A program made the translations under genes and the position numbers. From Gemmatimonadales bacterium (GTDB taxonomy: Bacteria > Gemmatimonadota > Gemmatimonadetes > Gemmatimonadales > GWC2-71-9): a DNA stretch of 64,000 nucleotides. Within the stretch, counting starts at the first letter, position 1, and each line of letters begins with the position of its first letter. Shown here in pieces: positions 1 through 64,000 of this stretch. Where the stretch lies: positions 832,001 to 896,000 of the forward strand of contig JBBCJC010000001.1 in assembly GCA_037189525.1 (NCBI GenBank), in the 5' to 3' direction. A model generated the notes under the pieces. It searched no databases. It was not told the origin of the DNA and worked only from the letters and a program-made list of their open reading frames with translations.

Positions 1-35
1 TCCGGCGCCGCTTCAGCCACGGGGTTGGACACTGC

Positions 36-1196
36 ATGAGATTACCTGGAATCGTCTGCGTCAGCCTGCTCGCCGTCAACCTGGCCGCATGTACCGATAG
101 CAACGGTCCCGACGACGATCCGCCCGATCCCGGGACAGGCCTGGGCCTCGAGGACGTGGGAAACTTCAGCTTCCCCATCCTGCTCACGGCACCCCGCGAC
201 GACGCCCGGCTCTTCGTGGTCCAGAAAGGCGGCGCCATCCGCATCGTCAAAGACGGGGCGACGCTGCCCACCCCGTTCCTCAACCTGGCCGGTCGCATCT
301 CCACCGGCGGCGAACAGGGCCTGCTCGGCCTGGCGTTCCACCCGGCCTATCAGACCACTGGCCTCTTCGTCGTCAACTATACCGGCACCAATGGCGACAC
401 CCGAATCTCCCTCTTTCGGGTGGGGTCGAATCCCGATGTGGCCGATCCCGGCAGCGAGCAGGTGATTCTCGAGGTGCCGCAACCGTTCTCGAACCACAAC
501 GGGGGGATGCTCGCGTTTGGTCCGCACGATTCGAATCTCTATATCGGGTTGGGCGACGGCGGGTCCGGCGGCGACCCGCAGAATCATGCGCAGCGGCGCA
601 ACAGCCTGCTCGGCAAGATGCTCCGGCTCAGGATCACCGGAAGCGGCCAGGTGGTGATTCCGCCCGACAACCCGTTCACCTCGGACACCGACGCCCGCGA
701 CGAGATCTGGAGTCTGGGTCTGCGAAACCCCTGGCGCTTCAGTTTCGATCGGCAAACCGGCAACCTCTACATCGCCGACGTCGGACAGGATGCGCGCGAG
801 GAAATCAACGTCACCAGCGGCTCCGCCAGCCGAGGCGCCAACTATGGCTGGAAGATCATGGAAGGCGGGAGTTGCTATCAGGCGTCCAGCTGCAATCAGA
901 CGGGGCTCACCCTTCCCGTCCTGGAATACCCCCGGTCCGACGGCTGTTCGGTCACGGGCGGCTTCGTGTATCGGGGCACCCGGATCCCGAACCTGGCCGG
1001 AACGTACTTTTATGGTGACTACTGCCGCGGCTGGGTGCGCAGCTTCCGTTGGAACGGAAACGCCGTCACCGATCAGCAGGAATGGGCCACGCTGAACCCG
1101 GGCAGTCAGCTGGTCAGCTTCGGCGAGGATGCGGCGGGAGAGTTGTACGTGCTTGGTCAGAACGGGCGCGTCGCGCGGATCGTCTCGGCGCCGTGA
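36..1196 (+). CDS. PQQ-dependent sugar dehydrogenase (glucose/sorbosone dehydrogenase family) lipoprotein
   Basis: Lipobox LAAC; family motifs GEQGLLGLAFHP, NHNGGMLAFGP, GLRNPWRFSFD, DVGQ..EEIN, NYGW. Confidence 0.9.
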   Translation: MRLPGIVCVSLLAVNLAACTDSNGPDDDPPDPGTGLGLEDVGNFSFPILLTAPRDDARLFVVQKGGAIRIVKDGATLPTPFLNLAGRISTGGEQGLLGLAFHPAYQTTGLFVVNYTGTNGDTRISLFRVGSNPDVADPGSEQVILEVPQPFSNHNGGMLAFGPHDSNLYIGLGDGGSGGDPQNHAQRRNSLLGKMLRLRITGSGQVVIPPDNPFTSDTDARDEIWSLGLRNPWRFSFDRQTGNLYIADVGQDAREEINVTSGSASRGANYGWKIMEGGSCYQASSCNQTGLTLPVLEYPRSDGCSVTGGFVYRGTRIPNLAGTYFYGDYCRGWVRSFRWNGNAVTDQQEWATLNPGSQLVSFGEDAAGELYVLGQNGRVARIVSAP

Positions 1197-1205
1197 GCGC
1201 CGGCG

Positions 1206-1553
1206 TCAGGTCAGCGGTCGGGCGCGTCGCCGGCGAGGAGTCGAACCGGAGCGGCGGCTGAAGGAGCGCACCGCCTGGTGGGCAGCGAGCGCAAGCTTCG
1301 GCAGCTCCGCTGCATGACTGGAAGCCAGGTCCACCGCAACCCATCCCAAAGCAGCCGGTACCACCGCTCCGATTGCTGCGTGCCCACGCTCCACCTCGGC
1401 GCGAGCAACCGGAACCGGCAGTCGGAGCCAGATCGTGGTCTCGCCGAGCAGGGCGAACATCCGCCCTGCGGTAAAGAAGCCATCGCGCACGCCCATCCGC
1501 CGCATCGCAACGTGGGGCAGCGCTCGCAATTGATCTCGAATCGGACTGGACAT
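1206..1553 (-). CDS. Small protein, possibly TfoX N-terminal/YjbR-like fold
   Basis: Start moved to ATG 1553 (MSSPIRDQL) to avoid overlap with the upstream CDS; RRMGVRDGFFTAGRMFALL resembles the TfoX_N pattern. Confidence 0.5.
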   Translation of the reverse strand: MSSPIRDQLRALPHVAMRRMGVRDGFFTAGRMFALLGETTIWLRLPVPVARAEVERGHAAIGAVVPAALGWVAVDLASSHAAELPKLALAAHQAVRSFSRRSGSTPRRRRARPLT

Positions 1554-1614
1554 CGGGAGATTGTACCTCCCGATTCCGACTCCCGCTACACGAGCCGGGA
1601 AATCGTTACCTGGG

Positions 1615-3084
1615 TCAGGCGACTCGCCGCATGGCGAAGACACCATTGAGGAAGTGGCTGGCTTTGCCTCCCTCGCTGCCCCAGAATGCGACATCCCAGC
1701 CGCGATTTCCGCCCATTGCTGGATCGACGGGGAGGAAGCGATCGTCGCCCATCGGGATGATCTCGGAGACCATGTTCGGCTGATCGCTGCCGCGCCCGAA
1801 CACCCGCGCCACCAAGCGGCCGCTCTCATCGGTAAAGGTCACGCGATTACCCCACGCTTCGAACCGGCCCACATAGCGCTGCAGGTCGACCGGAACCCGT
1901 TTGACCGTCTCCGCCGTCGGCAGCTTCGGCTTGGCAATCCCGAACATCTCGCCCAGTACGGCGTCGAAAACCCGATCGGCCAGCGGGTAGCCCTGGTTCG
2001 GCACGTTGGCGATCGTGGCAATGGCCATCCGCTTGGCGGGCGACCAGAGCAGCACCGAGGAACCGCCGCTGCTGGTGCCGCTGTGCCCGAACAGTTCCAC
2101 CCCGCCCCACTCCTTCCAATACGGCCCGCAGCACCAGCGCTGCGCAATCAGCTTGGCGGGCAGAGTCGCCACCGGCGTATGCATGGTGCGCACGGCCGCC
2201 GACGAGAGCACTCGGGTGCCGGATGTCGCCACGCCATCGTTCATGAACATGCGGGCAAAGCGGACCAGGTCGCCGGCGCTGGTGCAGAGCGTGCCGCCGG
2301 CGGGCGCCATGGAGCGCGGCAGCCCCCAGGCGCGGACCCGGGTGTAGTCGCCGCCCTGACCGGCGCGATAACCGAGTGCGACCGGGTGGAACAGCAACTC
2401 CTCGGCAAAGGTGGCTGCCTGCGTTAATCCAGTCGGCCGCAAGACCCGCTCGGCGAGCAGCGTTTCCCAGTTGCGGCCGCCCACGAGTTGCGCAGCAAGG
2501 CCGGCCACGTTGCTGCCGGCATTGGCGTAGCCGTACCCCGTGCCCGGCTGGTACACCAGTGGAATAGACGACAGAGCGGCGACGTACCGGACCACCGCGT
2601 CATCGCCCCGACCGTAGTCCTGGTAGGGTCCGTTGTCGAGACCGGAGCTCATCGACAGGAGCTGGCGCAGCGTGATCCTGGCGGCGGCACCGGACTCCGG
2701 CACCCGGAAGTCCGGAATCGCCGCCGTGATCGGCGCATCGAGGTCGAGTTTGCCTTCGTCCACCAGGCTCATCACCACCGCGGCATTGAACACCTTGGTG
2801 GTCGAACCGATCTGAAACAGCGTATCGGTGGTGACGGGAAGATTGCGTTCGCGATTGGCGAGCCCGGTGGCAAACTCGTGGACGGTCTGTCCGTCGAACA
2901 CCGCGAACTGCGCCCCGACGATGCCCAGCGAGCGGGCCGTCTCGTCGAGCAGCGCCTGCAACCGCTTGGGATCCAACGAACGCCCGCCCGATGCGAGGGT
3001 GAGCCCGGAGGCGCTCAGGTTCGGCGCCCCGACGATTCCGGCCACGGCGGTCGCCGACGTCAGCATGAAATGGCGTCTGTCCAT
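1615..3084 (-). CDS. Tat-exported serine hydrolase, beta-lactamase class C/PBP family
   Basis: Twin-Arg signal MDRRHFML; SxxK (STTK), YxN (YAN), HSG motifs. Confidence 0.9.
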   Translation of the reverse strand: MDRRHFMLTSATAVAGIVGAPNLSASGLTLASGGRSLDPKRLQALLDETARSLGIVGAQFAVFDGQTVHEFATGLANRERNLPVTTDTLFQIGSTTKVFNAAVVMSLVDEGKLDLDAPITAAIPDFRVPESGAAARITLRQLLSMSSGLDNGPYQDYGRGDDAVVRYVAALSSIPLVYQPGTGYGYANAGSNVAGLAAQLVGGRNWETLLAERVLRPTGLTQAATFAEELLFHPVALGYRAGQGGDYTRVRAWGLPRSMAPAGGTLCTSAGDLVRFARMFMNDGVATSGTRVLSSAAVRTMHTPVATLPAKLIAQRWCCGPYWKEWGGVELFGHSGTSSGGSSVLLWSPAKRMAIATIANVPNQGYPLADRVFDAVLGEMFGIAKPKLPTAETVKRVPVDLQRYVGRFEAWGNRVTFTDESGRLVARVFGRGSDQPNMVSEIIPMGDDRFLPVDPAMGGNRGWDVAFWGSEGGKASHFLNGVFAMRRVA

Positions 3085-3102
3085 CAGATCCTCCGGGAGG
3101 AG

Positions 3103-4311
3103 TTATCGAATCAGGGCAACGGGGTCGTACCCGGCGGTCGCAGTAATCCGCGCTACGGTGTCGCCGATCTTGTTGTTGGGCGTCGAGGCGCCGGCCGTGA
3201 GCCCGATCCGGCGGGCGGCACCCAACCAACCGGCATCGACGATTTCCGCCTTGGCGCCCACCGGCTGGTGGCGAATCGTCCCGGCCTCGGGGTCGATGCA
3301 ATCGGCGTCTTCGATGTGGTAGGTCCGCACGCCGCGCCGATGACAGAGGGCGGCCAGATGGCAGGTATTACTCGAGTTGTATCCCCCGACGACGACCATC
3401 AGGTCGAGCGGCTCTTCGAGCAACTGGACCACCGCGTCCTGACGCTCCTGGGTCGCGGAACAGATGGTGTCGAAGGTTCGAACGTGGTCGGCCTCGTGTT
3501 CCGCACCATAACGCCGGATCATGGCCTGGCGGAAACGCTCGGCAATGGCCAGCGATTCCTTCGACAGCATGGTCGTCTGATTGGCAATGCCGACCCGGAT
3601 CAGATCGCGGGAAAAGTCGAATCCCTCGGACACCCGAGATGCGTAGCGAGCGCGAATCGGCTCCACCTCGCCGCCTTCTTCGATGAACCGGCAGACCTCA
3701 TCGGCCTCGGCCATGTCGAAGACGACCAGGTACCGGCCTTCGATAAACTTGGTTACCTGGCTGGCGGTCGCCTTGGTTTCTTCGTGCCAGTGCTTGCCGT
3801 GAATCACCGCGGTGTACCCGTCGCGGGCGTACTTCTCGACCCGTTTCCAGACGTTGAGCACCGAGCCGCAGGTGGTGTCGACCAGCACGCAGCCGATGCC
3901 GCGCAGCGTGGTGAAATCCTGCACCGTGACACCGAAGGCCGGCAGAATGACGACGTCATCGGGCGTGACCGATGAGAAATCGAAAGCGCCGTGGTCATCG
4001 CGCAGGATGAAGCGGATCCCCATGTCCTCGAGCTTCCGATTGACGTGAGGATTGTGAATGATCTCGCCGACCAGGATCAGCTGGCGGTCGGGAAACTTGG
4101 CTCGCGTCTCGTACGCGTACTCGACAGCCCGATCGACACCATAGCAGAAGCCGAACTCGCGGGCCAGCCGGAACTCCAGATCGCCGAGCCGAACGCGGTA
4201 GTCGTTGGCTTTGAACGACTCGATCAGCGCGCTGTGGTAATCGGCCGTGAGCACATGTTCGATGGCGCCCTTGAGACCGAACCCTTTTCGGTAGTAAGTC
4301 GTGTCAGTCAT
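3103..4311 (-). CDS. ispH: 4-hydroxy-3-methylbut-2-enyl diphosphate reductase
   Basis: FGFCYGVDRA, IHNPHV, VDTTC, TICSATQERQ, SSNT, TAGASTP; three Fe-S cysteines; long N-terminus (YYRKGFG). Confidence 0.95.
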   Translation of the reverse strand: MTDTTYYRKGFGLKGAIEHVLTADYHSALIESFKANDYRVRLGDLEFRLAREFGFCYGVDRAVEYAYETRAKFPDRQLILVGEIIHNPHVNRKLEDMGIRFILRDDHGAFDFSSVTPDDVVILPAFGVTVQDFTTLRGIGCVLVDTTCGSVLNVWKRVEKYARDGYTAVIHGKHWHEETKATASQVTKFIEGRYLVVFDMAEADEVCRFIEEGGEVEPIRARYASRVSEGFDFSRDLIRVGIANQTTMLSKESLAIAERFRQAMIRRYGAEHEADHVRTFDTICSATQERQDAVVQLLEEPLDLMVVVGGYNSSNTCHLAALCHRRGVRTYHIEDADCIDPEAGTIRHQPVGAKAEIVDAGWLGAARRIGLTAGASTPNNKIGDTVARITATAGYDPVALIR

Positions 4312-4840
4312 CCGAACTCGCTTTCGGACGGAACACCCGGCCGCACCCTTCGGGCGCCGGCAGGATCGGAACGTCCGTGAAGGTGCCGGAAAGGCGCAAC
4401 GTATCGAATCCCTCGCTCTGCTTGAGACGGAACTCCAGGGTTCCCGAAATGCCGGCGGGTGTCACCGTGGTCACGTTGACGGCTCCCCCGGTTGCTTCGT
4501 AGCCGCGGAGCGCGGTATCTGAAATCCATCGCAAGGCACCAAAGGCCAACGGGCGCCAGCTGACCGGGATCGACCCCGACACAATGGGGTGTTGAGCCGG
4601 GGCCAGGGTATCGACCGGCAGAACGGTAAAGCCGACGCCGAAATCGTTCTTGATCGCCAGCACCTCGAGCAGCGAGTCGGCCGCGCACCACAGCCCCTCG
4701 GCACGGGCCGTATTGCTCCCTTGCGTCACCCCGTCCCATTCGACGGAAACGACACCGCTGCCCCGTTCGATCGGCGGGACCGGTTTGACGCACGCCCCGG
4801 CCATCACGGCCAGGCCCAGAAACCAGTGACGCATACGCAA
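4304..4840 (-). CDS. Hypothetical lipoprotein
   Basis: Signal peptide with AGAC lipobox; 3' end overlaps the ispH start. Confidence 0.7.
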   Translation of the reverse strand: MRMRHWFLGLAVMAGACVKPVPPIERGSGVVSVEWDGVTQGSNTARAEGLWCAADSLLEVLAIKNDFGVGFTVLPVDTLAPAQHPIVSGSIPVSWRPLAFGALRWISDTALRGYEATGGAVNVTTVTPAGISGTLEFRLKQSEGFDTLRLSGTFTDVPILPAPEGCGRVFRPKASSDD

Positions 4841-4934
4841 GGGAAGCTAGGCCAATCGGACCCTAAAGGCGACCGCCCGGATCGAGCTGGATCCGGGCGG
4901 TAGATGGACTTCGAGGACCTTACTGCCAGCGGGT

Positions 4935-5384
4935 TTACGAGGCCTGGGCCCACTTGCTCCGGCCATCGCGGTGCAGGCCATACGCCCGCAGCCGGCGCCA
5001 CAGCGTGGTCCGGCTGATCCCCAGGCTCTTGGCCGTCTCGGCCAGCCGCCATCCGTTGGCATCGAGGGAGCGAACGATCGCCTCTTTTTCTCGTTCGGCC
5101 AGCGTCTTGGGGCCGACGGTGCCGGGCAGGAACATGGCCTCGCCCAGATCGAGCGTACCGACTTTGAGCGGCTTGAGCCGAGCACCCAGTTCGGCCAGTT
5201 GCGGCATCAGTTCCCGCGAAGTCTGGCTGAAGTCGAGGCCCAAATCCCGGGCGTGCTCATTGGCATAGAGCACCTTTCCCTGGGTGTCGAAGACCACCAC
5301 GCCCTCGGCAAAAGCATCGAGCAATGTCTTCGCGAGGGGCGAGAACACCGAAGGCATTGGCGTAGAAGACGGGTTCGTCGTCAT
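4935..5384 (-). CDS. PAS-like domain + Fis-type HTH protein
   Basis: LLDAFAEGVVVFD..GKVLYAN (PAS-like); TLAEREKEAIVRSL..TAKSLGISRTTLWRRL (HTH_8). Confidence 0.85.
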   Translation of the reverse strand: MTTNPSSTPMPSVFSPLAKTLLDAFAEGVVVFDTQGKVLYANEHARDLGLDFSQTSRELMPQLAELGARLKPLKVGTLDLGEAMFLPGTVGPKTLAEREKEAIVRSLDANGWRLAETAKSLGISRTTLWRRLRAYGLHRDGRSKWAQAS

Positions 5385-5506
5385 GGTTCAGATAACGTCG
5401 GCACGTTGCAAAAGGTTTCGAAAGTAGACGAGTCGACGCAAAAAATCCAAGCACGACCCGATCTGACATGACCGCAAATCTAGTCTATAGACGCCACGAA
5501 CGCCTC

Positions 5507-5534
5507 TTGACCGTCCGGTCAGTCTGGGTAGACT
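5507..5534 (+). promoter_or_regulatory. sigma70-like promoter with overlapping palindromic operator
   Basis: TTGACC (5507) N16 TAGACT (5529); perfect inverted repeat TGACCG-TC-CGGTCA at 5508-5521. Confidence 0.6.
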
Positions 5535-5560
5535 ACAACCTAACCTCACCCGTCAACGCT

Positions 5561-6064
5561 ATGCGCAACAATATCATAAGTGCATCGGTCCGGACGCTGA
5601 GTAACGCTGGCCTCATGGGATGGTCGCTCCAGCAGGTGGCGACCGAAGCCGGATGCGCCAAAGGCCTGGTGATCCATTACTTCGGCACCAAGGCGTCACT
5701 TCTGCTCGAGACCGGCGACCGGATTGCGACCGTGAGGGCGCAGCGTCGCCTGCAGGCGGTCGGGACCCGGGGCACGGTCGGCATCGACCGTCTCTGGCAG
5801 GTCATCACCGAAGACACCGCCCTCGGCACTTCGGCCGCCGCCCTGGCCCTGGCGAGTCACGGCATTCCCAGCCGTCGGCCCGGCGACCCGGCCGAGCTGC
5901 ATGCGGCACTGGCGCGTTGCCTGGGGATTCCCGGGGATTCGCTGGCCGAGCCGCTGGCGCTGGCGGCCATGCTGGAAGGGATCGAATTGCAACTGGTCCG
6001 GGGCACGCCGGTTGGAGTGGTCCGGGCGGCTTTCGATCGGCTCTGGCTCACCCTGATCGAATAG
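5561..6064 (+). CDS. TetR/AcrR-family regulator
   Basis: HTH WSLQQVATEAGCAKGLVIHYFGTK; start placed at ATG 5561, downstream of the promoter. Confidence 0.8.
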   Translation: MRNNIISASVRTLSNAGLMGWSLQQVATEAGCAKGLVIHYFGTKASLLLETGDRIATVRAQRRLQAVGTRGTVGIDRLWQVITEDTALGTSAAALALASHGIPSRRPGDPAELHAALARCLGIPGDSLAEPLALAAMLEGIELQLVRGTPVGVVRAAFDRLWLTLIE

Positions 6065-6137
6065 TCGGGGCCGCGCCGCCCTTATTAGGGACAGCCTGCT
6101 CTCCTGCATGACGACATGTCTATTTTATGACATTTTT

Positions 6138-6232
6138 TCGACAGATGAAGCACATCTGTCGTTGCGATCGACACATCTTTACAACGTGTCGATATTTTCA
6201 ATATATTTCGACATATCAGAGAAACATGTCGA
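6138..6232. repeat. Three CGACA-N13-TGTCG inverted-repeat boxes in an AT-rich leader
   Basis: Boxes at 6139-6161, 6169-6191 and 6209-6231. Confidence 0.85.
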
Positions 6233-6275
6233 ATCGCAGGACACTTCGTCACTCCGGAACTAGAGCTGAAACCCT

Positions 6276-7391
6276 GTGCCAACATTCGATCCTGCAAGGG
6301 CTTACAACGAACTACCTCCCCTCCCGCCGCAGATCGACCTGGAGAGTCGGGCCATCCTCAAGGCATGTATCGAAGCACGGGCAGCCATCGCCGAGCTCAA
6401 GCAGGCAGGACGACTGTTACCGAATCAGACCATTCTGATCAATACGATTCCGCTCCTCGAGGCTCGAGCGAGCTCGGAAATTGAGAACATCGTCACCACG
6501 ACCGACCGGCTCTTTCGATTTGCGCAGGCCGATCGTGAGGAGTTTGCCGATCCAGCCACCAAAGAAGCCCTTCGATACCGAACCGCCCTTCGGCAGGGCA
6601 TGGAATCGCTGAGCCGGAGACCCCTCGCCACGACCACCGCCGTCGAAGTCTGCCGCACACTACTCGCCACAGACTTGGATGTGCGCCGCCTCCCCGGCAC
6701 GGCCCTGGCCAACGAAGCTACCGGCGAGGTGGTTTATACCCCACCGGAGGGCGAGTCGCTGCTCCGCCAACTCCTGGGTAACTGGGAACGGTTCCTCCAC
6801 GAGGGAAAAAGCGTGGATCCGCTGATCCGTATGGCCGTGGCCCACTACCAGTTCGAAGCCATCCACCCTTTCACTGACGGCAACGGGCGCACCGGTAGAA
6901 TCCTCAACCTGCTATTTCTCATCGACCAGGGGCTTCTGGACCTTCCGGTGTTGTATCTGAGCCGCGCCATCATCCGGCGCAAGGCCGATTATTACAGGTT
7001 GCTGCTCGAGGTGACGGTGCGAGGCGCTTGGGAGGATTGGATCCTGTACCTGCTCCGCGCGGTCGATGAGACCGCCCGCTGGACCACCCAACGGATCGAG
7101 GCCATCTGCACACTGATGCAGGACACGATCGAGTACGTCCGGAACCAGGCGGAAAGCATCTATCGCCGAGAGCTGGTGGAACTCCTCTTTACTCAGCCGT
7201 ACTGTCGCATCAAGAACGTGGTCGACGCCGGCATCGCCCGGCGACAGACCGCCGCCAGCTATCTCAAACAGCTGGCCGATATCGGCGTGGTGGAAGAGAT
7301 CAAAGTCGGGCGCGACAAGCTATTCATCAACTCACGCTTGATGCGGATCCTGATGGATGGCACCCCCGGCGATCTCTCGTTCCCGGCCTAG
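6276..7391 (+). CDS. fic: Fic-family adenylyltransferase (SoFic-like, C-terminal HTH)
   Basis: [12 protein letters not shown] catalytic motif; N-terminal inhibitory motif SSEIEN; C-terminal [15 protein letters not shown] wHTH-like segment. Confidence 0.92.
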
Positions 7392-7433
7392 ACCGAACCG
7401 CATCGACACCATCGGTCGCGCGAGGCGATTCAC

Positions 7434-8288
7434 GTGACGCACTTCGTCTATTCCGAGCATCGGATGGATTCGCCCACTCGGGAGCTGGCTCACGGCGCGT
7501 GGTGTATGGAAGCATCCCATTGCACGGCGGCCGTCGAGGCGGCGCTGCCCGACGGCGCCGTCAATCTGTACCTCAATCTCGGTGACGGCGGCCGGCGTCT
7601 GTTCCAGCCATGGGAGACTGACGCCGCGGTGTCGCCCAGGGCCGCGTGGGTCGTGGGTCCCCGATCGCGGACCATTCTCATTGCCAAAGAACTTCGCAAC
7701 TGTAACATCGTGGGCATCAAATTCCATCCGGGCATGGCGCAGGTCGTGCTCGGTGTGCGCGCCGACCAGCTGACGGAGCACCTCGTCGACCTCGATGCCT
7801 GCTGGGGTCGCAGTCGGGTCGAGCGCATGCGCGATCGGCTCGCATCAGCTCCGTCACACCCGATGCGGTTCGCGATCGTCGAGCAGGAGCTTCGGAACGT
7901 CACAGCGCAATGGCATACCCGACACCGCACGTGGCATCGGGCCGTCCATCACGCATGCCTGCGAAACGCCGCCGGGACGGTGCGGGAGCTCGCGGCGGCC
8001 GCCGGGCTCACGTCTCGCGCCACCATCGCGTACTTCCGCGAGCACGTCGGCCTGACCCCGAAAACATTCCTGCGCGTCGCGCGGCTCCGGAGAGTGATCC
8101 GCGCCATTCATACCGGACGATGTATCTCCTGGACACGGGTAGCGCTCGATGCCGGGTACTTCGACCAGTCCCACTTCATCCACGACTTCCGCCGGCTCAC
8201 CGGATTCAGTCCGGCCGAGTACGAGTTGCGCCGGATGGGGGTGGGAGAAGGCTTCGTACGGTACCGGGCGGCGACCGTCGACCCCTGA
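7434..8288 (+). CDS. AraC-family regulator (DUF6597-like N-terminus)
   Basis: LPDGAVNL; FREHVGLTPK; ALDAGYFDQSHFIHDFRRLTGFSP; exact start uncertain. Confidence 0.88.
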   Translation: MTHFVYSEHRMDSPTRELAHGAWCMEASHCTAAVEAALPDGAVNLYLNLGDGGRRLFQPWETDAAVSPRAAWVVGPRSRTILIAKELRNCNIVGIKFHPGMAQVVLGVRADQLTEHLVDLDACWGRSRVERMRDRLASAPSHPMRFAIVEQELRNVTAQWHTRHRTWHRAVHHACLRNAAGTVRELAAAAGLTSRATIAYFREHVGLTPKTFLRVARLRRVIRAIHTGRCISWTRVALDAGYFDQSHFIHDFRRLTGFSPAEYELRRMGVGEGFVRYRAATVDP

Positions 8289-8334
8289 CAAAAAAGTACA
8301 AGCGCGCGATCGAGCCATTCGCTACGCATGAGGG

Positions 8335-9408
8335 ATGCGAAACTCCCCCGGACGCAGGACCCTGACCGCCACCGCGCTCGGCGCAGCGCTTCTGACGACG
8401 GGCTCGGCGGGCGCCCCGCTCCTCGTGCCGCGGGACGCGGCCCAGACACCCGCCCTCGTTTTCCTCAACATCATCGCGTTCGACTCCGACCGCGATGGCG
8501 GCGAGGAGGTCTATGTGATGGATGCGGACGGCACGGATCCACGGCAACTGACCCGCTCACAATACGCCAACGCCTGGCCACAGTGGTCGCCGGACGATTC
8601 GCGCATCGTCTTCTCGTCGACGCGCGACGGCGATTGGGAGATCTACACGATGGCGGCCGACGGCTCCGATGCCCGGCGACTGACCTACAGCCCGGGTCGC
8701 GATGCGCATCCGGCGTGGCTCGGCCCGAGTCGGATCGTGTTCCAATCGCCGCGGCATTCCGCCGACGCGAGCGAAGTGGACCTCTTCACGATGAACACCG
8801 ACGGGCTGCGCCAGCAGCGGTTGCTCGCGACGCCGGGATTCGACGGCGTGGCCGTCCCGTCGCCGGATCACCGATGGATCGCCTTCCAACGTGGCGTGCC
8901 CGACCTGCGCCGTCCTTCGGAGCAAGCGTACCGGTGGGAGCTCTTTCTGGTCGATTCATCCGGCATGAATGAGCGAAGACTCACACAGGGCCCCTGGAGC
9001 AGCCAGGTACCCAGCTGGAGCCCGGATGGTACACGCCTCGCGTTCCATTCCGATTCCACGGGGCGTGATCAGCTGTACCTCCTGGAGCTGGCGACCGGCG
9101 GGACGACATCGCTCACCACCAGCACGGGAAGCGACCACGCGCCAAGCTTCTCACCCGACGGCCTGTACGTGGCATTCACGTCCGACCGCGACGGGTCGAT
9201 GGACCTGTACGTGCTCCGCATCGCCGACGGGACGGTGCGGCGTCTCACACACGATCTCATCACGCGGTCCCAGCCTTCATGGAGTCGCAACGGCCGGCGC
9301 ATCCTTTTCTCCGGTGCCGGGACCGGTGTCGATGAAGTCTATGTCATCAACCTCGACGGGACCGGCCTTGCCCGGCTGACAACCGGTACCGAGGGGATAC
9401 GGCCGTAA
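8335..9408 (+). CDS. Secreted TolB-like/PD40-repeat beta-propeller protein
   Basis: Signal peptide; repeated PxWSPDG..(I/L)(A/V)FxSxRDG units. Confidence 0.88.
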   Translation: MRNSPGRRTLTATALGAALLTTGSAGAPLLVPRDAAQTPALVFLNIIAFDSDRDGGEEVYVMDADGTDPRQLTRSQYANAWPQWSPDDSRIVFSSTRDGDWEIYTMAADGSDARRLTYSPGRDAHPAWLGPSRIVFQSPRHSADASEVDLFTMNTDGLRQQRLLATPGFDGVAVPSPDHRWIAFQRGVPDLRRPSEQAYRWELFLVDSSGMNERRLTQGPWSSQVPSWSPDGTRLAFHSDSTGRDQLYLLELATGGTTSLTTSTGSDHAPSFSPDGLYVAFTSDRDGSMDLYVLRIADGTVRRLTHDLITRSQPSWSRNGRRILFSGAGTGVDEVYVINLDGTGLARLTTGTEGIRP

Positions 9409-9422
9409 CCAGGTCTAACGGC

Positions 9423-9453
9423 ACGAGGGCGGGCCAACCTGGCCCGCCCTCGT
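9423..9453. terminator. Hairpin between convergent genes
   Basis: 14-bp perfect stem ACGAGGGCGGGCCA-ACC-TGGCCCGCCCTCGT. Confidence 0.7.
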
Positions 9454-9461
9454 CAATTGCC

Positions 9462-12400
9462 TCAGCGAATTCCCGCGGTGGCGGTCGGCGGACCGCCGTC
9501 CCACCACGTGCCGGCCCGAGGACGAGTCCTCGGATACGTTTCCCGCAGCGAGTCACCGTCGTACAACCGGCCGTTCTTCATGACATACCGGATCGTGTTG
9601 GTGTTCCGGATGTTCTCGAGCGGGTTGGCGTCGAGCACCAGGATATCCGCCATCTTGCCTGGCTCCAGGCTGCCGACATCCTCGCCCAGACCGACGGCCT
9701 CGGCGCCGTAGATGGTGGCCACCCGAAGGGCGTCATGGTTCGACATCCCGCCCGACGCCATGGCCCAGAGCTCCCAGTGATTGCCGATGCCCTGGATCTG
9801 CCCATGCGCACCGATCGCGACCCGCGCGCCGCCCTCGATCATTTTCTTCGAGAACTCGGCGTGCCGCGAGAAGACATACTCGTCGGGGTGGAACCAACCG
9901 CCCTGCTGATAGTTGGTCCCGCCACGCCGCAGCGCGCGCTGCTGGATCTGACCCTTCGGCATGAAGGTCGCCAGCTTCTTGTTGCCAATCACGTCTTCGT
10001 TCGTGTAGAAATACTCCTCACCAAACGGGCCGCCGTACGACACGAGGAGCGTCGGCGCGTTGGTGGTCTGGCTCGCCTTGAAGAGTTCCACCACGTCTTC
10101 ATAGATGGGCAGAATCGGCAAAGCGTGCTCGACGCCGGGGTAGCCGTCGAGCGCGTGCGTGATATCGAGTTTATAGTCGAGCCCGCCCTCGGTGGTCGGC
10201 ATGATACCGAATTCCTTGGCGGCCATGATGATCCATTGCCGCTGCTGGCGGTTACCCGACATGTACATCTTGAGGGTCTGGGTGCCCCAGTAGTCGCTGT
10301 AGCGCTTGAGGACGCGCTTGGCGTCTTCGAGACTGTTCATCGGCTCGTTATTGGGGAGACCGACGCCGGGGCCGGTCGAAAAGATCCGGGGCCCGATCAG
10401 ATCGCCCGTTTCGACCCGGTCCTGATAGCTCACGATGTCGCTGACCGCGGTCTGCGGATCGCGCGTCGTGGTCACGCCGTACGCCAGGGTCGTGAGGTAC
10501 TGCCAGACCTGGCCCGGGTGAATTTCAGGAATCAGCCACTGGGCATGGTAGTGGACGTCGACCATACCCGGCATCACGGTCTTACCCGACACATCGATGA
10601 TGCGCGCGCCCGACGGCACCGGTACGGAGCCCCGAGGTCCGACGGCAACAATGCGGTTGTTGCGCACCACAACATCGGCGTTCTCGATGATCTCCTTGCC
10701 CTTCATGGTGATGGCGCGGCCGCCGCGCAGCACGGCGGTCCCGGTCGGCAGATCACGCCGAACCTCGACCTTGATCCGCAGTTCGTCCGGCCGGTAACCG
10801 GGTTTGACCGGAGGCGTCTTGGCCTTGGTGGTATCCTTGGCTGCCGCCGAGTCCTGAGCCGGCGGTTTGGGCTTGGTGGTATCGGCCGCGGCCTTCCGGA
10901 CACTGTCGACCTTGGCGCGCTCGACCGCCTTGAGGCTGTCGGTCACGACTTTGGCGCGATCCAGGTTATAGCTGAAGAGCGCATTGCCGAGCGTGAAATA
11001 GACGGTCCGACCGTCGGCCGACCAGGAGGGGGATTCGCCACCGATATCCGACAACTTCTTGGTGGGCACCGAACCGCCCATCGCGACGTTGACCGTCGGC
11101 ACCGCGCCGCCCACGACGGGTACGACCGCGTGGTACACATCGGTGTTGATCTGCGCAATCGCCTCGCCGCCCGTAGGCGACATCAGCACCACACCGGCCG
11201 GCGTCGGCGTCGGATTGGGCTCCGTGGGCCCGTCCAGATGCGTCCCGCCCTTGTTGGAGACGTTGAGCACATCCGCGGCAAGCGGCGTCACCCGGCGCGG
11301 CAGGAAGGTCGGACTTTCATGCCCTGCATCGAAGGCGCTCGCATAAAACGGCATCGGCCCGACGATACGAACGTGCTGCTTGACGTCGGTACCGTCCCAA
11401 CGGAACGAGACCAGTCCCTCGAACGGATGCGACGCATAGATCCGATCGGGCTGGCTGCGCACGAAATGGGCAACGTCCCGGCCCGCCGTCGGCGCGATAA
11501 CCGTGACGTCACCTCCCGCCGTCGGGACCCAGACGAAATCGCCGCCCAGGACCCCGCCGCCATGTCCGGTCGCATCGATCAGGTCGCGCGCCGCCTGGCG
11601 GGTCGCCACGATTCGGCTGCCGTCCGGCGAAAAGACGGGGTTGGTATAGAGCGCCGACACCCGGGTCGCCGCAACCGGCCGGGCATTCCGCGCGCCGAGG
11701 GCGAGCATCATGATCTGCCCACCTGCCGCATCGCCCCAGGTAATCCAGGCCAGCGTCTTGCCGTCGGCCGACCAGGTCGGCTGGAACTCACCGACGTCGG
11801 CCGCACTGACGCGACGGGGCGTGCCGTTGGGCAGATCCATCAGGTAGAGACGGCTCAAGGCCACGAACGCCAGCTGCTTCCCGTCTGGCGACACAGCCGG
11901 ATTCCGGATCTGCCGTGCCGTGAAGGTCGCCGTCGTGTCCATCCGATAGACGAACTTCACTTCGGGACCGACATCGAGCTTCACATCGGCGCTGAAGGGG
12001 ATCTTGGACGGCCCGCTCTTGTCGACCGGCACCCGCCAGATCTCGCCGCCGTAGGAAATCACCACGGCCCGCGAGTCGGGCGTAAAGGCATAACCGGGCA
12101 GCGCATCGAGCGTGGCCCGCGCCTCCATGTCATCGCGCTGAATCGGATAGACCAGCCAGTCTTCGTCGCCGGTGGCCAGATTGCGGAGCCGGAGCCCGGT
12201 CTGGGTCTCGTGACGCGAGGCATAGGTCAGCCACTTGCCGTCGGGTGACACCTGCGGACGTACCGCCGAGCCGTAACGACCGCTCATCGGGTTCAGGGTG
12301 CCGTCGTCCCGATCGTAGTAGCCGATCTGATACTGCGGGAAGATGGCGTTATAGTGCCAGTCGCCGCTGCGCGCCGCAAACCAGACCCGGCGGCCATCGG

Positions 12401-12989
12401 GCGCGAACGAGGCGCCGATGGTTTTGAGCTGGGCATTCTGCGGCGTGGGCGGAATGAGGGGCAAGCCGGCGCCCCCGTCGACGTGGAAGAGCATCAACTT
12501 GGCCGTGGGGAAGGTGCCGCTACCACGGCTCACCGCCACGTACTTACCGTCGGGCGAGAACGTCGGGGAGATGTACTGGAAGTTGTTCCCCTGGGTCAGT
12601 TGGGTAGTGTCCTTCTTGTCGAGGGAGATGATCCAGACGTTGTCGCCCCCGCTCCGATCGGACGTGAACACCACTTTCTTCCCGTCCGGGCTGAAACGCG
12701 GTTGCGCATCGTACGCCAGCCCGGTCGTGAGCGGGGTCGCCTTACCGCCATCGATCGGCATGGTATAGAGGTCGCCCAGCAGATCGAAGACGATGGTCCG
12801 ACCGTCCGGACTCACGTCGAGCGACATCCAGGTGCCGCGCGTCGCCGTGAACTCGGCTTTGCGGGCTGCGTCGAGCGGCAGCGGTTTGGCCGGCGGCCCG
12901 CCCGGGGCGCCGGGGGCCTGGGCCGAGAGGGTCGGCGCGGTTCCGACCAACGCGGCAAGCGCCGCGGCAACTACGATCGATTTCGTCAT
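9462..12989 (-). CDS. Secreted TolB-like propeller + amidohydrolase protein
   Basis: Start moved to ATG 12989 (MTKSIVV, signal peptide); PD40 repeats; PGMVDVHYH metal motif; GAHGQ; GSLEPGKMADI. Confidence 0.9.
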   Translation of the reverse strand: MTKSIVVAAALAALVGTAPTLSAQAPGAPGGPPAKPLPLDAARKAEFTATRGTWMSLDVSPDGRTIVFDLLGDLYTMPIDGGKATPLTTGLAYDAQPRFSPDGKKVVFTSDRSGGDNVWIISLDKKDTTQLTQGNNFQYISPTFSPDGKYVAVSRGSGTFPTAKLMLFHVDGGAGLPLIPPTPQNAQLKTIGASFAPDGRRVWFAARSGDWHYNAIFPQYQIGYYDRDDGTLNPMSGRYGSAVRPQVSPDGKWLTYASRHETQTGLRLRNLATGDEDWLVYPIQRDDMEARATLDALPGYAFTPDSRAVVISYGGEIWRVPVDKSGPSKIPFSADVKLDVGPEVKFVYRMDTTATFTARQIRNPAVSPDGKQLAFVALSRLYLMDLPNGTPRRVSAADVGEFQPTWSADGKTLAWITWGDAAGGQIMMLALGARNARPVAATRVSALYTNPVFSPDGSRIVATRQAARDLIDATGHGGGVLGGDFVWVPTAGGDVTVIAPTAGRDVAHFVRSQPDRIYASHPFEGLVSFRWDGTDVKQHVRIVGPMPFYASAFDAGHESPTFLPRRVTPLAADVLNVSNKGGTHLDGPTEPNPTPTPAGVVLMSPTGGEAIAQINTDVYHAVVPVVGGAVPTVNVAMGGSVPTKKLSDIGGESPSWSADGRTVYFTLGNALFSYNLDRAKVVTDSLKAVERAKVDSVRKAAADTTKPKPPAQDSAAAKDTTKAKTPPVKPGYRPDELRIKVEVRRDLPTGTAVLRGGRAITMKGKEIIENADVVVRNNRIVAVGPRGSVPVPSGARIIDVSGKTVMPGMVDVHYHAQWLIPEIHPGQVWQYLTTLAYGVTTTRDPQTAVSDIVSYQDRVETGDLIGPRIFSTGPGVGLPNNEPMNSLEDAKRVLKRYSDYWGTQTLKMYMSGNRQQRQWIIMAAKEFGIMPTTEGGLDYKLDITHALDGYPGVEHALPILPIYEDVVELFKASQTTNAPTLLVSYGGPFGEEYFYTNEDVIGNKKLATFMPKGQIQQRALRRGGTNYQQGGWFHPDEYVFSRHAEFSKKMIEGGARVAIGAHGQIQGIGNHWELWAMASGGMSNHDALRVATIYGAEAVGLGEDVGSLEPGKMADILVLDANPLENIRNTNTIRYVMKNGRLYDGDSLRETYPRTRPRAGTWWDGGPPTATAGIR

Positions 12990-12997
12990 GGCCCGCC

Positions 12998-15900
12998 TCA
13001 CCGGATTCCCGACGTCACGGCCGGAGCCGTCCGTCGCCACGGTTCATCTGCCGCCGCCTGCTGACGAGGCCAGATCTCATTCATCGTGTCACCCTCATAG
13101 AGCCGTCCATTCTTCATCACGAATCGGACGGAGTTGCTGTTACGAATGTCGTCGAGCGGGTTCCGGTCGAGCACCACGAGGTCGGCCAGCTTGCCGGCCT
13201 CGATCGAGCCGAGATCGCGCCCCAATCCGATGGCGCGAGCCCCGCAGATGGTGGCAATCCGGAGCGCATCATGATTCTTCATGCCGCCGCTCTGCACTGC
13301 CCACAGTTCCCAGTGATATCCCAGGCCCTGCAACTGTCCGTGGCTGCCGACCCCGCTGCAGCCTCCCGCCTCGATCAGGCGTTTGCCGAACTCGGCGTGC
13401 TTGCGGAACATGTACTCCGACTCGTGCGCCCAGCCGGTCGGCCCGGGGCCCGGGTTCCGGCGACGGATCTTGGCATCCAGTTCCTCGGGCGGCGTAAAGT
13501 GGCGCAGCTTCCGATCGCCCATGGTGTTTTCCCGGGTGTAGAAGTAATTCTCCGCCCAGGGGCCGCCGTAGGTTACCAGCAGCGTCGGGCTGTTGACCGT
13601 GCCCGATGCCTTGAACAGCTGGATCACGTCGTCATAGATCGGATAGATCGGCAAAGTGTGCTCGATGCCGGGATACCCGTCGATGGCGTGGGTCATGTTG
13701 AGCCCGAACTGCAGGCCGCCTTCCGTCGTCGGCATCAGCTTGAGTTCCTGCGACGCCATGATCAAATGCTGGCGTGCCTGCCGATTGCCGGCGATATACA
13801 TCTTGAACGTCTTGGTATCCCAATACTCGCTGTACCGCTTGAGCACGTCGCGGGCCCGCTGCAACGAGGTAATCCGGTGAGCGCCGAAGACGCCGGGGCC
13901 GGTCGAGTACACCCGCGGACCGTTCATCAGACCGGCATCGACCCGGTCCTGGTAGCTCAGCACGTCCGTGGTGCTGGTCTGCGGATCGCGCGTCGTGGTG
14001 ACCCCGTAGGCCAGGTTGATATCGTACTGCCAGTTCCGCTGCCAGTGGATGCCCCACGCGGGCCACATGTGGGCGTGGGTATCGACGAATCCGGGGATGA
14101 TCGTCTTGCCGCTGACGTCGACGACCCGCGCATCGGCCGGCGCGCTTCCCGCAGGACCGACACTGACGATCCGGTTGTTGCGGACGACCACGTCGCCGCG
14201 CTCGATGATCTCGTCGCCCCGCATGGTGACGACACGCCCGCCGCGCAGAACGACCGTGCCCTGCGGAACGTCGCGATCGACGCTGACCCGAATCCGCCGC
14301 TCGACGGGACGATACTGATGCTGGAACCGGATCGTGGTGTCCGCTCCGGCCGCAATCAGACTGTCGTCGACCGCGAGTCCGCGCTGCACGTCGTAGGAGA
14401 CGAACGCGTTGCCGATCGACCAGTGTACCGTCCGTCCATCGGCGCTCCAGACGGGGAATTCACCGCCGATGTCCGTCAGGCGGAGGATCCGCACCGCCGC
14501 GCTGTCCGGCTTGGCGACCGACACCGTCGGAACCACGCCGCCGATCTGCGGCACCCGGATCAGGTAGACATCCTGGCCGAACGCAGCGAGCGCGAGGTCG
14601 CCGCGCGGCGCCATCAGAATCGCATCGGCACGCGGTCCGACGACGGTCGGTTCCCGCGCATCGGCGAAGTTGGGCGGCAGGACATGACTGTGTTCATCGC
14701 GCGGCGCAAACGGGGCCTGGTACTCCGGACCGTTCCCGGGCGAGACGAAGCCGACCGGCAGCGGTCCGGTTGCCTGGAGGTGCTGCCGGAGATCGGTGCC
14801 ATCCCAGCGCATCGACGAGAGCGCGGCCGTGAACGACACCGGCGGCTGGCCGGGAGGCGGCGGGAAGAACCCGTAGAGATAGATGCGGCCGGTATCGGCC
14901 GTGAAATGCGGCAGTCGAAGATTGCCATTGGTCGACCGGATCACGGTGGCTTCACCGCCGGACGCTGGAACCCAGACGAACTCCGCGCCGAGCCCGTCAC
15001 CGACGGACGGGCCGACCTGTTCGACGAGATTCCGGCGCTCGGCGCGGACGGCCACGACCCGGCGGCCATCCGGCGAAAAGGCTGGCGTTTGCCAGTACGC
15101 GCTCTCGGCATTGAGCCGAGTCGGCTGACCACCGGCCAGATCGAGACGCATCAGGGCGCCGTCGCGACCGTCCCAGGTCACATACGCGAGCGCGCTGCCG
15201 TCCGGCGACCAGGCCGGGTAGTACTCGCCGACATCGCTGGTGGTCACCCGGCGCGGCGTGCCGTCCGGCAGGTCCGCGACATAAAGACGGTCAAGCGCGG
15301 TGAACGCCACGCGCCGGCCATCGGGCGACGGCACCGCGTTCCGGATCTGGCGCACCGTGAACGTCGGGGTGTCCTCGATCGGATACTCGAACGCCACCTG
15401 CGGACCGATCGCCACTTCGGCATCGACGCTGAACGGAATCTTGGCCGGCGCGGTGCCGTCGACCGGCACGCGCCAGATCTCGCCGCCGTACGAGAGCACC
15501 ACGGCGCGGGAATCCGGGGTGAAGGCGTAACCAGGCAGCGCGTCGTGATCGGGAATCGCTTCGATGTTGTCGCGCTGAATCGGGAAGGCCAGCCAGCGTT
15601 CGACGCCGGTAGCCAGTTCGCGAATCCGGAGCCCGGTCTGCTGCCCGTCGCGGCTGCCATAGGTCAGCCACTTCCCGTCGGGCGACACGGCGGGACGAAT
15701 AGCCGAGCCGAGCCGGCTCGACAGCGTCGTGGTGGTGCCCGCCTGGCGATCGTAGACGCCGATCTGGAACTGCGGCATGGCGGCGTTGTACTGCCAGATC
15801 CCCTGACGCGCGGCGTAATAGATGTAGCGGCCATCGGGCGACGGCGCTGCACCGAAATACGCCAGCGGGCCTGGCGCGCGGGTCAGCTGCAATCCGGAGC

Positions 15901-16393
15901 CGCCCGACACATCATATAGATGGAGCTTGGGCGTCCCGAAGTTCGTGGTCGACGAGGAGGCCACGATGTACTGCCCGCCGGGCAACCAGGCCGGCGAAAG
16001 GTGCCAGCCGTTGTTGCCGTAGGTCAGGCGCCGGATCCCGGACCCGTCGGCATTGGCGATATAGACGTTGTCGCCGCCGCTCCGATCGGAGACGAACACC
16101 AGCTTGGAGCCGTCGGGACTCCAGCGGGGCTGCGCGTCGTACGCGAGTCCGCTGGTCAGGCGCGTGGCTTTGCCGCCGGTGATCGGGATGGTGTACAGGT
16201 CACCGAGCAGATCGAAGACGATCCGACGGCCATCCGGACTCACATCGAGCGAAATCCAGGTCCCCTGTGTCGTAGTGAATCGGGCGACACGTGCCGACTT
16301 GAGCGGCAGACTGTCCGACCGATCCTGGGCCATTGCCGCGTGGCTTGACGCAAGACCGCCAAGCACGAGCAACGCCATGCGAAGACGTTTCAT
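12998..16393 (-). CDS. Secreted TolB-like propeller + amidohydrolase protein (paralog)
   Basis: Signal peptide; GTWISLDVSPDG; PGFVDTHAH; GSHGQ; GSIEAGKLADL. Confidence 0.9.
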   Translation of the reverse strand: MKRLRMALLVLGGLASSHAAMAQDRSDSLPLKSARVARFTTTQGTWISLDVSPDGRRIVFDLLGDLYTIPITGGKATRLTSGLAYDAQPRWSPDGSKLVFVSDRSGGDNVYIANADGSGIRRLTYGNNGWHLSPAWLPGGQYIVASSSTTNFGTPKLHLYDVSGGSGLQLTRAPGPLAYFGAAPSPDGRYIYYAARQGIWQYNAAMPQFQIGVYDRQAGTTTTLSSRLGSAIRPAVSPDGKWLTYGSRDGQQTGLRIRELATGVERWLAFPIQRDNIEAIPDHDALPGYAFTPDSRAVVLSYGGEIWRVPVDGTAPAKIPFSVDAEVAIGPQVAFEYPIEDTPTFTVRQIRNAVPSPDGRRVAFTALDRLYVADLPDGTPRRVTTSDVGEYYPAWSPDGSALAYVTWDGRDGALMRLDLAGGQPTRLNAESAYWQTPAFSPDGRRVVAVRAERRNLVEQVGPSVGDGLGAEFVWVPASGGEATVIRSTNGNLRLPHFTADTGRIYLYGFFPPPPGQPPVSFTAALSSMRWDGTDLRQHLQATGPLPVGFVSPGNGPEYQAPFAPRDEHSHVLPPNFADAREPTVVGPRADAILMAPRGDLALAAFGQDVYLIRVPQIGGVVPTVSVAKPDSAAVRILRLTDIGGEFPVWSADGRTVHWSIGNAFVSYDVQRGLAVDDSLIAAGADTTIRFQHQYRPVERRIRVSVDRDVPQGTVVLRGGRVVTMRGDEIIERGDVVVRNNRIVSVGPAGSAPADARVVDVSGKTIIPGFVDTHAHMWPAWGIHWQRNWQYDINLAYGVTTTRDPQTSTTDVLSYQDRVDAGLMNGPRVYSTGPGVFGAHRITSLQRARDVLKRYSEYWDTKTFKMYIAGNRQARQHLIMASQELKLMPTTEGGLQFGLNMTHAIDGYPGIEHTLPIYPIYDDVIQLFKASGTVNSPTLLVTYGGPWAENYFYTRENTMGDRKLRHFTPPEELDAKIRRRNPGPGPTGWAHESEYMFRKHAEFGKRLIEAGGCSGVGSHGQLQGLGYHWELWAVQSGGMKNHDALRIATICGARAIGLGRDLGSIEAGKLADLVVLDRNPLDDIRNSNSVRFVMKNGRLYEGDTMNEIWPRQQAAADEPWRRTAPAVTSGIR

Positions 16394-16632
16394 CCAAGCA
16401 ACTCCCTGATCCGAGTGTCGAGCGAATCGAAGACTCTGAGGAATCTACGAGCCCGGCGGCGTCCGTGTTCCAGGAACGCCGGCGAGGCGTGAAAGGTAAC
16501 TCCCGACCGACACCTGGAGGGTTTGCGGGCGCGACGGGTACCGTTCCTGTGCGGATCAGGCCAGATTTTGCGTCACCAACCTATGGTTGGCCATCGGGCC
16601 TACGCAGTTAGACCGGTACCCAAGGAGTCACC

Positions 16633-16953
16633 ATGGCGAGATCGACGCTCGGCAGTGCTGCTCGGAACGCGATCAAGAAGATCAAGAAGGCAGCTTCGAA
16701 GGTCGAGAAGAAGGTGCAGGGCGAGATTCGGAAGCGGAAGATCAAGCGGGGCCTCAAGACGGCGGCCAAGGGTGCGGCAGCCGTGGGCGCGGGCGCGCTA
16801 GCCGCCGTGGCGGCGACGAAGGGTGTCCGTACGCTGCGTGCACGCGCAGCCGCAAAGGCCAAGACCGTCAAGGCCAAGGCGGCGAGCGGGACCAAGCGTG
16901 CCAAGAAGGCCGTGAAGCGGACCGTGCGGAAGGCCAAGCGCGCCGCTCGCTAG
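16633..16953 (+). CDS. Small Lys/Arg/Ala-rich basic protein (histone H1-like composition)
   Basis: AAGGAG RBS before the ATG; about one third K/R and only two acidic residues; hairpin downstream. Confidence 0.75.
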   Translation: MARSTLGSAARNAIKKIKKAASKVEKKVQGEIRKRKIKRGLKTAAKGAAAVGAGALAAVAATKGVRTLRARAAAKAKTVKAKAASGTKRAKKAVKRTVRKAKRAAR

Positions 16954-17052
16954 TTGAACGGGTTGGTTCCGAGCGCCCCTCCGGCCGGCACTCCGCAAGG
17001 TGCGCCGAGCCTGTGGGGCGTTCGCCGTCTTCGATTGCTCGAGGAGAATTCC

Positions 17053-18021
17053 ATGCGTTCCGCTCTGCTGGTTGCCGTGCTGGTCGCGGCCGGTGGCGCC
17101 CCGGTGTCGGTCAGCGCGCAGGTCACCGAGCCGCCCGTCGAAGCCATGTCGCTGCTCGGAAAGCCGCTGCGGCGGCCGGCGCTCTCGCCCAATGTCGAGG
17201 CCGTCTACGAAAAGAACCTCGCGTCCGCGCGAGCGGCCTGGGAGCGCACCCCGGAAAACGCCGACTCGATTATCTGGCTCGGCAGGCGCCTGGGCTATCT
17301 GGGCCGCCACGCCGAAGCGATCGAAGTGTTTTCGCGGGGCATCGCGCTGCACCCGAAAGATGCGCGGCTCTATCGCCACCGGGGCCATCGCTTCATCACC
17401 ATCCGGCGGTTCGATGCAGCCATCCAGGACCTCAATCAGGCCTACGCGCTGGTACGCGGGCGACCGGATGAGGTCGAACCGGACGGAATTCCGAACCCGC
17501 GTGGCATCCCGATCAGCACGCTCAACACCAACATCCGTTACCACCTCGGCCTGGCGCACTACCTCAAGGGCGACTTTGCCAAAGCGCTGCCGTTCTATCA
17601 GGAGGACGTGGCCGCGGCCGTCAATCCCGACATGGTGGTGGCCACCAGCCACTGGCTCTACATGACGCTGCGCCGGCTTGGCAGGCCGGCCGAGGCCGCC
17701 AAAGTGCTCGAGCCGATTGGGGCGGACATGGACATCATCGAGAACGGGGCGTATCATCGCCTGTTGCTCCTGTACAAGGGCCAGCTGCCCGTCGACTCGC
17801 TGCAGGGCCCATCCGGCACGCGCGATGCGGTCCAGGATGCCGGCATTGGATACGGCATCGGCAACTGGCATCTCTATAACGGACGTCGGGCCGAAGCGCG
17901 CCGAGTCTTCGAACAGGTCCTCGCGACGCCGCAGTGGGGCGCCTTCGGATACATCGCAGCAGAAGCGGAGCTGGCCCGCGCCAGTGGCCGACGCGGGAGC
18001 GCCAACGATCGCGGCAACTAA
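17053..18021 (+). CDS. Secreted tetratricopeptide-repeat protein
   Basis: GAGGAG RBS and ATG 17053; signal peptide; TPR-like helices (LYRHRGHRFI..AIQDL; YHLGLAHYLKGDF..A). Confidence 0.85.
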   Translation: MRSALLVAVLVAAGGAPVSVSAQVTEPPVEAMSLLGKPLRRPALSPNVEAVYEKNLASARAAWERTPENADSIIWLGRRLGYLGRHAEAIEVFSRGIALHPKDARLYRHRGHRFITIRRFDAAIQDLNQAYALVRGRPDEVEPDGIPNPRGIPISTLNTNIRYHLGLAHYLKGDFAKALPFYQEDVAAAVNPDMVVATSHWLYMTLRRLGRPAEAAKVLEPIGADMDIIENGAYHRLLLLYKGQLPVDSLQGPSGTRDAVQDAGIGYGIGNWHLYNGRRAEARRVFEQVLATPQWGAFGYIAAEAELARASGRRGSANDRGN

Positions 18022-18068
18022 CCCGTCGTCGAGTCCGCCCAGGTAGCGGCTCGTGCACTGGAGGCTCG

Positions 18069-19265
18069 ATGCAGTCCTCCCGTCCTGGTCCGCAGGCGGC
18101 CGCGCTTGCGGCAACATTCTGGATCGTCGGTTGTGGGTCGCGACCCGACAGCCGCACGGTCGTGATCGACACCTTGCCGTCGGGAGTCGTCCAGGTCGTC
18201 AACAGCGAACCCGGCCAACGGGCGGAGTGGACTCTGTCAGCTCCGACACGGTTTGGCGATGGCGACGGCACTCCGGGTGAATTGATCCAGCCGAGCATCG
18301 TTCGGACCGATGCATGGGGACGGGTCTACATCGTCGACCGGCAGCCGACGACGCTCAAAGTGTTCGACAGCCAAGGAAACTTCCTCCGAACCATCGGACG
18401 GGCCGGCGGCGGCCCCGGCGAGTATCAGGTGGTATTTCCCGCGATTGCCGGCGGACGGCTGATCGTGCATGACCCGCAGCAGCAGCGCACTTCGGTTTTC
18501 GATACCAGTGGCGCCTATCTCAGCAGCTGGCCCTCGGCCTGTTGCCACTGGAGTCACATTGCCGTCGACAGCGCCGGGCGGATCTACGTACCGCTCAATG
18601 TGCTCCCCGCCACGCCGGATGCCCCGGCGGATGTCGCCTTTACCCGCTTCCGGTTCGACGGAACCCTGGTCGACACTGTGCGCTTGCCGGGTATGCCGCT
18701 GGCACGGTGGGAATTTCGCTGGTCGCGCGGCGGACGAAGCGGAATGACGGCGGGGACGGTACCGTTCGCTGCGCGCCAGTACCACGCGGTGCATCCCGAG
18801 GGCGGCTTCGTGATCGGTTGGAGCAGTAACGGACGGCTGGCGCGCACCCGCTCGGGCTCCGACACCATATGGGTCAGTGAGTGGCCCGTGGCGACGCGGC
18901 CGCTGCCCGACTCATTGCGGCAAGCGGAGACCAACCAGTTCCTTACGACGATGACGCAGCTGGTGGGTGAAGCCCAGGCTCGATCGGTCATTTCGATCAA
19001 CGACGTGCCCACGATCGCTCCGCTCTTCACCGCCATTACCGTCGACCCGCTCGGCTATATCTGGACCCGGCGACCGCCGCTTCCGGGAGACAGCACGACC
19101 GTGTTCGACACGTTCGACGCCGATGGCATCTGGCTCGGGAGCGTCACGGTGCCGGTTGTGATGATGAGTGAGGCGTCGGTCCATGTCAGCCGGGATGCCA
19201 TTTTCGCGATCGTGGAAGACGAAGATGGGCGTCCGACAATCCTTCGGTACTCCATTACCAGATGA
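18069..19265 (+). CDS. 6-bladed beta-propeller (NHL-like) lipoprotein
   Basis: IVGC lipobox-like motif; VFDSQGNFLRTIGRAGGGPGEY; FDTFDADGIWLG. Confidence 0.8.
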   Translation: MQSSRPGPQAAALAATFWIVGCGSRPDSRTVVIDTLPSGVVQVVNSEPGQRAEWTLSAPTRFGDGDGTPGELIQPSIVRTDAWGRVYIVDRQPTTLKVFDSQGNFLRTIGRAGGGPGEYQVVFPAIAGGRLIVHDPQQQRTSVFDTSGAYLSSWPSACCHWSHIAVDSAGRIYVPLNVLPATPDAPADVAFTRFRFDGTLVDTVRLPGMPLARWEFRWSRGGRSGMTAGTVPFAARQYHAVHPEGGFVIGWSSNGRLARTRSGSDTIWVSEWPVATRPLPDSLRQAETNQFLTTMTQLVGEAQARSVISINDVPTIAPLFTAITVDPLGYIWTRRPPLPGDSTTVFDTFDADGIWLGSVTVPVVMMSEASVHVSRDAIFAIVEDEDGRPTILRYSITR

Positions 19266-19283
19266 CTCGAGGCTCGTCAGACA

Positions 19284-19931
19284 ATGGATAGGGACTTCTG
19301 GCACCAGAAATGGGCCGACAACGACATCGGCTTTCATGAAGGACAACCGAACGCCCTGCTCGTGCGGCAGCTTCATCGCTTGGCGCTGGCACCCGGCGCG
19401 CGGCTGTTCGTGCCGCTGTGCGGTAAGTCGCAGGACATTCCCTGGCTCGTCGGCCAGGGCTTCCGGGTCATCGGCGCAGAACTGAGTCCGGTTGCCGTCG
19501 AACAGTTTTTCGCCGGACTGGGCGTCCAACCCGAGATTACGTTGGCGGGGCAGTTGGTGCGCTAACGAGCCGACGCCATCGACATTTTCTGTGGTGACAT
19601 CTTCGAACTGACATCGGCAAGATTGGGCTTGGTCGACGCCATCTACGATCGGGCGGCACTCGTCGCTCTGCCGCCGGAGATGCGCGGGCGGTATGCGAAG
19701 CGCCTGGTTGCCATTGCGGGCATCGTTCCGCAGCTGGTGATCAGTTTCGACTATGAGCAGTCCGCCATGAACGGACCACCATTCGCGGTGTCCGGGCGCG
19801 AGATCGGCGAACTGTATCGCGAGACTCATCGGCCATACTTACTCGAACAGCGGGAGGTTGCCGGCGGCCTCAAGGGTCAATGCCCGGCGAGCGAGCAGGC
19901 CTGGCTGCTCGAGCCGTTGGCTTCGCGATGA
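19284..19931 (+). pseudogene. tpm: Thiopurine S-methyltransferase interrupted by an in-frame TAA
   Basis: FWHQKW..IGFH, VPLCGKS.D, GDIF, YDRAALVALP, GPPF all in one frame; TAA at 19563-19565. Confidence 0.85.
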
Positions 19932-21079
19932 GTGTGCCATTCCGGCGCTTCTGGCACGGCGCTGCCCTGGCAGTTGTCCCACTCGTCCTGACGGTAGCGG
20001 GTTGCGGAGATTCGGAGTACCGACTCGACCCCGATACCCGTGGACCGACGATAACGCTGATCGACTCGACGGCGCTGCTCATTCCGACGGACTTTGGGGT
20101 CGATCCCGAACTAGTCCCATCACGGATCGGACAGGGATATCTCATCACCGATCGATTCCAGTTCCGGACCTATCGTTTCGACAGCACAGGCAAAGCAATC
20201 GGGACATTCCCGGTTCGCCCCTCCCCCGACCCGGGAGTTGAGGCTTCACCCGCCATTGTCCTGGCGGGCGATTCACTGATCGCAGTCCACGATTGGCGCG
20301 ACGAAGTCCTGCGAGTCTTCCATCTGGAATCCGGTGCGCGCCGTTACCAGGTGCGCGCACCATTTCGAATGGGGCACGCGGGCTGGGCCGCGAACGGGAG
20401 CGAGATCCTGATCGGTACCGGGTTTATCGGAACATCGATTGCCCGCTGGCCGGGAACGCAAGAGGATCCTGTGCTGGTGGGATCAATGCCTCGACGCCTG
20501 CTCGAATCACCACGTGTATACTTCCGATACGGAGGTACCGGCATTACGACCATCGATTCATCGCTCGTTCTCGCATTGCCGACCGAACCAGGAATCAGAA
20601 TTCTGATGTTGGACGGTGCTCTGGTTGATGGGATCGTCGTTCCCGCGGTTCGTCGCAAGGGAACGCCGGCTGGACTGCTCGAGCGTGAGAAACCGATCAA
20701 ACAGGAACGACGGTTTCATACTACCGGGTCGACCATCGGGGGCCTGCACCGCCGCGCTGACGGCGGTCTGCTGATTCACTATCTCGACTGGGATCAAGTC
20801 GGCCATGATTCGCTGGCAGTCCGTCCCGTGGGTCCACTTTGGGGCAACTATCATTCCTACTTGACGCTGCTCTCCCCAGACAGAACGCAGCTGTGTATCG
20901 ATGGCCACATCCCGGCACCCAGCGACCATCGCCATAGCATGATGACGCGTGGTGATACTTTGGAGTTGTTCGCCCGGCGCGACACCATACCGGGCCATGT
21001 CCGAGTCACCATTTACCGGTACCTCGTGTCGACCGAGGGATGCGACTGGGTCGACGCGCCGCGCTGGCAACCTGATTGA
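19928..21079 (+). CDS. Beta-propeller-like lipoprotein, paralog 1
   Basis: ATGA overlap with the tpm stop; VAGC lipobox; 383 aa. Confidence 0.8.
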   Translation: MSVPFRRFWHGAALAVVPLVLTVAGCGDSEYRLDPDTRGPTITLIDSTALLIPTDFGVDPELVPSRIGQGYLITDRFQFRTYRFDSTGKAIGTFPVRPSPDPGVEASPAIVLAGDSLIAVHDWRDEVLRVFHLESGARRYQVRAPFRMGHAGWAANGSEILIGTGFIGTSIARWPGTQEDPVLVGSMPRRLLESPRVYFRYGGTGITTIDSSLVLALPTEPGIRILMLDGALVDGIVVPAVRRKGTPAGLLEREKPIKQERRFHTTGSTIGGLHRRADGGLLIHYLDWDQVGHDSLAVRPVGPLWGNYHSYLTLLSPDRTQLCIDGHIPAPSDHRHSMMTRGDTLELFARRDTIPGHVRVTIYRYLVSTEGCDWVDAPRWQPD

Positions 21080-21152
21080 GATCAGCAGGAATGTCTGTTT
21101 CTGTTCCGACAAATGTTGACGGCGACCGAGCCGGCCCGTCTCTGACTTCGAG

Positions 21153-22304
21153 ATGAACATGTTGTCCCGGCACCTCCGTCACAGCACCGTTCTGGCCGTC
21201 ATCACATTCATTCCGGTTGTGATGGGCTGCGGAGGTTCGGATTACCGACTGGACCCGAACACTAACGGTCCGACGATAACGCTGATCGACTCGACGGCGC
21301 TGCTCATCCCGATGGATTTCGAGATCGGCCCTGAGCTACTCCCGTCACGGGTCGGAGAGAAGTATCTCCTCACCGATCGATTCCAGTTCCGGACCCACCG
21401 TTTCGACAGTTCAGGCAAGGCAATCGGGACGTTCCTGGTTCGTCCTTCTCCCAAACCGGCGAATACAGCCTCTCCTGCCATTGCCCTGCCGGGCGATTCA
21501 CTAGTCGCCGTCCACGACCGGCATGACGAAGTTCTGCGAGTCTTCCACATCGAATCCGGTGCGCTCCGTTACCAGGTGCGTGCACCGTTTCAAACAGGAA
21601 GGGCAGGATGGACCGCGAACGGAAGCGAGATCCTGATCGGCACAGAGTTTATCGAGACATCGATTGCCCGCTGGTCAGGAACACGAGAGGATCCTGTACT
21701 GGTAGGATCGATGCCTCAGCGCCTGCTCGAAGCACGGCCCGTGTATCGCAGCTATGGAGGTACCGGTATTGCAGCAACCGATTCGTCCGTCATCCTGGCA
21801 CTGCCGACCGAACGGGGGATTCGGATTCTGACATTGGACGGCGCCCTGGTCGAAGGCATCGTCATTCCCGCAATTCGTCGCAAAGGCTCGCCGGCTGGAC
21901 TACTCGAACAGGAAAGAAAACAGCGGACCGAACGGTTTTTCCATACGATGGGATCGACCACCGGGAGCTTGCATCGCCGCACCGACGGAGGACTGCTGAT
22001 TCACTACCTCGACTGGGATCAAATCGGTCACGATTCGCTGAGAGTCCATGCGGTTGGCCAGCTTCTGGGCAACTACCATTCCTACTTGACCCTGCTATCC
22101 CCCGACCGAACCCGGCTTTGCATCGATGGCCATATCCCGGCACCCAGCGACTATCGCCATAGCATGATGACGCGCGGTGATACCTTGGAGTTGCTCACCC
22201 GGCGAGATACGGTGCCGGGCCACACCCGAGTCACCATATACCGGTATCTCGTCTCCACCGAAGGATGCGACTGGGTCGACGCGCCGCGCTGGCAACCCGA
22301 CTAG
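21153..22304 (+). CDS. Beta-propeller-like lipoprotein, paralog 2 (tandem duplicate)
   Basis: VMGC lipobox; 383 aa; colinear with 19928-21079 and identical C-terminus YRYLVSTEGCDWVDAPRWQPD. Confidence 0.82.
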   Translation: MNMLSRHLRHSTVLAVITFIPVVMGCGGSDYRLDPNTNGPTITLIDSTALLIPMDFEIGPELLPSRVGEKYLLTDRFQFRTHRFDSSGKAIGTFLVRPSPKPANTASPAIALPGDSLVAVHDRHDEVLRVFHIESGALRYQVRAPFQTGRAGWTANGSEILIGTEFIETSIARWSGTREDPVLVGSMPQRLLEARPVYRSYGGTGIAATDSSVILALPTERGIRILTLDGALVEGIVIPAIRRKGSPAGLLEQERKQRTERFFHTMGSTTGSLHRRTDGGLLIHYLDWDQIGHDSLRVHAVGQLLGNYHSYLTLLSPDRTRLCIDGHIPAPSDYRHSMMTRGDTLELLTRRDTVPGHTRVTIYRYLVSTEGCDWVDAPRWQPD

Positions 22305-22422
22305 GGCGCCGAATAGCATTGCCCCTTTACGACTGCTTGCCTGACGGGTAACGTCCGGAAACGCGCACATCCAGCCCTACCCGAGATCGTGCGCAGCGTC
22401 CCGATATGCAACCGAGGACCGG

Positions 22423-23526
22423 ATGACCTCTACCATCGCTGCTCGCGCGCTCACTGTGCTGGGTATGGCCCTCGTCACGGCCTGCTCCGCCGCGGACTCC
22501 GGCTCGGGAGATCAATCTCCCCTGGTCCTGATTGATTCGACCAATATTGCCGAGACGGACTCAACGATGCTCGGGTCCTACGCCTACCTGAGCTCCGGAC
22601 CCGATGGCAGCATTCTGATTGCCGACCCCGATGCAGGTCGCCTGCTTCACTACGCCAAGTCCGGAGCGTTTCTCCGCACCTTCGGCCGCAAGGGCGCGGG
22701 CCCGGGAGAAATGCAAAGTGCCATGACGGCGTTCCCTTTGCCGGGCGACTCGCTTCTGGCAGCTCTCGATGTCCGTCAGAGCGCCTTTTCGATCTTTGAC
22801 CTCGCCACCGGCGCCTTCCGGCGACGGGTTCGCGCACCGGTTCAAGCGGTCGGAACCAACTGGATCCGGCGTGGTGACACCGTGATCGTCGCCGTCAATG
22901 TCGCACCGGCGATCTTCGCAAAATGGGACACCAGAAGCGATAACATTGCCACGTTTGGAAGACCTCCCGCCGCGGCATCGACCCATCCCCATCTGTACAT
23001 GCTCTACGGCTTCCAGAACGTCGCCCTGCTCGGCGATCGTCTCGTTGCGCAGCTACCGATGGTTCCGGGGATCGTGTTTCTCGATGCCGACGGGACGATG
23101 ACCAGCGGATTGACCTATCCGCCCAAGGGAAGCCGAGGTGTTCCGGCCGACCTCGTCGCCCGACATGGGCCCGTTCCCGATCCGACGGCGCCGATGCTGG
23201 GGTCGTCGGCCATCGGCTTGCACGTGCTGCCATCCGGACACGTCGCTACGCTGACGCTGGAATACGACCGTCCCGATAAGCCGGAGACGATCCGCTTCTT
23301 CCTGACGCTCGTCGATGTCGATCGGAAGCAGGCTTGTGTCGACATCCCGCTGCCGGTGGCCACCGATGCCATGCTGCCGCTCCCGATCTTCCAGAACGGC
23401 CAGGTTCTCTTCCTCGCCCGGCACCTGGATGCAGGCACCAACCTCCGGTCCGTCCTCTATCGCTACCGGATCGACCCGAGCGCCTGTTCGTGGACCGCCG
23501 CAACCGAAACGGCCGCCCCCAGCTGA
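22423..23526 (+). CDS. 6-bladed beta-propeller lipoprotein (distant paralog)
   Basis: VTAC lipobox; GAFLRTFGRKGAGPGE; C-terminal Cys pair shared with the two upstream genes. Confidence 0.8.
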   Translation: MTSTIAARALTVLGMALVTACSAADSGSGDQSPLVLIDSTNIAETDSTMLGSYAYLSSGPDGSILIADPDAGRLLHYAKSGAFLRTFGRKGAGPGEMQSAMTAFPLPGDSLLAALDVRQSAFSIFDLATGAFRRRVRAPVQAVGTNWIRRGDTVIVAVNVAPAIFAKWDTRSDNIATFGRPPAAASTHPHLYMLYGFQNVALLGDRLVAQLPMVPGIVFLDADGTMTSGLTYPPKGSRGVPADLVARHGPVPDPTAPMLGSSAIGLHVLPSGHVATLTLEYDRPDKPETIRFFLTLVDVDRKQACVDIPLPVATDAMLPLPIFQNGQVLFLARHLDAGTNLRSVLYRYRIDPSACSWTAATETAAPS

Positions 23527-23754
23527 GGATCCGAACACAGGCCAGCCGTCGCGTGGCACTGCCGCCCCTTGGAACCCACGGCAAAGACCGTGGGTCACAT
23601 CGGACTGTCATCACCCCGTAATGTTGATGTCATGCAGGGGCCACCTGCATTTCCAAGATTAGAGAGATACCCCTGCGTCCCTTTTCAGGGTTGGGGCATC
23701 CTAGGCACACCGCTCCCGTTTGGCGCACCTAACCGACCCGTGGCCCAAGGCTCC

Positions 23755-25059
23755 ATGGCTCTACGATCTATTACCCTTGCCGTCATACTTGGCATCGCGA
23801 TCCCGCACCCGGGGCACGCGCAAGATCGACGAATGACCTTACGGGAAGCCCTGGAGCGCGCCGAGCGGGTCGACCCCCAGGTCGTTCAGGCACTCGGCGC
23901 GTATCGCAATACCTCGGCTGCCGTGCGAACCGCCTACGGCCAGTTCCTTCCGGACCTCCGTGCCACCGCGACCTGGGGCACCAGCTTTTCCGATGGTCCG
24001 TCGCGGCTCGATCCGACCACCAACGAAGTGCTGCCCGGGGGCACCACCAACTCGAGTCTCAACCTCGGCGCCAGCGCGACCTATGACCTGTTCACCGGGT
24101 TCCGCCGCGGCCGGGATCTCACCGCCGCCAAGGCGTCCCGCGCCCAGGCCGATGCCACCGTCGACTATCAGCGCGCCCAGAACCGGCTCCGCACCACGAG
24201 GGCATTCATCGACGCAGCCCAGACGGCACAGCTCGTGGCGGTACGACGCGAAGCGATTCGGCGCGCCGAGGAACAGTTCCAGATCGCGATTGCCCGGCTG
24301 GCGACCCGGGCCGCCAACGTCGCCGACTCCCTGACAGCTACCGTCACCCTGAACGAAGCCCGCCTGCGACTCGCCTCCGAAGAACGACAGCTTGCCGCGA
24401 CCGAGGCGAGTCTGGGCCGGCTGATCGGCGAGGACGGCCGGGTGGTCGCGGTGACCGACTCGACCCTGTTCGGCGTCGCCGATGTGGCCGACACCAATGC
24501 CTTGCGCGCCGAGGCAATCAGGCAAGCTCCGCATGTGGTGCGCACCGAGGCGGCGGAGGACGCGGCCGCCGCCAACCTGAGCGCGGCCAAGTCACTCTAT
24601 TTTCCGAGTCTCAACCTGACGGCCAACACCTCGTTTGCCGGCAGCCGGTTCAACGATTATCAGCTCTACAACAGTCGCTCGCTGGGGCTCGGCCTGAGCT
24701 ACCCGCTGTTCAACCGCTTCCAGCGCGAGCAGCAGATTGCCGGCCGGCGGAGCGACTACGAATCGGCTGCTGCGCAGGCAGCCGACGCTCGCCGGGAGGT
24801 GGGCGCAACCCTCACGACCCAGCTTGCGGCCCTTCGCGCGGCGGAGGTTCGGGTCACCACGGCGTTTGCCAACCTCGACGCGGCGCGCGCGCTGGTTCGG
24901 GTCCAGTTGGAGCGCTACCGGATCGGGTCGCTGACCATCGATGTGCTGAGTCGGGCGCAGGAGCAACTCGACGCGGCCGAAGCCGAAGCGGTGCGGGCGC
25001 GGTTCGAGTATGTACTTGCCAAAGCCGAGATCGAAGCCCTGATCGGGAGGACGTTGTGA
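23755..25059 (+). CDS. TolC-family outer membrane efflux protein
   Basis: Start ATG 23755; signal peptide; two repeats (FLPDL..YDLFTG; YFPSL..YPLFNR); ERYRIG; C-terminal LIG. Confidence 0.9.
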   Translation: MALRSITLAVILGIAIPHPGHAQDRRMTLREALERAERVDPQVVQALGAYRNTSAAVRTAYGQFLPDLRATATWGTSFSDGPSRLDPTTNEVLPGGTTNSSLNLGASATYDLFTGFRRGRDLTAAKASRAQADATVDYQRAQNRLRTTRAFIDAAQTAQLVAVRREAIRRAEEQFQIAIARLATRAANVADSLTATVTLNEARLRLASEERQLAATEASLGRLIGEDGRVVAVTDSTLFGVADVADTNALRAEAIRQAPHVVRTEAAEDAAAANLSAAKSLYFPSLNLTANTSFAGSRFNDYQLYNSRSLGLGLSYPLFNRFQREQQIAGRRSDYESAAAQAADARREVGATLTTQLAALRAAEVRVTTAFANLDAARALVRVQLERYRIGSLTIDVLSRAQEQLDAAEAEAVRARFEYVLAKAEIEALIGRTL

Positions 25060-26198
25060 AGCGAACCCTAACGGGCGCGGCGCTGCTGCGCACCTTGATC
25101 GCCGTCGCGCTGCCGCTATTCGTGGCTACCGGCTGCACCAAAGCCGAACCGGATGGCGGCAGCAGCGCCGAGGGCGAGGACGGCGCCGAGTCGGGCGGTA
25201 GCAACGTCACCCTCCCCGTGGTGGGCCAGGCGGTCCGCAAGGGTGACCTGGTGCTCTCGATCGTGACGACGGGCCAGGTGCGCTCCGACGGCGTCGCGAT
25301 GCTCAAGAGCGAGACCACCGGGCCGATCACCGCCGTCAAAGTGCGCCCCGGCGATCGCGTCACCCAGGGGCAAGTGCTGGTCGAGGTCGACCCGCGCGAA
25401 CTCGATCTGGCCGTCGAGCAGGCCCAGGCATCCCTCGACGACGCCAAGCTCAGAGTCCTCGACAATGTCATCGGCGACTCGATCGTCACCGGTCGCGCTG
25501 TCACGGGCGAGCGGCTGCGCAGCGCCGAGATCCGCGCCGGCCTGGATAAGGCCAAGGCGGAACTCGAGCGGGCCAAATTGCAACGCGAGCGGGCCACCAT
25601 CGTGGCGCCGTTCAGCGGCGTGGTCGATGAGGTCAAGATCGCGGTCGGCGAACGGCTCAGCCAGGGCCAGGACATCGCCCGCATCGTGGATCTGTCGAAT
25701 CTTCGGGTCGAGGCCTCGGTGCTGGAGCACGACTTGCCGCTGATTCGCATCGGTGGTGACGCAACCGTCACCGCAGCTGCCGTAGCCGATCGTCCGATCA
25801 GCGGGCGGATCACGGCGATCCTGCCTATGGTCGACAGCACGACGCGAGCCGGCCGAGCCGTGGTGCGCATCGGGAACAACAGCGTGCTCCGCCCCGGCAT
25901 GTACGCCGACATCCGCCTCGAAGCCACTCGGCTGCCCGGTCGCGTCGTCGTACCGGCCTCGGCCGTGATCGAACGCGACGGACGCCCGCTCGTCTTCGTG
26001 GCGCGCGACGGGCGGGCGCAGTGGGTCTACATCTTCCCCGGTCGGAGCAACGGCCTGGAAACCGAAGTCCTTCCCGACAGCGCGACCGGTCAGATCCCGG
26101 TGGCCGCGGGAGACACCGTGCTGATCGAAGGCCACCTGACGCTGACGCACGACGCGCCGGTGCGCATGGTCGCTCGCCAGGAACGCGGCACGCCGTAA
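25056..26198 (+). CDS. RND periplasmic adaptor (MFP)
   Basis: VRPGDRVTQGQVL lipoyl motif; IVAPFSGVV; LRPGMYA; VPASAV. Confidence 0.92.
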   Translation: MKRTLTGAALLRTLIAVALPLFVATGCTKAEPDGGSSAEGEDGAESGGSNVTLPVVGQAVRKGDLVLSIVTTGQVRSDGVAMLKSETTGPITAVKVRPGDRVTQGQVLVEVDPRELDLAVEQAQASLDDAKLRVLDNVIGDSIVTGRAVTGERLRSAEIRAGLDKAKAELERAKLQRERATIVAPFSGVVDEVKIAVGERLSQGQDIARIVDLSNLRVEASVLEHDLPLIRIGGDATVTAAAVADRPISGRITAILPMVDSTTRAGRAVVRIGNNSVLRPGMYADIRLEATRLPGRVVVPASAVIERDGRPLVFVARDGRAQWVYIFPGRSNGLETEVLPDSATGQIPVAAGDTVLIEGHLTLTHDAPVRMVARQERGTP

Positions 26199-26213
26199 AG
26201 GGGCCAGCTCCGT

Positions 26214-29200
26214 ATGTCGATTGCCGCCACGGCCCTCAAACGGCCTGTCACGACCATTGCCGCCGTGCTGGCGCTGGTACTGCTCGGCGCGGTATCGCTG
26301 GGCAAGCTGCCGGTCTCGCTACTGCCGGACGTCCAATTGCCGGTCCTCACCATCCGGACCGCCTACCCGGGCGCGGCCCCCGAAGAAGTCTCGCGATTCA
26401 TTGCCGAGCAGATCGAAGAAGCGGTCGCGGCAACTCCGGGACTGGTCGAACTCAAATCGGTGAGCCGTACCGGCGAAGCGACGACCACGCTGCGTTTCAT
26501 GTGGGGCACCGATATGGCCACCACGGTGCTGCAGGTGCGCGAACGGCTCGACAACGCCCGCGCCCGCCTGCCCGAGCGCGCCGAGCGCCCGACCCTGCTG
26601 ACCAGCGACCCCGGCGAGCGTCCGATAGCCGTGCTGGGCCTGACCGGCAGCGGTGACCTGCGCAGCATTGCCCGCACCGCGCGCGACGTCCATGCCCGCC
26701 GCCTGGAGCAGTTGGCTGGAATCGCCAGTGTGGCCGTCGTGGGCGAACCCGAGGACGAAATCCGGGTCGAGATCGACCCCGAACGCACCAGGGCGTTAGG
26801 CATCACGCCCGACGACGTCGCCGCGGCGGTCCGCGCAGCAAACCCGCAGGCGCCGGGCGGCACCATTCGACGGGGACAGTTCCGCTATTCGCTGCGCGCG
26901 CTGACGGAGTTCCAGACGGTCGACGAGATCAGCAGCACGCCGGTCGGCCCGGCACGCAGCGGCATCACCCTGCGCGACGTCGGCAAGGTCTCACTCGGCA
27001 TTGCCGATCCGACCACGATCACGACCCTCGACTCCAAGGCGGCGGTCGGCCTCGTCGTCTATAAGGACGCGGGCGCCAACACCGTGGCCGTGACCCGCGA
27101 CATCTACGACGCCATCGACCTCCTCCGGGAGGAGTTCCCCGATCTCCAGATCAAGGTGGTCGCTGCGCAGGCGGAGTTCGTCAACGACGCCCTCTCGAAC
27201 CTGATCCAGGAAATCGTCTTCGGTGGCGCGCTGTCACTGCTGGTCATCCTGCTCTTCCTGCGCGACTGGCGCAGCTCGCTGACGATCGGGCTGATGGTGC
27301 CGCTGTCGGTCATGGTGGCGCTGACGCTGCTCCAGCTGATGGGTGTCACGATCAACATCCTGTCACTGGGCGGATTGGCCCTGGGCGTCGGGTTGCTGGT
27401 CGACAACGCAATCGTGGTGGCCGAGGTGACCAATCGGCACATGGAGAACGGTTTGGGAAGGGTGGAGGCGGCGCGAATCGGCACCGAAGAGGTGACCGGT
27501 CCGCTGATTGCCGGCACCCTCACCACCCTGCTCGTTTTTGGTCCGATCGTCTTCGTCGAAGGGCTGGCCGCGGCGCTCTTCCGTGACCTGTCGCTCAGCG
27601 TCGTGATGTCGGTCGGGGCGTCGCTGGTCCTGGCGCTGACGCTGATGCCGGTCCTGATGACCCGCGGTAAGGCCCCCGTCAAGAAAACGACACGCACCTC
27701 GACCGGTTTCCTCGGCGCGGCGGACCGGCTCGGCCATCGCCTCGAGCACTGGTACGAAGCGGGAATGCGCTGGTCGCTGGACCATCCCATCCCCGTCATT
27801 GCCATCTCGATTGCCGTCACGCTGTTCACGGTGGCCATCGCGAGCCGCCTGCCGCGCGAAATCCTCCCGCGCGTCGACGAAGGAATTGCGGTGGCATATC
27901 TCCGCCTTCCGGAAGGGACGGCTATCGAGGAGACCGCGCGCCAGTCGCGCCGGATCGAAGAAGCTGCCATCGGGCTTGGATCGTCGGGGATCTACAGCCG
28001 GATCGGCGTGGCCACGGACGAGGAGGTCCTGGCGGGCGCAGACCCTGGTACCTCCGCATCGGCGCAGTTGCTGCTGCCGGTCCCGAGCGGCATGGAAGCG
28101 GCGGCGTTTGCCGAGCGACTCCGCAAGTCGGTTCCGGACCTGGCGCGCGGCGGGCTGGCCATCGATCTGGCCGGGCAATCCGAATTCGGCAGCCTGATCG
28201 GACGCGAAGGGCGGCTGGTACGTGTGGAGGTGGCAGGTCCGCGGCTCGACGAGTCGGCCCGCTGGGCCGATGTGATCCGGGAAAAACTCAGCGATGTCAC
28301 CAGCCTGGCCGACGTTCGCGACGCCTACGCGGGTACGCAGCCGACAGTCGAAGTGACGCTCGACCGGGCGCAGATGGCACGGCTCGGCGTCACGGCCGAT
28401 CAGGTCGCCAACACACTGGCGGGCGGGCTGGGTGGGGTTGCCTCGGGCGATTTCCGCGAAACCGATCGCCGCACCCCGATCCGGGTCCGATTCACCGGGT
28501 CCTATAACGAAGATCTCCAGACCGCGTTGGCCGTGCCGATTCGCGGCGTTCCGGTCGGGCAACTGGTCTCGGTGGCGGACATTCGCGCGCCGATCGAAGT
28601 CGTGCGTATCAACCAGCGCCCGGTCAGCGTGGTCGAAGCGGTTGCGGAGGAGGGAGGACTGACCCGCGCAACCCGCGATGTGCAACGCGTGCTAGCCGAC
28701 GTGGACCTGCCCCCTGGCGTGGACGTGACCCTGGGCGGCGCCGAGGCGGAGCAGCAGCGGACTACCAGCCAGCTGATGCTGGTGGCAGTGCTGTCGGTTG
28801 CGCTGGTGTTTCTCGTGCTTGCCGGAGAGTTCGCATCGTTCTCGACGCCGCTCGTCGTTCTGCTCACCGTGCCTTTGGCCGGGGCCGGCGGTATCCTCTT
28901 CCTCTGGCTGACCGGCCAGAGCATCAACGCCGTCGCGCTGATCGGCATCGTGGTAATGATCGGCATGGCTGACAACGAGGCCGTGGTCAAACTCGATGCG
29001 ATCGGCCGATTCCGTGAACTGGGCCATTCGATCGACGATGCCATCGTGCTTGGCGGGCAACAACGGCTGCGCGCCATCGCGATGACCTCGATTACGACCA
29101 TTACCGGCGTGCTTCCGCTGGTCTTCGGATGGGGTACCGGCGGAGAGCTCTATCAGCCGCTGGCCGCGAGCGTCATCGGCGGCTCGATCACGGCGCTCCT

Positions 29201-29279
29201 GGTCACCTTCTTCCTGATGCCCACCGTGTACGCCATGGTCGAGCGCCGGAAGCTGGCGCGAGCCGAGCGCGCCGCATGA
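26214..29279 (+). CDS. RND efflux permease subunit 1
   Basis: LPVSLLPD; YPGAAPEEV; GLLVDNAIVV; RLRAIAMT; multiple TM segments. Confidence 0.93.
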   Translation: MSIAATALKRPVTTIAAVLALVLLGAVSLGKLPVSLLPDVQLPVLTIRTAYPGAAPEEVSRFIAEQIEEAVAATPGLVELKSVSRTGEATTTLRFMWGTDMATTVLQVRERLDNARARLPERAERPTLLTSDPGERPIAVLGLTGSGDLRSIARTARDVHARRLEQLAGIASVAVVGEPEDEIRVEIDPERTRALGITPDDVAAAVRAANPQAPGGTIRRGQFRYSLRALTEFQTVDEISSTPVGPARSGITLRDVGKVSLGIADPTTITTLDSKAAVGLVVYKDAGANTVAVTRDIYDAIDLLREEFPDLQIKVVAAQAEFVNDALSNLIQEIVFGGALSLLVILLFLRDWRSSLTIGLMVPLSVMVALTLLQLMGVTINILSLGGLALGVGLLVDNAIVVAEVTNRHMENGLGRVEAARIGTEEVTGPLIAGTLTTLLVFGPIVFVEGLAAALFRDLSLSVVMSVGASLVLALTLMPVLMTRGKAPVKKTTRTSTGFLGAADRLGHRLEHWYEAGMRWSLDHPIPVIAISIAVTLFTVAIASRLPREILPRVDEGIAVAYLRLPEGTAIEETARQSRRIEEAAIGLGSSGIYSRIGVATDEEVLAGADPGTSASAQLLLPVPSGMEAAAFAERLRKSVPDLARGGLAIDLAGQSEFGSLIGREGRLVRVEVAGPRLDESARWADVIREKLSDVTSLADVRDAYAGTQPTVEVTLDRAQMARLGVTADQVANTLAGGLGGVASGDFRETDRRTPIRVRFTGSYNEDLQTALAVPIRGVPVGQLVSVADIRAPIEVVRINQRPVSVVEAVAEEGGLTRATRDVQRVLADVDLPPGVDVTLGGAEAEQQRTTSQLMLVAVLSVALVFLVLAGEFASFSTPLVVLLTVPLAGAGGILFLWLTGQSINAVALIGIVVMIGMADNEAVVKLDAIGRFRELGHSIDDAIVLGGQQRLRAIAMTSITTITGVLPLVFGWGTGGELYQPLAASVIGGSITALLVTFFLMPTVYAMVERRKLARAERAA

Positions 29280-32200
29280 TCCGCTGGGCAGCGGGCCGGC
29301 CGGCCGTCATCTGGGCGCTGGGTGCCGCGCTGATCCTCGCCGGTGGCGTGGCGTTCACCAAGCTGCCGTTGGCGACGCGCACCGCTGTCGAACTGCCGCG
29401 GCTGAGCGTCACGGCGTCGTGGTTCGGCGCATCGCCGGAACTGGTCGAGAGCTACGTCACCTCACCGATCGAAGAAGTCATCCAGGGCGTCCGTGGCGTC
29501 AAGAAAGTGTCGAGCCGGTCGGCTGACGCGACGTCATCTCTGACCGTTGAGCTGGAGCCCAAGACCGACGTTACGCTGGCTCGTCTCGAGATCAACGAGC
29601 GGCTCGAACTGTTACGGAGCCGTTTTCCAATCGGCGTCGTCGGTCCCTCGGTTGCGAACTATGCCCCGGAGGAGCTCGAAGAGCAGCCGCTCCTCACTTA
29701 CTCGATCATCGGACCGTACACCGCCGGTACGCTCACCAAGATCACCCGCGATCAGGTGATTCCGCGGATTACCGCCGTTCCGGGCGTGGCCGGCGTCGAA
29801 TTGTCCGGAACGGCCGAGCCCGGAGTTGCGGTGGTGTACGAGCCGCTCCGTCTCCGGCAGCTGGGCATCAACCCGACGCTGCTCCGCCAGGCGATTGCCA
29901 GCGCGCGGGCGGTAGAGGCACTCGGCCGCGAGCGCCGCGGGGCCAATGTGGTGACCGTCGCGCTCCGCGACCAGCCGCGCGCGCTGGAGGATCTCGGGCA
30001 ACTGGTGGTCCGAGCACCGAGCGGGCGGGTTTTTCGTCTGGATGAGATTGCCACGATCCGGCCGGACGAAGACAACCGCGGAGCTTTTGCGCGCATCAAC
30101 GGGGTTCCGACCGTGACGCTGCAGTTGTCGCGCCTGGCAGGGGCGGACGCCATCCGGACCGCGGCCACGATCAAAACGACGATGGAGGAGATTCGGCGTA
30201 TCCTCCCGGAGGGCGTCACCTTTCGCATCGAGAATGACGAGAGCCAGGACCTCCAGGATCAGCTCAACGACCTGCTGCTCCGGGGCGCCATCGCCTTTGC
30301 CGCGGTGATGCTGGTGCTCGCGGTGATGCTGCGCAACTTCACTTCGGTCTGGCTGGTGATGGGCAGCGCCGCCGTTGCCATCGCGGGCACGGCGCTCGGT
30401 CTCTACATCCTCGACATTCCGGCCAATCTGCTCACGCTGGCCGGGCTCGCCATGGGCATCGGCGTACTGGTACAGAACGGGCTCGTCGTGGTGGAGCGTC
30501 TCCGCCACGCTCCGGATACGCCGGAGGGACGCGCCGAGGCCGGGCGAAGGATCACGCCGGCGGTGATCGGCGCGAGCCTGACGACAGCGGTGGTCCTGCT
30601 GCCGTTCCTCTACCTGCAGGGGAACGCCCGCGCCGCCTTCCTGCCGTTTGCCGCGGCCTTCCTGCTGGCGCTCGCCTGGTCGGTCGTGAGCGCCATCGTC
30701 ATGATCCCCGCGGTAGGCTCCGGCCACGGGATGCAGCGCACGACCTATCGCCGCACCGTGCGCTGGTATACCCGGAGCGTGATCGGCACGGTGCGCTGGC
30801 GTCCGATTACCATCGTCCTGGCGCTGACTGCGCTCGGTACGCTGACCTGGGGCTTCATCAAGCAGGTACCGAAGAGTTCGTTCGGCAACTGGTACGGCCA
30901 GCGCTCCGAACTGTTCGTCGGGATCACCTTCCCTCACGGCTCCGATCCGCAAAGCGTCGACCGCGCTATGCGGGAGTTCGAACGGATTGCGGTTGGCCGG
31001 CACGGTGTCGACCGGGTCGAGGCCGTCGGATTTCCGATGTTCGGGCGCCTTCGCGTCACCTTCACGCGAGATGAGAGCTACGGCATCATCCCGGCGCTGA
31101 TGGAAGAAGAGATGACCCAGCGGGCCGTCTTCATCGGCGGCGCATCGATCAGTGTGCGCGGCCGAGGACCGGGCTTCTTCAGCGGCGGCGGGGGCTCGTC
31201 GGTGGCGTTCCGTATCAAGCTGCTGGGCTATTCCTTCTCGGGCGTCGAGCAACTGGCGCGCGACCTGCAGACCCGGCTCGAGCGGATTCCCCGGGTACGC
31301 GACGTCAACATCAACGCCGGCACCTTCTTCCGCGCCGAGCGGGCGGTGAGTGTCACGCTCGAACCCGATCGCCCTGCCCTGGCCCGTTCCGGCATGACGG
31401 CCACGGAGTTCCGCCAGGCCGTTGCCCGGGAAGTCCAGGGCGCCAGCGGCGGAGACCGCCTGGAGCTTGGCGGCGATGAGGTCACCGTCAACGTCAAAGC
31501 GCGTGGCGCACAGGAACGGGCGCTCGACGAACTCCGCGATGCAATCGTGCCAAACGATACCCGGTCCCCGGTGCGCATCGGCGACCTCTCACTCGTCTCG
31601 GAGCGCGAGGGGTTGAGCGCGATCAACCGCGAAGACCAGCAGTATGTCCGGATCGTGAGTTACGATTTCCGCGGCCCGCCCCGCCTGGCGCAGCGGACCC
31701 ACGAGTCGTTCATGAACTCGATCAGCGTTCCCGCCGGATACACGGTCGACGACGAGCGGTTCGAATGGGCTGAAGACGACAGTACCAAGGGTCTCTGGCT
31801 CGTATTGGCACTCGGCCTCACGCTGGTGGTGCTGTCGGTGGCGTTCGTGTTCAATTCGACCTGGGCCGCGTTGCTGGTCTTTGCGAGTCTGCCGCTGGCG
31901 TTAGGCGGTGTGGCTGCCATCTTCTGGGCCACCGGAACGGCATTCGGGCGCGAGGCGGCGGTGGGTGTCATCCTGGTGATCGGTCTGGCGACCAACCAGG
32001 CCATTCTCCTGATCGACGGCGCCCTGGAACGCCGCGATCGCGCCAAGACAGCCGGACGACGGCTCAGCGCCGCCGATATCGTCTACGCCGCTCGCGACCG
32101 CTCGGCCATGATCATGCTGGTGACCCTGACGACGATGGCAAGCCTGATCCCGCTGGCCGTCGGGACCGAGGTCGATAGCCTGTTCGGATCGATTGCGCTG

Positions 32201-32359
32201 GCCACGGCGGGAGGAACGATCACGGGCACGATCGGCGCGCTCTGGATCCTGCCGGCCATGCTGCTTGGCAAGCGGACATCCCCGAAACGGCGCAAGCAGA
32301 AGAAGGGGAAGCCCACCGATGTCGCGCCCGCGCCCCGGATGGAAGGAGGGTCGGCATGA
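29276..32359 (+). CDS. RND efflux permease subunit 2 (degenerate proton-relay motifs)
   Basis: ATG 29276 overlaps the previous stop; GASPELVESYVTSPIE; TM4 reads VQNGLVV. Confidence 0.9.
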   Translation: MIRWAAGRPAVIWALGAALILAGGVAFTKLPLATRTAVELPRLSVTASWFGASPELVESYVTSPIEEVIQGVRGVKKVSSRSADATSSLTVELEPKTDVTLARLEINERLELLRSRFPIGVVGPSVANYAPEELEEQPLLTYSIIGPYTAGTLTKITRDQVIPRITAVPGVAGVELSGTAEPGVAVVYEPLRLRQLGINPTLLRQAIASARAVEALGRERRGANVVTVALRDQPRALEDLGQLVVRAPSGRVFRLDEIATIRPDEDNRGAFARINGVPTVTLQLSRLAGADAIRTAATIKTTMEEIRRILPEGVTFRIENDESQDLQDQLNDLLLRGAIAFAAVMLVLAVMLRNFTSVWLVMGSAAVAIAGTALGLYILDIPANLLTLAGLAMGIGVLVQNGLVVVERLRHAPDTPEGRAEAGRRITPAVIGASLTTAVVLLPFLYLQGNARAAFLPFAAAFLLALAWSVVSAIVMIPAVGSGHGMQRTTYRRTVRWYTRSVIGTVRWRPITIVLALTALGTLTWGFIKQVPKSSFGNWYGQRSELFVGITFPHGSDPQSVDRAMREFERIAVGRHGVDRVEAVGFPMFGRLRVTFTRDESYGIIPALMEEEMTQRAVFIGGASISVRGRGPGFFSGGGGSSVAFRIKLLGYSFSGVEQLARDLQTRLERIPRVRDVNINAGTFFRAERAVSVTLEPDRPALARSGMTATEFRQAVAREVQGASGGDRLELGGDEVTVNVKARGAQERALDELRDAIVPNDTRSPVRIGDLSLVSEREGLSAINREDQQYVRIVSYDFRGPPRLAQRTHESFMNSISVPAGYTVDDERFEWAEDDSTKGLWLVLALGLTLVVLSVAFVFNSTWAALLVFASLPLALGGVAAIFWATGTAFGREAAVGVILVIGLATNQAILLIDGALERRDRAKTAGRRLSAADIVYAARDRSAMIMLVTLTTMASLIPLAVGTEVDSLFGSIALATAGGTITGTIGALWILPAMLLGKRTSPKRRKQKKGKPTDVAPAPRMEGGSA

Positions 32360-32407
32360 GATGTCATGCCGACCCGAAGAGGTACTGCAGAGAAGTGGCA
32401 GGTCCGG

Positions 32408-32503
32408 CTAGTCGCCGGAGGCAGTGCGGTATCCAACCATTACACCGTTGACGTAGTCGGCTTCGAGCACTCCATCACGCCAGCGGTACTTCTTCGTCGT
32501 CAT
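32408..32503 (-). CDS. Candidate 31-aa small protein MTTKKYRWRDGVLEADYVNGVMVGYRTASGD
   Basis: Translated by hand; GAGGAG ~13 nt upstream; fills the intergenic gap; below the ORF-track length cutoff. Confidence 0.4.
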   Translation of the reverse strand: MTTKKYRWRDGVLEADYVNGVMVGYRTASGD

Positions 32504-32566
32504 CGGCCCGGCCGTGCTCCTCGTCGGTCGGGCATAGCGTATTCCATGCCCCGCTACATCTCAGTT

Positions 32567-34840
32567 TTAGTTCCAGGGCAACGGCCGCTGCTCGAAGACG
32601 ATCGACGCCGCGGTGTTTCGGACCGCCGGAGCGGTCGTCGCATCGTTGCCAAGCTGGCCCACATCATTGCGGCCCCAGCAGTAGGTGGTCAGGCGATCGC
32701 GTGAGATCGCGCAAGTATGCGCGCCGCTCCCGGTCCCGATACCTGCGGCCGCCACTTCCTTCAGCTTGAGCGTCTCAACCGCCCTGACCGGCAGGCTCGA
32801 TCCGTTGGCCATCGGGTTGCCGAGCTGGCCGCTGGTATTGGTGCCCCAGCAGTACGCGTCGCCCATGGTCGTCACGCCGCAGGAGTGGTTGGCGCCCGAC
32901 GAGATCATCTCGAAAATGTGTCCCCCAGCGACGGCTTGCGGACTCGAGTACTCGGTGCCGTTGCCGATGCCCAGCTTGCCGCTGTTGCTGCCCCAGCAGT
33001 AGCCGGCGCCGCCGGTCGTTACCGCGCAGGTGAACTGATTACCCAGGTCGACCGATGCGAAGGCATGCCCGCCGACGACCAGGTTGGGAAGCGCGATGAA
33101 GGTGTTACCGAAGCTGATCTTGCCGCCATCGCCGAGCTGGCCGATGCTGTTGGCGCCCCAGCAGTAGGTCGAACCCGAGGTGGCGACACCGCAGACCGCG
33201 CCGGACCCGGCAGCAATCGACCGGAAGGTGAGGCTCGTCGCTACGGCAACCGGTACACTCGACGCCGTGCTGTTCCCGGTGCCGAGCTGGCGCCAATCAT
33301 TGTGCCCCCAGCAGAAGGCCTTGCCCGCGGCGTCGATGGCGCAGGAGTGATCGCTCCCGGTCGCGATGTCGACGAACAGGTGTCCGCCTTCGACCCGGAG
33401 CGGGATGTAGCTGCCGCTGACGATCGAGCCGGCGCCGAGCTGGCCCCATGCGTTGGTGCCCCAGCAGAAGGCTTCGCCGTCGATCGTGATGCCGCAGCTG
33501 GTACGTGCGTAGGTCGAGATCTTGGCGTACTTGCGTCCGCCCGGCAGCTGGATCGGCCGGCTGCTGAACTCGTTCTCCCCCAGCGCCGGGCTGCCGATCC
33601 GGCCCTGGTCGCCATTCAGACCCCAGCACCAGACGATGCCGCCGCTGGCGATATTGCAGGCGTGCATGGTGCCGACCGCCACCGAGTAGTACTTGATCAC
33701 AATGACGCGAGTGGCCGTCGCAACGATGCCTTCGCTGGTGGCCGTGACCGTCACGGTACCGCGATCGCGACCCAGGATCGTCCACTGCTGCGCGCCGGGC
33801 CCGGTGATCTGGGCGGATGCGATGGCAGGATCGGACGAGGTCCAGGTAACCTCACGACCCGTCAGCACTCGGCCTTTGGCATCCCGCAACACGGCCACCA
33901 GGTTCGGCTGGGTCCACGCTTCGACCGTATCGAGCGCGTGCTGAATGGTCACCGTCGCCACCGGCGCGATCACCGTCACGGCCACGTTGTCGCTCTTGCC
34001 TGCCGAGGTGGCGGAAATCGTCGCAGTACCCGATTCCACGGCGGTCACGAGACCGGTGGCGGCATCGACCGTCGCGACGGCCGGGTTGCTGCTGGCCCAC
34101 GTCATGGCCGATCCGGCAATCGGGACGCCGCGGTCATCGCGGGCCACAGCCGTAAACGTCGTATCGGCGCCGAGCTTGAGCGTCAACGCATCGGCCGCGA
34201 TGTCGACCGCGGCAACCGCGCGCGGCACGACCGTCACGGTCGTCGTCGCCGTCTTCCCTTCGACCTGGGCCGTAATGGTCGCTTCGCCGAGCGCGAGCGC
34301 CGTCACGACGCCGGTTTCGGCCTGCACCCGCACCGTTGTCGGTGCGCTGCTGCTCCAGCTTACCGGCCGGTCGAGCACGGTCCCGTTTGCCGCCGTCACG
34401 ACGGACACGAGTGCGCTGTCCCGGCTGTGCTGAAGGGTGAGCACAGCTGGCGTAATGGTGACAGCCGCGACGGGCACATTGCTCACGTTGATGGCCATGC
34501 TGGCCGTCTTGCCCTCCGACGTGGCCGTGATCGTGGCGTTACCAGGCGCCACGCCGTTGACCATTCCGGCGGCGGACACCGTGGCCACCGCGGAGGAGGA
34601 GGTCGACCACACAACGATCCGGCCCGTCAGCAGCTGCCCGTCGGCGCCGCGCGTTGCGGCCGTGAACTGGGCAGCCTGCCCCACCAGCAGGTCGGATGCG
34701 CCTGCTACATCGACCTGCGCAACCGGCGCCGGCGCCGGCGGCGGCGGAGGATTCGGAGTCGGGTTGGTGCCGCTCTCGCCGCAGGCGGCGAGCACCAGGG
34801 CGAGCACACCGGCTCGCCACGAACGATGCAGAGTAGACAT
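32567..34840 (-). CDS. Lipoprotein with Ig-like (Big_2) repeats and RCC1/BLIP-II repeats
   Basis: LAAC lipobox; Pro linker; four W.SS.P.VA.V-type repeats; repeated H(S/T)C....G.A.CWG.N..GQLG. Confidence 0.9.
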   Translation of the reverse strand: MSTLHRSWRAGVLALVLAACGESGTNPTPNPPPPPAPAPVAQVDVAGASDLLVGQAAQFTAATRGADGQLLTGRIVVWSTSSSAVATVSAAGMVNGVAPGNATITATSEGKTASMAINVSNVPVAAVTITPAVLTLQHSRDSALVSVVTAANGTVLDRPVSWSSSAPTTVRVQAETGVVTALALGEATITAQVEGKTATTTVTVVPRAVAAVDIAADALTLKLGADTTFTAVARDDRGVPIAGSAMTWASSNPAVATVDAATGLVTAVESGTATISATSAGKSDNVAVTVIAPVATVTIQHALDTVEAWTQPNLVAVLRDAKGRVLTGREVTWTSSDPAIASAQITGPGAQQWTILGRDRGTVTVTATSEGIVATATRVIVIKYYSVAVGTMHACNIASGGIVWCWGLNGDQGRIGSPALGENEFSSRPIQLPGGRKYAKISTYARTSCGITIDGEAFCWGTNAWGQLGAGSIVSGSYIPLRVEGGHLFVDIATGSDHSCAIDAAGKAFCWGHNDWRQLGTGNSTASSVPVAVATSLTFRSIAAGSGAVCGVATSGSTYCWGANSIGQLGDGGKISFGNTFIALPNLVVGGHAFASVDLGNQFTCAVTTGGAGYCWGSNSGKLGIGNGTEYSSPQAVAGGHIFEMISSGANHSCGVTTMGDAYCWGTNTSGQLGNPMANGSSLPVRAVETLKLKEVAAAGIGTGSGAHTCAISRDRLTTYCWGRNDVGQLGNDATTAPAVRNTAASIVFEQRPLPWN

Positions 34841-34872
34841 GATTCCGGTTCCTTGACCAGAGTGTGATGAAG

Positions 34873-35649
34873 TCAGTTGCGGTGAACGAGGTTGACCAGG
34901 GCGATCTCATATCGCCGGGTTGCCTCGATGTAACGAACGGCGTAAGCCTTCGGATACGGCCCGGACGGGGTGTACCGTTGCGCCGTCGGAATCTCGAAGA
35001 CGGCGTTAGGCTTGGTTTCCAGAAATGCTTTGGTGATCATCGGCTCGACGAAGATCATCTTCCCGTCATACGAGCCGTAGATGAAGGTCCGCGAGAAGAT
35101 CTGGCCGTTGAGCTCGGGCGACGTCGGATCGACCCAGTGCACACCCATCATCGGCACCGCCGCCGGGTCGGGCGCGATGTAGCCGGCCGGAATGAACTCG
35201 GCGGTGGGGAAATTGGCCGCCTTGGTGGCAAAGGCCGGATCGCTGGGCAGAATCTGCTTCCGCTCCGCATCCGGGATAGTGTAGAAATGGAAGTCGAAGT
35301 GCGACCGGTTATAGATACCGTCCGGCTCGTGGCCGAAGGCGTTCCAGTCGACCGTGACGTGCTTGAACGGCGTCGGATGGTTCGCCGGCATGGCGAGGAC
35401 GTACTCGTACATGCCGTGCCCGTCGCTGGGAAGACCGTTCAGCGCGGACTCCGTCAGCTCGATCCCGATCTCGACCGCCTCGTCATTGTCGAGCGTGACA
35501 TAGGTACGCGCCGTGCCCTGGCCGATGGACACTTCGGGACCGAACCGCCGCGCGTCACGAACGCCATCGGTGGGACCATCGCTGCAGCCGACCAGCGCGG
35601 CCGACAACACCAACATCATTGCCTGAGAAACTCGACCAACGTTCGACAT
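34873..35649 (-). CDS. His-rich lipoprotein (DUF5602/TTHB210-like)
   Basis: GGAG RBS and ATG 35649; LVGC lipobox; WNAFGHEP..Y..SHFDFHFY, PMMGVHW, FIYGSYDG..IFVEPMIT. Confidence 0.75.
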   Translation of the reverse strand: MSNVGRVSQAMMLVLSAALVGCSDGPTDGVRDARRFGPEVSIGQGTARTYVTLDNDEAVEIGIELTESALNGLPSDGHGMYEYVLAMPANHPTPFKHVTVDWNAFGHEPDGIYNRSHFDFHFYTIPDAERKQILPSDPAFATKAANFPTAEFIPAGYIAPDPAAVPMMGVHWVDPTSPELNGQIFSRTFIYGSYDGKMIFVEPMITKAFLETKPNAVFEIPTAQRYTPSGPYPKAYAVRYIEATRRYEIALVNLVHRN

Positions 35650-35692
35650 GGGACGGCTCCTGATTTTCGTTGACATCGCTTTGGACGATGCC

Positions 35693-35778
35693 AACCTAGG
35701 AGGCCGACCTTACCGCACGATTACCGGCGCCGAGCGACCGGACTTACCGGAGGATGGCTTGGATTACGGCTGCTTACG
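35693..35778 (-). promoter_or_regulatory. Direct-repeat promoter GGTAAT-N5-GGTAAG-N10-TAGGTT plus upstream boxes
   Basis: + strand CTTACC 35709, ATTACC 35720, CTTACC 35743, ATTACG 35763, CTTACG 35773; -10 at 35693-35698. Confidence 0.7.
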
Positions 35779-35815
35779 AGAACGCTTCCGTCCCGTTCCC
35801 AGGCGGAAAACGTCG

Positions 35816-35850
35816 AAGCCTCCGCACACCTGGGAGGGGTACGGAGGCTT
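35816..35850 (-). terminator. Hairpin downstream of the BTAD regulator
   Basis: AAGCCTCCG...CGGAGGCTT stem with a T-run a few nt later on the minus strand. Confidence 0.55.
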
Positions 35851-35882
35851 GGGCGACAAAAAAGAGCGTTACCGGCGACCGG

Positions 35883-38774
35883 TCAGACCGCCTGACCTGC
35901 CTGGATCCGGCGATACAGCTCGGTCGTTTCATCATCAGGCTCGGTCTCGAGTTCACGCTCGACCAATGCCGTCAGTTCCTGATACAGCCGCACCGCCTGC
36001 GAGCGCGCGCCGCGGCGGGCGTGCGCCGTCATCCGCAGCCGCCAGGCCGCCTCATGCAACCCATCCCGCTCGAGCAGGCGGAGGCAACTCGCCTCGACCT
36101 CCTGATACCGTTCCCGCTGGAGGAGCCACTCGGCGTATCGCAAAGCGCCGTCGACGAACAATCGTTCGATCCGATCCCGATCTTCGAGCGCCCAATCGCC
36201 GACCGACTCCCCTTCGAGGAAGGGACCGCGATAGAGGGCCAGCGCATTCTCGAGGAGCGCCGGCGCATCGGTTGCGGACCGGCGCGCCGCGGTGAGCGCC
36301 GACGACATCTGACGATCGAAGCTCGCCGCATCGAACTCGACATCGAGCGACGGCGCCAGCCGATACCGCTCCTCGATACTGACGATCCGATCGGTGCCGC
36401 CCAACGCTTTGCGAAGGCGGTGCAAGGTGACATGGAAGGCATTGCGAAGCTGCGCCGATGACGCCTCGGGCCAGAGCGCCGCACCGACCTGCTCCTTGGT
36501 CAAGCCGCGAGGATTGGTGAGCAGCAGCAACAGCAGTTCCCGGGCCCGGGCAGAGCCCCAGGCCGCCGGGTCGATCGGCTCCCCATGCAACCGGACCTCG
36601 AGGCGCCCCAGCGCGTGCACTACGAGCGGCGTGGGCGGCGCAACGGGAGGCTGCACTTCGGTAAAGACCGGCTCGACGGCAGCCGCCCTGGGCAGCATGT
36701 CCGCGGCAACCGCTTGCTGCGCGAGGGCTACGGCGGTTTCCGTCGACAGCGCCCGCCCCTCGGCCCACAGCGCAGCCAGGCGATCGCCGACGGTGGGCAG
36801 GATCGCGGCAACCGTGCGGTCGCGCAGGTCGGTTTCCTTGGGCCACATCGGATAGACCATGCGCTCACGGCCCGCCTCCGCCGCGCCGAACAGGCGGGCA
36901 GCCAACTCGGCGTGGGCCCCGACGAGACAGGCCGCCACCCCCTCGATCCCCTTGGTAATGCCCCATCCGTCGCTGATGGCCCAATGCAGAGCAAGCGATT
37001 TGCGGTAGAGCGGCAGTGCCTCGTCCAGTCGCCCGGCCACAGCCAAGGTAAGCGCCATACCGCTCAAGCCATGGCCGATGCCGCCCTGATGCCCGGTGTC
37101 GGTGGAATAGACGCTCTCGCGCCGGTGCCACTCGAGGGCCTGCTCCAGGTCATTCCGATGGTCGGCGCAGAGCGCGAGGAAATGACAACCGATGCCGGCC
37201 ATCACGGTGCGACTGTATTGCCGCGCCATGGGCACCCCGCGCTCGAGGTCATGCACGGCGGCATCGAACTCGCCCGCGATGGTATAGGCCGCGCCGCGCA
37301 TGATCAGGATGTAGGCCAGCAGCTCGCGATCTTCATCGATATCATGCGTGCTGGCGAGCGCTTCGTTCAGATAACCGAATGCCTGGTCCATCTTCGACTG
37401 CCACAACGCCAGATGACCAAAGGCTACCTGAGCCCGCACCCGCGTCACCAGCGACACCGCCGAGGGGCGTTGCAGCAGGACGGCCAGGCGCCAGATCTCC
37501 TCCGACGGGCCTCGCGACCACCAGAACCAGTGCAGCGCCCAAACCAGCCGGAAGGCGTAGCCCGGCCCCTCCTCCGATCGCAGCGACCACTCCGCCACCG
37601 CGTGGAAATTGGGCACTTCGGCCAGCAGCCGGTCGACCATTTCGCGACTGGACGGACCGCCGAAGATGGCCGGCGCCACTTCCTCCGCAATCGACAGGAA
37701 GTACTGCGCGTGGCGGCGCCGGAGGAGTTCGCTTTCGCCGGCGGCTTCGAGGTGTTCCTGCGCGTACTGGCGCACCGTCTCGAGCATCCGATAGCGCGCT
37801 TCATTGTCCGCCGACTCGAGCACGACCAGCGACTTGTCGACCAGCCCCGCCAGGAGGTCCAGGATATCGAACGAACCGAGCGGCGCCAGGCTGCCCACCA
37901 CTTCCGCCGCGTCGAGCGAAAAGTCCGCCGGGAACACGGCCAGACGCCGGAGCAGGATCTGCTCCGGTTCGCTCAAGAGCGAGTGACTCCAGTCGAACGC
38001 GGCGCGCAGCGTCCGATGTCGCGGCACCGCCGTCCTGCTACCTGCGCTCAGCAATTTGAGGGCGTTGCCCAGCCGCTCGGCGATCTGCTCGATCGACAGC
38101 ACCCGGACCCGGGCCGCTGCCAATTCGATGGCGAGCGGAATCCCATCGAGTCGCCGGCAAATGTCCTCGATGACGGCCCGATGCCGTTCCGCCGGCGTAA
38201 AATTCGGCACCACCCCGCGTGCCCGGCTGACGAAGAGCTCGACCGCTTCCGGCATGGCCAGCGGCGGCACCAGCCAGGCCGTTTCCGCCATCACACCAAG
38301 CGCCTCACGGCTGGTGGCGAGAACGACGAGGTTGGGACACTGGGCCAGCAGCCATTCGGTCATCTGGGCTGCGGCATCGATCAGATGTTCGCAATTGTCG
38401 AAGACGATCAGCAGCGACCGGTCGCCGACAGCCGCCGCAATCCGGCCGTAGGAGGTATCCGGCGTCTGCTCCGACATGCCCAGCGCCTGCACCACCTGCT
38501 GGACCATCTGATCGGCCTCGACCACTGCCAGGTCGATCCAGACGATCCCGTCCTGCCGGCCGGCCAGACGCATGGCGGCCTCCCGGGCGAGCCGGGTCTT
38601 CCCGCTGCCACCGGCGCCGGTGAGCGTGAGCAGGCGATTGGTACCGAGCAGCTCGTCGATGGCATCGAGCTCACGGGCGCGACCGACGAACTGGCTGAGC
38701 GGCGTCGGCGGCAGCCGCGGAGCAGGATCGGGAGACGGTGTCGGGATGGTCATGACAGTCGAGGCAGATAACAT
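35883..38774 (-). CDS. STAND ATPase-TPR regulator with C-terminal wHTH-BTAD (SARP-like)
   Basis: FVGR; Walker A GAGGSGKT; LLIVFDNCEH; ICRRLDGIPLAIELAAAR; C-terminal LWPE..LHRLRK, ALYRGPFL, LETEP; start 38774 or 38753. Confidence 0.9.
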   Translation of the reverse strand: MLSASTVMTIPTPSPDPAPRLPPTPLSQFVGRARELDAIDELLGTNRLLTLTGAGGSGKTRLAREAAMRLAGRQDGIVWIDLAVVEADQMVQQVVQALGMSEQTPDTSYGRIAAAVGDRSLLIVFDNCEHLIDAAAQMTEWLLAQCPNLVVLATSREALGVMAETAWLVPPLAMPEAVELFVSRARGVVPNFTPAERHRAVIEDICRRLDGIPLAIELAAARVRVLSIEQIAERLGNALKLLSAGSRTAVPRHRTLRAAFDWSHSLLSEPEQILLRRLAVFPADFSLDAAEVVGSLAPLGSFDILDLLAGLVDKSLVVLESADNEARYRMLETVRQYAQEHLEAAGESELLRRRHAQYFLSIAEEVAPAIFGGPSSREMVDRLLAEVPNFHAVAEWSLRSEEGPGYAFRLVWALHWFWWSRGPSEEIWRLAVLLQRPSAVSLVTRVRAQVAFGHLALWQSKMDQAFGYLNEALASTHDIDEDRELLAYILIMRGAAYTIAGEFDAAVHDLERGVPMARQYSRTVMAGIGCHFLALCADHRNDLEQALEWHRRESVYSTDTGHQGGIGHGLSGMALTLAVAGRLDEALPLYRKSLALHWAISDGWGITKGIEGVAACLVGAHAELAARLFGAAEAGRERMVYPMWPKETDLRDRTVAAILPTVGDRLAALWAEGRALSTETAVALAQQAVAADMLPRAAAVEPVFTEVQPPVAPPTPLVVHALGRLEVRLHGEPIDPAAWGSARARELLLLLLTNPRGLTKEQVGAALWPEASSAQLRNAFHVTLHRLRKALGGTDRIVSIEERYRLAPSLDVEFDAASFDRQMSSALTAARRSATDAPALLENALALYRGPFLEGESVGDWALEDRDRIERLFVDGALRYAEWLLQRERYQEVEASCLRLLERDGLHEAAWRLRMTAHARRGARSQAVRLYQELTALVERELETEPDDETTELYRRIQAGQAV

Positions 38775-38796
38775 ATCGTATGTCTCGGCCGGCCGC

Positions 38797-39318
38797 TCAA
38801 ACGCCGCCGGTCCGTACGCCGCGCGCGGCTGCCATGACCGGCCCATTCAGAATCTGGAGCACGTCGTCCACGATGGTCGGGATCGGCCGCTCCTCCCCGA
38901 TGATCATGGGCGACCCCGGCGCATCCGTCAGCGGCTCGGCGCAGCAGGCGGCAGCAGGGGTAATCACCACCAGCCGCTCGACCCGGTCCGGATCCAGCAT
39001 GGCGTATCCGATGGCCGGCGCCGACATCGGGCCATCGGCCAGGACGGACACCCGGTCGAGGCCGAGCCCGTCGAGGAACGGCCCCAACCAGCCTGCGAAA
39101 TCTTCGGCGCCGGGGGTCACGTCGGGGGCGATCAGGCGGTAACGCTCGGCCACCGCTTCGATCACGGCATTCCAGAGCGGCAGCGGGTTCGCGGCCTGGG
39201 TCAGCAGGATCACCGGCCGGCCCGAGCCCGACCGGACGTATTCGGTAGCGGTCTTTCCCACGCGGACCACGGCGCGGAAGTTCCCGGTTCGGCTCACACT
39301 GTTGTCGTCGGTCATCAT
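38797..39318 (-). CDS. Short, degenerate alpha/beta-hydrolase-fold protein
   Basis: GGAG RBS before ATG 39318; GSGRPVILL, YRLIAPD, FLDGLGLDRV, PDRVERLV; no GxSxG. Confidence 0.65.
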   Translation of the reverse strand: MMTDDNSVSRTGNFRAVVRVGKTATEYVRSGSGRPVILLTQAANPLPLWNAVIEAVAERYRLIAPDVTPGAEDFAGWLGPFLDGLGLDRVSVLADGPMSAPAIGYAMLDPDRVERLVVITPAAACCAEPLTDAPGSPMIIGEERPIPTIVDDVLQILNGPVMAAARGVRTGGV

Positions 39319-39343
39319 ATGGTTCCAGCTCCCGTTCACAATC

Positions 39344-39376
39344 AGTCTACCCGGGCCCTCTTACCAGCCGCTTACC
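39344..39376 (-). promoter_or_regulatory. Direct-repeat promoter GGTAAG-N5-GGTAAG-N10-TAGACT
   Basis: + strand CTTACC at 39360 and 39371; -10 at 39344-39349; same geometry as 35693-35725. Confidence 0.7.
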
Positions 39377-39493
39377 GAATCAGCAAGTCGTTTCAAATCA
39401 ATGAGTTAGCTGTTCAGCACCCAGCTACTGGCGGGGTCGCCGCCCGACCACGGTGGCGTTGCGGCAACCATTCCAATACTCTTGAGGGATATT

Positions 39494-39708
39494 CGTGCTG
39501 GTCGCCGGCTCGGCGTGGTCTGAGCCGGCGTGAAAAGGGAACCCGGTGTGAATCCGGGGCGGCCCCGCCGCTGTGAGGAACGACGAACGGGACAAGTAGC
39601 CCACTGCGACAGCGTATCGTTGCGGGAAGGGTGTCCTCAGTAGGATGACTTCCGAGCCAGAAGACCTGCCAACGCGCTATTTCCTGTGTCGTCCCTCGGG
39701 GGAGGGAC
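39494..39708 (+). ncRNA. Cobalamin riboswitch (long form) upstream of metE
   Basis: AAAAGGGAA-CCCGGTGTGAATCCGGG-GCGGCCCCGCCGCTGT; GCCCACTG..GGGAAG; B12 box AGCCAGAAGACCTGCC; P13 hairpin 39691-39708 with loop complementary to L5 CCCC(G). Confidence 0.93.
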
Positions 39709-39763
39709 AGCGGGCTCCGCGCTCGACGCTCGTCTTCCGACGGTGTTGGGTCCGACCGGCATG

Positions 39764-39799
39764 GGCTTCCTGGATTCCGATCCGGAAGCCTTCGTGTTT
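39764..39799 (+). terminator. Putative terminator in the riboswitch expression platform
   Basis: GGCTTCC...GGAAGCC stem followed by TTCGTGTTT. Confidence 0.45.
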
Positions 39800-39862
39800 C
39801 CTGCCGGTGGCGCAGCTGCATTCTCCTCCGGGGTGACCATACCCAACCCGAGAGGACCTGTC

Positions 39863-42169
39863 ATGTCGTCGCACCCTGCTGTCTCCGCATCAAACCTGGG
39901 ATTTCCGCGCATCGGCGCCCGTCGCGAACTCAAACGGGCTTTGGAATCGTTCTGGGCCGGAAAAGCGGATGCGGCCAGCCTCCACGCCATTGCGAGCGAG
40001 TTGCGCGCCAAGCACTGGCGACTCCAGCACGATGCGGGCGTCACCCCCTCGTCGAACGATTTCTCGTTCTACGACCAGGTCCTCGACATGGTGATGATCA
40101 CGGGCGCGGTGCCCGACCGATACCGCGCGCTGGATGGTGACCCGCTCCGCCAGTACTTCGCCATGGCCCGCGGCGATCAGCGGGACGGCGTCGACCTGCC
40201 GGCGATGGAAATGACCAAGTGGTTCGACACCAACTACCACTACATCGTCCCGGAGTTCGATCAGAACACCTCGTTCCGTCTCGGCTCGGAAAAGCCGGTC
40301 GAGGAATACCTCGAGGCCAAGGCGCTGGGCATCGAGACCCGTCCCGTCCTGCTCGGACCGATCTCGTTTCTGACGCTCGGGAAAATGGCTGACGGCGGCT
40401 CGGCCCTTACGCTGCTCGACGGGTTGCTACCGATCTACGAAACGCTGCTGCGCAGGCTCGCAGCAGCGGGCGCTCGCTGGGTACAGATCGACGAACCCAT
40501 CCTGGTCCTCGACCTGTCCGAGGCTCATCGAGCCGCGTTCCGCACGGCGTACGATCGGCTCGCGAAAGTGGGTGACGCACCGCAGGCCGTGCTCACGACC
40601 TATTTCGGTGCGCTGGGCGACAATCTCGACCTGGCCACGTCGCTGCCCGTCGCCGGGCTGCATGTCGATCTGGTCCGCGCTCCGGAGCAACTGGACGCGG
40701 TCCTCGCCGCCCTGCCTGCCGACCGGGTCCTGTCGGCCGGTATCATCGACGGCCGTAACATCTGGCGCACCGACCTCGACACCGCGCTCGGCACACTGCG
40801 GACCATCGCGACCGCGCGCCCGAGATCGGGACTGATCGTGGCCCCGTCGTGTTCGCTGCTGCACAGCCCGGTCGGACTCGACACGGAAACAGCCCTCGAC
40901 GCCGAGTTGCGCAGCTGGCTTGCGTTTGCCACCGAAAAGCTCTCCGAAGTCGAGGCGTTGACACAAGCACTCGGTGCGGGTGGCGAAGCCGCCGCCTCGG
41001 CGTTCGCTTCCAGCTCCGCTGCTGTGATCAGCCGACGAGCCTCGACCCGGATCCATCGAGCCGAAGTCGACGCCCGGCTCGATGCAATCACGGCCGAGTC
41101 GACCCGTCGCCAGAGCCCGTATCCGACCCGACGGTCGGCGCAGCGCTCCATCGGACTCCCGACCTTTCCGACCACCACGATCGGCTCGTTTCCTCAGACC
41201 GCTGCGGTCCGCAACGCGCGGGCAGACCACAAGAAGGGCACGCTCGATACGGATGCCTATGACCGTTTTCTGCGAGACGAAATCGAACGAACCGTCCGGA
41301 TCCAGGAGACGATTGGCCTCGACGTGCTGGTGCACGGGGAGTTCGAGCGCAACGACATGGTGGAGTACTTCGGCGAGCGGCTCGATGGCTTTGCCTTTAC
41401 CGCCAACGGATGGGTGCAGAGTTACGGGTCACGGTGTGTCAAACCACCGATCATCTATGGCGACGTGGTCCGTCCGGCTCCGATGACGGTCAGCTGGTCG
41501 CGGTTTGCGCAAAGCCTCACCGACCGACCGATGAAGGGTATGTTGACCGGACCAGTCACCATCCTGCAGTGGTCATTCGTCCGAGACGACCAGCCGCGCG
41601 ACGTGACCTGCCGGCAGATTGCCCTGGCCATCCGGGACGAGGTGGTCGATCTCGAGGCGGCCGGCCTCCGGGTCATCCAGATCGATGAGCCTGCCATCCG
41701 AGAGGGACTCCCGCTCCGGAAAGCCGACTGGGCGCAGTACCTCGCCTGGGCCGTCGATGCCTTTCGCATCGCGTCGTCGGGGGTGCGGGACGAGACCCAG
41801 ATCCACACCCATATGTGCTACTCGGAGTTCAACGATATCGTCGACGCCGTTGCCTCGATGGATGCCGACGTCGTGTCGATCGAAACCTCACGATCGAAGA
41901 TGGAACTCCTGGACGCCTTTGCCAGGTTTGCCTATCCCAACGAAATTGGGCCTGGCGTCTACGACATCCATTCGCCTCGGGTGCCGCCGGAGGCCGAGAT
42001 GGTTACTCTGCTTCGACGGGCAGCGGAGGTCATTCCCGCCGACCGGCTGTGGGTCAACCCCGACTGCGGACTCAAGACGCGCGGGTGGCCGGAAGTTGAA
42101 CGAGCGCTGACTGCGATGGTGGCCGCGGCGCGAACCCTGCGAGCGGAGCAAGCGGCGGCCAGTAACTAG
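39863..42169 (+). CDS. metE: Cobalamin-independent methionine synthase
   Basis: [66 protein letters not shown] before ATG 39863. Confidence 0.97.
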
Positions 42170-42178
42170 GGCGCCGCG

Positions 42179-42442
42179 ATGTCATCCGGACGGGTCGGCG
42201 TCGAATATTCTCAGGAGGTTGCTACGAACACGTCGTCGATCGACCCGTCCCGGTGCCCGCTCTGCGCGGACGACAACGGCTGCGCCATGGCCGGCAGCGA
42301 CCCGACCGATCCATGCTGGTGCACCAGCGCCAGCATTCCGCCAAGCCTGCTGGCGCTGGTACCGCCCGAGTTGCAATCGAAGGCGTGTATCTGCAAGACG
42401 TGCGTCGAGGCGCATCTGCCCAGTGGGGATGCGCCTCGATGA
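42179..42442 (+). CDS. Cysteine-rich CWC-family protein
   Basis: CPLC...N.C...CWC...ACICKTC. Confidence 0.8.
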   Translation: MSSGRVGVEYSQEVATNTSSIDPSRCPLCADDNGCAMAGSDPTDPCWCTSASIPPSLLALVPPELQSKACICKTCVEAHLPSGDAPR

Positions 42443-42460
42443 ATTGCCGCCAAGACGGCA

Positions 42461-43354
42461 TCAGCCCATCAGCTGGATGATACTCGAGAAGTCGAGGGTG
42501 CCGGAGCCCGCTCGGCTGTGGACGGCGTACAAGTTGCGCGCCAGCGCGCCAAGCGGCGTCGCGGCATGGGAGGCCCGAGCGGCCTCCTCGGCCAGATCGA
42601 GATCTTTCAGCATCAGATCGGTACCGAACCCGCCGCTATAGCCACGCGACGCCGGCACATTCTCCATCACGCCGGGCAACGGATTGTAGACCTCCAACGC
42701 CCAATTCCGTCCGGAACTCTTGGCCATGATCTCGGACAGCACCTTGGGATCGAGTCCGTTAGCCACGCCGAGTGCCAGTGCCTCCGAGGTACCGATCATC
42801 AGAATGGCCAGCAGCATGTTGTTGCACAGCTTGGCCGTTTGCCCGGAACCCGCGCTGCCGGCGTGGAATACATTCTTACCCATCGCCTGAAAGACGGGCC
42901 TGGCGCGTTCGAGGGCCGCTTCGTTGCCGCCCACGATGAAGGTGAGTGTTCCGGCCGCCGCTCCCCCCGTGCCGCCGGACACCGGCGCATCGAGGAACGC
43001 GGTCCCTTTTCGCTCGGCCGCGAGCCCGACCGTGCGCGCGCTGGCCGGCGCAATCGTGCTGCAATCGAGCAGCAGCACTCGGGCATCGAGCGTTGCGATC
43101 AACCCGGAAGACTCCCCGTCACCCAGATATAGGGATTCGACATGGCGACTGGCCGGCAACATCGAGATAACGACCTCCGCTCCCTCCACCGCAGCCGTCA
43201 GACTATCGGCCAAGGGAACACCGAGTTCCGTCGCGAGTCGGCGCGCATCATCGGAGAGGTCGAAGCCGGACACATGATATCCGGTCTTGACGAGGTTTGC
43301 GGCCATGGGTCGGCCCATGTTCCCCAGCCCGATGAAGGCAATGCGTTGTGACAT
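42461..43354 (-). CDS. mmsB: 3-hydroxyisobutyrate dehydrogenase
   Basis: FIGLGNMG, DAPVSGG, KLCNNMLL, LMLKDL. Confidence 0.93.
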   Translation of the reverse strand: MSQRIAFIGLGNMGRPMAANLVKTGYHVSGFDLSDDARRLATELGVPLADSLTAAVEGAEVVISMLPASRHVESLYLGDGESSGLIATLDARVLLLDCSTIAPASARTVGLAAERKGTAFLDAPVSGGTGGAAAGTLTFIVGGNEAALERARPVFQAMGKNVFHAGSAGSGQTAKLCNNMLLAILMIGTSEALALGVANGLDPKVLSEIMAKSSGRNWALEVYNPLPGVMENVPASRGYSGGFGTDLMLKDLDLAEEAARASHAATPLGALARNLYAVHSRAGSGTLDFSSIIQLMG

Positions 43355-43372
43355 GAGAAGCTCCTCGATCGC

Positions 43373-44485
43373 TTACGCCAGGTCCGCCAGCGGATGCGCC
43401 CCGGTATAGCGCATCACGAAGTGCTCATCGATCCACGCCGGAGTGACCTCCTCGAGCGTCGCCGGCGTCCACGACGGTTTCCGGTCGCGATCGATCAGCA
43501 GCGCGCGAATGCCCTCGGCGAAGTCGGGGTGGGCGGCACACCCAAGGGACACGTCATATTCGAGTCGGAACACATCGCCTAACGACAGGTACGTCACCCG
43601 ACGGCGCAGTTCATACGCCAATGCCGCGGAGGTCGGTGATCCCCGGCGAAAGGCGGTCACGGCGCCGGCCAACCATGGATCGGCGTCTGCGGCCTGCTGT
43701 AGACGGGAGACAATCTCAGCCAGCGTATCGTCGATACCAACGATCTCGTTGATCTGATCGAAATGGGTCCGAAGTGCGGACTCTGGTACGGTGGCGGCAC
43801 GGTACCGCGTCAGGATAGCCGACAGAGCGCTTCGATCCGTGGCGGCGTGGCCTGACCAGCGGGCAGCCTCAATGGCCGATAGAACCTCGGCCCGCGCCGC
43901 ATCGGGGACGACCACGTCCGCCAGCCCCGCAAAGAGCGCATCCGCGGCATTCAGGGGCACCCCGGTCAGCGCCAGGAACAGGCCGATCCCGCCCGGCATC
44001 CTCCGCAGGAACCAGCTGCCCCCGACATCGGGGTACAGCCCGACCGAAATCTCCGGCATCGCGAGCCGGGTCGCTTCGGTGGCTACCCGATGCGACGCGC
44101 CGGCCATGAGACCGATCCCGCCCCCCATTACGATGCCATGCCCCCAGCACAGGAAGGGCTTGGGATAGGTGTGAATCCGGTAGTCGAGGCGATACTCTCG
44201 GGCAAAGAAATCTTCCGCGTAGGCATTCCGACCACTGCCCGCCTGGCGCATCGAATGGTAGAGCTCATGGAGGTCACCTCCGGCGCAGAGAGCTTTCGCG
44301 CCTGCTCCCTGCAGGATCACTCCGACGACGGATGGGTTACGCGCCCACCGCTCGAGCGCGGGGTCGATCAGACGGATCATCGCGAGCGACAGCGCGTTGA
44401 GCGTCGCCTCGCTGTTCAGTGTGACCAAGCCGAAGCGATGGCCTGAGGCGGTCTCGAGCTCATCGACCAGAACGACGTCCGCCAT
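43373..44485 (-). CDS. 3-hydroxyisobutyryl-CoA hydrolase-like (crotonase superfamily)
   Basis: ALCAGGD, FFAREYRLDY, GIVMGGG, AMPE..GLYPDVG, DFAEGIRALLID; start ATG 44485. Confidence 0.9.
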   Translation of the reverse strand: MADVVLVDELETASGHRFGLVTLNSEATLNALSLAMIRLIDPALERWARNPSVVGVILQGAGAKALCAGGDLHELYHSMRQAGSGRNAYAEDFFAREYRLDYRIHTYPKPFLCWGHGIVMGGGIGLMAGASHRVATEATRLAMPEISVGLYPDVGGSWFLRRMPGGIGLFLALTGVPLNAADALFAGLADVVVPDAARAEVLSAIEAARWSGHAATDRSALSAILTRYRAATVPESALRTHFDQINEIVGIDDTLAEIVSRLQQAADADPWLAGAVTAFRRGSPTSAALAYELRRRVTYLSLGDVFRLEYDVSLGCAAHPDFAEGIRALLIDRDRKPSWTPATLEEVTPAWIDEHFVMRYTGAHPLADLA

Positions 44486-44486
44486 A

Positions 44487-45275
44487 TCAGCGATTCTTCC
44501 ATTCGGGCTTGCGCTTGGCGAGGAACGCGCCAACGCCCTCCTGCTGATCCTCGGTATCGAAGAGGTCGACGAACGCCTCGCGCTCACTTGGTAAGTTGTG
44601 CCGCGGCGGCAGTCCGCGCGCGCCTTGAATCAGCTGCTTACAGGCCGCAACGCTGCTCGGGCTCTGCCCCGCAACACCTTCCGCCAGCGCCAGCGCGCGC
44701 GAAACCGACTCGCCGCGGGGCACCACCTCCTCGACCAGCCCGATGTCGAGCGCCTTCGATGCCGGCACCTTCTCTCCGGCCAGGATCATCCGTTTGGCCC
44801 ACCCTTCCCCGACGAGCCAGGGCAGCCATTGCGTTCCGCCGGCACACGGCAGAAGCCCGACGCCAGCTTCGGGCAACGCCACCACGGCATGCTCTTCCGC
44901 GATCCGGATGTCGCAGGCAAGAGCGCACTCGAGGCCGCCACCCATCGCATAGCCGTTGATCGCGGCGATCGAGACGCCACGGAACCCTGCCAGCGCTTCG
45001 AACGCCTCACCAAAGCGACGCGCCATGGCGCGTGCGATCGCCTTATCACCCGAGGCAAACAGCTTGAGATCGGCGCCGGCCGAGAAGAATTTTTCGCCCT
45101 GGCCAGTCAGGATCAGTGAGTACACCGCGCGGTTCGCATTCAGGTCAGCGACCAGCGCCGTCAGGGCTCGAAGACTGTCTTCGGTCCAGGTATTGGCCGG
45201 TGGGTTGGCCAAGTGTACCAGGGCGGTATGTCCCCGCAATTCCAGCTGCAGGCCATGGTAGGTCGGGTTGCTCAT
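44487..45275 (-). CDS. Enoyl-CoA hydratase
   Basis: FSAGADL, GYAMGGGLECALACDIR, LPEAGVGL (both catalytic Glu present). Confidence 0.92.
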   Translation of the reverse strand: MSNPTYHGLQLELRGHTALVHLANPPANTWTEDSLRALTALVADLNANRAVYSLILTGQGEKFFSAGADLKLFASGDKAIARAMARRFGEAFEALAGFRGVSIAAINGYAMGGGLECALACDIRIAEEHAVVALPEAGVGLLPCAGGTQWLPWLVGEGWAKRMILAGEKVPASKALDIGLVEEVVPRGESVSRALALAEGVAGQSPSSVAACKQLIQGARGLPPRHNLPSEREAFVDLFDTEDQQEGVGAFLAKRKPEWKNR

Positions 45276-46432
45276 CGAATAGCCTCGATCGCTTCGGGTT
45301 CCAGCATTTTTCGGGAGACGATCACGCGCATGATTTCGTTGGTACCTTCGAGGATCTGATGGACGCGCGCGTCGCGCAGGTACCGCTCGAGCGGGTACTC
45401 CTTGGTGTAGCCGTACCCCCCGAACAGCTGGAGCGCCTCGTTACAGACTCGGAAACCGATGTCCGTGGCGTGCTGCTTGGCCATGGCGCAGTAGGTGGTG
45501 GCGTTACTCTCGCCCGCATCCAGCTTGCTCGCAGCGAGACGGACCATTTGCCGCGCAGACACCAGCTCGGTCGCCATATCGGCCAGCTTGAACTGCAGGG
45601 CTTGGAAATCAGCCAGGCGACGCCCGAACTGACGCCGCTCGAGCATGTAGCGCTGGGCGGCATTGAGCGCACCTTGCGCCGCACCGACCGAGCAGGTGGC
45701 AATGTTGATGCGGCCCCCGTCCAACCCCTTCATCGCAATCCTGAATCCTTCGCCTTCGGCGCCGAGCCGATACGCGGCCGGCACGCGAACGTTGTCAAAG
45801 GAGATCCCGCGAGTCGGCTGACTGTTCCAACCCATCTTTTCTTCCTTACGACCGAAGATGACACCGGCCGCGTCCGCCGGGACCAGGAAGGCCGTGATGC
45901 CCTTCGGCCCGTCAACGCCGGTCCTCGCCATCACGACCAGCGCATCGGTCACACCGCCTCCCGACACGAACGCCTTCGATCCGGACAGGACATAGTCGTC
46001 CCCATCCTGAACGGCGGTCGTCAATAGCGAGGCGGCGTCGGAGCCCGATCCCGGCTCGGTCAGGCAGTATGACGCCAGCTTCTCACCGCTGCTCAAGGCC
46101 GGGAACCATTCCGATGCGACCCGCTCGCCACCCCAGGTGCCGATCATCCAGGTCGACATGTTGTGGATCGTGATATACGCCGTGGTCGACGGGCAGGCCG
46201 CGGCCAGTTCCTCGAAGATGATCGCCGCGTCGAGCCGAGTCAGACCCATGCCGCCGAGCGCCTCGCTGATGTAGAGGCCGCAGATGCCCAGTTCGCCGGC
46301 GGCGCGGATCACCTCGCGCGGGAAGATCTCCTTCGCATCCCATTCCGCCGCATGAGGCGCGAGTTGCTCGGCCGCAAACTGACGCGCCATGTCCTGAAAG
46401 GCCCGCTGGTCCTCCGACAATTCGAAGTTCAT
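45272..46432 (-). CDS. Acyl-CoA dehydrogenase (isobutyryl-CoA dehydrogenase-like)
   Basis: YCLTEPGSGSDA, KMGWNSQPT, GLDGGRINIA, HQILEGTNEIMR. Confidence 0.92.
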   Translation of the reverse strand: MNFELSEDQRAFQDMARQFAAEQLAPHAAEWDAKEIFPREVIRAAGELGICGLYISEALGGMGLTRLDAAIIFEELAAACPSTTAYITIHNMSTWMIGTWGGERVASEWFPALSSGEKLASYCLTEPGSGSDAASLLTTAVQDGDDYVLSGSKAFVSGGGVTDALVVMARTGVDGPKGITAFLVPADAAGVIFGRKEEKMGWNSQPTRGISFDNVRVPAAYRLGAEGEGFRIAMKGLDGGRINIATCSVGAAQGALNAAQRYMLERRQFGRRLADFQALQFKLADMATELVSARQMVRLAASKLDAGESNATTYCAMAKQHATDIGFRVCNEALQLFGGYGYTKEYPLERYLRDARVHQILEGTNEIMRVIVSRKMLEPEAIEAIR

Positions 46433-46440
46433 CGGGATAC

Positions 46441-47967
46441 CTACCGGAGGCTAATCGTGCTGTTGATCGGCGCAGCAACTGACTCCGATTCGAACCAGCG
46501 CGCCGTCACAGTCTTGGTCTGGGTATAGAAAAGGACCACCTGACGCCCGTAGGGGCCGAGATCGCCCAGCTTGGATGCGCGGGAGCCTGTAAACGAGAAC
46601 AACGGCACCGGCACGGGAATCGGCACGTTGATGCCGACCTGGCCGACATCGATTTCTTCCTGGAAGGTGCGCGCCGCAGCGCCCGACGACGTAAAAAGCC
46701 CGGTCCCGTTGCCGTTCGGATTCCGGTTGACGAGTTCGATCGCATCCCGAAGCGTGTCGGCCGTCATGAGACACAGCACAGGGCCGAAGATCTCCTCATC
46801 GTAGATCGTCATACCCGGCTGGACACCGGAGAAGATGGTCGGACCAACGAAGTTGCCTTGTTCAAAGCCGGGAACCGTTACATCGCGACCATCGAGTTCG
46901 AGGACGGCTCCTTCGGTGGCCCCCTTTTCGATCAGAGTCCGAACCCGGTCACGCGCCGCGCAGGAAATGACCGGACCGACATCGGTGCCTGCTTCCGTAC
47001 CGGCATTGACCTTGAGCGTCTTGGCTTTGGCGACGATATCCGAAATCCAGGTTCGCGCCTCACCGACCAGCACGACCACCGAAGCGGCCATACAACGCTG
47101 CCCCGCTGCACCGAATCCGGCACCGACGATAGCGTTGAGCGTCTGCTCCTTGGGCGCATCCGGAAGCACCACGACGTGATTCTTGGCGCCCATCATGCAC
47201 TGGACCCGTTTGCCGCTCTGTGAGGCGCGATGATAGACGTGAGTCCCCACTTTGGTCGAGCCGACGAACGAGACGGCCTTGATATCGGGGTGATCACAGA
47301 TGGCGTTGACCACATCGGCAGCGCCATGGACCACGTTGAGGACGCCTTTCGGCACCCCGGCTTCGAGGGCCAGCTCCACCAGGCGCATCGTCACCATCGG
47401 ATCCTGCTCCGACGGCTTCAACACAAAGGTGTTGCCGGTCGCGATGGCCATCGGGAACATCCAGAGCGGAATCATGGCCGGAAAGTTGAAGGGCGTGATC
47501 CCGGCGCAGACGCCTAACGGCTGCAGGATGGTATAGGTATCGACCCCGCCCGCAACGTTGGTAGCCAGTTCGCCCATCTGCAGATAGCCGATGTTGGCGG
47601 CATGCTCCACTACCTCGAGCCCACGGAACACGTCCCCTTCGGCGTCGGACAGCGTCTTACCCTGTTCGGCCGTGAGCAGCGCAGCCAGTTCCTGCTGATG
47701 CGCCCGAATCAGCTGCTGATATTTGAGAAAGATTCGCGCCCGGGCGCCGATCGGGGTCCGCCGCCAGGTGACGAACGCGGCTTTGGCCGCTGCCACCGCG
47801 GCATCGACCTCCTGCGGGGTGGCCATCGGCACACGAGCCAGGACTTCCTGTGTGGCCGGGTTGACGACATCACGCCACTTCGTCGTCTTCGAATCGACGA
47901 AGGCTCCATCGATCAGCAACTTGACGGACACGACACTCTCGACGGCGGAGCGCGGTTGAACGGGCAT
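46441..47967 (-). CDS. mmsA: CoA-acylating (methyl)malonate-semialdehyde dehydrogenase
   Basis: [54 protein letters not shown] before ATG 47967 (alternative start 48003). Confidence 0.94.
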
Positions 47968-47999
47968 ATCGGTCTCCTTCGACCTGGAGGAGCGCGCCG

Positions 48000-48884
48000 T
48001 CATGACGACGCACCGAAAAGAGCATCGAGCTTTCGCTCGTAGCTGTGGTAATCGATCCGATCGTACAATTCCTCGCGGGTCTGCATCAGAGTGACGACCG
48101 ATCGTTGCGAGCCCTCGCGTCGAATCGCCTCGTATACCTGCTCCGCTGCCCGGTTGGCGGCGCGAAACGCCGAGAGCGGATACAGGACGATGCCGACCCC
48201 GGCGTCGGTGAGTTCCGATAATGTGAAGAGCGGGGTGCTGCCAAACTCCGTAATATTGGCCAGTACAGGCACCGGCAACGCCGCGGCGAATCGCCGATAC
48301 TCGTCGAGGGTGCGTACCGCTTCGGGAAAAATGAAATCTGCGCCCGCAGCTGCGTATGCTGCGGCGCGATCGACCGTGGCATCCAGCCCCTCGGTCGCCA
48401 ACGCGTCGGTACGAGCAGCCACGACGAACGCCGGATCGGTTCTGGCATCGACTGCGGCCTTGATCCGATCGACCATTTCATCTCGCGGTACGATCGACTT
48501 GTTGGGGCGGTGACCGCATCGCTTGGCACCGGCCTGATCCTCCAGATGCACGCCGGCGGCACCTGCCCGCGTCAGATCCCGAACCGTGCGAGCGACATTG
48601 AAGGCCGATGGACCGAACCCGGTGTCGCCATCGACGAGGAGCGGCAGATCGCAAACCCCGGTAATCCGCCGCACGTCGACCAGCACATCCTCCAACGAGG
48701 AGATGCCCAGATCGGGAAGGCCGAGCGAGCCGGCTGCGACCCCGCCACCGGACAGATAGACCGCGCGAAATCCCGCGCGCTTGACCAGCAGCGCATGATT
48801 GGCGTTGATCGCGCCGACCAGTTGAAGCGGGTGCTCACTCTTGAGCGCTTGTCGAAACCGTTGTCCGGCAGAAGTCGATGCCAT
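48000..48884 (-). CDS. prpB: Methylisocitrate lyase
   Basis: [27 protein letters not shown]. Confidence 0.95.
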
Positions 48885-48886
48885 GA

Positions 48887-50338
48887 TCAGATCACGTAGA
48901 GGTCGATGTAGTCGGGCACGGGCATCGCCTGCAGGCGATCCGAATCCAGCGAAACCGCAAGAATGGCCTGCTGCTGCTTGGCCGGGAATCGGCGCGCCAG
49001 GTTGGTGCGGAACTTGGCTTCCAGGAGCGGGATGCCGTCCGCTCGGCGACGACGATGCCCGATCGGGTATTCGACCACGACTTCGTCGAGGCGCGTCCCG
49101 TCGTTCAGCTCGACCGTGACGCCGTTCGCAATCGACCGCTTTTCCGGATCATGGTAGTCGGCCGTAAAGGCCGGGTCTTCGACGCAGTCGATCCGATCGC
49201 GCAGCGCATCGATACGAGGATCGGCTGCGACCTCATCCTCATAGTCCGCGGCCGTGAGCCGGCCGAAAAGCAGCGGCACTGCCACCATGTATTGGATGCA
49301 GTGATCGCGATCAGCCGGATTGTTGAGCGGCCCCTTCTTGTCGATGATCCGGATGCACGCTTCATGGGTACGGATCGTGACGCGAGTAATGTCGGCCGCG
49401 CTCTTGCCCTGATCCGTCAGCCGTCGGTGCAGCGTCATGGCGGCTTCGACGGCCGTCTGGCTGTGGAACTCCGCGGGAAAACTGATCTTGAAGAGGACGT
49501 TCTCCATCACATACGTCCCGAAGGAGCGCTGAAAGGCAAACGGCTTGCCTTTGAAAAGGACGTCATAGAATCCCCAGGTCGGCGCCGTCAGGACCGACGG
49601 GTATCCCATCTCACCCTTTTGCGTCATCAATGCCAGTCGAACGGCCCGGCTGGTCGCATCACCCGCAGCCCATGACTTTCGGCTGCCGGTGTTCGGCGCG
49701 TGACGGTAGGTCCGCATGCTCTGCCCGTCGACCCACGCTTGCGATACGGCATCGATGATCTCATCGCGTGACAAGCCGAGCAGATTACCGACCACGGCCA
49801 TACTGGCGACTTTGACGAGGACGACATGGTCGAGACCGACCCGGTTGAACGAGTTCTCCAGCGCGAGCACACCCTGGATCTCGTGCGCCTTGATCATGGC
49901 CAGGAGCACATCCCGCATCAGCAGAGGAGGCCGACCCGCTGCCACGGCCGTGCGCGAGAGCCAGTCGGCCACCGCGAGGATACCTCCGAGATTGTCCGAC
50001 GGATGACCCCACTCGGCCGCGAGCCAGGTATCGTTGAAATCGAGCCATCGGATCATCGTGCCGATATTGAACGCTGCCTGAACGGGATCCAGTTGAAACT
50101 GGGTACCCGGCACCCGCGCCCCGTTCGGTACGACCGTGCCCGGTACGATCGGACCGAGCAGCTTGGTACAGGCAGGATACGACAGCGCCTCCAGCCCGCA
50201 GCCGAGTGTGTCGATCAGGCAGTGGCGCGCCGTCTCGAGCGCCAGGTCGGACACGGCCGATCGGTCGACGGCATAGTCGGCGATGGCAACCAGGACATCG
50301 TCCGGCGCGGGTCGGATATTGGAAATGTGACTGCTCAT
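48887..50338 (-). CDS. prpD: 2-methylcitrate dehydratase
   Basis: [52 protein letters not shown]. Confidence 0.96.
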
Positions 50339-50377
50339 GTATGCTCGTCGGCGCGAGGCGCCGGATCGGGTAAACGC

Positions 50378-51571
50378 CTAACGCGCATCCAGCGGCACAT
50401 AGGGCCGTTCATCCGGCCCGATGTAGTTCGCGCTGGGGCGAATGATCTTGCCATCGAGCCGCTGTTCGATGACGTGCGCCGACCACCCGGTCGTCCGCGC
50501 AATGACGAACAGGGGTGTAAACATCGCCGTCGGAACGCCCATCAGGTGGTAGGACACGGCGGAGAACCAGTCCAGGTTAGGAAACATCCGCTTCGCATCC
50601 CACATCACCTGCTCGATCCGCGCGGCAATCTCGAACATCCTGGTCGAGCCGGCCTCTTCCGACAGCCGCCGCGCCACGTCCTTGATCACGACGTTGCGAG
50701 GGTCCGACACCGTGTACACCGGATGGCCGAACCCGATCACGACCTGCTTGGCTTCGAGCAGGCGGCGAATGTCGGCCTCGGCCTGATCCGGATCGTCATA
50801 CCGCTGCTGGATATCGAAGGCGACCTCGTTAGCGCCGCCATGCTTGGGACCTCTCAACGCACCAATCGCACCCGTAATCGACGAGTAGAGATCCGACCCC
50901 GTGCCGGCAATGACTCGCCCGGCAAAAGTCGACGCATTGAACTCGTGCTCGGCATAGAGCACCAGCGAGGTGTGCATGGCTTCGACCCAGGAGCGCCGAG
51001 GTGTACGACCATGCAACAGATGCAGGAAATGCCCGCCGATCGAGTCGTCGTCGGTCTCGACCTCGATCCGTCGGCCATGGGTGGCATAGTGATACCAGTA
51101 GAGCAGAATCGAACTGAGTGACGCCAGCAGCCGATCGGCAATGTCGCGCGCACCGGCCAGCGGATGATCGTCCTTTTCCGGCAGCACACAGCCGAGTGCC
51201 GACACGCCGGTGCGCATGACATCCATTGGGTGAGTGGCCGCCGGAAGGCGTTCGAGCACATTCCGCACGTCGATCGGCAGGCCCCGCAACGATGCCAGCT
51301 TGGTCTTGTATGCTGCCAGGTCGGTTCGATTGGGGAGACTACCGTGAATCAGCAGGTGGGCCACTTCCTCGAACTCGCACTGCGCCGCAAGATCGAGAAT
51401 ATCATAGCCGCGATAGTGGAGGTCGTTCCCCGATCGACCGACCGTACACAACGCGGTGTTGCCGGCAGTGACGCCCGACAGCGCAACCGATTTCTTTGGC
51501 TTGGGACCTGAGGTCGAACCTGCGGAACCCCCGACCTCAGTCGGGGCGACGTTCGTTTCGGGAGAGATCAC
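50378..51571 (-). CDS. prpC: 2-methylcitrate synthase
   Basis: [51 protein letters not shown] before GTG. Confidence 0.95.
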
Positions 51572-51658
51572 GCGTCCTCCGGCCGTAACGCATCCTACGG
51601 TCGGGAACGGTGGTCAGTATGCTCCGGGCGGCAACGAGGAGAATACCCGACGACCGCA

Positions 51659-51805
51659 TCCTCTGACGCGAAGGACGCTGTCACTGCGATATGGCTCGTG
51701 GGCGGGCATTCGGGCTTGGCAGGAGTGCCTTACCGTTGCGCGACAGCGCCGGACTTTCACCGGCTTCCCCCGTATTGAGCCGACCACGACAGTCGGCCCC
51801 ACGAA
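51659..51805 (-). ncRNA. Cobalamin riboswitch (compact form) upstream of prpC
   Basis: Minus strand: P1 TTCGTGGG/CCCACGAG; GGGGAA-GCCGGTGAAAGTCCGGC-GCTGTCGCGCAACGGT; short P6 hairpin; AGCCCGAATGCC B12-box-like; P13 TCCTT-CGCGTCA-GAGGA. Confidence 0.85.
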
Positions 51806-51823
51806 CGTGCAACTTCCAAATCG

Positions 51824-51852
51824 AACGTAAGAGACGAACCCCCGGGGATCAA
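51824..51852 (-). promoter_or_regulatory. sigma70-like promoter for the riboswitch-prp-mms operon
   Basis: TTGATC-N17-TACGTT, placing the TSS just 5' of riboswitch P1. Confidence 0.6.
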
Positions 51853-51964
51853 GGCTGTCGGTTCCGGCAGTTTCGCTCCCAGCGCAACCTTTCCGACCGA
51901 ACCGCTCCCGAGGTCCACCGCCCACATATCGAAACCATGCGACGATTGACCGGAGACTCGCCGC

Positions 51965-52438
51965 TCAGCGCGCGGCGGCCGCCGGCTCGCGATGACTTCC
52001 CGAGGGACGGCGATGCGCACCGGACGTCCGAACCACCTCGTCTCCTGCCAGACGTGGTCGCTCGCGAGCCGCGACCGGCAACCGGCGACTCGCTCCGACT
52101 ACCCGCCGCGCGATCTGGACACTGAGCAGGATCACGCCGAGCAGCAGATACCCGCCGACGAACACGGCCCAATGCAGCACATTCCCGTTACCAACCGGCT
52201 GCCCGTTGACCTGAATCGCCGAGGTGCGGGCGACATCCGGACCAAGCAGAGCGGCCAGGACCCACCCGGTGGTCCATAAGCTGGCCACGATGCCCACCGC
52301 AATCGCGGCCTGCACCGTCGCCGACCTGGCCGCCCGCCGATCGCCGCGATTGCGGATCAGATTCCGCAACGGCAGCAGCACGGCCGCCGCGAGATAGAAG
52401 AGCCCGCCGACGCCGGCCCCAGGAATTCCCACCGTCAT
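51965..52438 (-). CDS. Small membrane protein (~3 TM)
   Basis: Hydrophobic segments; starts 2 nt after the GT2 stop. Confidence 0.7.
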   Translation of the reverse strand: MTVGIPGAGVGGLFYLAAAVLLPLRNLIRNRGDRRAARSATVQAAIAVGIVASLWTTGWVLAALLGPDVARTSAIQVNGQPVGNGNVLHWAVFVGGYLLLGVILLSVQIARRVVGASRRLPVAARERPRLAGDEVVRTSGAHRRPSGSHREPAAAAR

Positions 52439-52440
52439 TA

Positions 52441-53502
52441 TCAGTGCCCTTTCTCGTACGCAAGGAGCGGCCGGCCACGCACGACTTCGCGCCAGACAGC
52501 GCTCACGAAGAAGACGGCGTTGACCGTTCGGAGGACGAAGAAGCCGGGCACGCTTGCCAGCGCCTTACCGACTTCGCCTCGTGGTACCGCTCCCACCATG
52601 ACCGGGACGAGCACCGCCGGAAGGTCGATCACATAGCCGAGCAGCAGGTAGGGATTTCCGAACGCAATGGCCAGCGCCGGCAGCAGGAACAGATAGGCCA
52701 GCGACGCGATGACGGCATCCCAGCACGAGACCGCAACCGCGCTCCGCAGGAACGGAACCTCGAGCAAGCCGCGCCAATGGAGCCGCACGTTCTGCACGAA
52801 CCCGTGCGACCACCGCCGCAGTTGTTTCCGCATGAACGCGAAATCGTGCGGTTCGATCGGCCGGCAGAGCGCTTCCGGAACGAAGCGCACCTTGTGGCCG
52901 CGTTGATATAACGTCCAGGTCAGATCCATGTCCTCGGCGACCGTGCGCGTCTGCCAGCCGCCGGCGGCTTTGAGGATCTCGGTTCGATACATGGAAAAGC
53001 AGCCCGAACTGATGAACGGTGTCCCGTATCCGTCCTGGACCCGCTTATAGAAGGTGAAGGCAAAGAGATACTCGAGGTACCGCCCCCGCTCCCAGATGGT
53101 TTCCACATGTCGAGGGATCACGGAGCCGCAGGCGGCCGCAACTTCGGCATCGTCGAACGCATCGATCAGCCGCTCGATCCCGTCGGGCGCCAGGGTCGTA
53201 TCCGCGTCGACCGCCATGACGAGCGGGGTGGTCACCTGGAACAACGCAAACTGCTGCGCACCGGCTTTCGAGCCGGTATTGCTGGGAGGACGGACCACCG
53301 TTGCGCCTGCCGCGCGCGCAATATCGCCGGTGCCGTCATTCGAGCCGTCGTCGATCACGATGATCTCGGCCGGCGGCACCGTCTGCCGCTGCAAACTCGT
53401 GATCGTATCCGCGACGGACGCGGCTTCATTATAGGCCGGAATCAAGACGGTGACCGGCAAGCGTGGCCTGTTGTCGGCCCCAGATAGTTGCTGCAAAGAC
53501 AT
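52441..53502 (-). CDS. Processive-type glycosyltransferase family 2
   Basis: IPAYNE, DDGS, KAGA, DAD, VAED, QLRRW; C-terminal TM helices. Confidence 0.9.
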   Translation of the reverse strand: MSLQQLSGADNRPRLPVTVLIPAYNEAASVADTITSLQRQTVPPAEIIVIDDGSNDGTGDIARAAGATVVRPPSNTGSKAGAQQFALFQVTTPLVMAVDADTTLAPDGIERLIDAFDDAEVAAACGSVIPRHVETIWERGRYLEYLFAFTFYKRVQDGYGTPFISSGCFSMYRTEILKAAGGWQTRTVAEDMDLTWTLYQRGHKVRFVPEALCRPIEPHDFAFMRKQLRRWSHGFVQNVRLHWRGLLEVPFLRSAVAVSCWDAVIASLAYLFLLPALAIAFGNPYLLLGYVIDLPAVLVPVMVGAVPRGEVGKALASVPGFFVLRTVNAVFFVSAVWREVVRGRPLLAYEKGH

Positions 53503-53663
53503 CGTGGCGCGAATCGACTCAGACGGAGGAGACTATTGCTGCAAGCATCTCCCCGTGGACGTTTTATCACCCGATCACGCACACGCAGCCGACGAAGCGA
53601 AGCGATTCCCTGCACGACCGACGCAACGGTCGGCCGGAATTGCGACAGAAGTTCGCGACAGTC

Positions 53664-55268
53664 TCAGGATCCGGACCGAGCGGGGCCACGCAGCACCCGG
53701 CCCGGGGTGGCGCCGGTGAGCGAACCGTCTCGCAGAACTGACACGCCATTGATATAGATATGCACCATCCCCACCGAGAACCGGTGCGGGTCCTGATAGG
53801 TAGCCAGATCCGCGATCCGTTCGGGATCGAAAACCACCAGGTCCGCATACATCCCTTCACGCACCTGGCCCCGCTCCCGCTGGCCGACCTGCTCCATCGA
53901 CAGCGAGGTCATCCGCCGAATCGCTTCCTCGAGCGACAACACCTGCTGCTCCCGGACATACCGGGCCAGGACCCGCGGAAAGGCGCCGTAGCTCCGCGGA
54001 TGAGGGAAGCCGCGACCGTAGCCGACCGAATCACCGTCGGTTTCGATCATGGCAAAGGGATGCTGCAGCACCCGCACGACGTCCGCTTCGTCCATCATGT
54101 GATAGATGGCGCTGAATCCTCCGGCCAGCTGCAGTTCGATGGCCAGTTGCACTCCATTCACCGCGTTGATGGCAAGACCGCGATCGCGGGCCAGATCCGC
54201 CATCGTCTTGCCGTTGTACGACGGATTGGACGGAAGCACCCGGAACTGAATCCGCTCGAGTTCGTCGCCCGCCCAGTCGAGCCGCATCCGTTCCAGCATC
54301 TCGGCCTCGAGCCTGGGCCGGATGCGCGGATCATCGACGCGCGCCCTGAGTGAATCGACTCCGCCGGCCAGCGCCCAACCGGGAAACAACACGCCCGAAT
54401 GGGTACTCCCGGCCGTGTAGGGATAGACGTCATGCTTGACGTCGAGACCGCGCGCCCGCGCCGAGTCGATCATGGCGATGGTGGTGCGGGTCCAACCGAA
54501 CTGACCGGCACCGGCCGCCTTGTGGTGATTGATCTGCACCGGAATCCGCGCTTCGTCCGCAACCCGGATCGTCTCGCGCACGGAGGCCAGCAGGCCGCGG
54601 GCTTCGTCGCGCATGTGCGTCACGTAAATGCCGCCATGCCGCGCCGCGACCTTGGCCAGTTCGATCACCTCCTCGATCCGGGCATAGTTGGCGGGCACAT
54701 AGAGCAAACCCGTGCTCAAGCCGAGCGCGCCGTCCCGCATGTTGGCCTCGACCATGGCTTTCATCTGCTCGAGTTCGGCCGCGGTCGGCGCACGGTTGGC
54801 CAATCCCATCACGGTACGGCGAATCGAGGTATGCCCCGCGAAGTATCCGACGTTCGGGGCCGTCCGCAGACGATCGAGATACGCACCGAGCGGCCAGGGC
54901 GTATCGCCGCTGTGGACCGGAGTCAGGAGCGTGGTGACGCCCTGGAATAGAAAGTTTTCTGCCAGCGGGCGATTGTGGATATCGGTCGCCACGTGCGCAT
55001 GATGGTCAACGAATCCCGGCGCCACGACCAGCCCGGTGACATCGAACTCGACCCGCCCGCTTCCCGCAGCGATGCCGTCTCGCGCCACCCGGACGATCCG
55101 ATCTCCCTGAAGCGCCACATCCGCCCGGAATCGTGGCGCTCCGGACCCGTCGACCACCGTTCCGCCACGCAGCACGACATCGTACTGCTGTGCGTAGGCC
55201 CGACCTGGGCCGGCAACGACCGCCAGCCAGACACCCAGCAACGAAACGATCGAGGAGACACGGGCCAT
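53664..55268 (-). CDS. N-acyl-D-amino-acid deacylase family protein, secreted
   Basis: VVDGSG, APGFVDHHAH, GLSTGLLY, THMRDE, DVYPY, HPRSYGAFPR; start placed at MARVSS (uncertain). Confidence 0.88.
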   Translation of the reverse strand: MARVSSIVSLLGVWLAVVAGPGRAYAQQYDVVLRGGTVVDGSGAPRFRADVALQGDRIVRVARDGIAAGSGRVEFDVTGLVVAPGFVDHHAHVATDIHNRPLAENFLFQGVTTLLTPVHSGDTPWPLGAYLDRLRTAPNVGYFAGHTSIRRTVMGLANRAPTAAELEQMKAMVEANMRDGALGLSTGLLYVPANYARIEEVIELAKVAARHGGIYVTHMRDEARGLLASVRETIRVADEARIPVQINHHKAAGAGQFGWTRTTIAMIDSARARGLDVKHDVYPYTAGSTHSGVLFPGWALAGGVDSLRARVDDPRIRPRLEAEMLERMRLDWAGDELERIQFRVLPSNPSYNGKTMADLARDRGLAINAVNGVQLAIELQLAGGFSAIYHMMDEADVVRVLQHPFAMIETDGDSVGYGRGFPHPRSYGAFPRVLARYVREQQVLSLEEAIRRMTSLSMEQVGQRERGQVREGMYADLVVFDPERIADLATYQDPHRFSVGMVHIYINGVSVLRDGSLTGATPGRVLRGPARSGS

Positions 55269-55415
55269 GGAGCACGTCCTGTTCGGATGGCAAGTCATCG
55301 GATCGCTCAATAATAAGTCACCGCCGGGGGCTGGATATCGCGCGTAGTGTGGCCGAAATTGCGAAGGGCGTCTCCCAGAAAACGCCGTCCACCATGCCCG
55401 AACCGCGAGCCTGAC

Positions 55416-56660
55416 ATGAATCTCTTCCAAGCGCCGCCCATTGCTTCCGTCTTTCTCTTCCTGGCGAGCACCGCGTGCGCGCAGAAGCCCCAGGAAACCC
55501 CGGCCGTCGTGGACACCGGCCGAGACTGCGCGCCGCTCGAGACACGGGAGCATAGCGCGCCCGGCCGGCCGCCGGTCAACCCGGGTCAGACACGTGCCTG
55601 CGCTGCCCCGTCCAACGTGGCCTTCAACGTCACGGTCGTCACCACGGGGCTCGAGCATCCCTGGGCGGTGGAGCCGCTCCCGGGCGGAGACCTGCTGGTT
55701 ACGGAAAAGCCCGGACGGATGCGCATCGTCTCGGCGGCGGGGCAGATCGGTGAACCGCTCGGCGGCGTGCCCGCGGTTGATCCGCGAGGACAGGGCGGCC
55801 TGCTCGACGTGGCGCTAAGCCCGAGCTTCGAAACCGATCGCACCATCTACTGGAGCTTCACCGAACCGCGTACGGGCGGCAACGGCACCAGCGTTGCACG
55901 CGGGGTGCTGTCCGCCGATCGCCGCCAGCTCGAACAGGTCCGGGTCATCTTGCAGACGATGCCCACCTACGAGAACAACATGCACTACGGTTCCCGGCTG
56001 GCCTTCGGTCCGGATGGGATGCTCTACGTCACCACCGGGGAGCGCTCCAGCATTCAGACCCGTCCGCAAGCGCAGGACCTAGGAAGCCACTTCGGCAAAG
56101 TTCTACGCATCAAGCCCGAGGGCGGCGCGCCGGACGACAATCCCTTCGTCGGGCAGTCGGGTGCGCTGCCGGAGATCTGGAGCTACGGCCATCGGAACAT
56201 CCAAGCTTCCACCTTCGATACCGAAGGCCGGCTCTGGGAAGTCGAACATGGCCCGCAAGGCGGCGACGAACTCAACCTGGTGCAGAAGGGCAAGAACTAC
56301 GGCTGGCCGCTCGCCACGTACGGCCGGGAATACTCCGGGCGTCCGGTCCCGAATGCGGGGACCACCCACGAAGGTACCGAGCAGCCCGTCTACTTCTGGG
56401 ATCCGGTCATCGCCCCGTCGGGGATGGTCTACTACACCGGCAGTGCCTTCCCGGCATGGCAGGGAAGTCTGTTTGTCGGCGGTCTGCGGGATGCGCGGCT
56501 GGTCCGGCTGGTGCTCACCAACGGACGCGTCACCGGCGAGGAGCATCTGCTGATCGACCGCCGCCAGCGAGTCCGCGATGTCAAACAGGGGCCTGATGGC
56601 GCGCTCTACATCGTGACTGACCAGGCCAACGGCGAACTCTGGAAGCTCGCTCCGCAGTAA
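55416..56660 (+). CDS. PQQ-dependent sugar dehydrogenase (YliI-like) lipoprotein
   Basis: STAC; GLEHPW, GQGGLLDV, HYGSRL, GHRNIQ, EHGPQGGDELN, NYGWP. Confidence 0.92.
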   Translation: MNLFQAPPIASVFLFLASTACAQKPQETPAVVDTGRDCAPLETREHSAPGRPPVNPGQTRACAAPSNVAFNVTVVTTGLEHPWAVEPLPGGDLLVTEKPGRMRIVSAAGQIGEPLGGVPAVDPRGQGGLLDVALSPSFETDRTIYWSFTEPRTGGNGTSVARGVLSADRRQLEQVRVILQTMPTYENNMHYGSRLAFGPDGMLYVTTGERSSIQTRPQAQDLGSHFGKVLRIKPEGGAPDDNPFVGQSGALPEIWSYGHRNIQASTFDTEGRLWEVEHGPQGGDELNLVQKGKNYGWPLATYGREYSGRPVPNAGTTHEGTEQPVYFWDPVIAPSGMVYYTGSAFPAWQGSLFVGGLRDARLVRLVLTNGRVTGEEHLLIDRRQRVRDVKQGPDGALYIVTDQANGELWKLAPQ

Positions 56661-56669
56661 CGCCAACCG

Positions 56670-56697
56670 GGCGGGCCGCGATCACCAACGGCCCGCC
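56670..56697 (+). terminator. GC-rich hairpin after the sugar dehydrogenase gene
   Basis: GGCGGGCCG...CGGCCCGCC; no clear U-tract. Confidence 0.4.
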
Positions 56698-56755
56698 TGC
56701 TAGACAGGCCCGCAATCGATCGATAGACTTGGTTCGTCCACCTCGGGACGGGCCC

Positions 56756-57577
56756 ATGACCAGTCGAGCGCTGTTCGCACAGCTCAGAGCCGCCGTAATC
56801 ATCGGCGCGCTCGGCACGCCCGCCTCCGCGCAACAGGTCCTGCGCGGCACCATCTCGGACGATTCGACCCGCCGCGCAATCGTCGGCGCCGAAGTCACCT
56901 TCGACTCCGCAGGTACCGCGCGCGTCATCAGCGACCGGGGCGGCCGCTACCTGATTGCGGTTCCGGCCGGCGCCACGTCGATCATGGTCCGCGCCGTAGG
57001 ATACCGTCCGTTGACGGCGCCGATCGCAGCTGGCGGGAACGACACCACGATCGTCGATTTCCGGCTCACGGGTCAGGCCGTCCGTCTGCCCGACGTCATT
57101 ACCTCCACCGGCCGGCCCGCCACGCCGAGCGCGCGGACGATGGAGTTCGAGCGTCGGCGCCAAACCGGGACAGGTGCGTACCTCACTCGAGCACAGCTTG
57201 CGCAGAACGAGGCGCTCTCGCCCTCCGCTTTGCTCCGGGTCCTCCGGGGCATGCGTCTGATACCGCGACCCTCGTCGTGCGGCGGCGGATACGCGGCGGC
57301 AACCCTTCGCACCGGGTCCGCCGGGCAGAAACTGCATTGCATCTCTGATCCCAGGCAAACGTTCCCGGCCGGATGCTATCTGTCGATCGTGCTGGACGGA
57401 CGATCGCTCTGGGCCTATGACTCGCCGGAACCGCCCAACATCGACGAATTCACGCTCCACAACATGGAGGCGATCGAGCTGTACCGCGGAGCCGGCGAGA
57501 TTCCGCCAGAGTTCAACCAGTCAGGCGCTTCCTGCGGGGTGCTGGTCCTCTGGAGCCGAGTCGGAGGCGATCCATGA
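56756..57577 (+). CDS. CarboxypepD_reg-like + TonB-receptor plug-like protein with no barrel
   Basis: Signal peptide; GTISDDST..IVGAEV, VRAVGY; FERRR..G.G; IELYRG..EIPPEF..CGVLVLW. Confidence 0.75.
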   Translation: MTSRALFAQLRAAVIIGALGTPASAQQVLRGTISDDSTRRAIVGAEVTFDSAGTARVISDRGGRYLIAVPAGATSIMVRAVGYRPLTAPIAAGGNDTTIVDFRLTGQAVRLPDVITSTGRPATPSARTMEFERRRQTGTGAYLTRAQLAQNEALSPSALLRVLRGMRLIPRPSSCGGGYAAATLRTGSAGQKLHCISDPRQTFPAGCYLSIVLDGRSLWAYDSPEPPNIDEFTLHNMEAIELYRGAGEIPPEFNQSGASCGVLVLWSRVGGDP

Positions 57578-59235
57578 TCGGGCGAATTGCCGCGCTGACC
57601 GCCGTCATGCTGATCCTGCTCGCCAAGCATGGCGCCGGGCAGGCGCTGCGCGTTCGGGTACTCGAGGAAGGTACCGATCGCACGATTCCCGGCGCGCTGG
57701 TCACGCTCACGACCGACAAGGGCCAGGCCCTCACCCGCGCGCTCGCCGATGATCGCGGCCGGTTGAGCTTCGATCTGTCGAGACCGGGAGAGTACGGGCT
57801 GATCGTCGCGCGCATCGGTCACAAGAGCCTCACGATCGAACGGATTAAAATCGAGGCCGGCGCCGTGGTCGACATCGACGCCCGAATGCCCGAAGCACCG
57901 ATTCTGTTGCCCGACCTGGTCGTGGAGGCCGAGTCCTCGAAGCAATGCGGGCTCGACGGACAAAATCGCGCAGCGAGCGGTGCGCTGTGGAGTGAGATCA
58001 GCAAGGCGCTCTGGACCTTCGAACTGGCGGACGCCCGACCGGCCAATCTCGAGTCTTCGACGTACCAGAAGCGGCTCAATCGCGCCGGCGAAGTGGTCGA
58101 TGCCACCGCTACGGAGTGGCGGCCTGCCGACCGGCGCCCCTTCACCTCGCCGCCGCCTGAACGCTTGCTGCGCGACGGGTTCATCACCAGCAGGGGCACC
58201 GGCCGAGAGTACCATGGACCGGATGCCGCCCTGCTTCTCTCCGAGGCATTTGCCCGGCGCTACTGTTTCAGCGTCCGCCCGTCACCCGACTCCGTTCTGG
58301 TGGGGTTGGCGTTTCGTCCGGCGGGACGGCCGGAACAGGTCGGGGTCGAAGGAACACTCTGGGTCGAGCGCCGAAGCGCCGCGCTGCGCAGCCTGGATTT
58401 CGGATACACCAATGTCGCCGGCCTGCCGCGGCGGGACATGATCGGCGGACAGCTGATCTTTTCGCAGCTGGGAGGCGAGTGGATCATCAGTTCCTGGCGC
58501 ATGACCGTGCCGTTTCTCGTCTCGGTGGCCGGGAGGGATTATCGAACCGGACAACGGATCAGTCGCGACAGTCTGACCGGTTTCGTCGAACGCGGCGGCG
58601 AGGCCCGGCTTGCCGGCAGCACGACGACTCGCGGTCTGACGATCGAGGGCGTCGTCTGGGATTCGGTTACCGGCCTCCCGCTTCGCGGCGCCACGATCAG
58701 CGTGGCCAACGGAAGCTTTCGGGCGGAGAGCAATCAGGACGGGCAGTTCCAGCTTTTCGTCTCGGCGCCAGGTGCGTACGCCATGGCGATCGAGCATCCG
58801 GCCCTGCGGACCTATGGTCTCGGATCCATCACGGTTTCGGCGCGTGCGGAGCGGCACGAGGCCACCTGGGTCAACGCCGGCACGCCCACCGGCGAGCGAT
58901 TGGCCGGCGAGCGCTGTCTCGCTCAGGGCCCGGACGCCCTGCCCCAACTCCTCCTGGTCGATCTGGGCTCGCGATGGACGGAAACCGTCGAGGTCTCCTG
59001 GCCAGGAACGATGGTCGGCGGCATGGCGCGCCGATTTGCCGTCGCGGAAGACGGCGTCTGGATCGTCGCGGACGTCGACGGCAACGGCGTCGCATCGTTC
59101 TGCGGGCTGCCGGCCACGGCGTCGCTGACCCTTCGAGCCGGACCGTCGGGTCAAACCCGCCCGACGGCGACGGTGACACCCCGCGCCGATCGCGTCACCA
59201 TCCACTCCTTCCCGCCCCCTGCCACCGAGAACTGA
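57574..59235 (+). CDS. Secreted protein with two CarboxypepD_reg-like domains
   Basis: RVLEEGT..IPGALV..RIGH; IEGVVWDSVTG.PL.GATI; ATGA overlap with the previous gene. Confidence 0.75.
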   Translation: MIGRIAALTAVMLILLAKHGAGQALRVRVLEEGTDRTIPGALVTLTTDKGQALTRALADDRGRLSFDLSRPGEYGLIVARIGHKSLTIERIKIEAGAVVDIDARMPEAPILLPDLVVEAESSKQCGLDGQNRAASGALWSEISKALWTFELADARPANLESSTYQKRLNRAGEVVDATATEWRPADRRPFTSPPPERLLRDGFITSRGTGREYHGPDAALLLSEAFARRYCFSVRPSPDSVLVGLAFRPAGRPEQVGVEGTLWVERRSAALRSLDFGYTNVAGLPRRDMIGGQLIFSQLGGEWIISSWRMTVPFLVSVAGRDYRTGQRISRDSLTGFVERGGEARLAGSTTTRGLTIEGVVWDSVTGLPLRGATISVANGSFRAESNQDGQFQLFVSAPGAYAMAIEHPALRTYGLGSITVSARAERHEATWVNAGTPTGERLAGERCLAQGPDALPQLLLVDLGSRWTETVEVSWPGTMVGGMARRFAVAEDGVWIVADVDGNGVASFCGLPATASLTLRAGPSGQTRPTATVTPRADRVTIHSFPPPATEN

Positions 59236-59301
59236 GACTCCGATCGACTTTTCCGGCAAAACCGGCGATCATATCGGGGTTCCCCACATACGCAGAGCCC
59301 C

Positions 59302-62300
59302 ATGATCCGAGAGACCGCCCGACGCCATTTTGCCGGCGTCATCCTCGTCGCCATCCTGTCCCCGTTGGCCGGCGCCGTCCAATCCGTCTCGGCCCAGCAG
59401 CCGGCCTGGAGCGTCGAAACACCGACCGGGCCCGAGCGGCCGATTACGTTCGAGGCAACGCAGGGCACCTGGATGAGCCTCGCGATCTCGCCGGATGGCC
59501 GCTATCTCGCCTTCGACCTGCTCGGCCATATCTACGAGATGCCGATCGACGGTGGCGCCGCCCGCCAGCTGACCGGCGGTCGCTCCTGGAACCTGATGCC
59601 GCGCTACAGTCCGGACGGACAGATCATCGCGTTCTCGTCCGATCGGACGGGCAGTCACGGGATCTGGCTGATGGATCGGCAGGGCGGCAACCTGCGCAGC
59701 TTGTACACCCCGGGCGACAATACCTACCGCGCCGTCTGGGCGCCCGATGGCCAGAGCCTGCTGACTGCCAACAGCAGCGGCCTCGCGACGATCGACCTGC
59801 GCGGCAACCGGACCTCGCTGATTCGCGGCCCCGGCACCATCAATGCCGGCGCTTTCGAGCCGGACGGGGCAGGCATCCTGTTCGAACGACTTGCCCGTCC
59901 CGTGTACCCCTTCGGGTTCAACCCGTATTTCACCCCCGCCGGCGGCAGTACGATCGAACAGCTCGACCTCCCGTCCGGGCAGACCGCGACGCTGATCCAG
60001 CGCCCCGGCGGCGCCTTCGCACCGACCCTCTCACCCGACGGTACGCTGCTCGCATATCTCAACCGTCACATCGATACGACCCGCATCATTCTCAGGAATC
60101 TGTTCACCCATCGGGAACGCGTGCTGCCCGGTGCGGTCGACCCCGATCGCCAATCGAGCCGGAGCGGATACGGACCGTATCCTGCCATGGCCTGGCATCC
60201 CGACGGGCGGCGTCTCTTCCTCAATACCGGCGGCCAGATCGTCTCCGTCGACGTGACGACCGGTACGCGAACGACGATCCCCTTCCGTGCCACGATCGAT
60301 CGGCAGGCATCGAGCACGATCCGCTTTGCGAGCAAGGAGCCGGACCGCACCGCCAAGACTCGCACTCATCGCTGGGGAACCCGCACGCCGCAGGGTATCC
60401 TCTTCGAAGCTTTGGGCGACCTGTGGCTGCAGGATGCCAAGGGGGTCGCACGTAACCTGACCAGTTCGCCCGCGCACGAGACGAGTCCTACCGTCGACCC
60501 GCGTACCGGCGCTCTCTACTACGCCTCATGGTCGGATGACAGTCTCGGCGCCGTCTATCGGATCGCCAAATCGGGCGCACGGCCGGAACGTCTCACCACG
60601 ATTCCTGCGCAGTACGGCAGCATCGCGATTGCTCCGCAGGGCGATGCGATCGCGTTTGTCCGCGGCGCCGACGGGATCGAACATGGCACGCTCCTTTCCA
60701 ACGAAGGCGAATTCGACCTCGTGCTCAGGCGGGAGTCCGGAACCGAACAACGCGTGGCCGGCATCTCCACCCAGCCGCTCGTCTATGCCGACATTGCCGG
60801 GAAGATCCCGCCCAGCGTGAGTTTTACCGCCGACGGGCAGCGACTCATCTTCACCGAGTTCGAGCGTGACACGCTGGTGCTCAAACAGATCGGAATCGAT
60901 GGCGAGAACGAATCCGTCCTGGCCAAATTTCCGAACGGTGTCGCAGCCGTGCCCTCACCCGATCTGAGCCAGATCGCGCTCCGGGAGTATCAGCGCAGCT
61001 TCATCACGCCCTTCCCGACCGGCGGCGAACCCGTGGTCGTGTCGCCCTACGAAGGGATCGGCACTTCGGCGCGCGTCGATGCCGAAGATGGCGGCTACCT
61101 CACCTGGTCCGGCGACGGACGCACGCTGGCCTGGACCCGCGGCACCGGCTTCTATGAAAAATCGGTGAGTCGAATCCTGGCCGATCAGGCCAATCCACCC
61201 GCCACGTCAACTACCGCCGAAGCGTGGAATGGCGCGCGCGTCCCGGGATCGACGGCACAACGCACGGAGACCGCACTCGAATTGACCGTTGCGGCTCCCA
61301 CCGGCGTTACGGCTCTGACCGGCGCGCGCGTCGTCACCATGAACGGGATGCGTCAGGTCATCGAGAACGCGACCATCCTGATCAACGGAAACCGAATCAC
61401 CGCTGTCGGCGCGGGACTCACGATTCCGTCCAACGCCAAAGTCCACGACCTGGCCGGCGCCACCATCATCCCGGGCCTGATCGACGCTCACGCCCACCCG
61501 CACATCGAACACTCGGCGCTGCACGTCATCGAGCAGCAACCGACCTACCTGTCGGGTCCGCTGGCGTACGGCGTGACGACGATGGTGGAGGTTTATGGGA
61601 ACGAGTACCGTGACGGCTGGCTCAGCGACATGCTGCGCACCGGACAGATCACGGGGCCGCGCCTCTTTACCACGGGGTCCATCATTTTCGGCCAACGTCG
61701 ATCATTCCGCGCGCGGATGTTCCGGCCCATCGAGACGCTGCACGATGCGCTGGAGCAGACCCGCTGGAACAAGGACCACGGCGCCATCGCGGTGAAGGAC
61801 TATGCGCAGGACACCCGGAAGCGGCGCCAGCTGACGATCACGGCGGCACGGATGATCGGGCTCAACGTCGTCTCCGAGTCGAATGCGGAGCCGCAGATGA
61901 ACCTGACCCAGATTCTCGACGGTGTCACCGGCATCGAGCACTCGATGGGGCTCGCTCCGTTCTACGACGATATCACGAAGTACTGGGGAGCCACCGCAGC
62001 CGGCAACACGCCGACGCTGCTGGTCGTCTATAACGGGCCCATGGGCGAGGGCTGGTACCATCAGGCTACCAAGCTGTGGGAAGATCCCAAGCTGACCCGC
62101 TTTCTCACGCCCGAGCACCTGATGCGGCTCCGCAATACGACCCACCTGCGAAGCGACGACATGTTCGCCTGGCGTATGGGCGCGGCGGTCAAGCAGCTGT
62201 TCGACAACGGCACCTCTGTACAGCTTGGTGCGCATGGACAGCTCTACGGCATCGACACGCATTTTGAGTTGGACCTGCTGGTGCGGAGCGGCTTCACGCC

Positions 62301-62553
62301 CGCCCAGGCTTTGGAAGTCGGCACCATCCGCGGCGCCTGGTACCACGGTCTCGACCGGGATCTGGGGTCGCTCGAAGCCGGCAAACTGGCGGATCTCGTC
62401 ATTCTCGACGCCAACCCGCTGGCCGACATCGCCAATGCGCAGAAGATCCGCTTCGTCATGAAGAACGGCGTGCTATACGACGGCACCAATGCGGCACGGA
62501 TCTGGCCCGATGCCAAGCCGGCCGCCGTCCCGTACTTCGCTCCGCGGCCCTAG
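59302..62553 (+). CDS. Secreted TolB-like propeller + amidohydrolase protein (third, more divergent paralog)
   Basis: GTWMSLAISPDG..FDLLG; PGLIDAHAH; GAHGQ; GSLEAGKLADL. Confidence 0.9.
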   Translation: MIRETARRHFAGVILVAILSPLAGAVQSVSAQQPAWSVETPTGPERPITFEATQGTWMSLAISPDGRYLAFDLLGHIYEMPIDGGAARQLTGGRSWNLMPRYSPDGQIIAFSSDRTGSHGIWLMDRQGGNLRSLYTPGDNTYRAVWAPDGQSLLTANSSGLATIDLRGNRTSLIRGPGTINAGAFEPDGAGILFERLARPVYPFGFNPYFTPAGGSTIEQLDLPSGQTATLIQRPGGAFAPTLSPDGTLLAYLNRHIDTTRIILRNLFTHRERVLPGAVDPDRQSSRSGYGPYPAMAWHPDGRRLFLNTGGQIVSVDVTTGTRTTIPFRATIDRQASSTIRFASKEPDRTAKTRTHRWGTRTPQGILFEALGDLWLQDAKGVARNLTSSPAHETSPTVDPRTGALYYASWSDDSLGAVYRIAKSGARPERLTTIPAQYGSIAIAPQGDAIAFVRGADGIEHGTLLSNEGEFDLVLRRESGTEQRVAGISTQPLVYADIAGKIPPSVSFTADGQRLIFTEFERDTLVLKQIGIDGENESVLAKFPNGVAAVPSPDLSQIALREYQRSFITPFPTGGEPVVVSPYEGIGTSARVDAEDGGYLTWSGDGRTLAWTRGTGFYEKSVSRILADQANPPATSTTAEAWNGARVPGSTAQRTETALELTVAAPTGVTALTGARVVTMNGMRQVIENATILINGNRITAVGAGLTIPSNAKVHDLAGATIIPGLIDAHAHPHIEHSALHVIEQQPTYLSGPLAYGVTTMVEVYGNEYRDGWLSDMLRTGQITGPRLFTTGSIIFGQRRSFRARMFRPIETLHDALEQTRWNKDHGAIAVKDYAQDTRKRRQLTITAARMIGLNVVSESNAEPQMNLTQILDGVTGIEHSMGLAPFYDDITKYWGATAAGNTPTLLVVYNGPMGEGWYHQATKLWEDPKLTRFLTPEHLMRLRNTTHLRSDDMFAWRMGAAVKQLFDNGTSVQLGAHGQLYGIDTHFELDLLVRSGFTPAQALEVGTIRGAWYHGLDRDLGSLEAGKLADLVILDANPLADIANAQKIRFVMKNGVLYDGTNAARIWPDAKPAAVPYFAPRP

Positions 62554-62572
62554 CAGATATCAAGGGGACGGC

Positions 62573-62597
62573 CTCGACTCGCGTGTCACGAGTCGAG
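62573..62597 (+). terminator. Hairpin after the amidohydrolase gene
   Basis: CTCGACTCG-N7-CGAGTCGAG. Confidence 0.4.
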
Positions 62598-62628
62598 AGT
62601 CCGTCACCCAGCCACCAAAGGGGCGCCC

Positions 62629-63213
62629 GTGATCGGCATCGCGTTGCTCACCCTGGTTCAGCTTGCCCTGCCGCAGGAGAGCGATTCGCTCCCCCGCCGG
62701 ATGGATGGCACGATCGACTGGTCCCGCGTGGTGGTCGTGGCGCCAGCGGAGGATCCAGACCAGCAGCCCCGGGCCCGGACGGTCCGTTACAGCGACGGTT
62801 ACTATCGCCGGCTCAAGGTTCACCGGACGCTGAGCTACGCGATGCTGCCGCTGTTTGCCGGACAGTTCATCACCGGTAACCATCTGATCAACAACCCCGA
62901 CACGCCAGCCGACGACTGGCGCCGCAAACTCCACAAACCGCTCGCCATCGGCACCGGCGTGGTGTTTACGGCCAACACGATCACCGGCGTCTGGAACCTG
63001 ATCGAAAGCAACAAGAACCCGGACGGGCGCACCAAGCGCTGGGTCCACGGTCTGATGATGCTGGCTGCCGACGCGGGGTTTGCCTACACCGGCATGGTCC
63101 TGGCCGACAAAGCCAAGCGCGATCCGACCATGCGGAACGACCATCGCAACCTGGCGCTGGCCTCGATGAGCATGGCCGTCAGTAGCTGGGCATTGATGGC
63201 TATTCTGGACTGA
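62629..63213 (+). CDS. Hypothetical membrane protein with a His at the start of each TM segment
   Basis: Signal-like N-terminus; four hydrophobic helices preceded by VHR, LHK, VHG, DHR. Confidence 0.7.
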   Translation: MIGIALLTLVQLALPQESDSLPRRMDGTIDWSRVVVVAPAEDPDQQPRARTVRYSDGYYRRLKVHRTLSYAMLPLFAGQFITGNHLINNPDTPADDWRRKLHKPLAIGTGVVFTANTITGVWNLIESNKNPDGRTKRWVHGLMMLAADAGFAYTGMVLADKAKRDPTMRNDHRNLALASMSMAVSSWALMAILD

Positions 63214-63226
63214 AGCGCGCTCGCCG

Positions 63227-63523
63227 TCACGCAACCACGTCCTTGAGCGACGGATCGCGTTTGAACTGCGCCAGCGCAAAGGGACAGGTCGCCATGAACT
63301 TGGTCCCGTTCTCCCGAGCCCAGGCCACCGCCGCGTGGAGCAGGCGCCGCCCGATGCCTTGGCCGGACAGCGACGGATCGACCTCGGTGTGGTCGATGAT
63401 GACCAGGTGGTCGTTGACTCGGCTGTAGGTCATCTCGCCCAGCCGTCGTCCGTCGACCTTATATACGAATCCGCCCCGAGGGCCGTTTTCTTCGTGTTCG
63501 ATGGTGCCGGTCGGTTCCGTCAT
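63227..63523 (-). CDS. Small GNAT N-acetyltransferase (YjdJ-like)
   Basis: IDHTEVDPSLSGQGIG..L; ATCPF. Confidence 0.88.
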   Translation of the reverse strand: MTEPTGTIEHEENGPRGGFVYKVDGRRLGEMTYSRVNDHLVIIDHTEVDPSLSGQGIGRRLLHAAVAWARENGTKFMATCPFALAQFKRDPSLKDVVA

Positions 63524-63625
63524 TCCCTGATCCTCATCGTGTTGGTCCCGTAAAGACCGCCTTCGGCGGTCCGGGTAAGGTACATCCTGGGGTGCAGTAC
63601 GGTATTCCTGGTTATCGATTCCCCC

Positions 63626-63653
63626 TTGCGCCTTCGCTTAACAGCGTTAAGTT
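63626..63653 (+). promoter_or_regulatory. Promoter with palindromic operator ahead of a TetR gene
   Basis: TTGCGC-N16-TAAGTT; palindrome CTTAAC-AGC-GTTAAG at 63637-63651. Confidence 0.65.
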
Positions 63654-63660
63654 GATCTAC

Positions 63661-64000
63661 ATGAACGCCCGTCACGCTGCCTCGTTCCCCGATGACACCC
63701 GAGCCCGGATTCTCGATGCGGCCCGGGAACTCTTTGTCAATCAAGGAGTTGAGGCCACGACGATGCGCGCCATTGCGGGCCGGCTCGGGGTCAGCGCTCC
63801 CGCGATCTATCACCATTTTGCCGACAAGAAGGCCCTGATCCAGGCGCTGGTGGTCACGGACCTCCATCGACTGGCTGCCGCCTTTGCCAGGGCGCAGCGG
63901 GTCCGGGACCCGATCGAGCGGCTCCGGGAGCTGGGCCTGGCGTACGTCCAGTTCGGCCTCGAAAACCCGCAGCTCTACCGCCTCCTCTTCATGACGCCCG
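63661..64000 (+). CDS. TetR-family regulator (truncated by the window end)
   Basis: Hand translation: MNARHAASFPDDTRARILDAARELFVNQGVEATTMRAIAGRLGVSAPAIYHHFADK. Confidence 0.9.
   Translation, partial: MNARHAASFPDDTRARILDAARELFVNQGVEATTMRAIAGRLGVSAPAIYHHFADKKALIQALVVTDLHRLAAAFARAQRVRDPIERLRELGLAYVQFGLENPQLYRLLFMTP

Follow-up and report, generated by a model that had tools for sequence, protein, structure and literature searches.

Cobalamin riboswitches are known to control isozymes of B12-dependent enzymes, with the targets given by Sun et al. (2013; PMC3766115) being nrdAB, nrdDG, nrdEF, metE, metF, ardX-frdX and achX. In Mycobacterium tuberculosis, the methylcitrate genes lie beside metE (prpR-prpDC-Rv1132-metE) and, like metE, are repressed by B12, the methylmalonyl pathway also being present (PMC10924821, PMC6765138, PMC12713380), and in C. 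elegans the shunt (acdh-1, ech-6, hach-1, hphd-1, alh-8) is expressed at low B12 (PMC4951191; PMC6368391). As these sources describe it, the choice between B12-dependent and B12-free use of propionate is made in both mycobacteria and C. elegans by proteins that sense the build-up of substrate (PMC10924821, PMC6765138, PMC12713380, PMC4951191). Here we describe a locus in a Gemmatimonadales genome, within a 64,000 nt stretch of DNA analysed as a whole (the window), at which a cobalamin riboswitch precedes an operon predicted to break down propionyl-CoA and isobutyryl-CoA. A literature search found no description of such a switch heading a prp/mms operon, and we have found no earlier account of this operon as a target of the family.

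Two catabolic modules in one operon

The switch is followed on the minus strand by eight genes in the order prpC-prpD-prpB-mmsA-ACAD-ECH-HIBCH-mmsB, separated by gaps of 39, 2, -4, 8, -4, 1 and 18 nt; the third becomes 32 nt if mmsA begins at 47967, its likely start, where it has its own Shine-Dalgarno sequence. The first three encode 2-methylcitrate synthase (PrpC, 397 aa; 50378..51571; NF009006, score 703.9 against a cut-off of 550), 2-methylcitrate dehydratase (PrpD, 483 aa; 48887..50338; NF006943, 887.8 against 575) and methylisocitrate lyase (PrpB, 294 aa; 48000..48884; NF008455, 505.5 against 353). Beyond these lie mmsA, encoding a CoA-acylating (methyl)malonate-semialdehyde dehydrogenase (46441..48003; TIGR01722, 739.4 against 448.5), an acyl-CoA dehydrogenase gene (386 aa; 45272..46432), an enoyl-CoA hydratase gene (PRK09076, 262 aa; 44487..45275; NF006566, 436.2 against 286), a 3-hydroxyisobutyryl-CoA hydrolase gene with a re-assigned start (43373..44485; NF004127, 343.3 against 274) and mmsB, encoding 3-hydroxyisobutyrate dehydrogenase (297 aa; 42461..43354; TIGR01692, 410.6 against 291.6). 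The eight-gene unit of the initial annotation is confirmed, with gaps of -4 to 39 nt and seven products passing NCBIfam cut-offs; the acyl-CoA dehydrogenase passes none, and was assigned to the isobutyryl-CoA dehydrogenase type from its best solved relative, human ACAD8 (1RX0; 468 bits, the next being 324). The unit is 'fused' in the sense of two modules in one gene run, there being no fused proteins.

Catalytic motifs are present in the six operon enzymes checked, PrpC, PrpD and PrpB included. All the orthologues of a PrpD-type methylcitrate cycle (PrpC, PrpD and PrpB) are present, and the ACAD8-type dehydrogenase, ECH, HIBCH, HIBADH and MMSDH together complete the gene set of the ivd/mms cassette. 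An aconitase-family gene (C3:245568-248219), which matches at 41% the AcnD of G250, a genome of the same taxonomic order, is a candidate for the methylaconitate step. Just past the mmsB stop, at the junction with a convergent metE unit, lies a perfect 12-bp hairpin (42405..42439); this is a candidate 3' end signal, not listed by the terminator scan.

A compact riboswitch upstream of prpC

The Rfam covariance models gave a significant match in the region around 51650-51820, where a compact cobalamin riboswitch had been proposed. The whole RF00174 model aligned with 51817-51684 on the minus strand (48.6 bits against a gathering threshold of 31.5; E 4.2e-9), and the AdoCbl-II model, RF01689, matched 51789-51696 on the same strand (41.3 bits against a cut-off of 36.5, which was exceeded in none of 14 control genomes). 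The P6 extension is 7 nt, against 64 model positions. At the level of sequence, the element (aptamer 51684..51817, minus strand) is confirmed as a compact class-II cobalamin riboswitch. Its folding energy is no better than that of shuffled sequences (z -0.33), so the identification rests on the covariance models; a chance match was rejected, as both families lie above cut-off and the helices are kept in homologues. P1, P2, P4, P13, the kissing-loop core and the anti-L5 strand are retained in five homologous leaders, six related sequences being too few for significant covariation, and P2 and P13 show two-sided changes private to the prpC-leader copy. In terms of pairing potential, all four core pairs of the L5-L13 kissing loop and all seven of P13 can form. 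The segment that follows the aptamer (51656..51684, minus strand) contains an anti-aptamer strand, able to form 11 bp with L5 and overlapping the 5' arm of P13, and the P13 hairpin itself (51678-51656), the loop of which can pair with L5.

Four of the five closest homologues head nrdAB (L390, L391, L393 and L394, from Gemmatimonadaceae records), which suggests that the operon has taken over a native leader. Mean column identity over the aligned leader is 77%, and these compact class-II leaders share with that of prpC the promoter placement, P1, P2, P13, anti-L5 strand and predicted platform layout; downstream of P13, the hairpin predicted to hide the prpC ribosome-binding site shows no sequence relationship to the nrdA leaders. 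The promoter letters previously proposed are present (TTGATC at 51852-51847, a 17 nt spacer and TACGTT at 51829-51824), and each of the five homologous switches has a -35/-10-like pair in front of it at a comparable position, although the match is 7/12 to consensus and below the consensus-scan threshold. We regard this as a sigma70-like promoter (51824..51852, minus strand), with the transcript expected to start near 51817.

Immediately upstream of the -35 are two 19-nt direct repeats (51862..51909, minus strand; 74% alike, 29 nt apart), either a candidate operator or chance. The genome has three other exact copies of the motif, all in open frames, for which reason a genome-wide regulon was rejected. 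No PrpR-type palindrome was found near the promoter, matches being at chance level (36 against 41). The earlier observation that the unit lacks prpR or any other protein regulator was borne out: no regulator gene lies within the eight genes, and PF09856 and PF06506, for ScfR and PrpR_N, have no matches in the 98% complete genome.

B12 economy of the genome

The same island carries a second, long cobalamin riboswitch (39482..39687, plus strand; RF00174, 117.8 bits) and metE, encoding the B12-independent methionine synthase (39863..42169, plus strand; NF003556, 1151.6 against 541), which converges on the operon. Because the other three switches of the genome head metE, nrdAB-like and btuB-like genes, and the genome also has NrdJ and a 1243-aa B12-binding ORF with no cobQ over cut-off, the organism is a user of B12 that is unlikely to synthesise it.

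The initial annotation had proposed looking for a B12-dependent mutase elsewhere in the genome, and two large subunits were found, one for each module, the second of them unanticipated. A predicted isobutyryl-CoA mutase (C3:654074-655789, outside the window) carries Phe and Gln as its two specificity residues, the combination taken to mark this enzyme; the same pair occurs in the fused mutases of G191 and G250 (1157 and 1182 aa). A predicted methylmalonyl-CoA mutase (C5:200479-202029, also outside the window) has Tyr and Arg, which mark that enzyme according to PMC7238569. The genome also encodes MeaB, an epimerase and one B12-binding small subunit, which both mutases would share; no gene could be assigned specifically to propionyl-CoA carboxylase. 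Hence each half of the operon would bypass one of the two mutases.

Distribution and origin

Among related loci, a switch headed prp or mms genes in none of 164 prpC loci and none of 80 ACAD loci (244 in all, many of them short, so that the leader may be missing; each search listed the best 80 of about 600 matches). Two switch matches did occur among them, the nrdA switch of G250 and, in L196, a switch that faces the other way, whilst a Rfam scan of eight chosen related loci found no switches. Approached from the switch, none of 80 other compact-switch loci, of at least 120, matched any window enzyme; viral contigs gave no matches, and plasmids only core-motif matches or ordinary prpC genes. 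Three further genomes (G191, G596 and G027) have prp genes with no switch on those contigs, which are short, G596 being 78% complete. Among the loci examined, the arrangement is therefore narrowly distributed, seen in one species-level lineage only.

An assembly artefact was rejected, as a contig from the putative source run spans 47446-54000 without difference and the switch-prpC junction occurs in two runs of another study. A strain of approximately 97% identity from the other study has kept the switch and mms genes, with most of prp deleted; with the letters of the window, the joint left by this deletion would bring the start codon of prpC into the reading frame of mmsA, for which the chance expectation is 1 in 3. 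A further joint, 42508-51942, suggests another strain lacking the whole operon. In view of both, selection on the operon may be weak.

The operon enzymes resemble betaproteobacterial ones, the best relatives being 64-80% identical with an unchanged mms order, and the trees of origin (FastTree) leave the donors putative. From these sequence comparisons, we infer that the operon was assembled from imported modules of proteobacterial type, losing its protein regulator and gaining a native promoter-riboswitch leader of the nrdA type.

A putative OFF-switch and its alternatives

Constrained folding predicts an expression platform (51569..51655, minus strand) made up of a spacer hairpin and, after it, a second one (about 51612-51569), which would hide the Shine-Dalgarno (51581-51572) and GTG of prpC. 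Since the scan for intrinsic terminators listed none within the leader, control seems to act at translation. Opening the ribosome-binding site was 2.7 kcal/mol costlier in the bound model than in the free one, a difference reached by 11 of 300 spacer shuffles, with 3 of 300 reaching both it and the bound cost; this scoring was devised after inspection of the sequence, the support from folding is modest, and the site is also paired in the unconstrained minimum-energy fold. The same test on the five homologues indicated an OFF response clearly in one (L393) and weakly in two; in one the difference was close to zero, and in another (L394) it had the opposite sign.

We infer, with a probability of around 60%, that B12 shuts off prpC translation and, through polarity, the rest of a putatively co-transcribed operon, the leader being an OFF-switch that governs a double bypass. 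When corrinoid is present, isobutyryl-CoA would pass through the B12-dependent isobutyryl-CoA mutase and propionyl-CoA through the methylmalonyl-CoA pathway; binding to the leader would allow the L5-L13 kissing loop to fix P13, leaving the downstream hairpin to hide the prpC ribosome-binding site, and with prpC untranslated, the packed downstream genes would be lost too, either by coupling or through Rho-dependent polarity. When corrinoid is missing, the anti-aptamer strand would occupy L5 as well as P13's 5' arm; the 3' arm, now free, would draw the sequestering strand away from the ribosome-binding site. The operon would then be made: ACAD, ECH, HIBCH, MmsB and MmsA would oxidise isobutyryl-CoA to propionyl-CoA, and PrpC, PrpD, the aconitase and PrpB would convert this to pyruvate and succinate. 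The original interpretation, that the route is switched on by B12 scarcity rather than by substrate, is supported in part, by the riboswitch match, the two mutases and the absence of ScfR and PrpR_N, its exclusion of substrate control being conjectural; it is probably the vitamin itself that the cell senses when it brings its B12-free backup into play.

Other readings of the leader were considered. A substrate-sensing protein encoded elsewhere could also act at the direct repeats, making expression conditional on both low B12 and acyl-CoA build-up. The repeats are the genome's only tandem pair of the motif (a circular observation, the motif having been derived from the pair), the -10 is weak, and, with a regulator search that covered the ScfR and PrpR_N types, a sensor of the GntR, LysR or AraC type is conceivable; yet the remaining motif copies in open frames, the lack of ScfR, PrpR_N and a nearby PrpR-type palindrome, and a promoter apparently inherited with the switch make such dual control unlikely. 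Since Shine-Dalgarno-like sites stand before mmsA and mmsB as well and the leader lacks a terminator, the downstream genes may not follow prpC, and the 39-nt gap after prpC would likewise suit a switch gating only prpC, or prpC, prpD and prpB, with the mms genes constitutive on the same or another transcript. This seems distinctly unlikely given the overlapping or near-touching stop and start pairs through the operon, the lack of any listed promoter upstream of mmsA (the scan being insensitive, with one site inside mmsA), and the prp-less strain, which retains the switch on its mms genes with the in-frame joint. Nor is the operon likely to have merely landed behind a leader left over from nrdA or a thioesterase gene, with a switch of no further use in its regulation. 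The nrdAB homologues, a compact switch before a thioesterase gene at the same chromosomal spot in G021, the single lineage and the deletions in sister strains would fit, but the hairpin over the ribosome-binding site is fitted to prpC's own start and has no sequence kinship with the nrdA leaders, the aptamer, kissing loop and anti-L5 strand are intact, and the genes behind the switch are precisely those needed when B12 runs short; we consider this very improbable. Least credible is an ON switch, in which P13's 5' arm would mask the Shine-Dalgarno until B12 frees it: a 10-bp helix between 51678-51669 and 51581-51572 (-16.9 kcal/mol) would be stronger than P13 (-10.7), but in the free state the arm would be taken by the still stronger anti-L5 helix (-18.4), a local hairpin hides the site once P13 has formed, and induction by B12 of B12-independent routes makes no metabolic sense.

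A question of function, compatible with a working switch, concerns the mms enzymes, which might mainly or additionally serve a propionyl-CoA oxidation shunt, giving two parallel B12-free propionate routes. This shunt runs through acrylyl-CoA, 3-hydroxypropionate and malonate semialdehyde to acetyl-CoA. C. elegans uses ACAD, ECH, HIBCH and MMSDH homologues in this way, repressed by B12 (PMC4951191), and a shunt would explain the strain that dropped prp whilst keeping the switch and mms genes, as the valine route by itself would leave that strain with propionyl-CoA for which it had no exit independent of B12. Against this, the ACAD is closest to isobutyryl-CoA dehydrogenase, the gene set is that given for the ivd valine/isoleucine cluster (PMC7238569), the worm's fourth enzyme is a transhydrogenase rather than MmsB, and the valine reading has a rationale of its own in the isobutyryl-type mutase; we regard the shunt as possible but doubtful. 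A broader synthesis is offered only speculatively: one riboswitch would shut an eight-gene bypass of both acyl-CoA mutases without a protein regulator, the mms half would double as a propionate shunt, a bacterial, RNA-controlled counterpart of that in C. elegans, and the leader would be a mobile cassette swapped among nrdAB, thioesterase, desaturase-unit and catabolic operons in the phylum, caught mid-turnover among strains.

Comparison with known systems

The weight of the finding is limited by its restriction to one species-level lineage, but the leader, at about 250 nt, offers a small test case for reporter work. Proteobacterial ScfR-mmsA-ACAD-ECH-HIBCH-mmsB (ivd-like) cassettes and prpB-prpC-prpD operons have the same enzymes and mms order, whereas here the ScfR gene is absent and prp comes first, behind a riboswitch; the prp order C-D-B was found at none of 160 loci with a close PrpB. 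Of the 80 best matches to the ACAD among about 600 listed, 20 have a divergent ScfR at the locus, and so does G250, where the same two modules are joined with mms first and the AcnD/PrpF type of cycle. The locus may represent a horizontally gained pathway whose control has passed from a protein to an RNA, G250 being its protein-controlled counterpart.

The targets described in PMC3766115 share the RNA family and the logic by which a B12-free alternative is off when B12 is present, as this genome does for metE and nrdAB; however, they are one-for-one isozymes, whilst the operon is a multi-enzyme carbon route, the methylcitrate cycle with isobutyryl-CoA oxidation. In the survey table of that study (255 genomes; its longer cells may be incomplete), prp and mms do not occur. 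In M. tuberculosis, as described, it is metE that has the riboswitch, and prpDC needs PrpR, a protein that binds acyl-CoA, whereas in the present operon a riboswitch precedes prpC and no PrpR was found. The C. elegans shunt has ACAD, ECH, HIBCH and MMSDH homologues in common with the operon, but is described as sensing propionate build-up through NHR-10/NHR-68 rather than the vitamin, and differs in its fourth enzyme, any shunt activity of the operon being putative. If the proposed mechanism is correct, the choice between B12-dependent and B12-free propionate use would here be made by sensing the vitamin directly, and the targets of cobalamin riboswitches would widen from single isozymes to whole carbon routes, covering both acyl-CoA mutases at once.

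The riboswitch and its operon

Two matches above the Rfam cut-offs were found in the window, both of them cobalamin riboswitches. One lies on the minus strand at 51817-51684, where the initial annotation had placed such an element ahead of the operon, and covers the whole of the RF00174 model (48.6 bits against a cut-off of 31.5, E 4.2e-9). It lacks the long P6 extension and also passes the threshold of the class-II family RF01689 (41.3 versus 36.5 bits), which none of 14 control genomes did; going by these scores, it is a predicted member of the class-II family. It does not surpass shuffled sequences in free energy (z -0.33), and 113 nt separate its end from the prpC GTG (51571). The promoter hexamers that had been proposed are present, at 51852-51847 and 51829-51824 on the minus strand, but the pair scores 7/12 and was not listed by a consensus scan. 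The spacer contains a perfect 8-nt palindrome (51840-51847, minus strand), which is absent from the homologous leaders.

The eight genes downstream (prpC-prpD-prpB-mmsA-ACAD-ECH-HIBCH-mmsB, minus strand, 51571-42461) are tightly spaced, as had been described, with intergenic gaps of -4 to 39 nt. Seven pass the NCBIfam cut-offs for these names; the acyl-CoA dehydrogenase (ACAD) passes none, its closest structure being human ACAD8 (468 bits versus 324 for the next), an isobutyryl-CoA dehydrogenase. Neither prpE nor a regulator gene was found within the unit, bearing out the claim that it contains no protein regulator, and this composition fits acyl-CoAs that are produced intracellularly.

A search of 185,579 species genomes with an exact pattern for the leader's subfamily gave five records, each bearing the label Gemmatimonadaceae or Gemmatimonas; these labels are the ground for assigning the source organism to that order. 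Four of these head class-I nrdAB, as called by HMM for L390 and L393 and by translation for L391 and L394; in the fifth (L392:1-1590), the same compact switch precedes an 83 aa ORF without known function and a gene for a fatty-acid desaturase, for which control by B12 has no obvious explanation. An 83% leader match ahead of nrdA in a relative's genome, G230, was kept out of the count, since one of the five records may stem from identical DNA, and another relative, G055, has a further class-II switch ahead of an nrdA-like gene (matches in two of 141 relatives). The homologous leaders share the promoter placement, P1, P2, P4, P13, the core of the kissing loop, the role of which in cobalamin riboswitches has been described (PMC9600662), and an L5-complementary strand just before P13. 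Both P2 and P13 show two-sided changes peculiar to the operon's copy, and the sequence downstream of P13 is unrelated between it and the homologues.

Related strains in other samples

A look-up of sequencing runs listed none from RNA; four DNA runs were compared with the window. In the possible source run, a single contig covers the junction between switch and prpC with zero differences. Two runs of a second study contain a strain about 97% identical to the window, in which one contig carries the leader and prpC up to codon 70 (51361), passes directly to 48380 in prpB and continues into the mms genes; this strain has lost most of prp and retained the switch and mms. Read with the window's letters rather than the strain's own, the joint is in frame with mmsA, a one-in-three event. 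A second joint in these runs, of 42508 to 51942 (depth 21 in run X2), would fit a further strain from which the operon is missing. Microhomology is absent at both joints. In a third study, short pieces lie over the switch and the mms genes, with no bridging piece.

Rarity, origin and spread

No PrpC of more than 40% identity was found among 60 relatives, a tally which, like that for the G230 leader, takes in unpublished genomes (G035 and G140); none of the claims depends on either genome alone. Counting the source genome, the PrpC family is present in 3/401 and the ACAD orthologue in 2/401 genomes of the phylum, PrpB in 3/351 genomes of the family, and HIBADH over its cut-off in one of 22 genomes of the genus. 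The nearest relatives are mostly from Beta- and Gammaproteobacteria, at 72-80% identity for PrpC and 65-76% for ACAD. In FastTree phylogenies, built without a monophyly test, the ACAD and a Comamonadaceae record form a pair (0.926) inside a clade (0.979) also containing G250, a relative's genome, and the three PrpCs from the phylum do not group.

Among the matches listed, 20/80 loci have a divergent ScfR regulator gene ahead of the mms cassette, as does G250 (L125:2829-19999), in which riboswitch-nrdAB lies beside ScfR-mmsA-ACAD-ECH-HIBCH-mmsB-prpC-acnD-prpF-prpB. This genome has the same mms and prp modules, clustered with another B12-free alternative, but under ScfR protein control. At none of 160 loci was a close PrpB encoded in the gene order prpC-prpD-prpB. 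In the nearest genome, G021 (about 80% over the left flank), the operon block is missing, and a weaker compact switch just below the cut-off (30.4 bits) stands at the syntenic spot (L157:11193-11828) before a 161 aa 4HBT thioesterase, which probably belongs to the achX type known from lists of cobalamin regulons.

The survey of prpC leaders proposed in the initial annotation was run with two profile HMMs, which recovered four known compact switches. Among the matches listed, a switch heading prp or mms genes was found at 0/164 prpC loci and 0/80 ACAD loci, many of them short, and none of the 80 other compact-switch loci listed had the window's enzymes. Pfam searches of 101 ORFs from 75 of these 80 gave mostly B12/cobalt transport, biosynthesis and nrd genes. 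The arrangement has so far been seen in one lineage. An Acidobacteriaceae record (L100:3757-12629) likewise joins mms to prp genes in a single run, and the search revealed no riboswitch in it. B12-free routes cluster in a similar way at three unrelated loci of proteobacterial type (L038, L173 and L395), where no more than about 10 kb separates metE from prpC or the mms cassette.

B12-dependent counterparts and genomic neighbourhood

The source genome (98% complete) has four RF00174 matches, preceding nrdAB-like genes, metE, a btuB-like gene, so named from its translation, and the prp/mms operon. The search for a B12-dependent mutase elsewhere in this genome revealed two large subunits. That on contig C3 has Phe and Gln at the two specificity sites, presumably marking an isobutyryl-CoA mutase; the same pair occurs in the fused 1157 and 1182 aa mutases of two relatives (G191 and G250). 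It is flanked by MeaB and the genome's sole mutase-type B12-binding subunit. That on contig C5 (C5:200479-202029) has Tyr and Arg, the signature of methylmalonyl-CoA mutase (PMC7238569). Hence there is a B12-dependent counterpart for each half of the operon, which bypasses both mutases, a point going beyond the initial annotation. The two split large subunits of differing specificity (C3:653004-657932 and C5:200479-202029) apparently share one B12-binding small subunit, and G021 has the same pair. Elsewhere in the source genome are an epimerase, NrdJ and a 1243 aa B12-binding ORF; cobQ had no match over its cut-off.

Convergent on the operon is a second, long cobalamin riboswitch with metE and a 73 aa Cys_rich_CWC ORF (39482-42442, plus strand), such that two B12-bypass units face each other in the window. 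A second B12-bypass island lies at C2:1409085-1415449, where riboswitch-nrdA-nrdB converges on a tandem of a thioesterase gene and another metE, which is 75% identical to that of the window and truncated by the contig end. Upstream of the operon are a GT2 glycosyltransferase and a 157 aa hydrophobic ORF without a Pfam or NCBIfam match (51965-53502, minus strand), both missing from the syntenic spot in G021. A 987 aa ATPase-TPR-activator-like regulator and a small alpha/beta-hydrolase-like ORF divergent from metE (35883-39339, minus strand) are conserved in G021.

Mode of control

No intrinsic terminator was found in the leader, and control is therefore probably translational. In the folding models, a strand that would otherwise mask the ribosome-binding site is able to pair with P13 through the 3' arm of the latter, a layout repeated in the homologous leaders, and opening the prpC ribosome-binding site would cost 13.4 kcal/mol in the bound model versus 10.7 in the free model. 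Out of 300 spacer shuffles, 24 reached the bound cost, 11 the difference and three both, a modest and post hoc result. The site is paired in the unconstrained fold as well, and one homologous leader scores in reverse in the bound/free test.

An ON switch is permitted by a 10 bp helix that the leader can form. The other alternatives are dual control of the operon, a switch controlling prpC only, and a relic. The ScfR and PrpR_N families, the two searched for, had no match in the 98% complete genome, and judged on these families the operon appears not to be regulated by PrpR or ScfR. The reading that we favour, with a probability of roughly 0.6, is that B12 would repress the whole unit. The feature described in the initial annotation is real, and its logic was upheld in every computable test.

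Comparison with known systems

The switch of the operon would work like those controlling metE and nrdAB. The isozyme targets of cobalamin riboswitches compiled by Sun et al. (2013) number 13 and include nrd genes, metE, metF, ardX, frdX and achX; prp and mms do not occur in their regulon table, with entries compared up to 400 characters. No description of a riboswitch on prp or mms genes was found in searches of the open-access literature. In M. tuberculosis, prpR-prpDC, which lies beside metE, is B12-repressed via the acyl-CoA-binding PrpR (PMC10924821, PMC12713380, PMC4428469, PMC6765138). In C. elegans, a shunt composed of ACAD, ECH, HIBCH and MMSDH homologues is repressed on B12, and it is propionate that is sensed (PMC4951191, PMC6368391).
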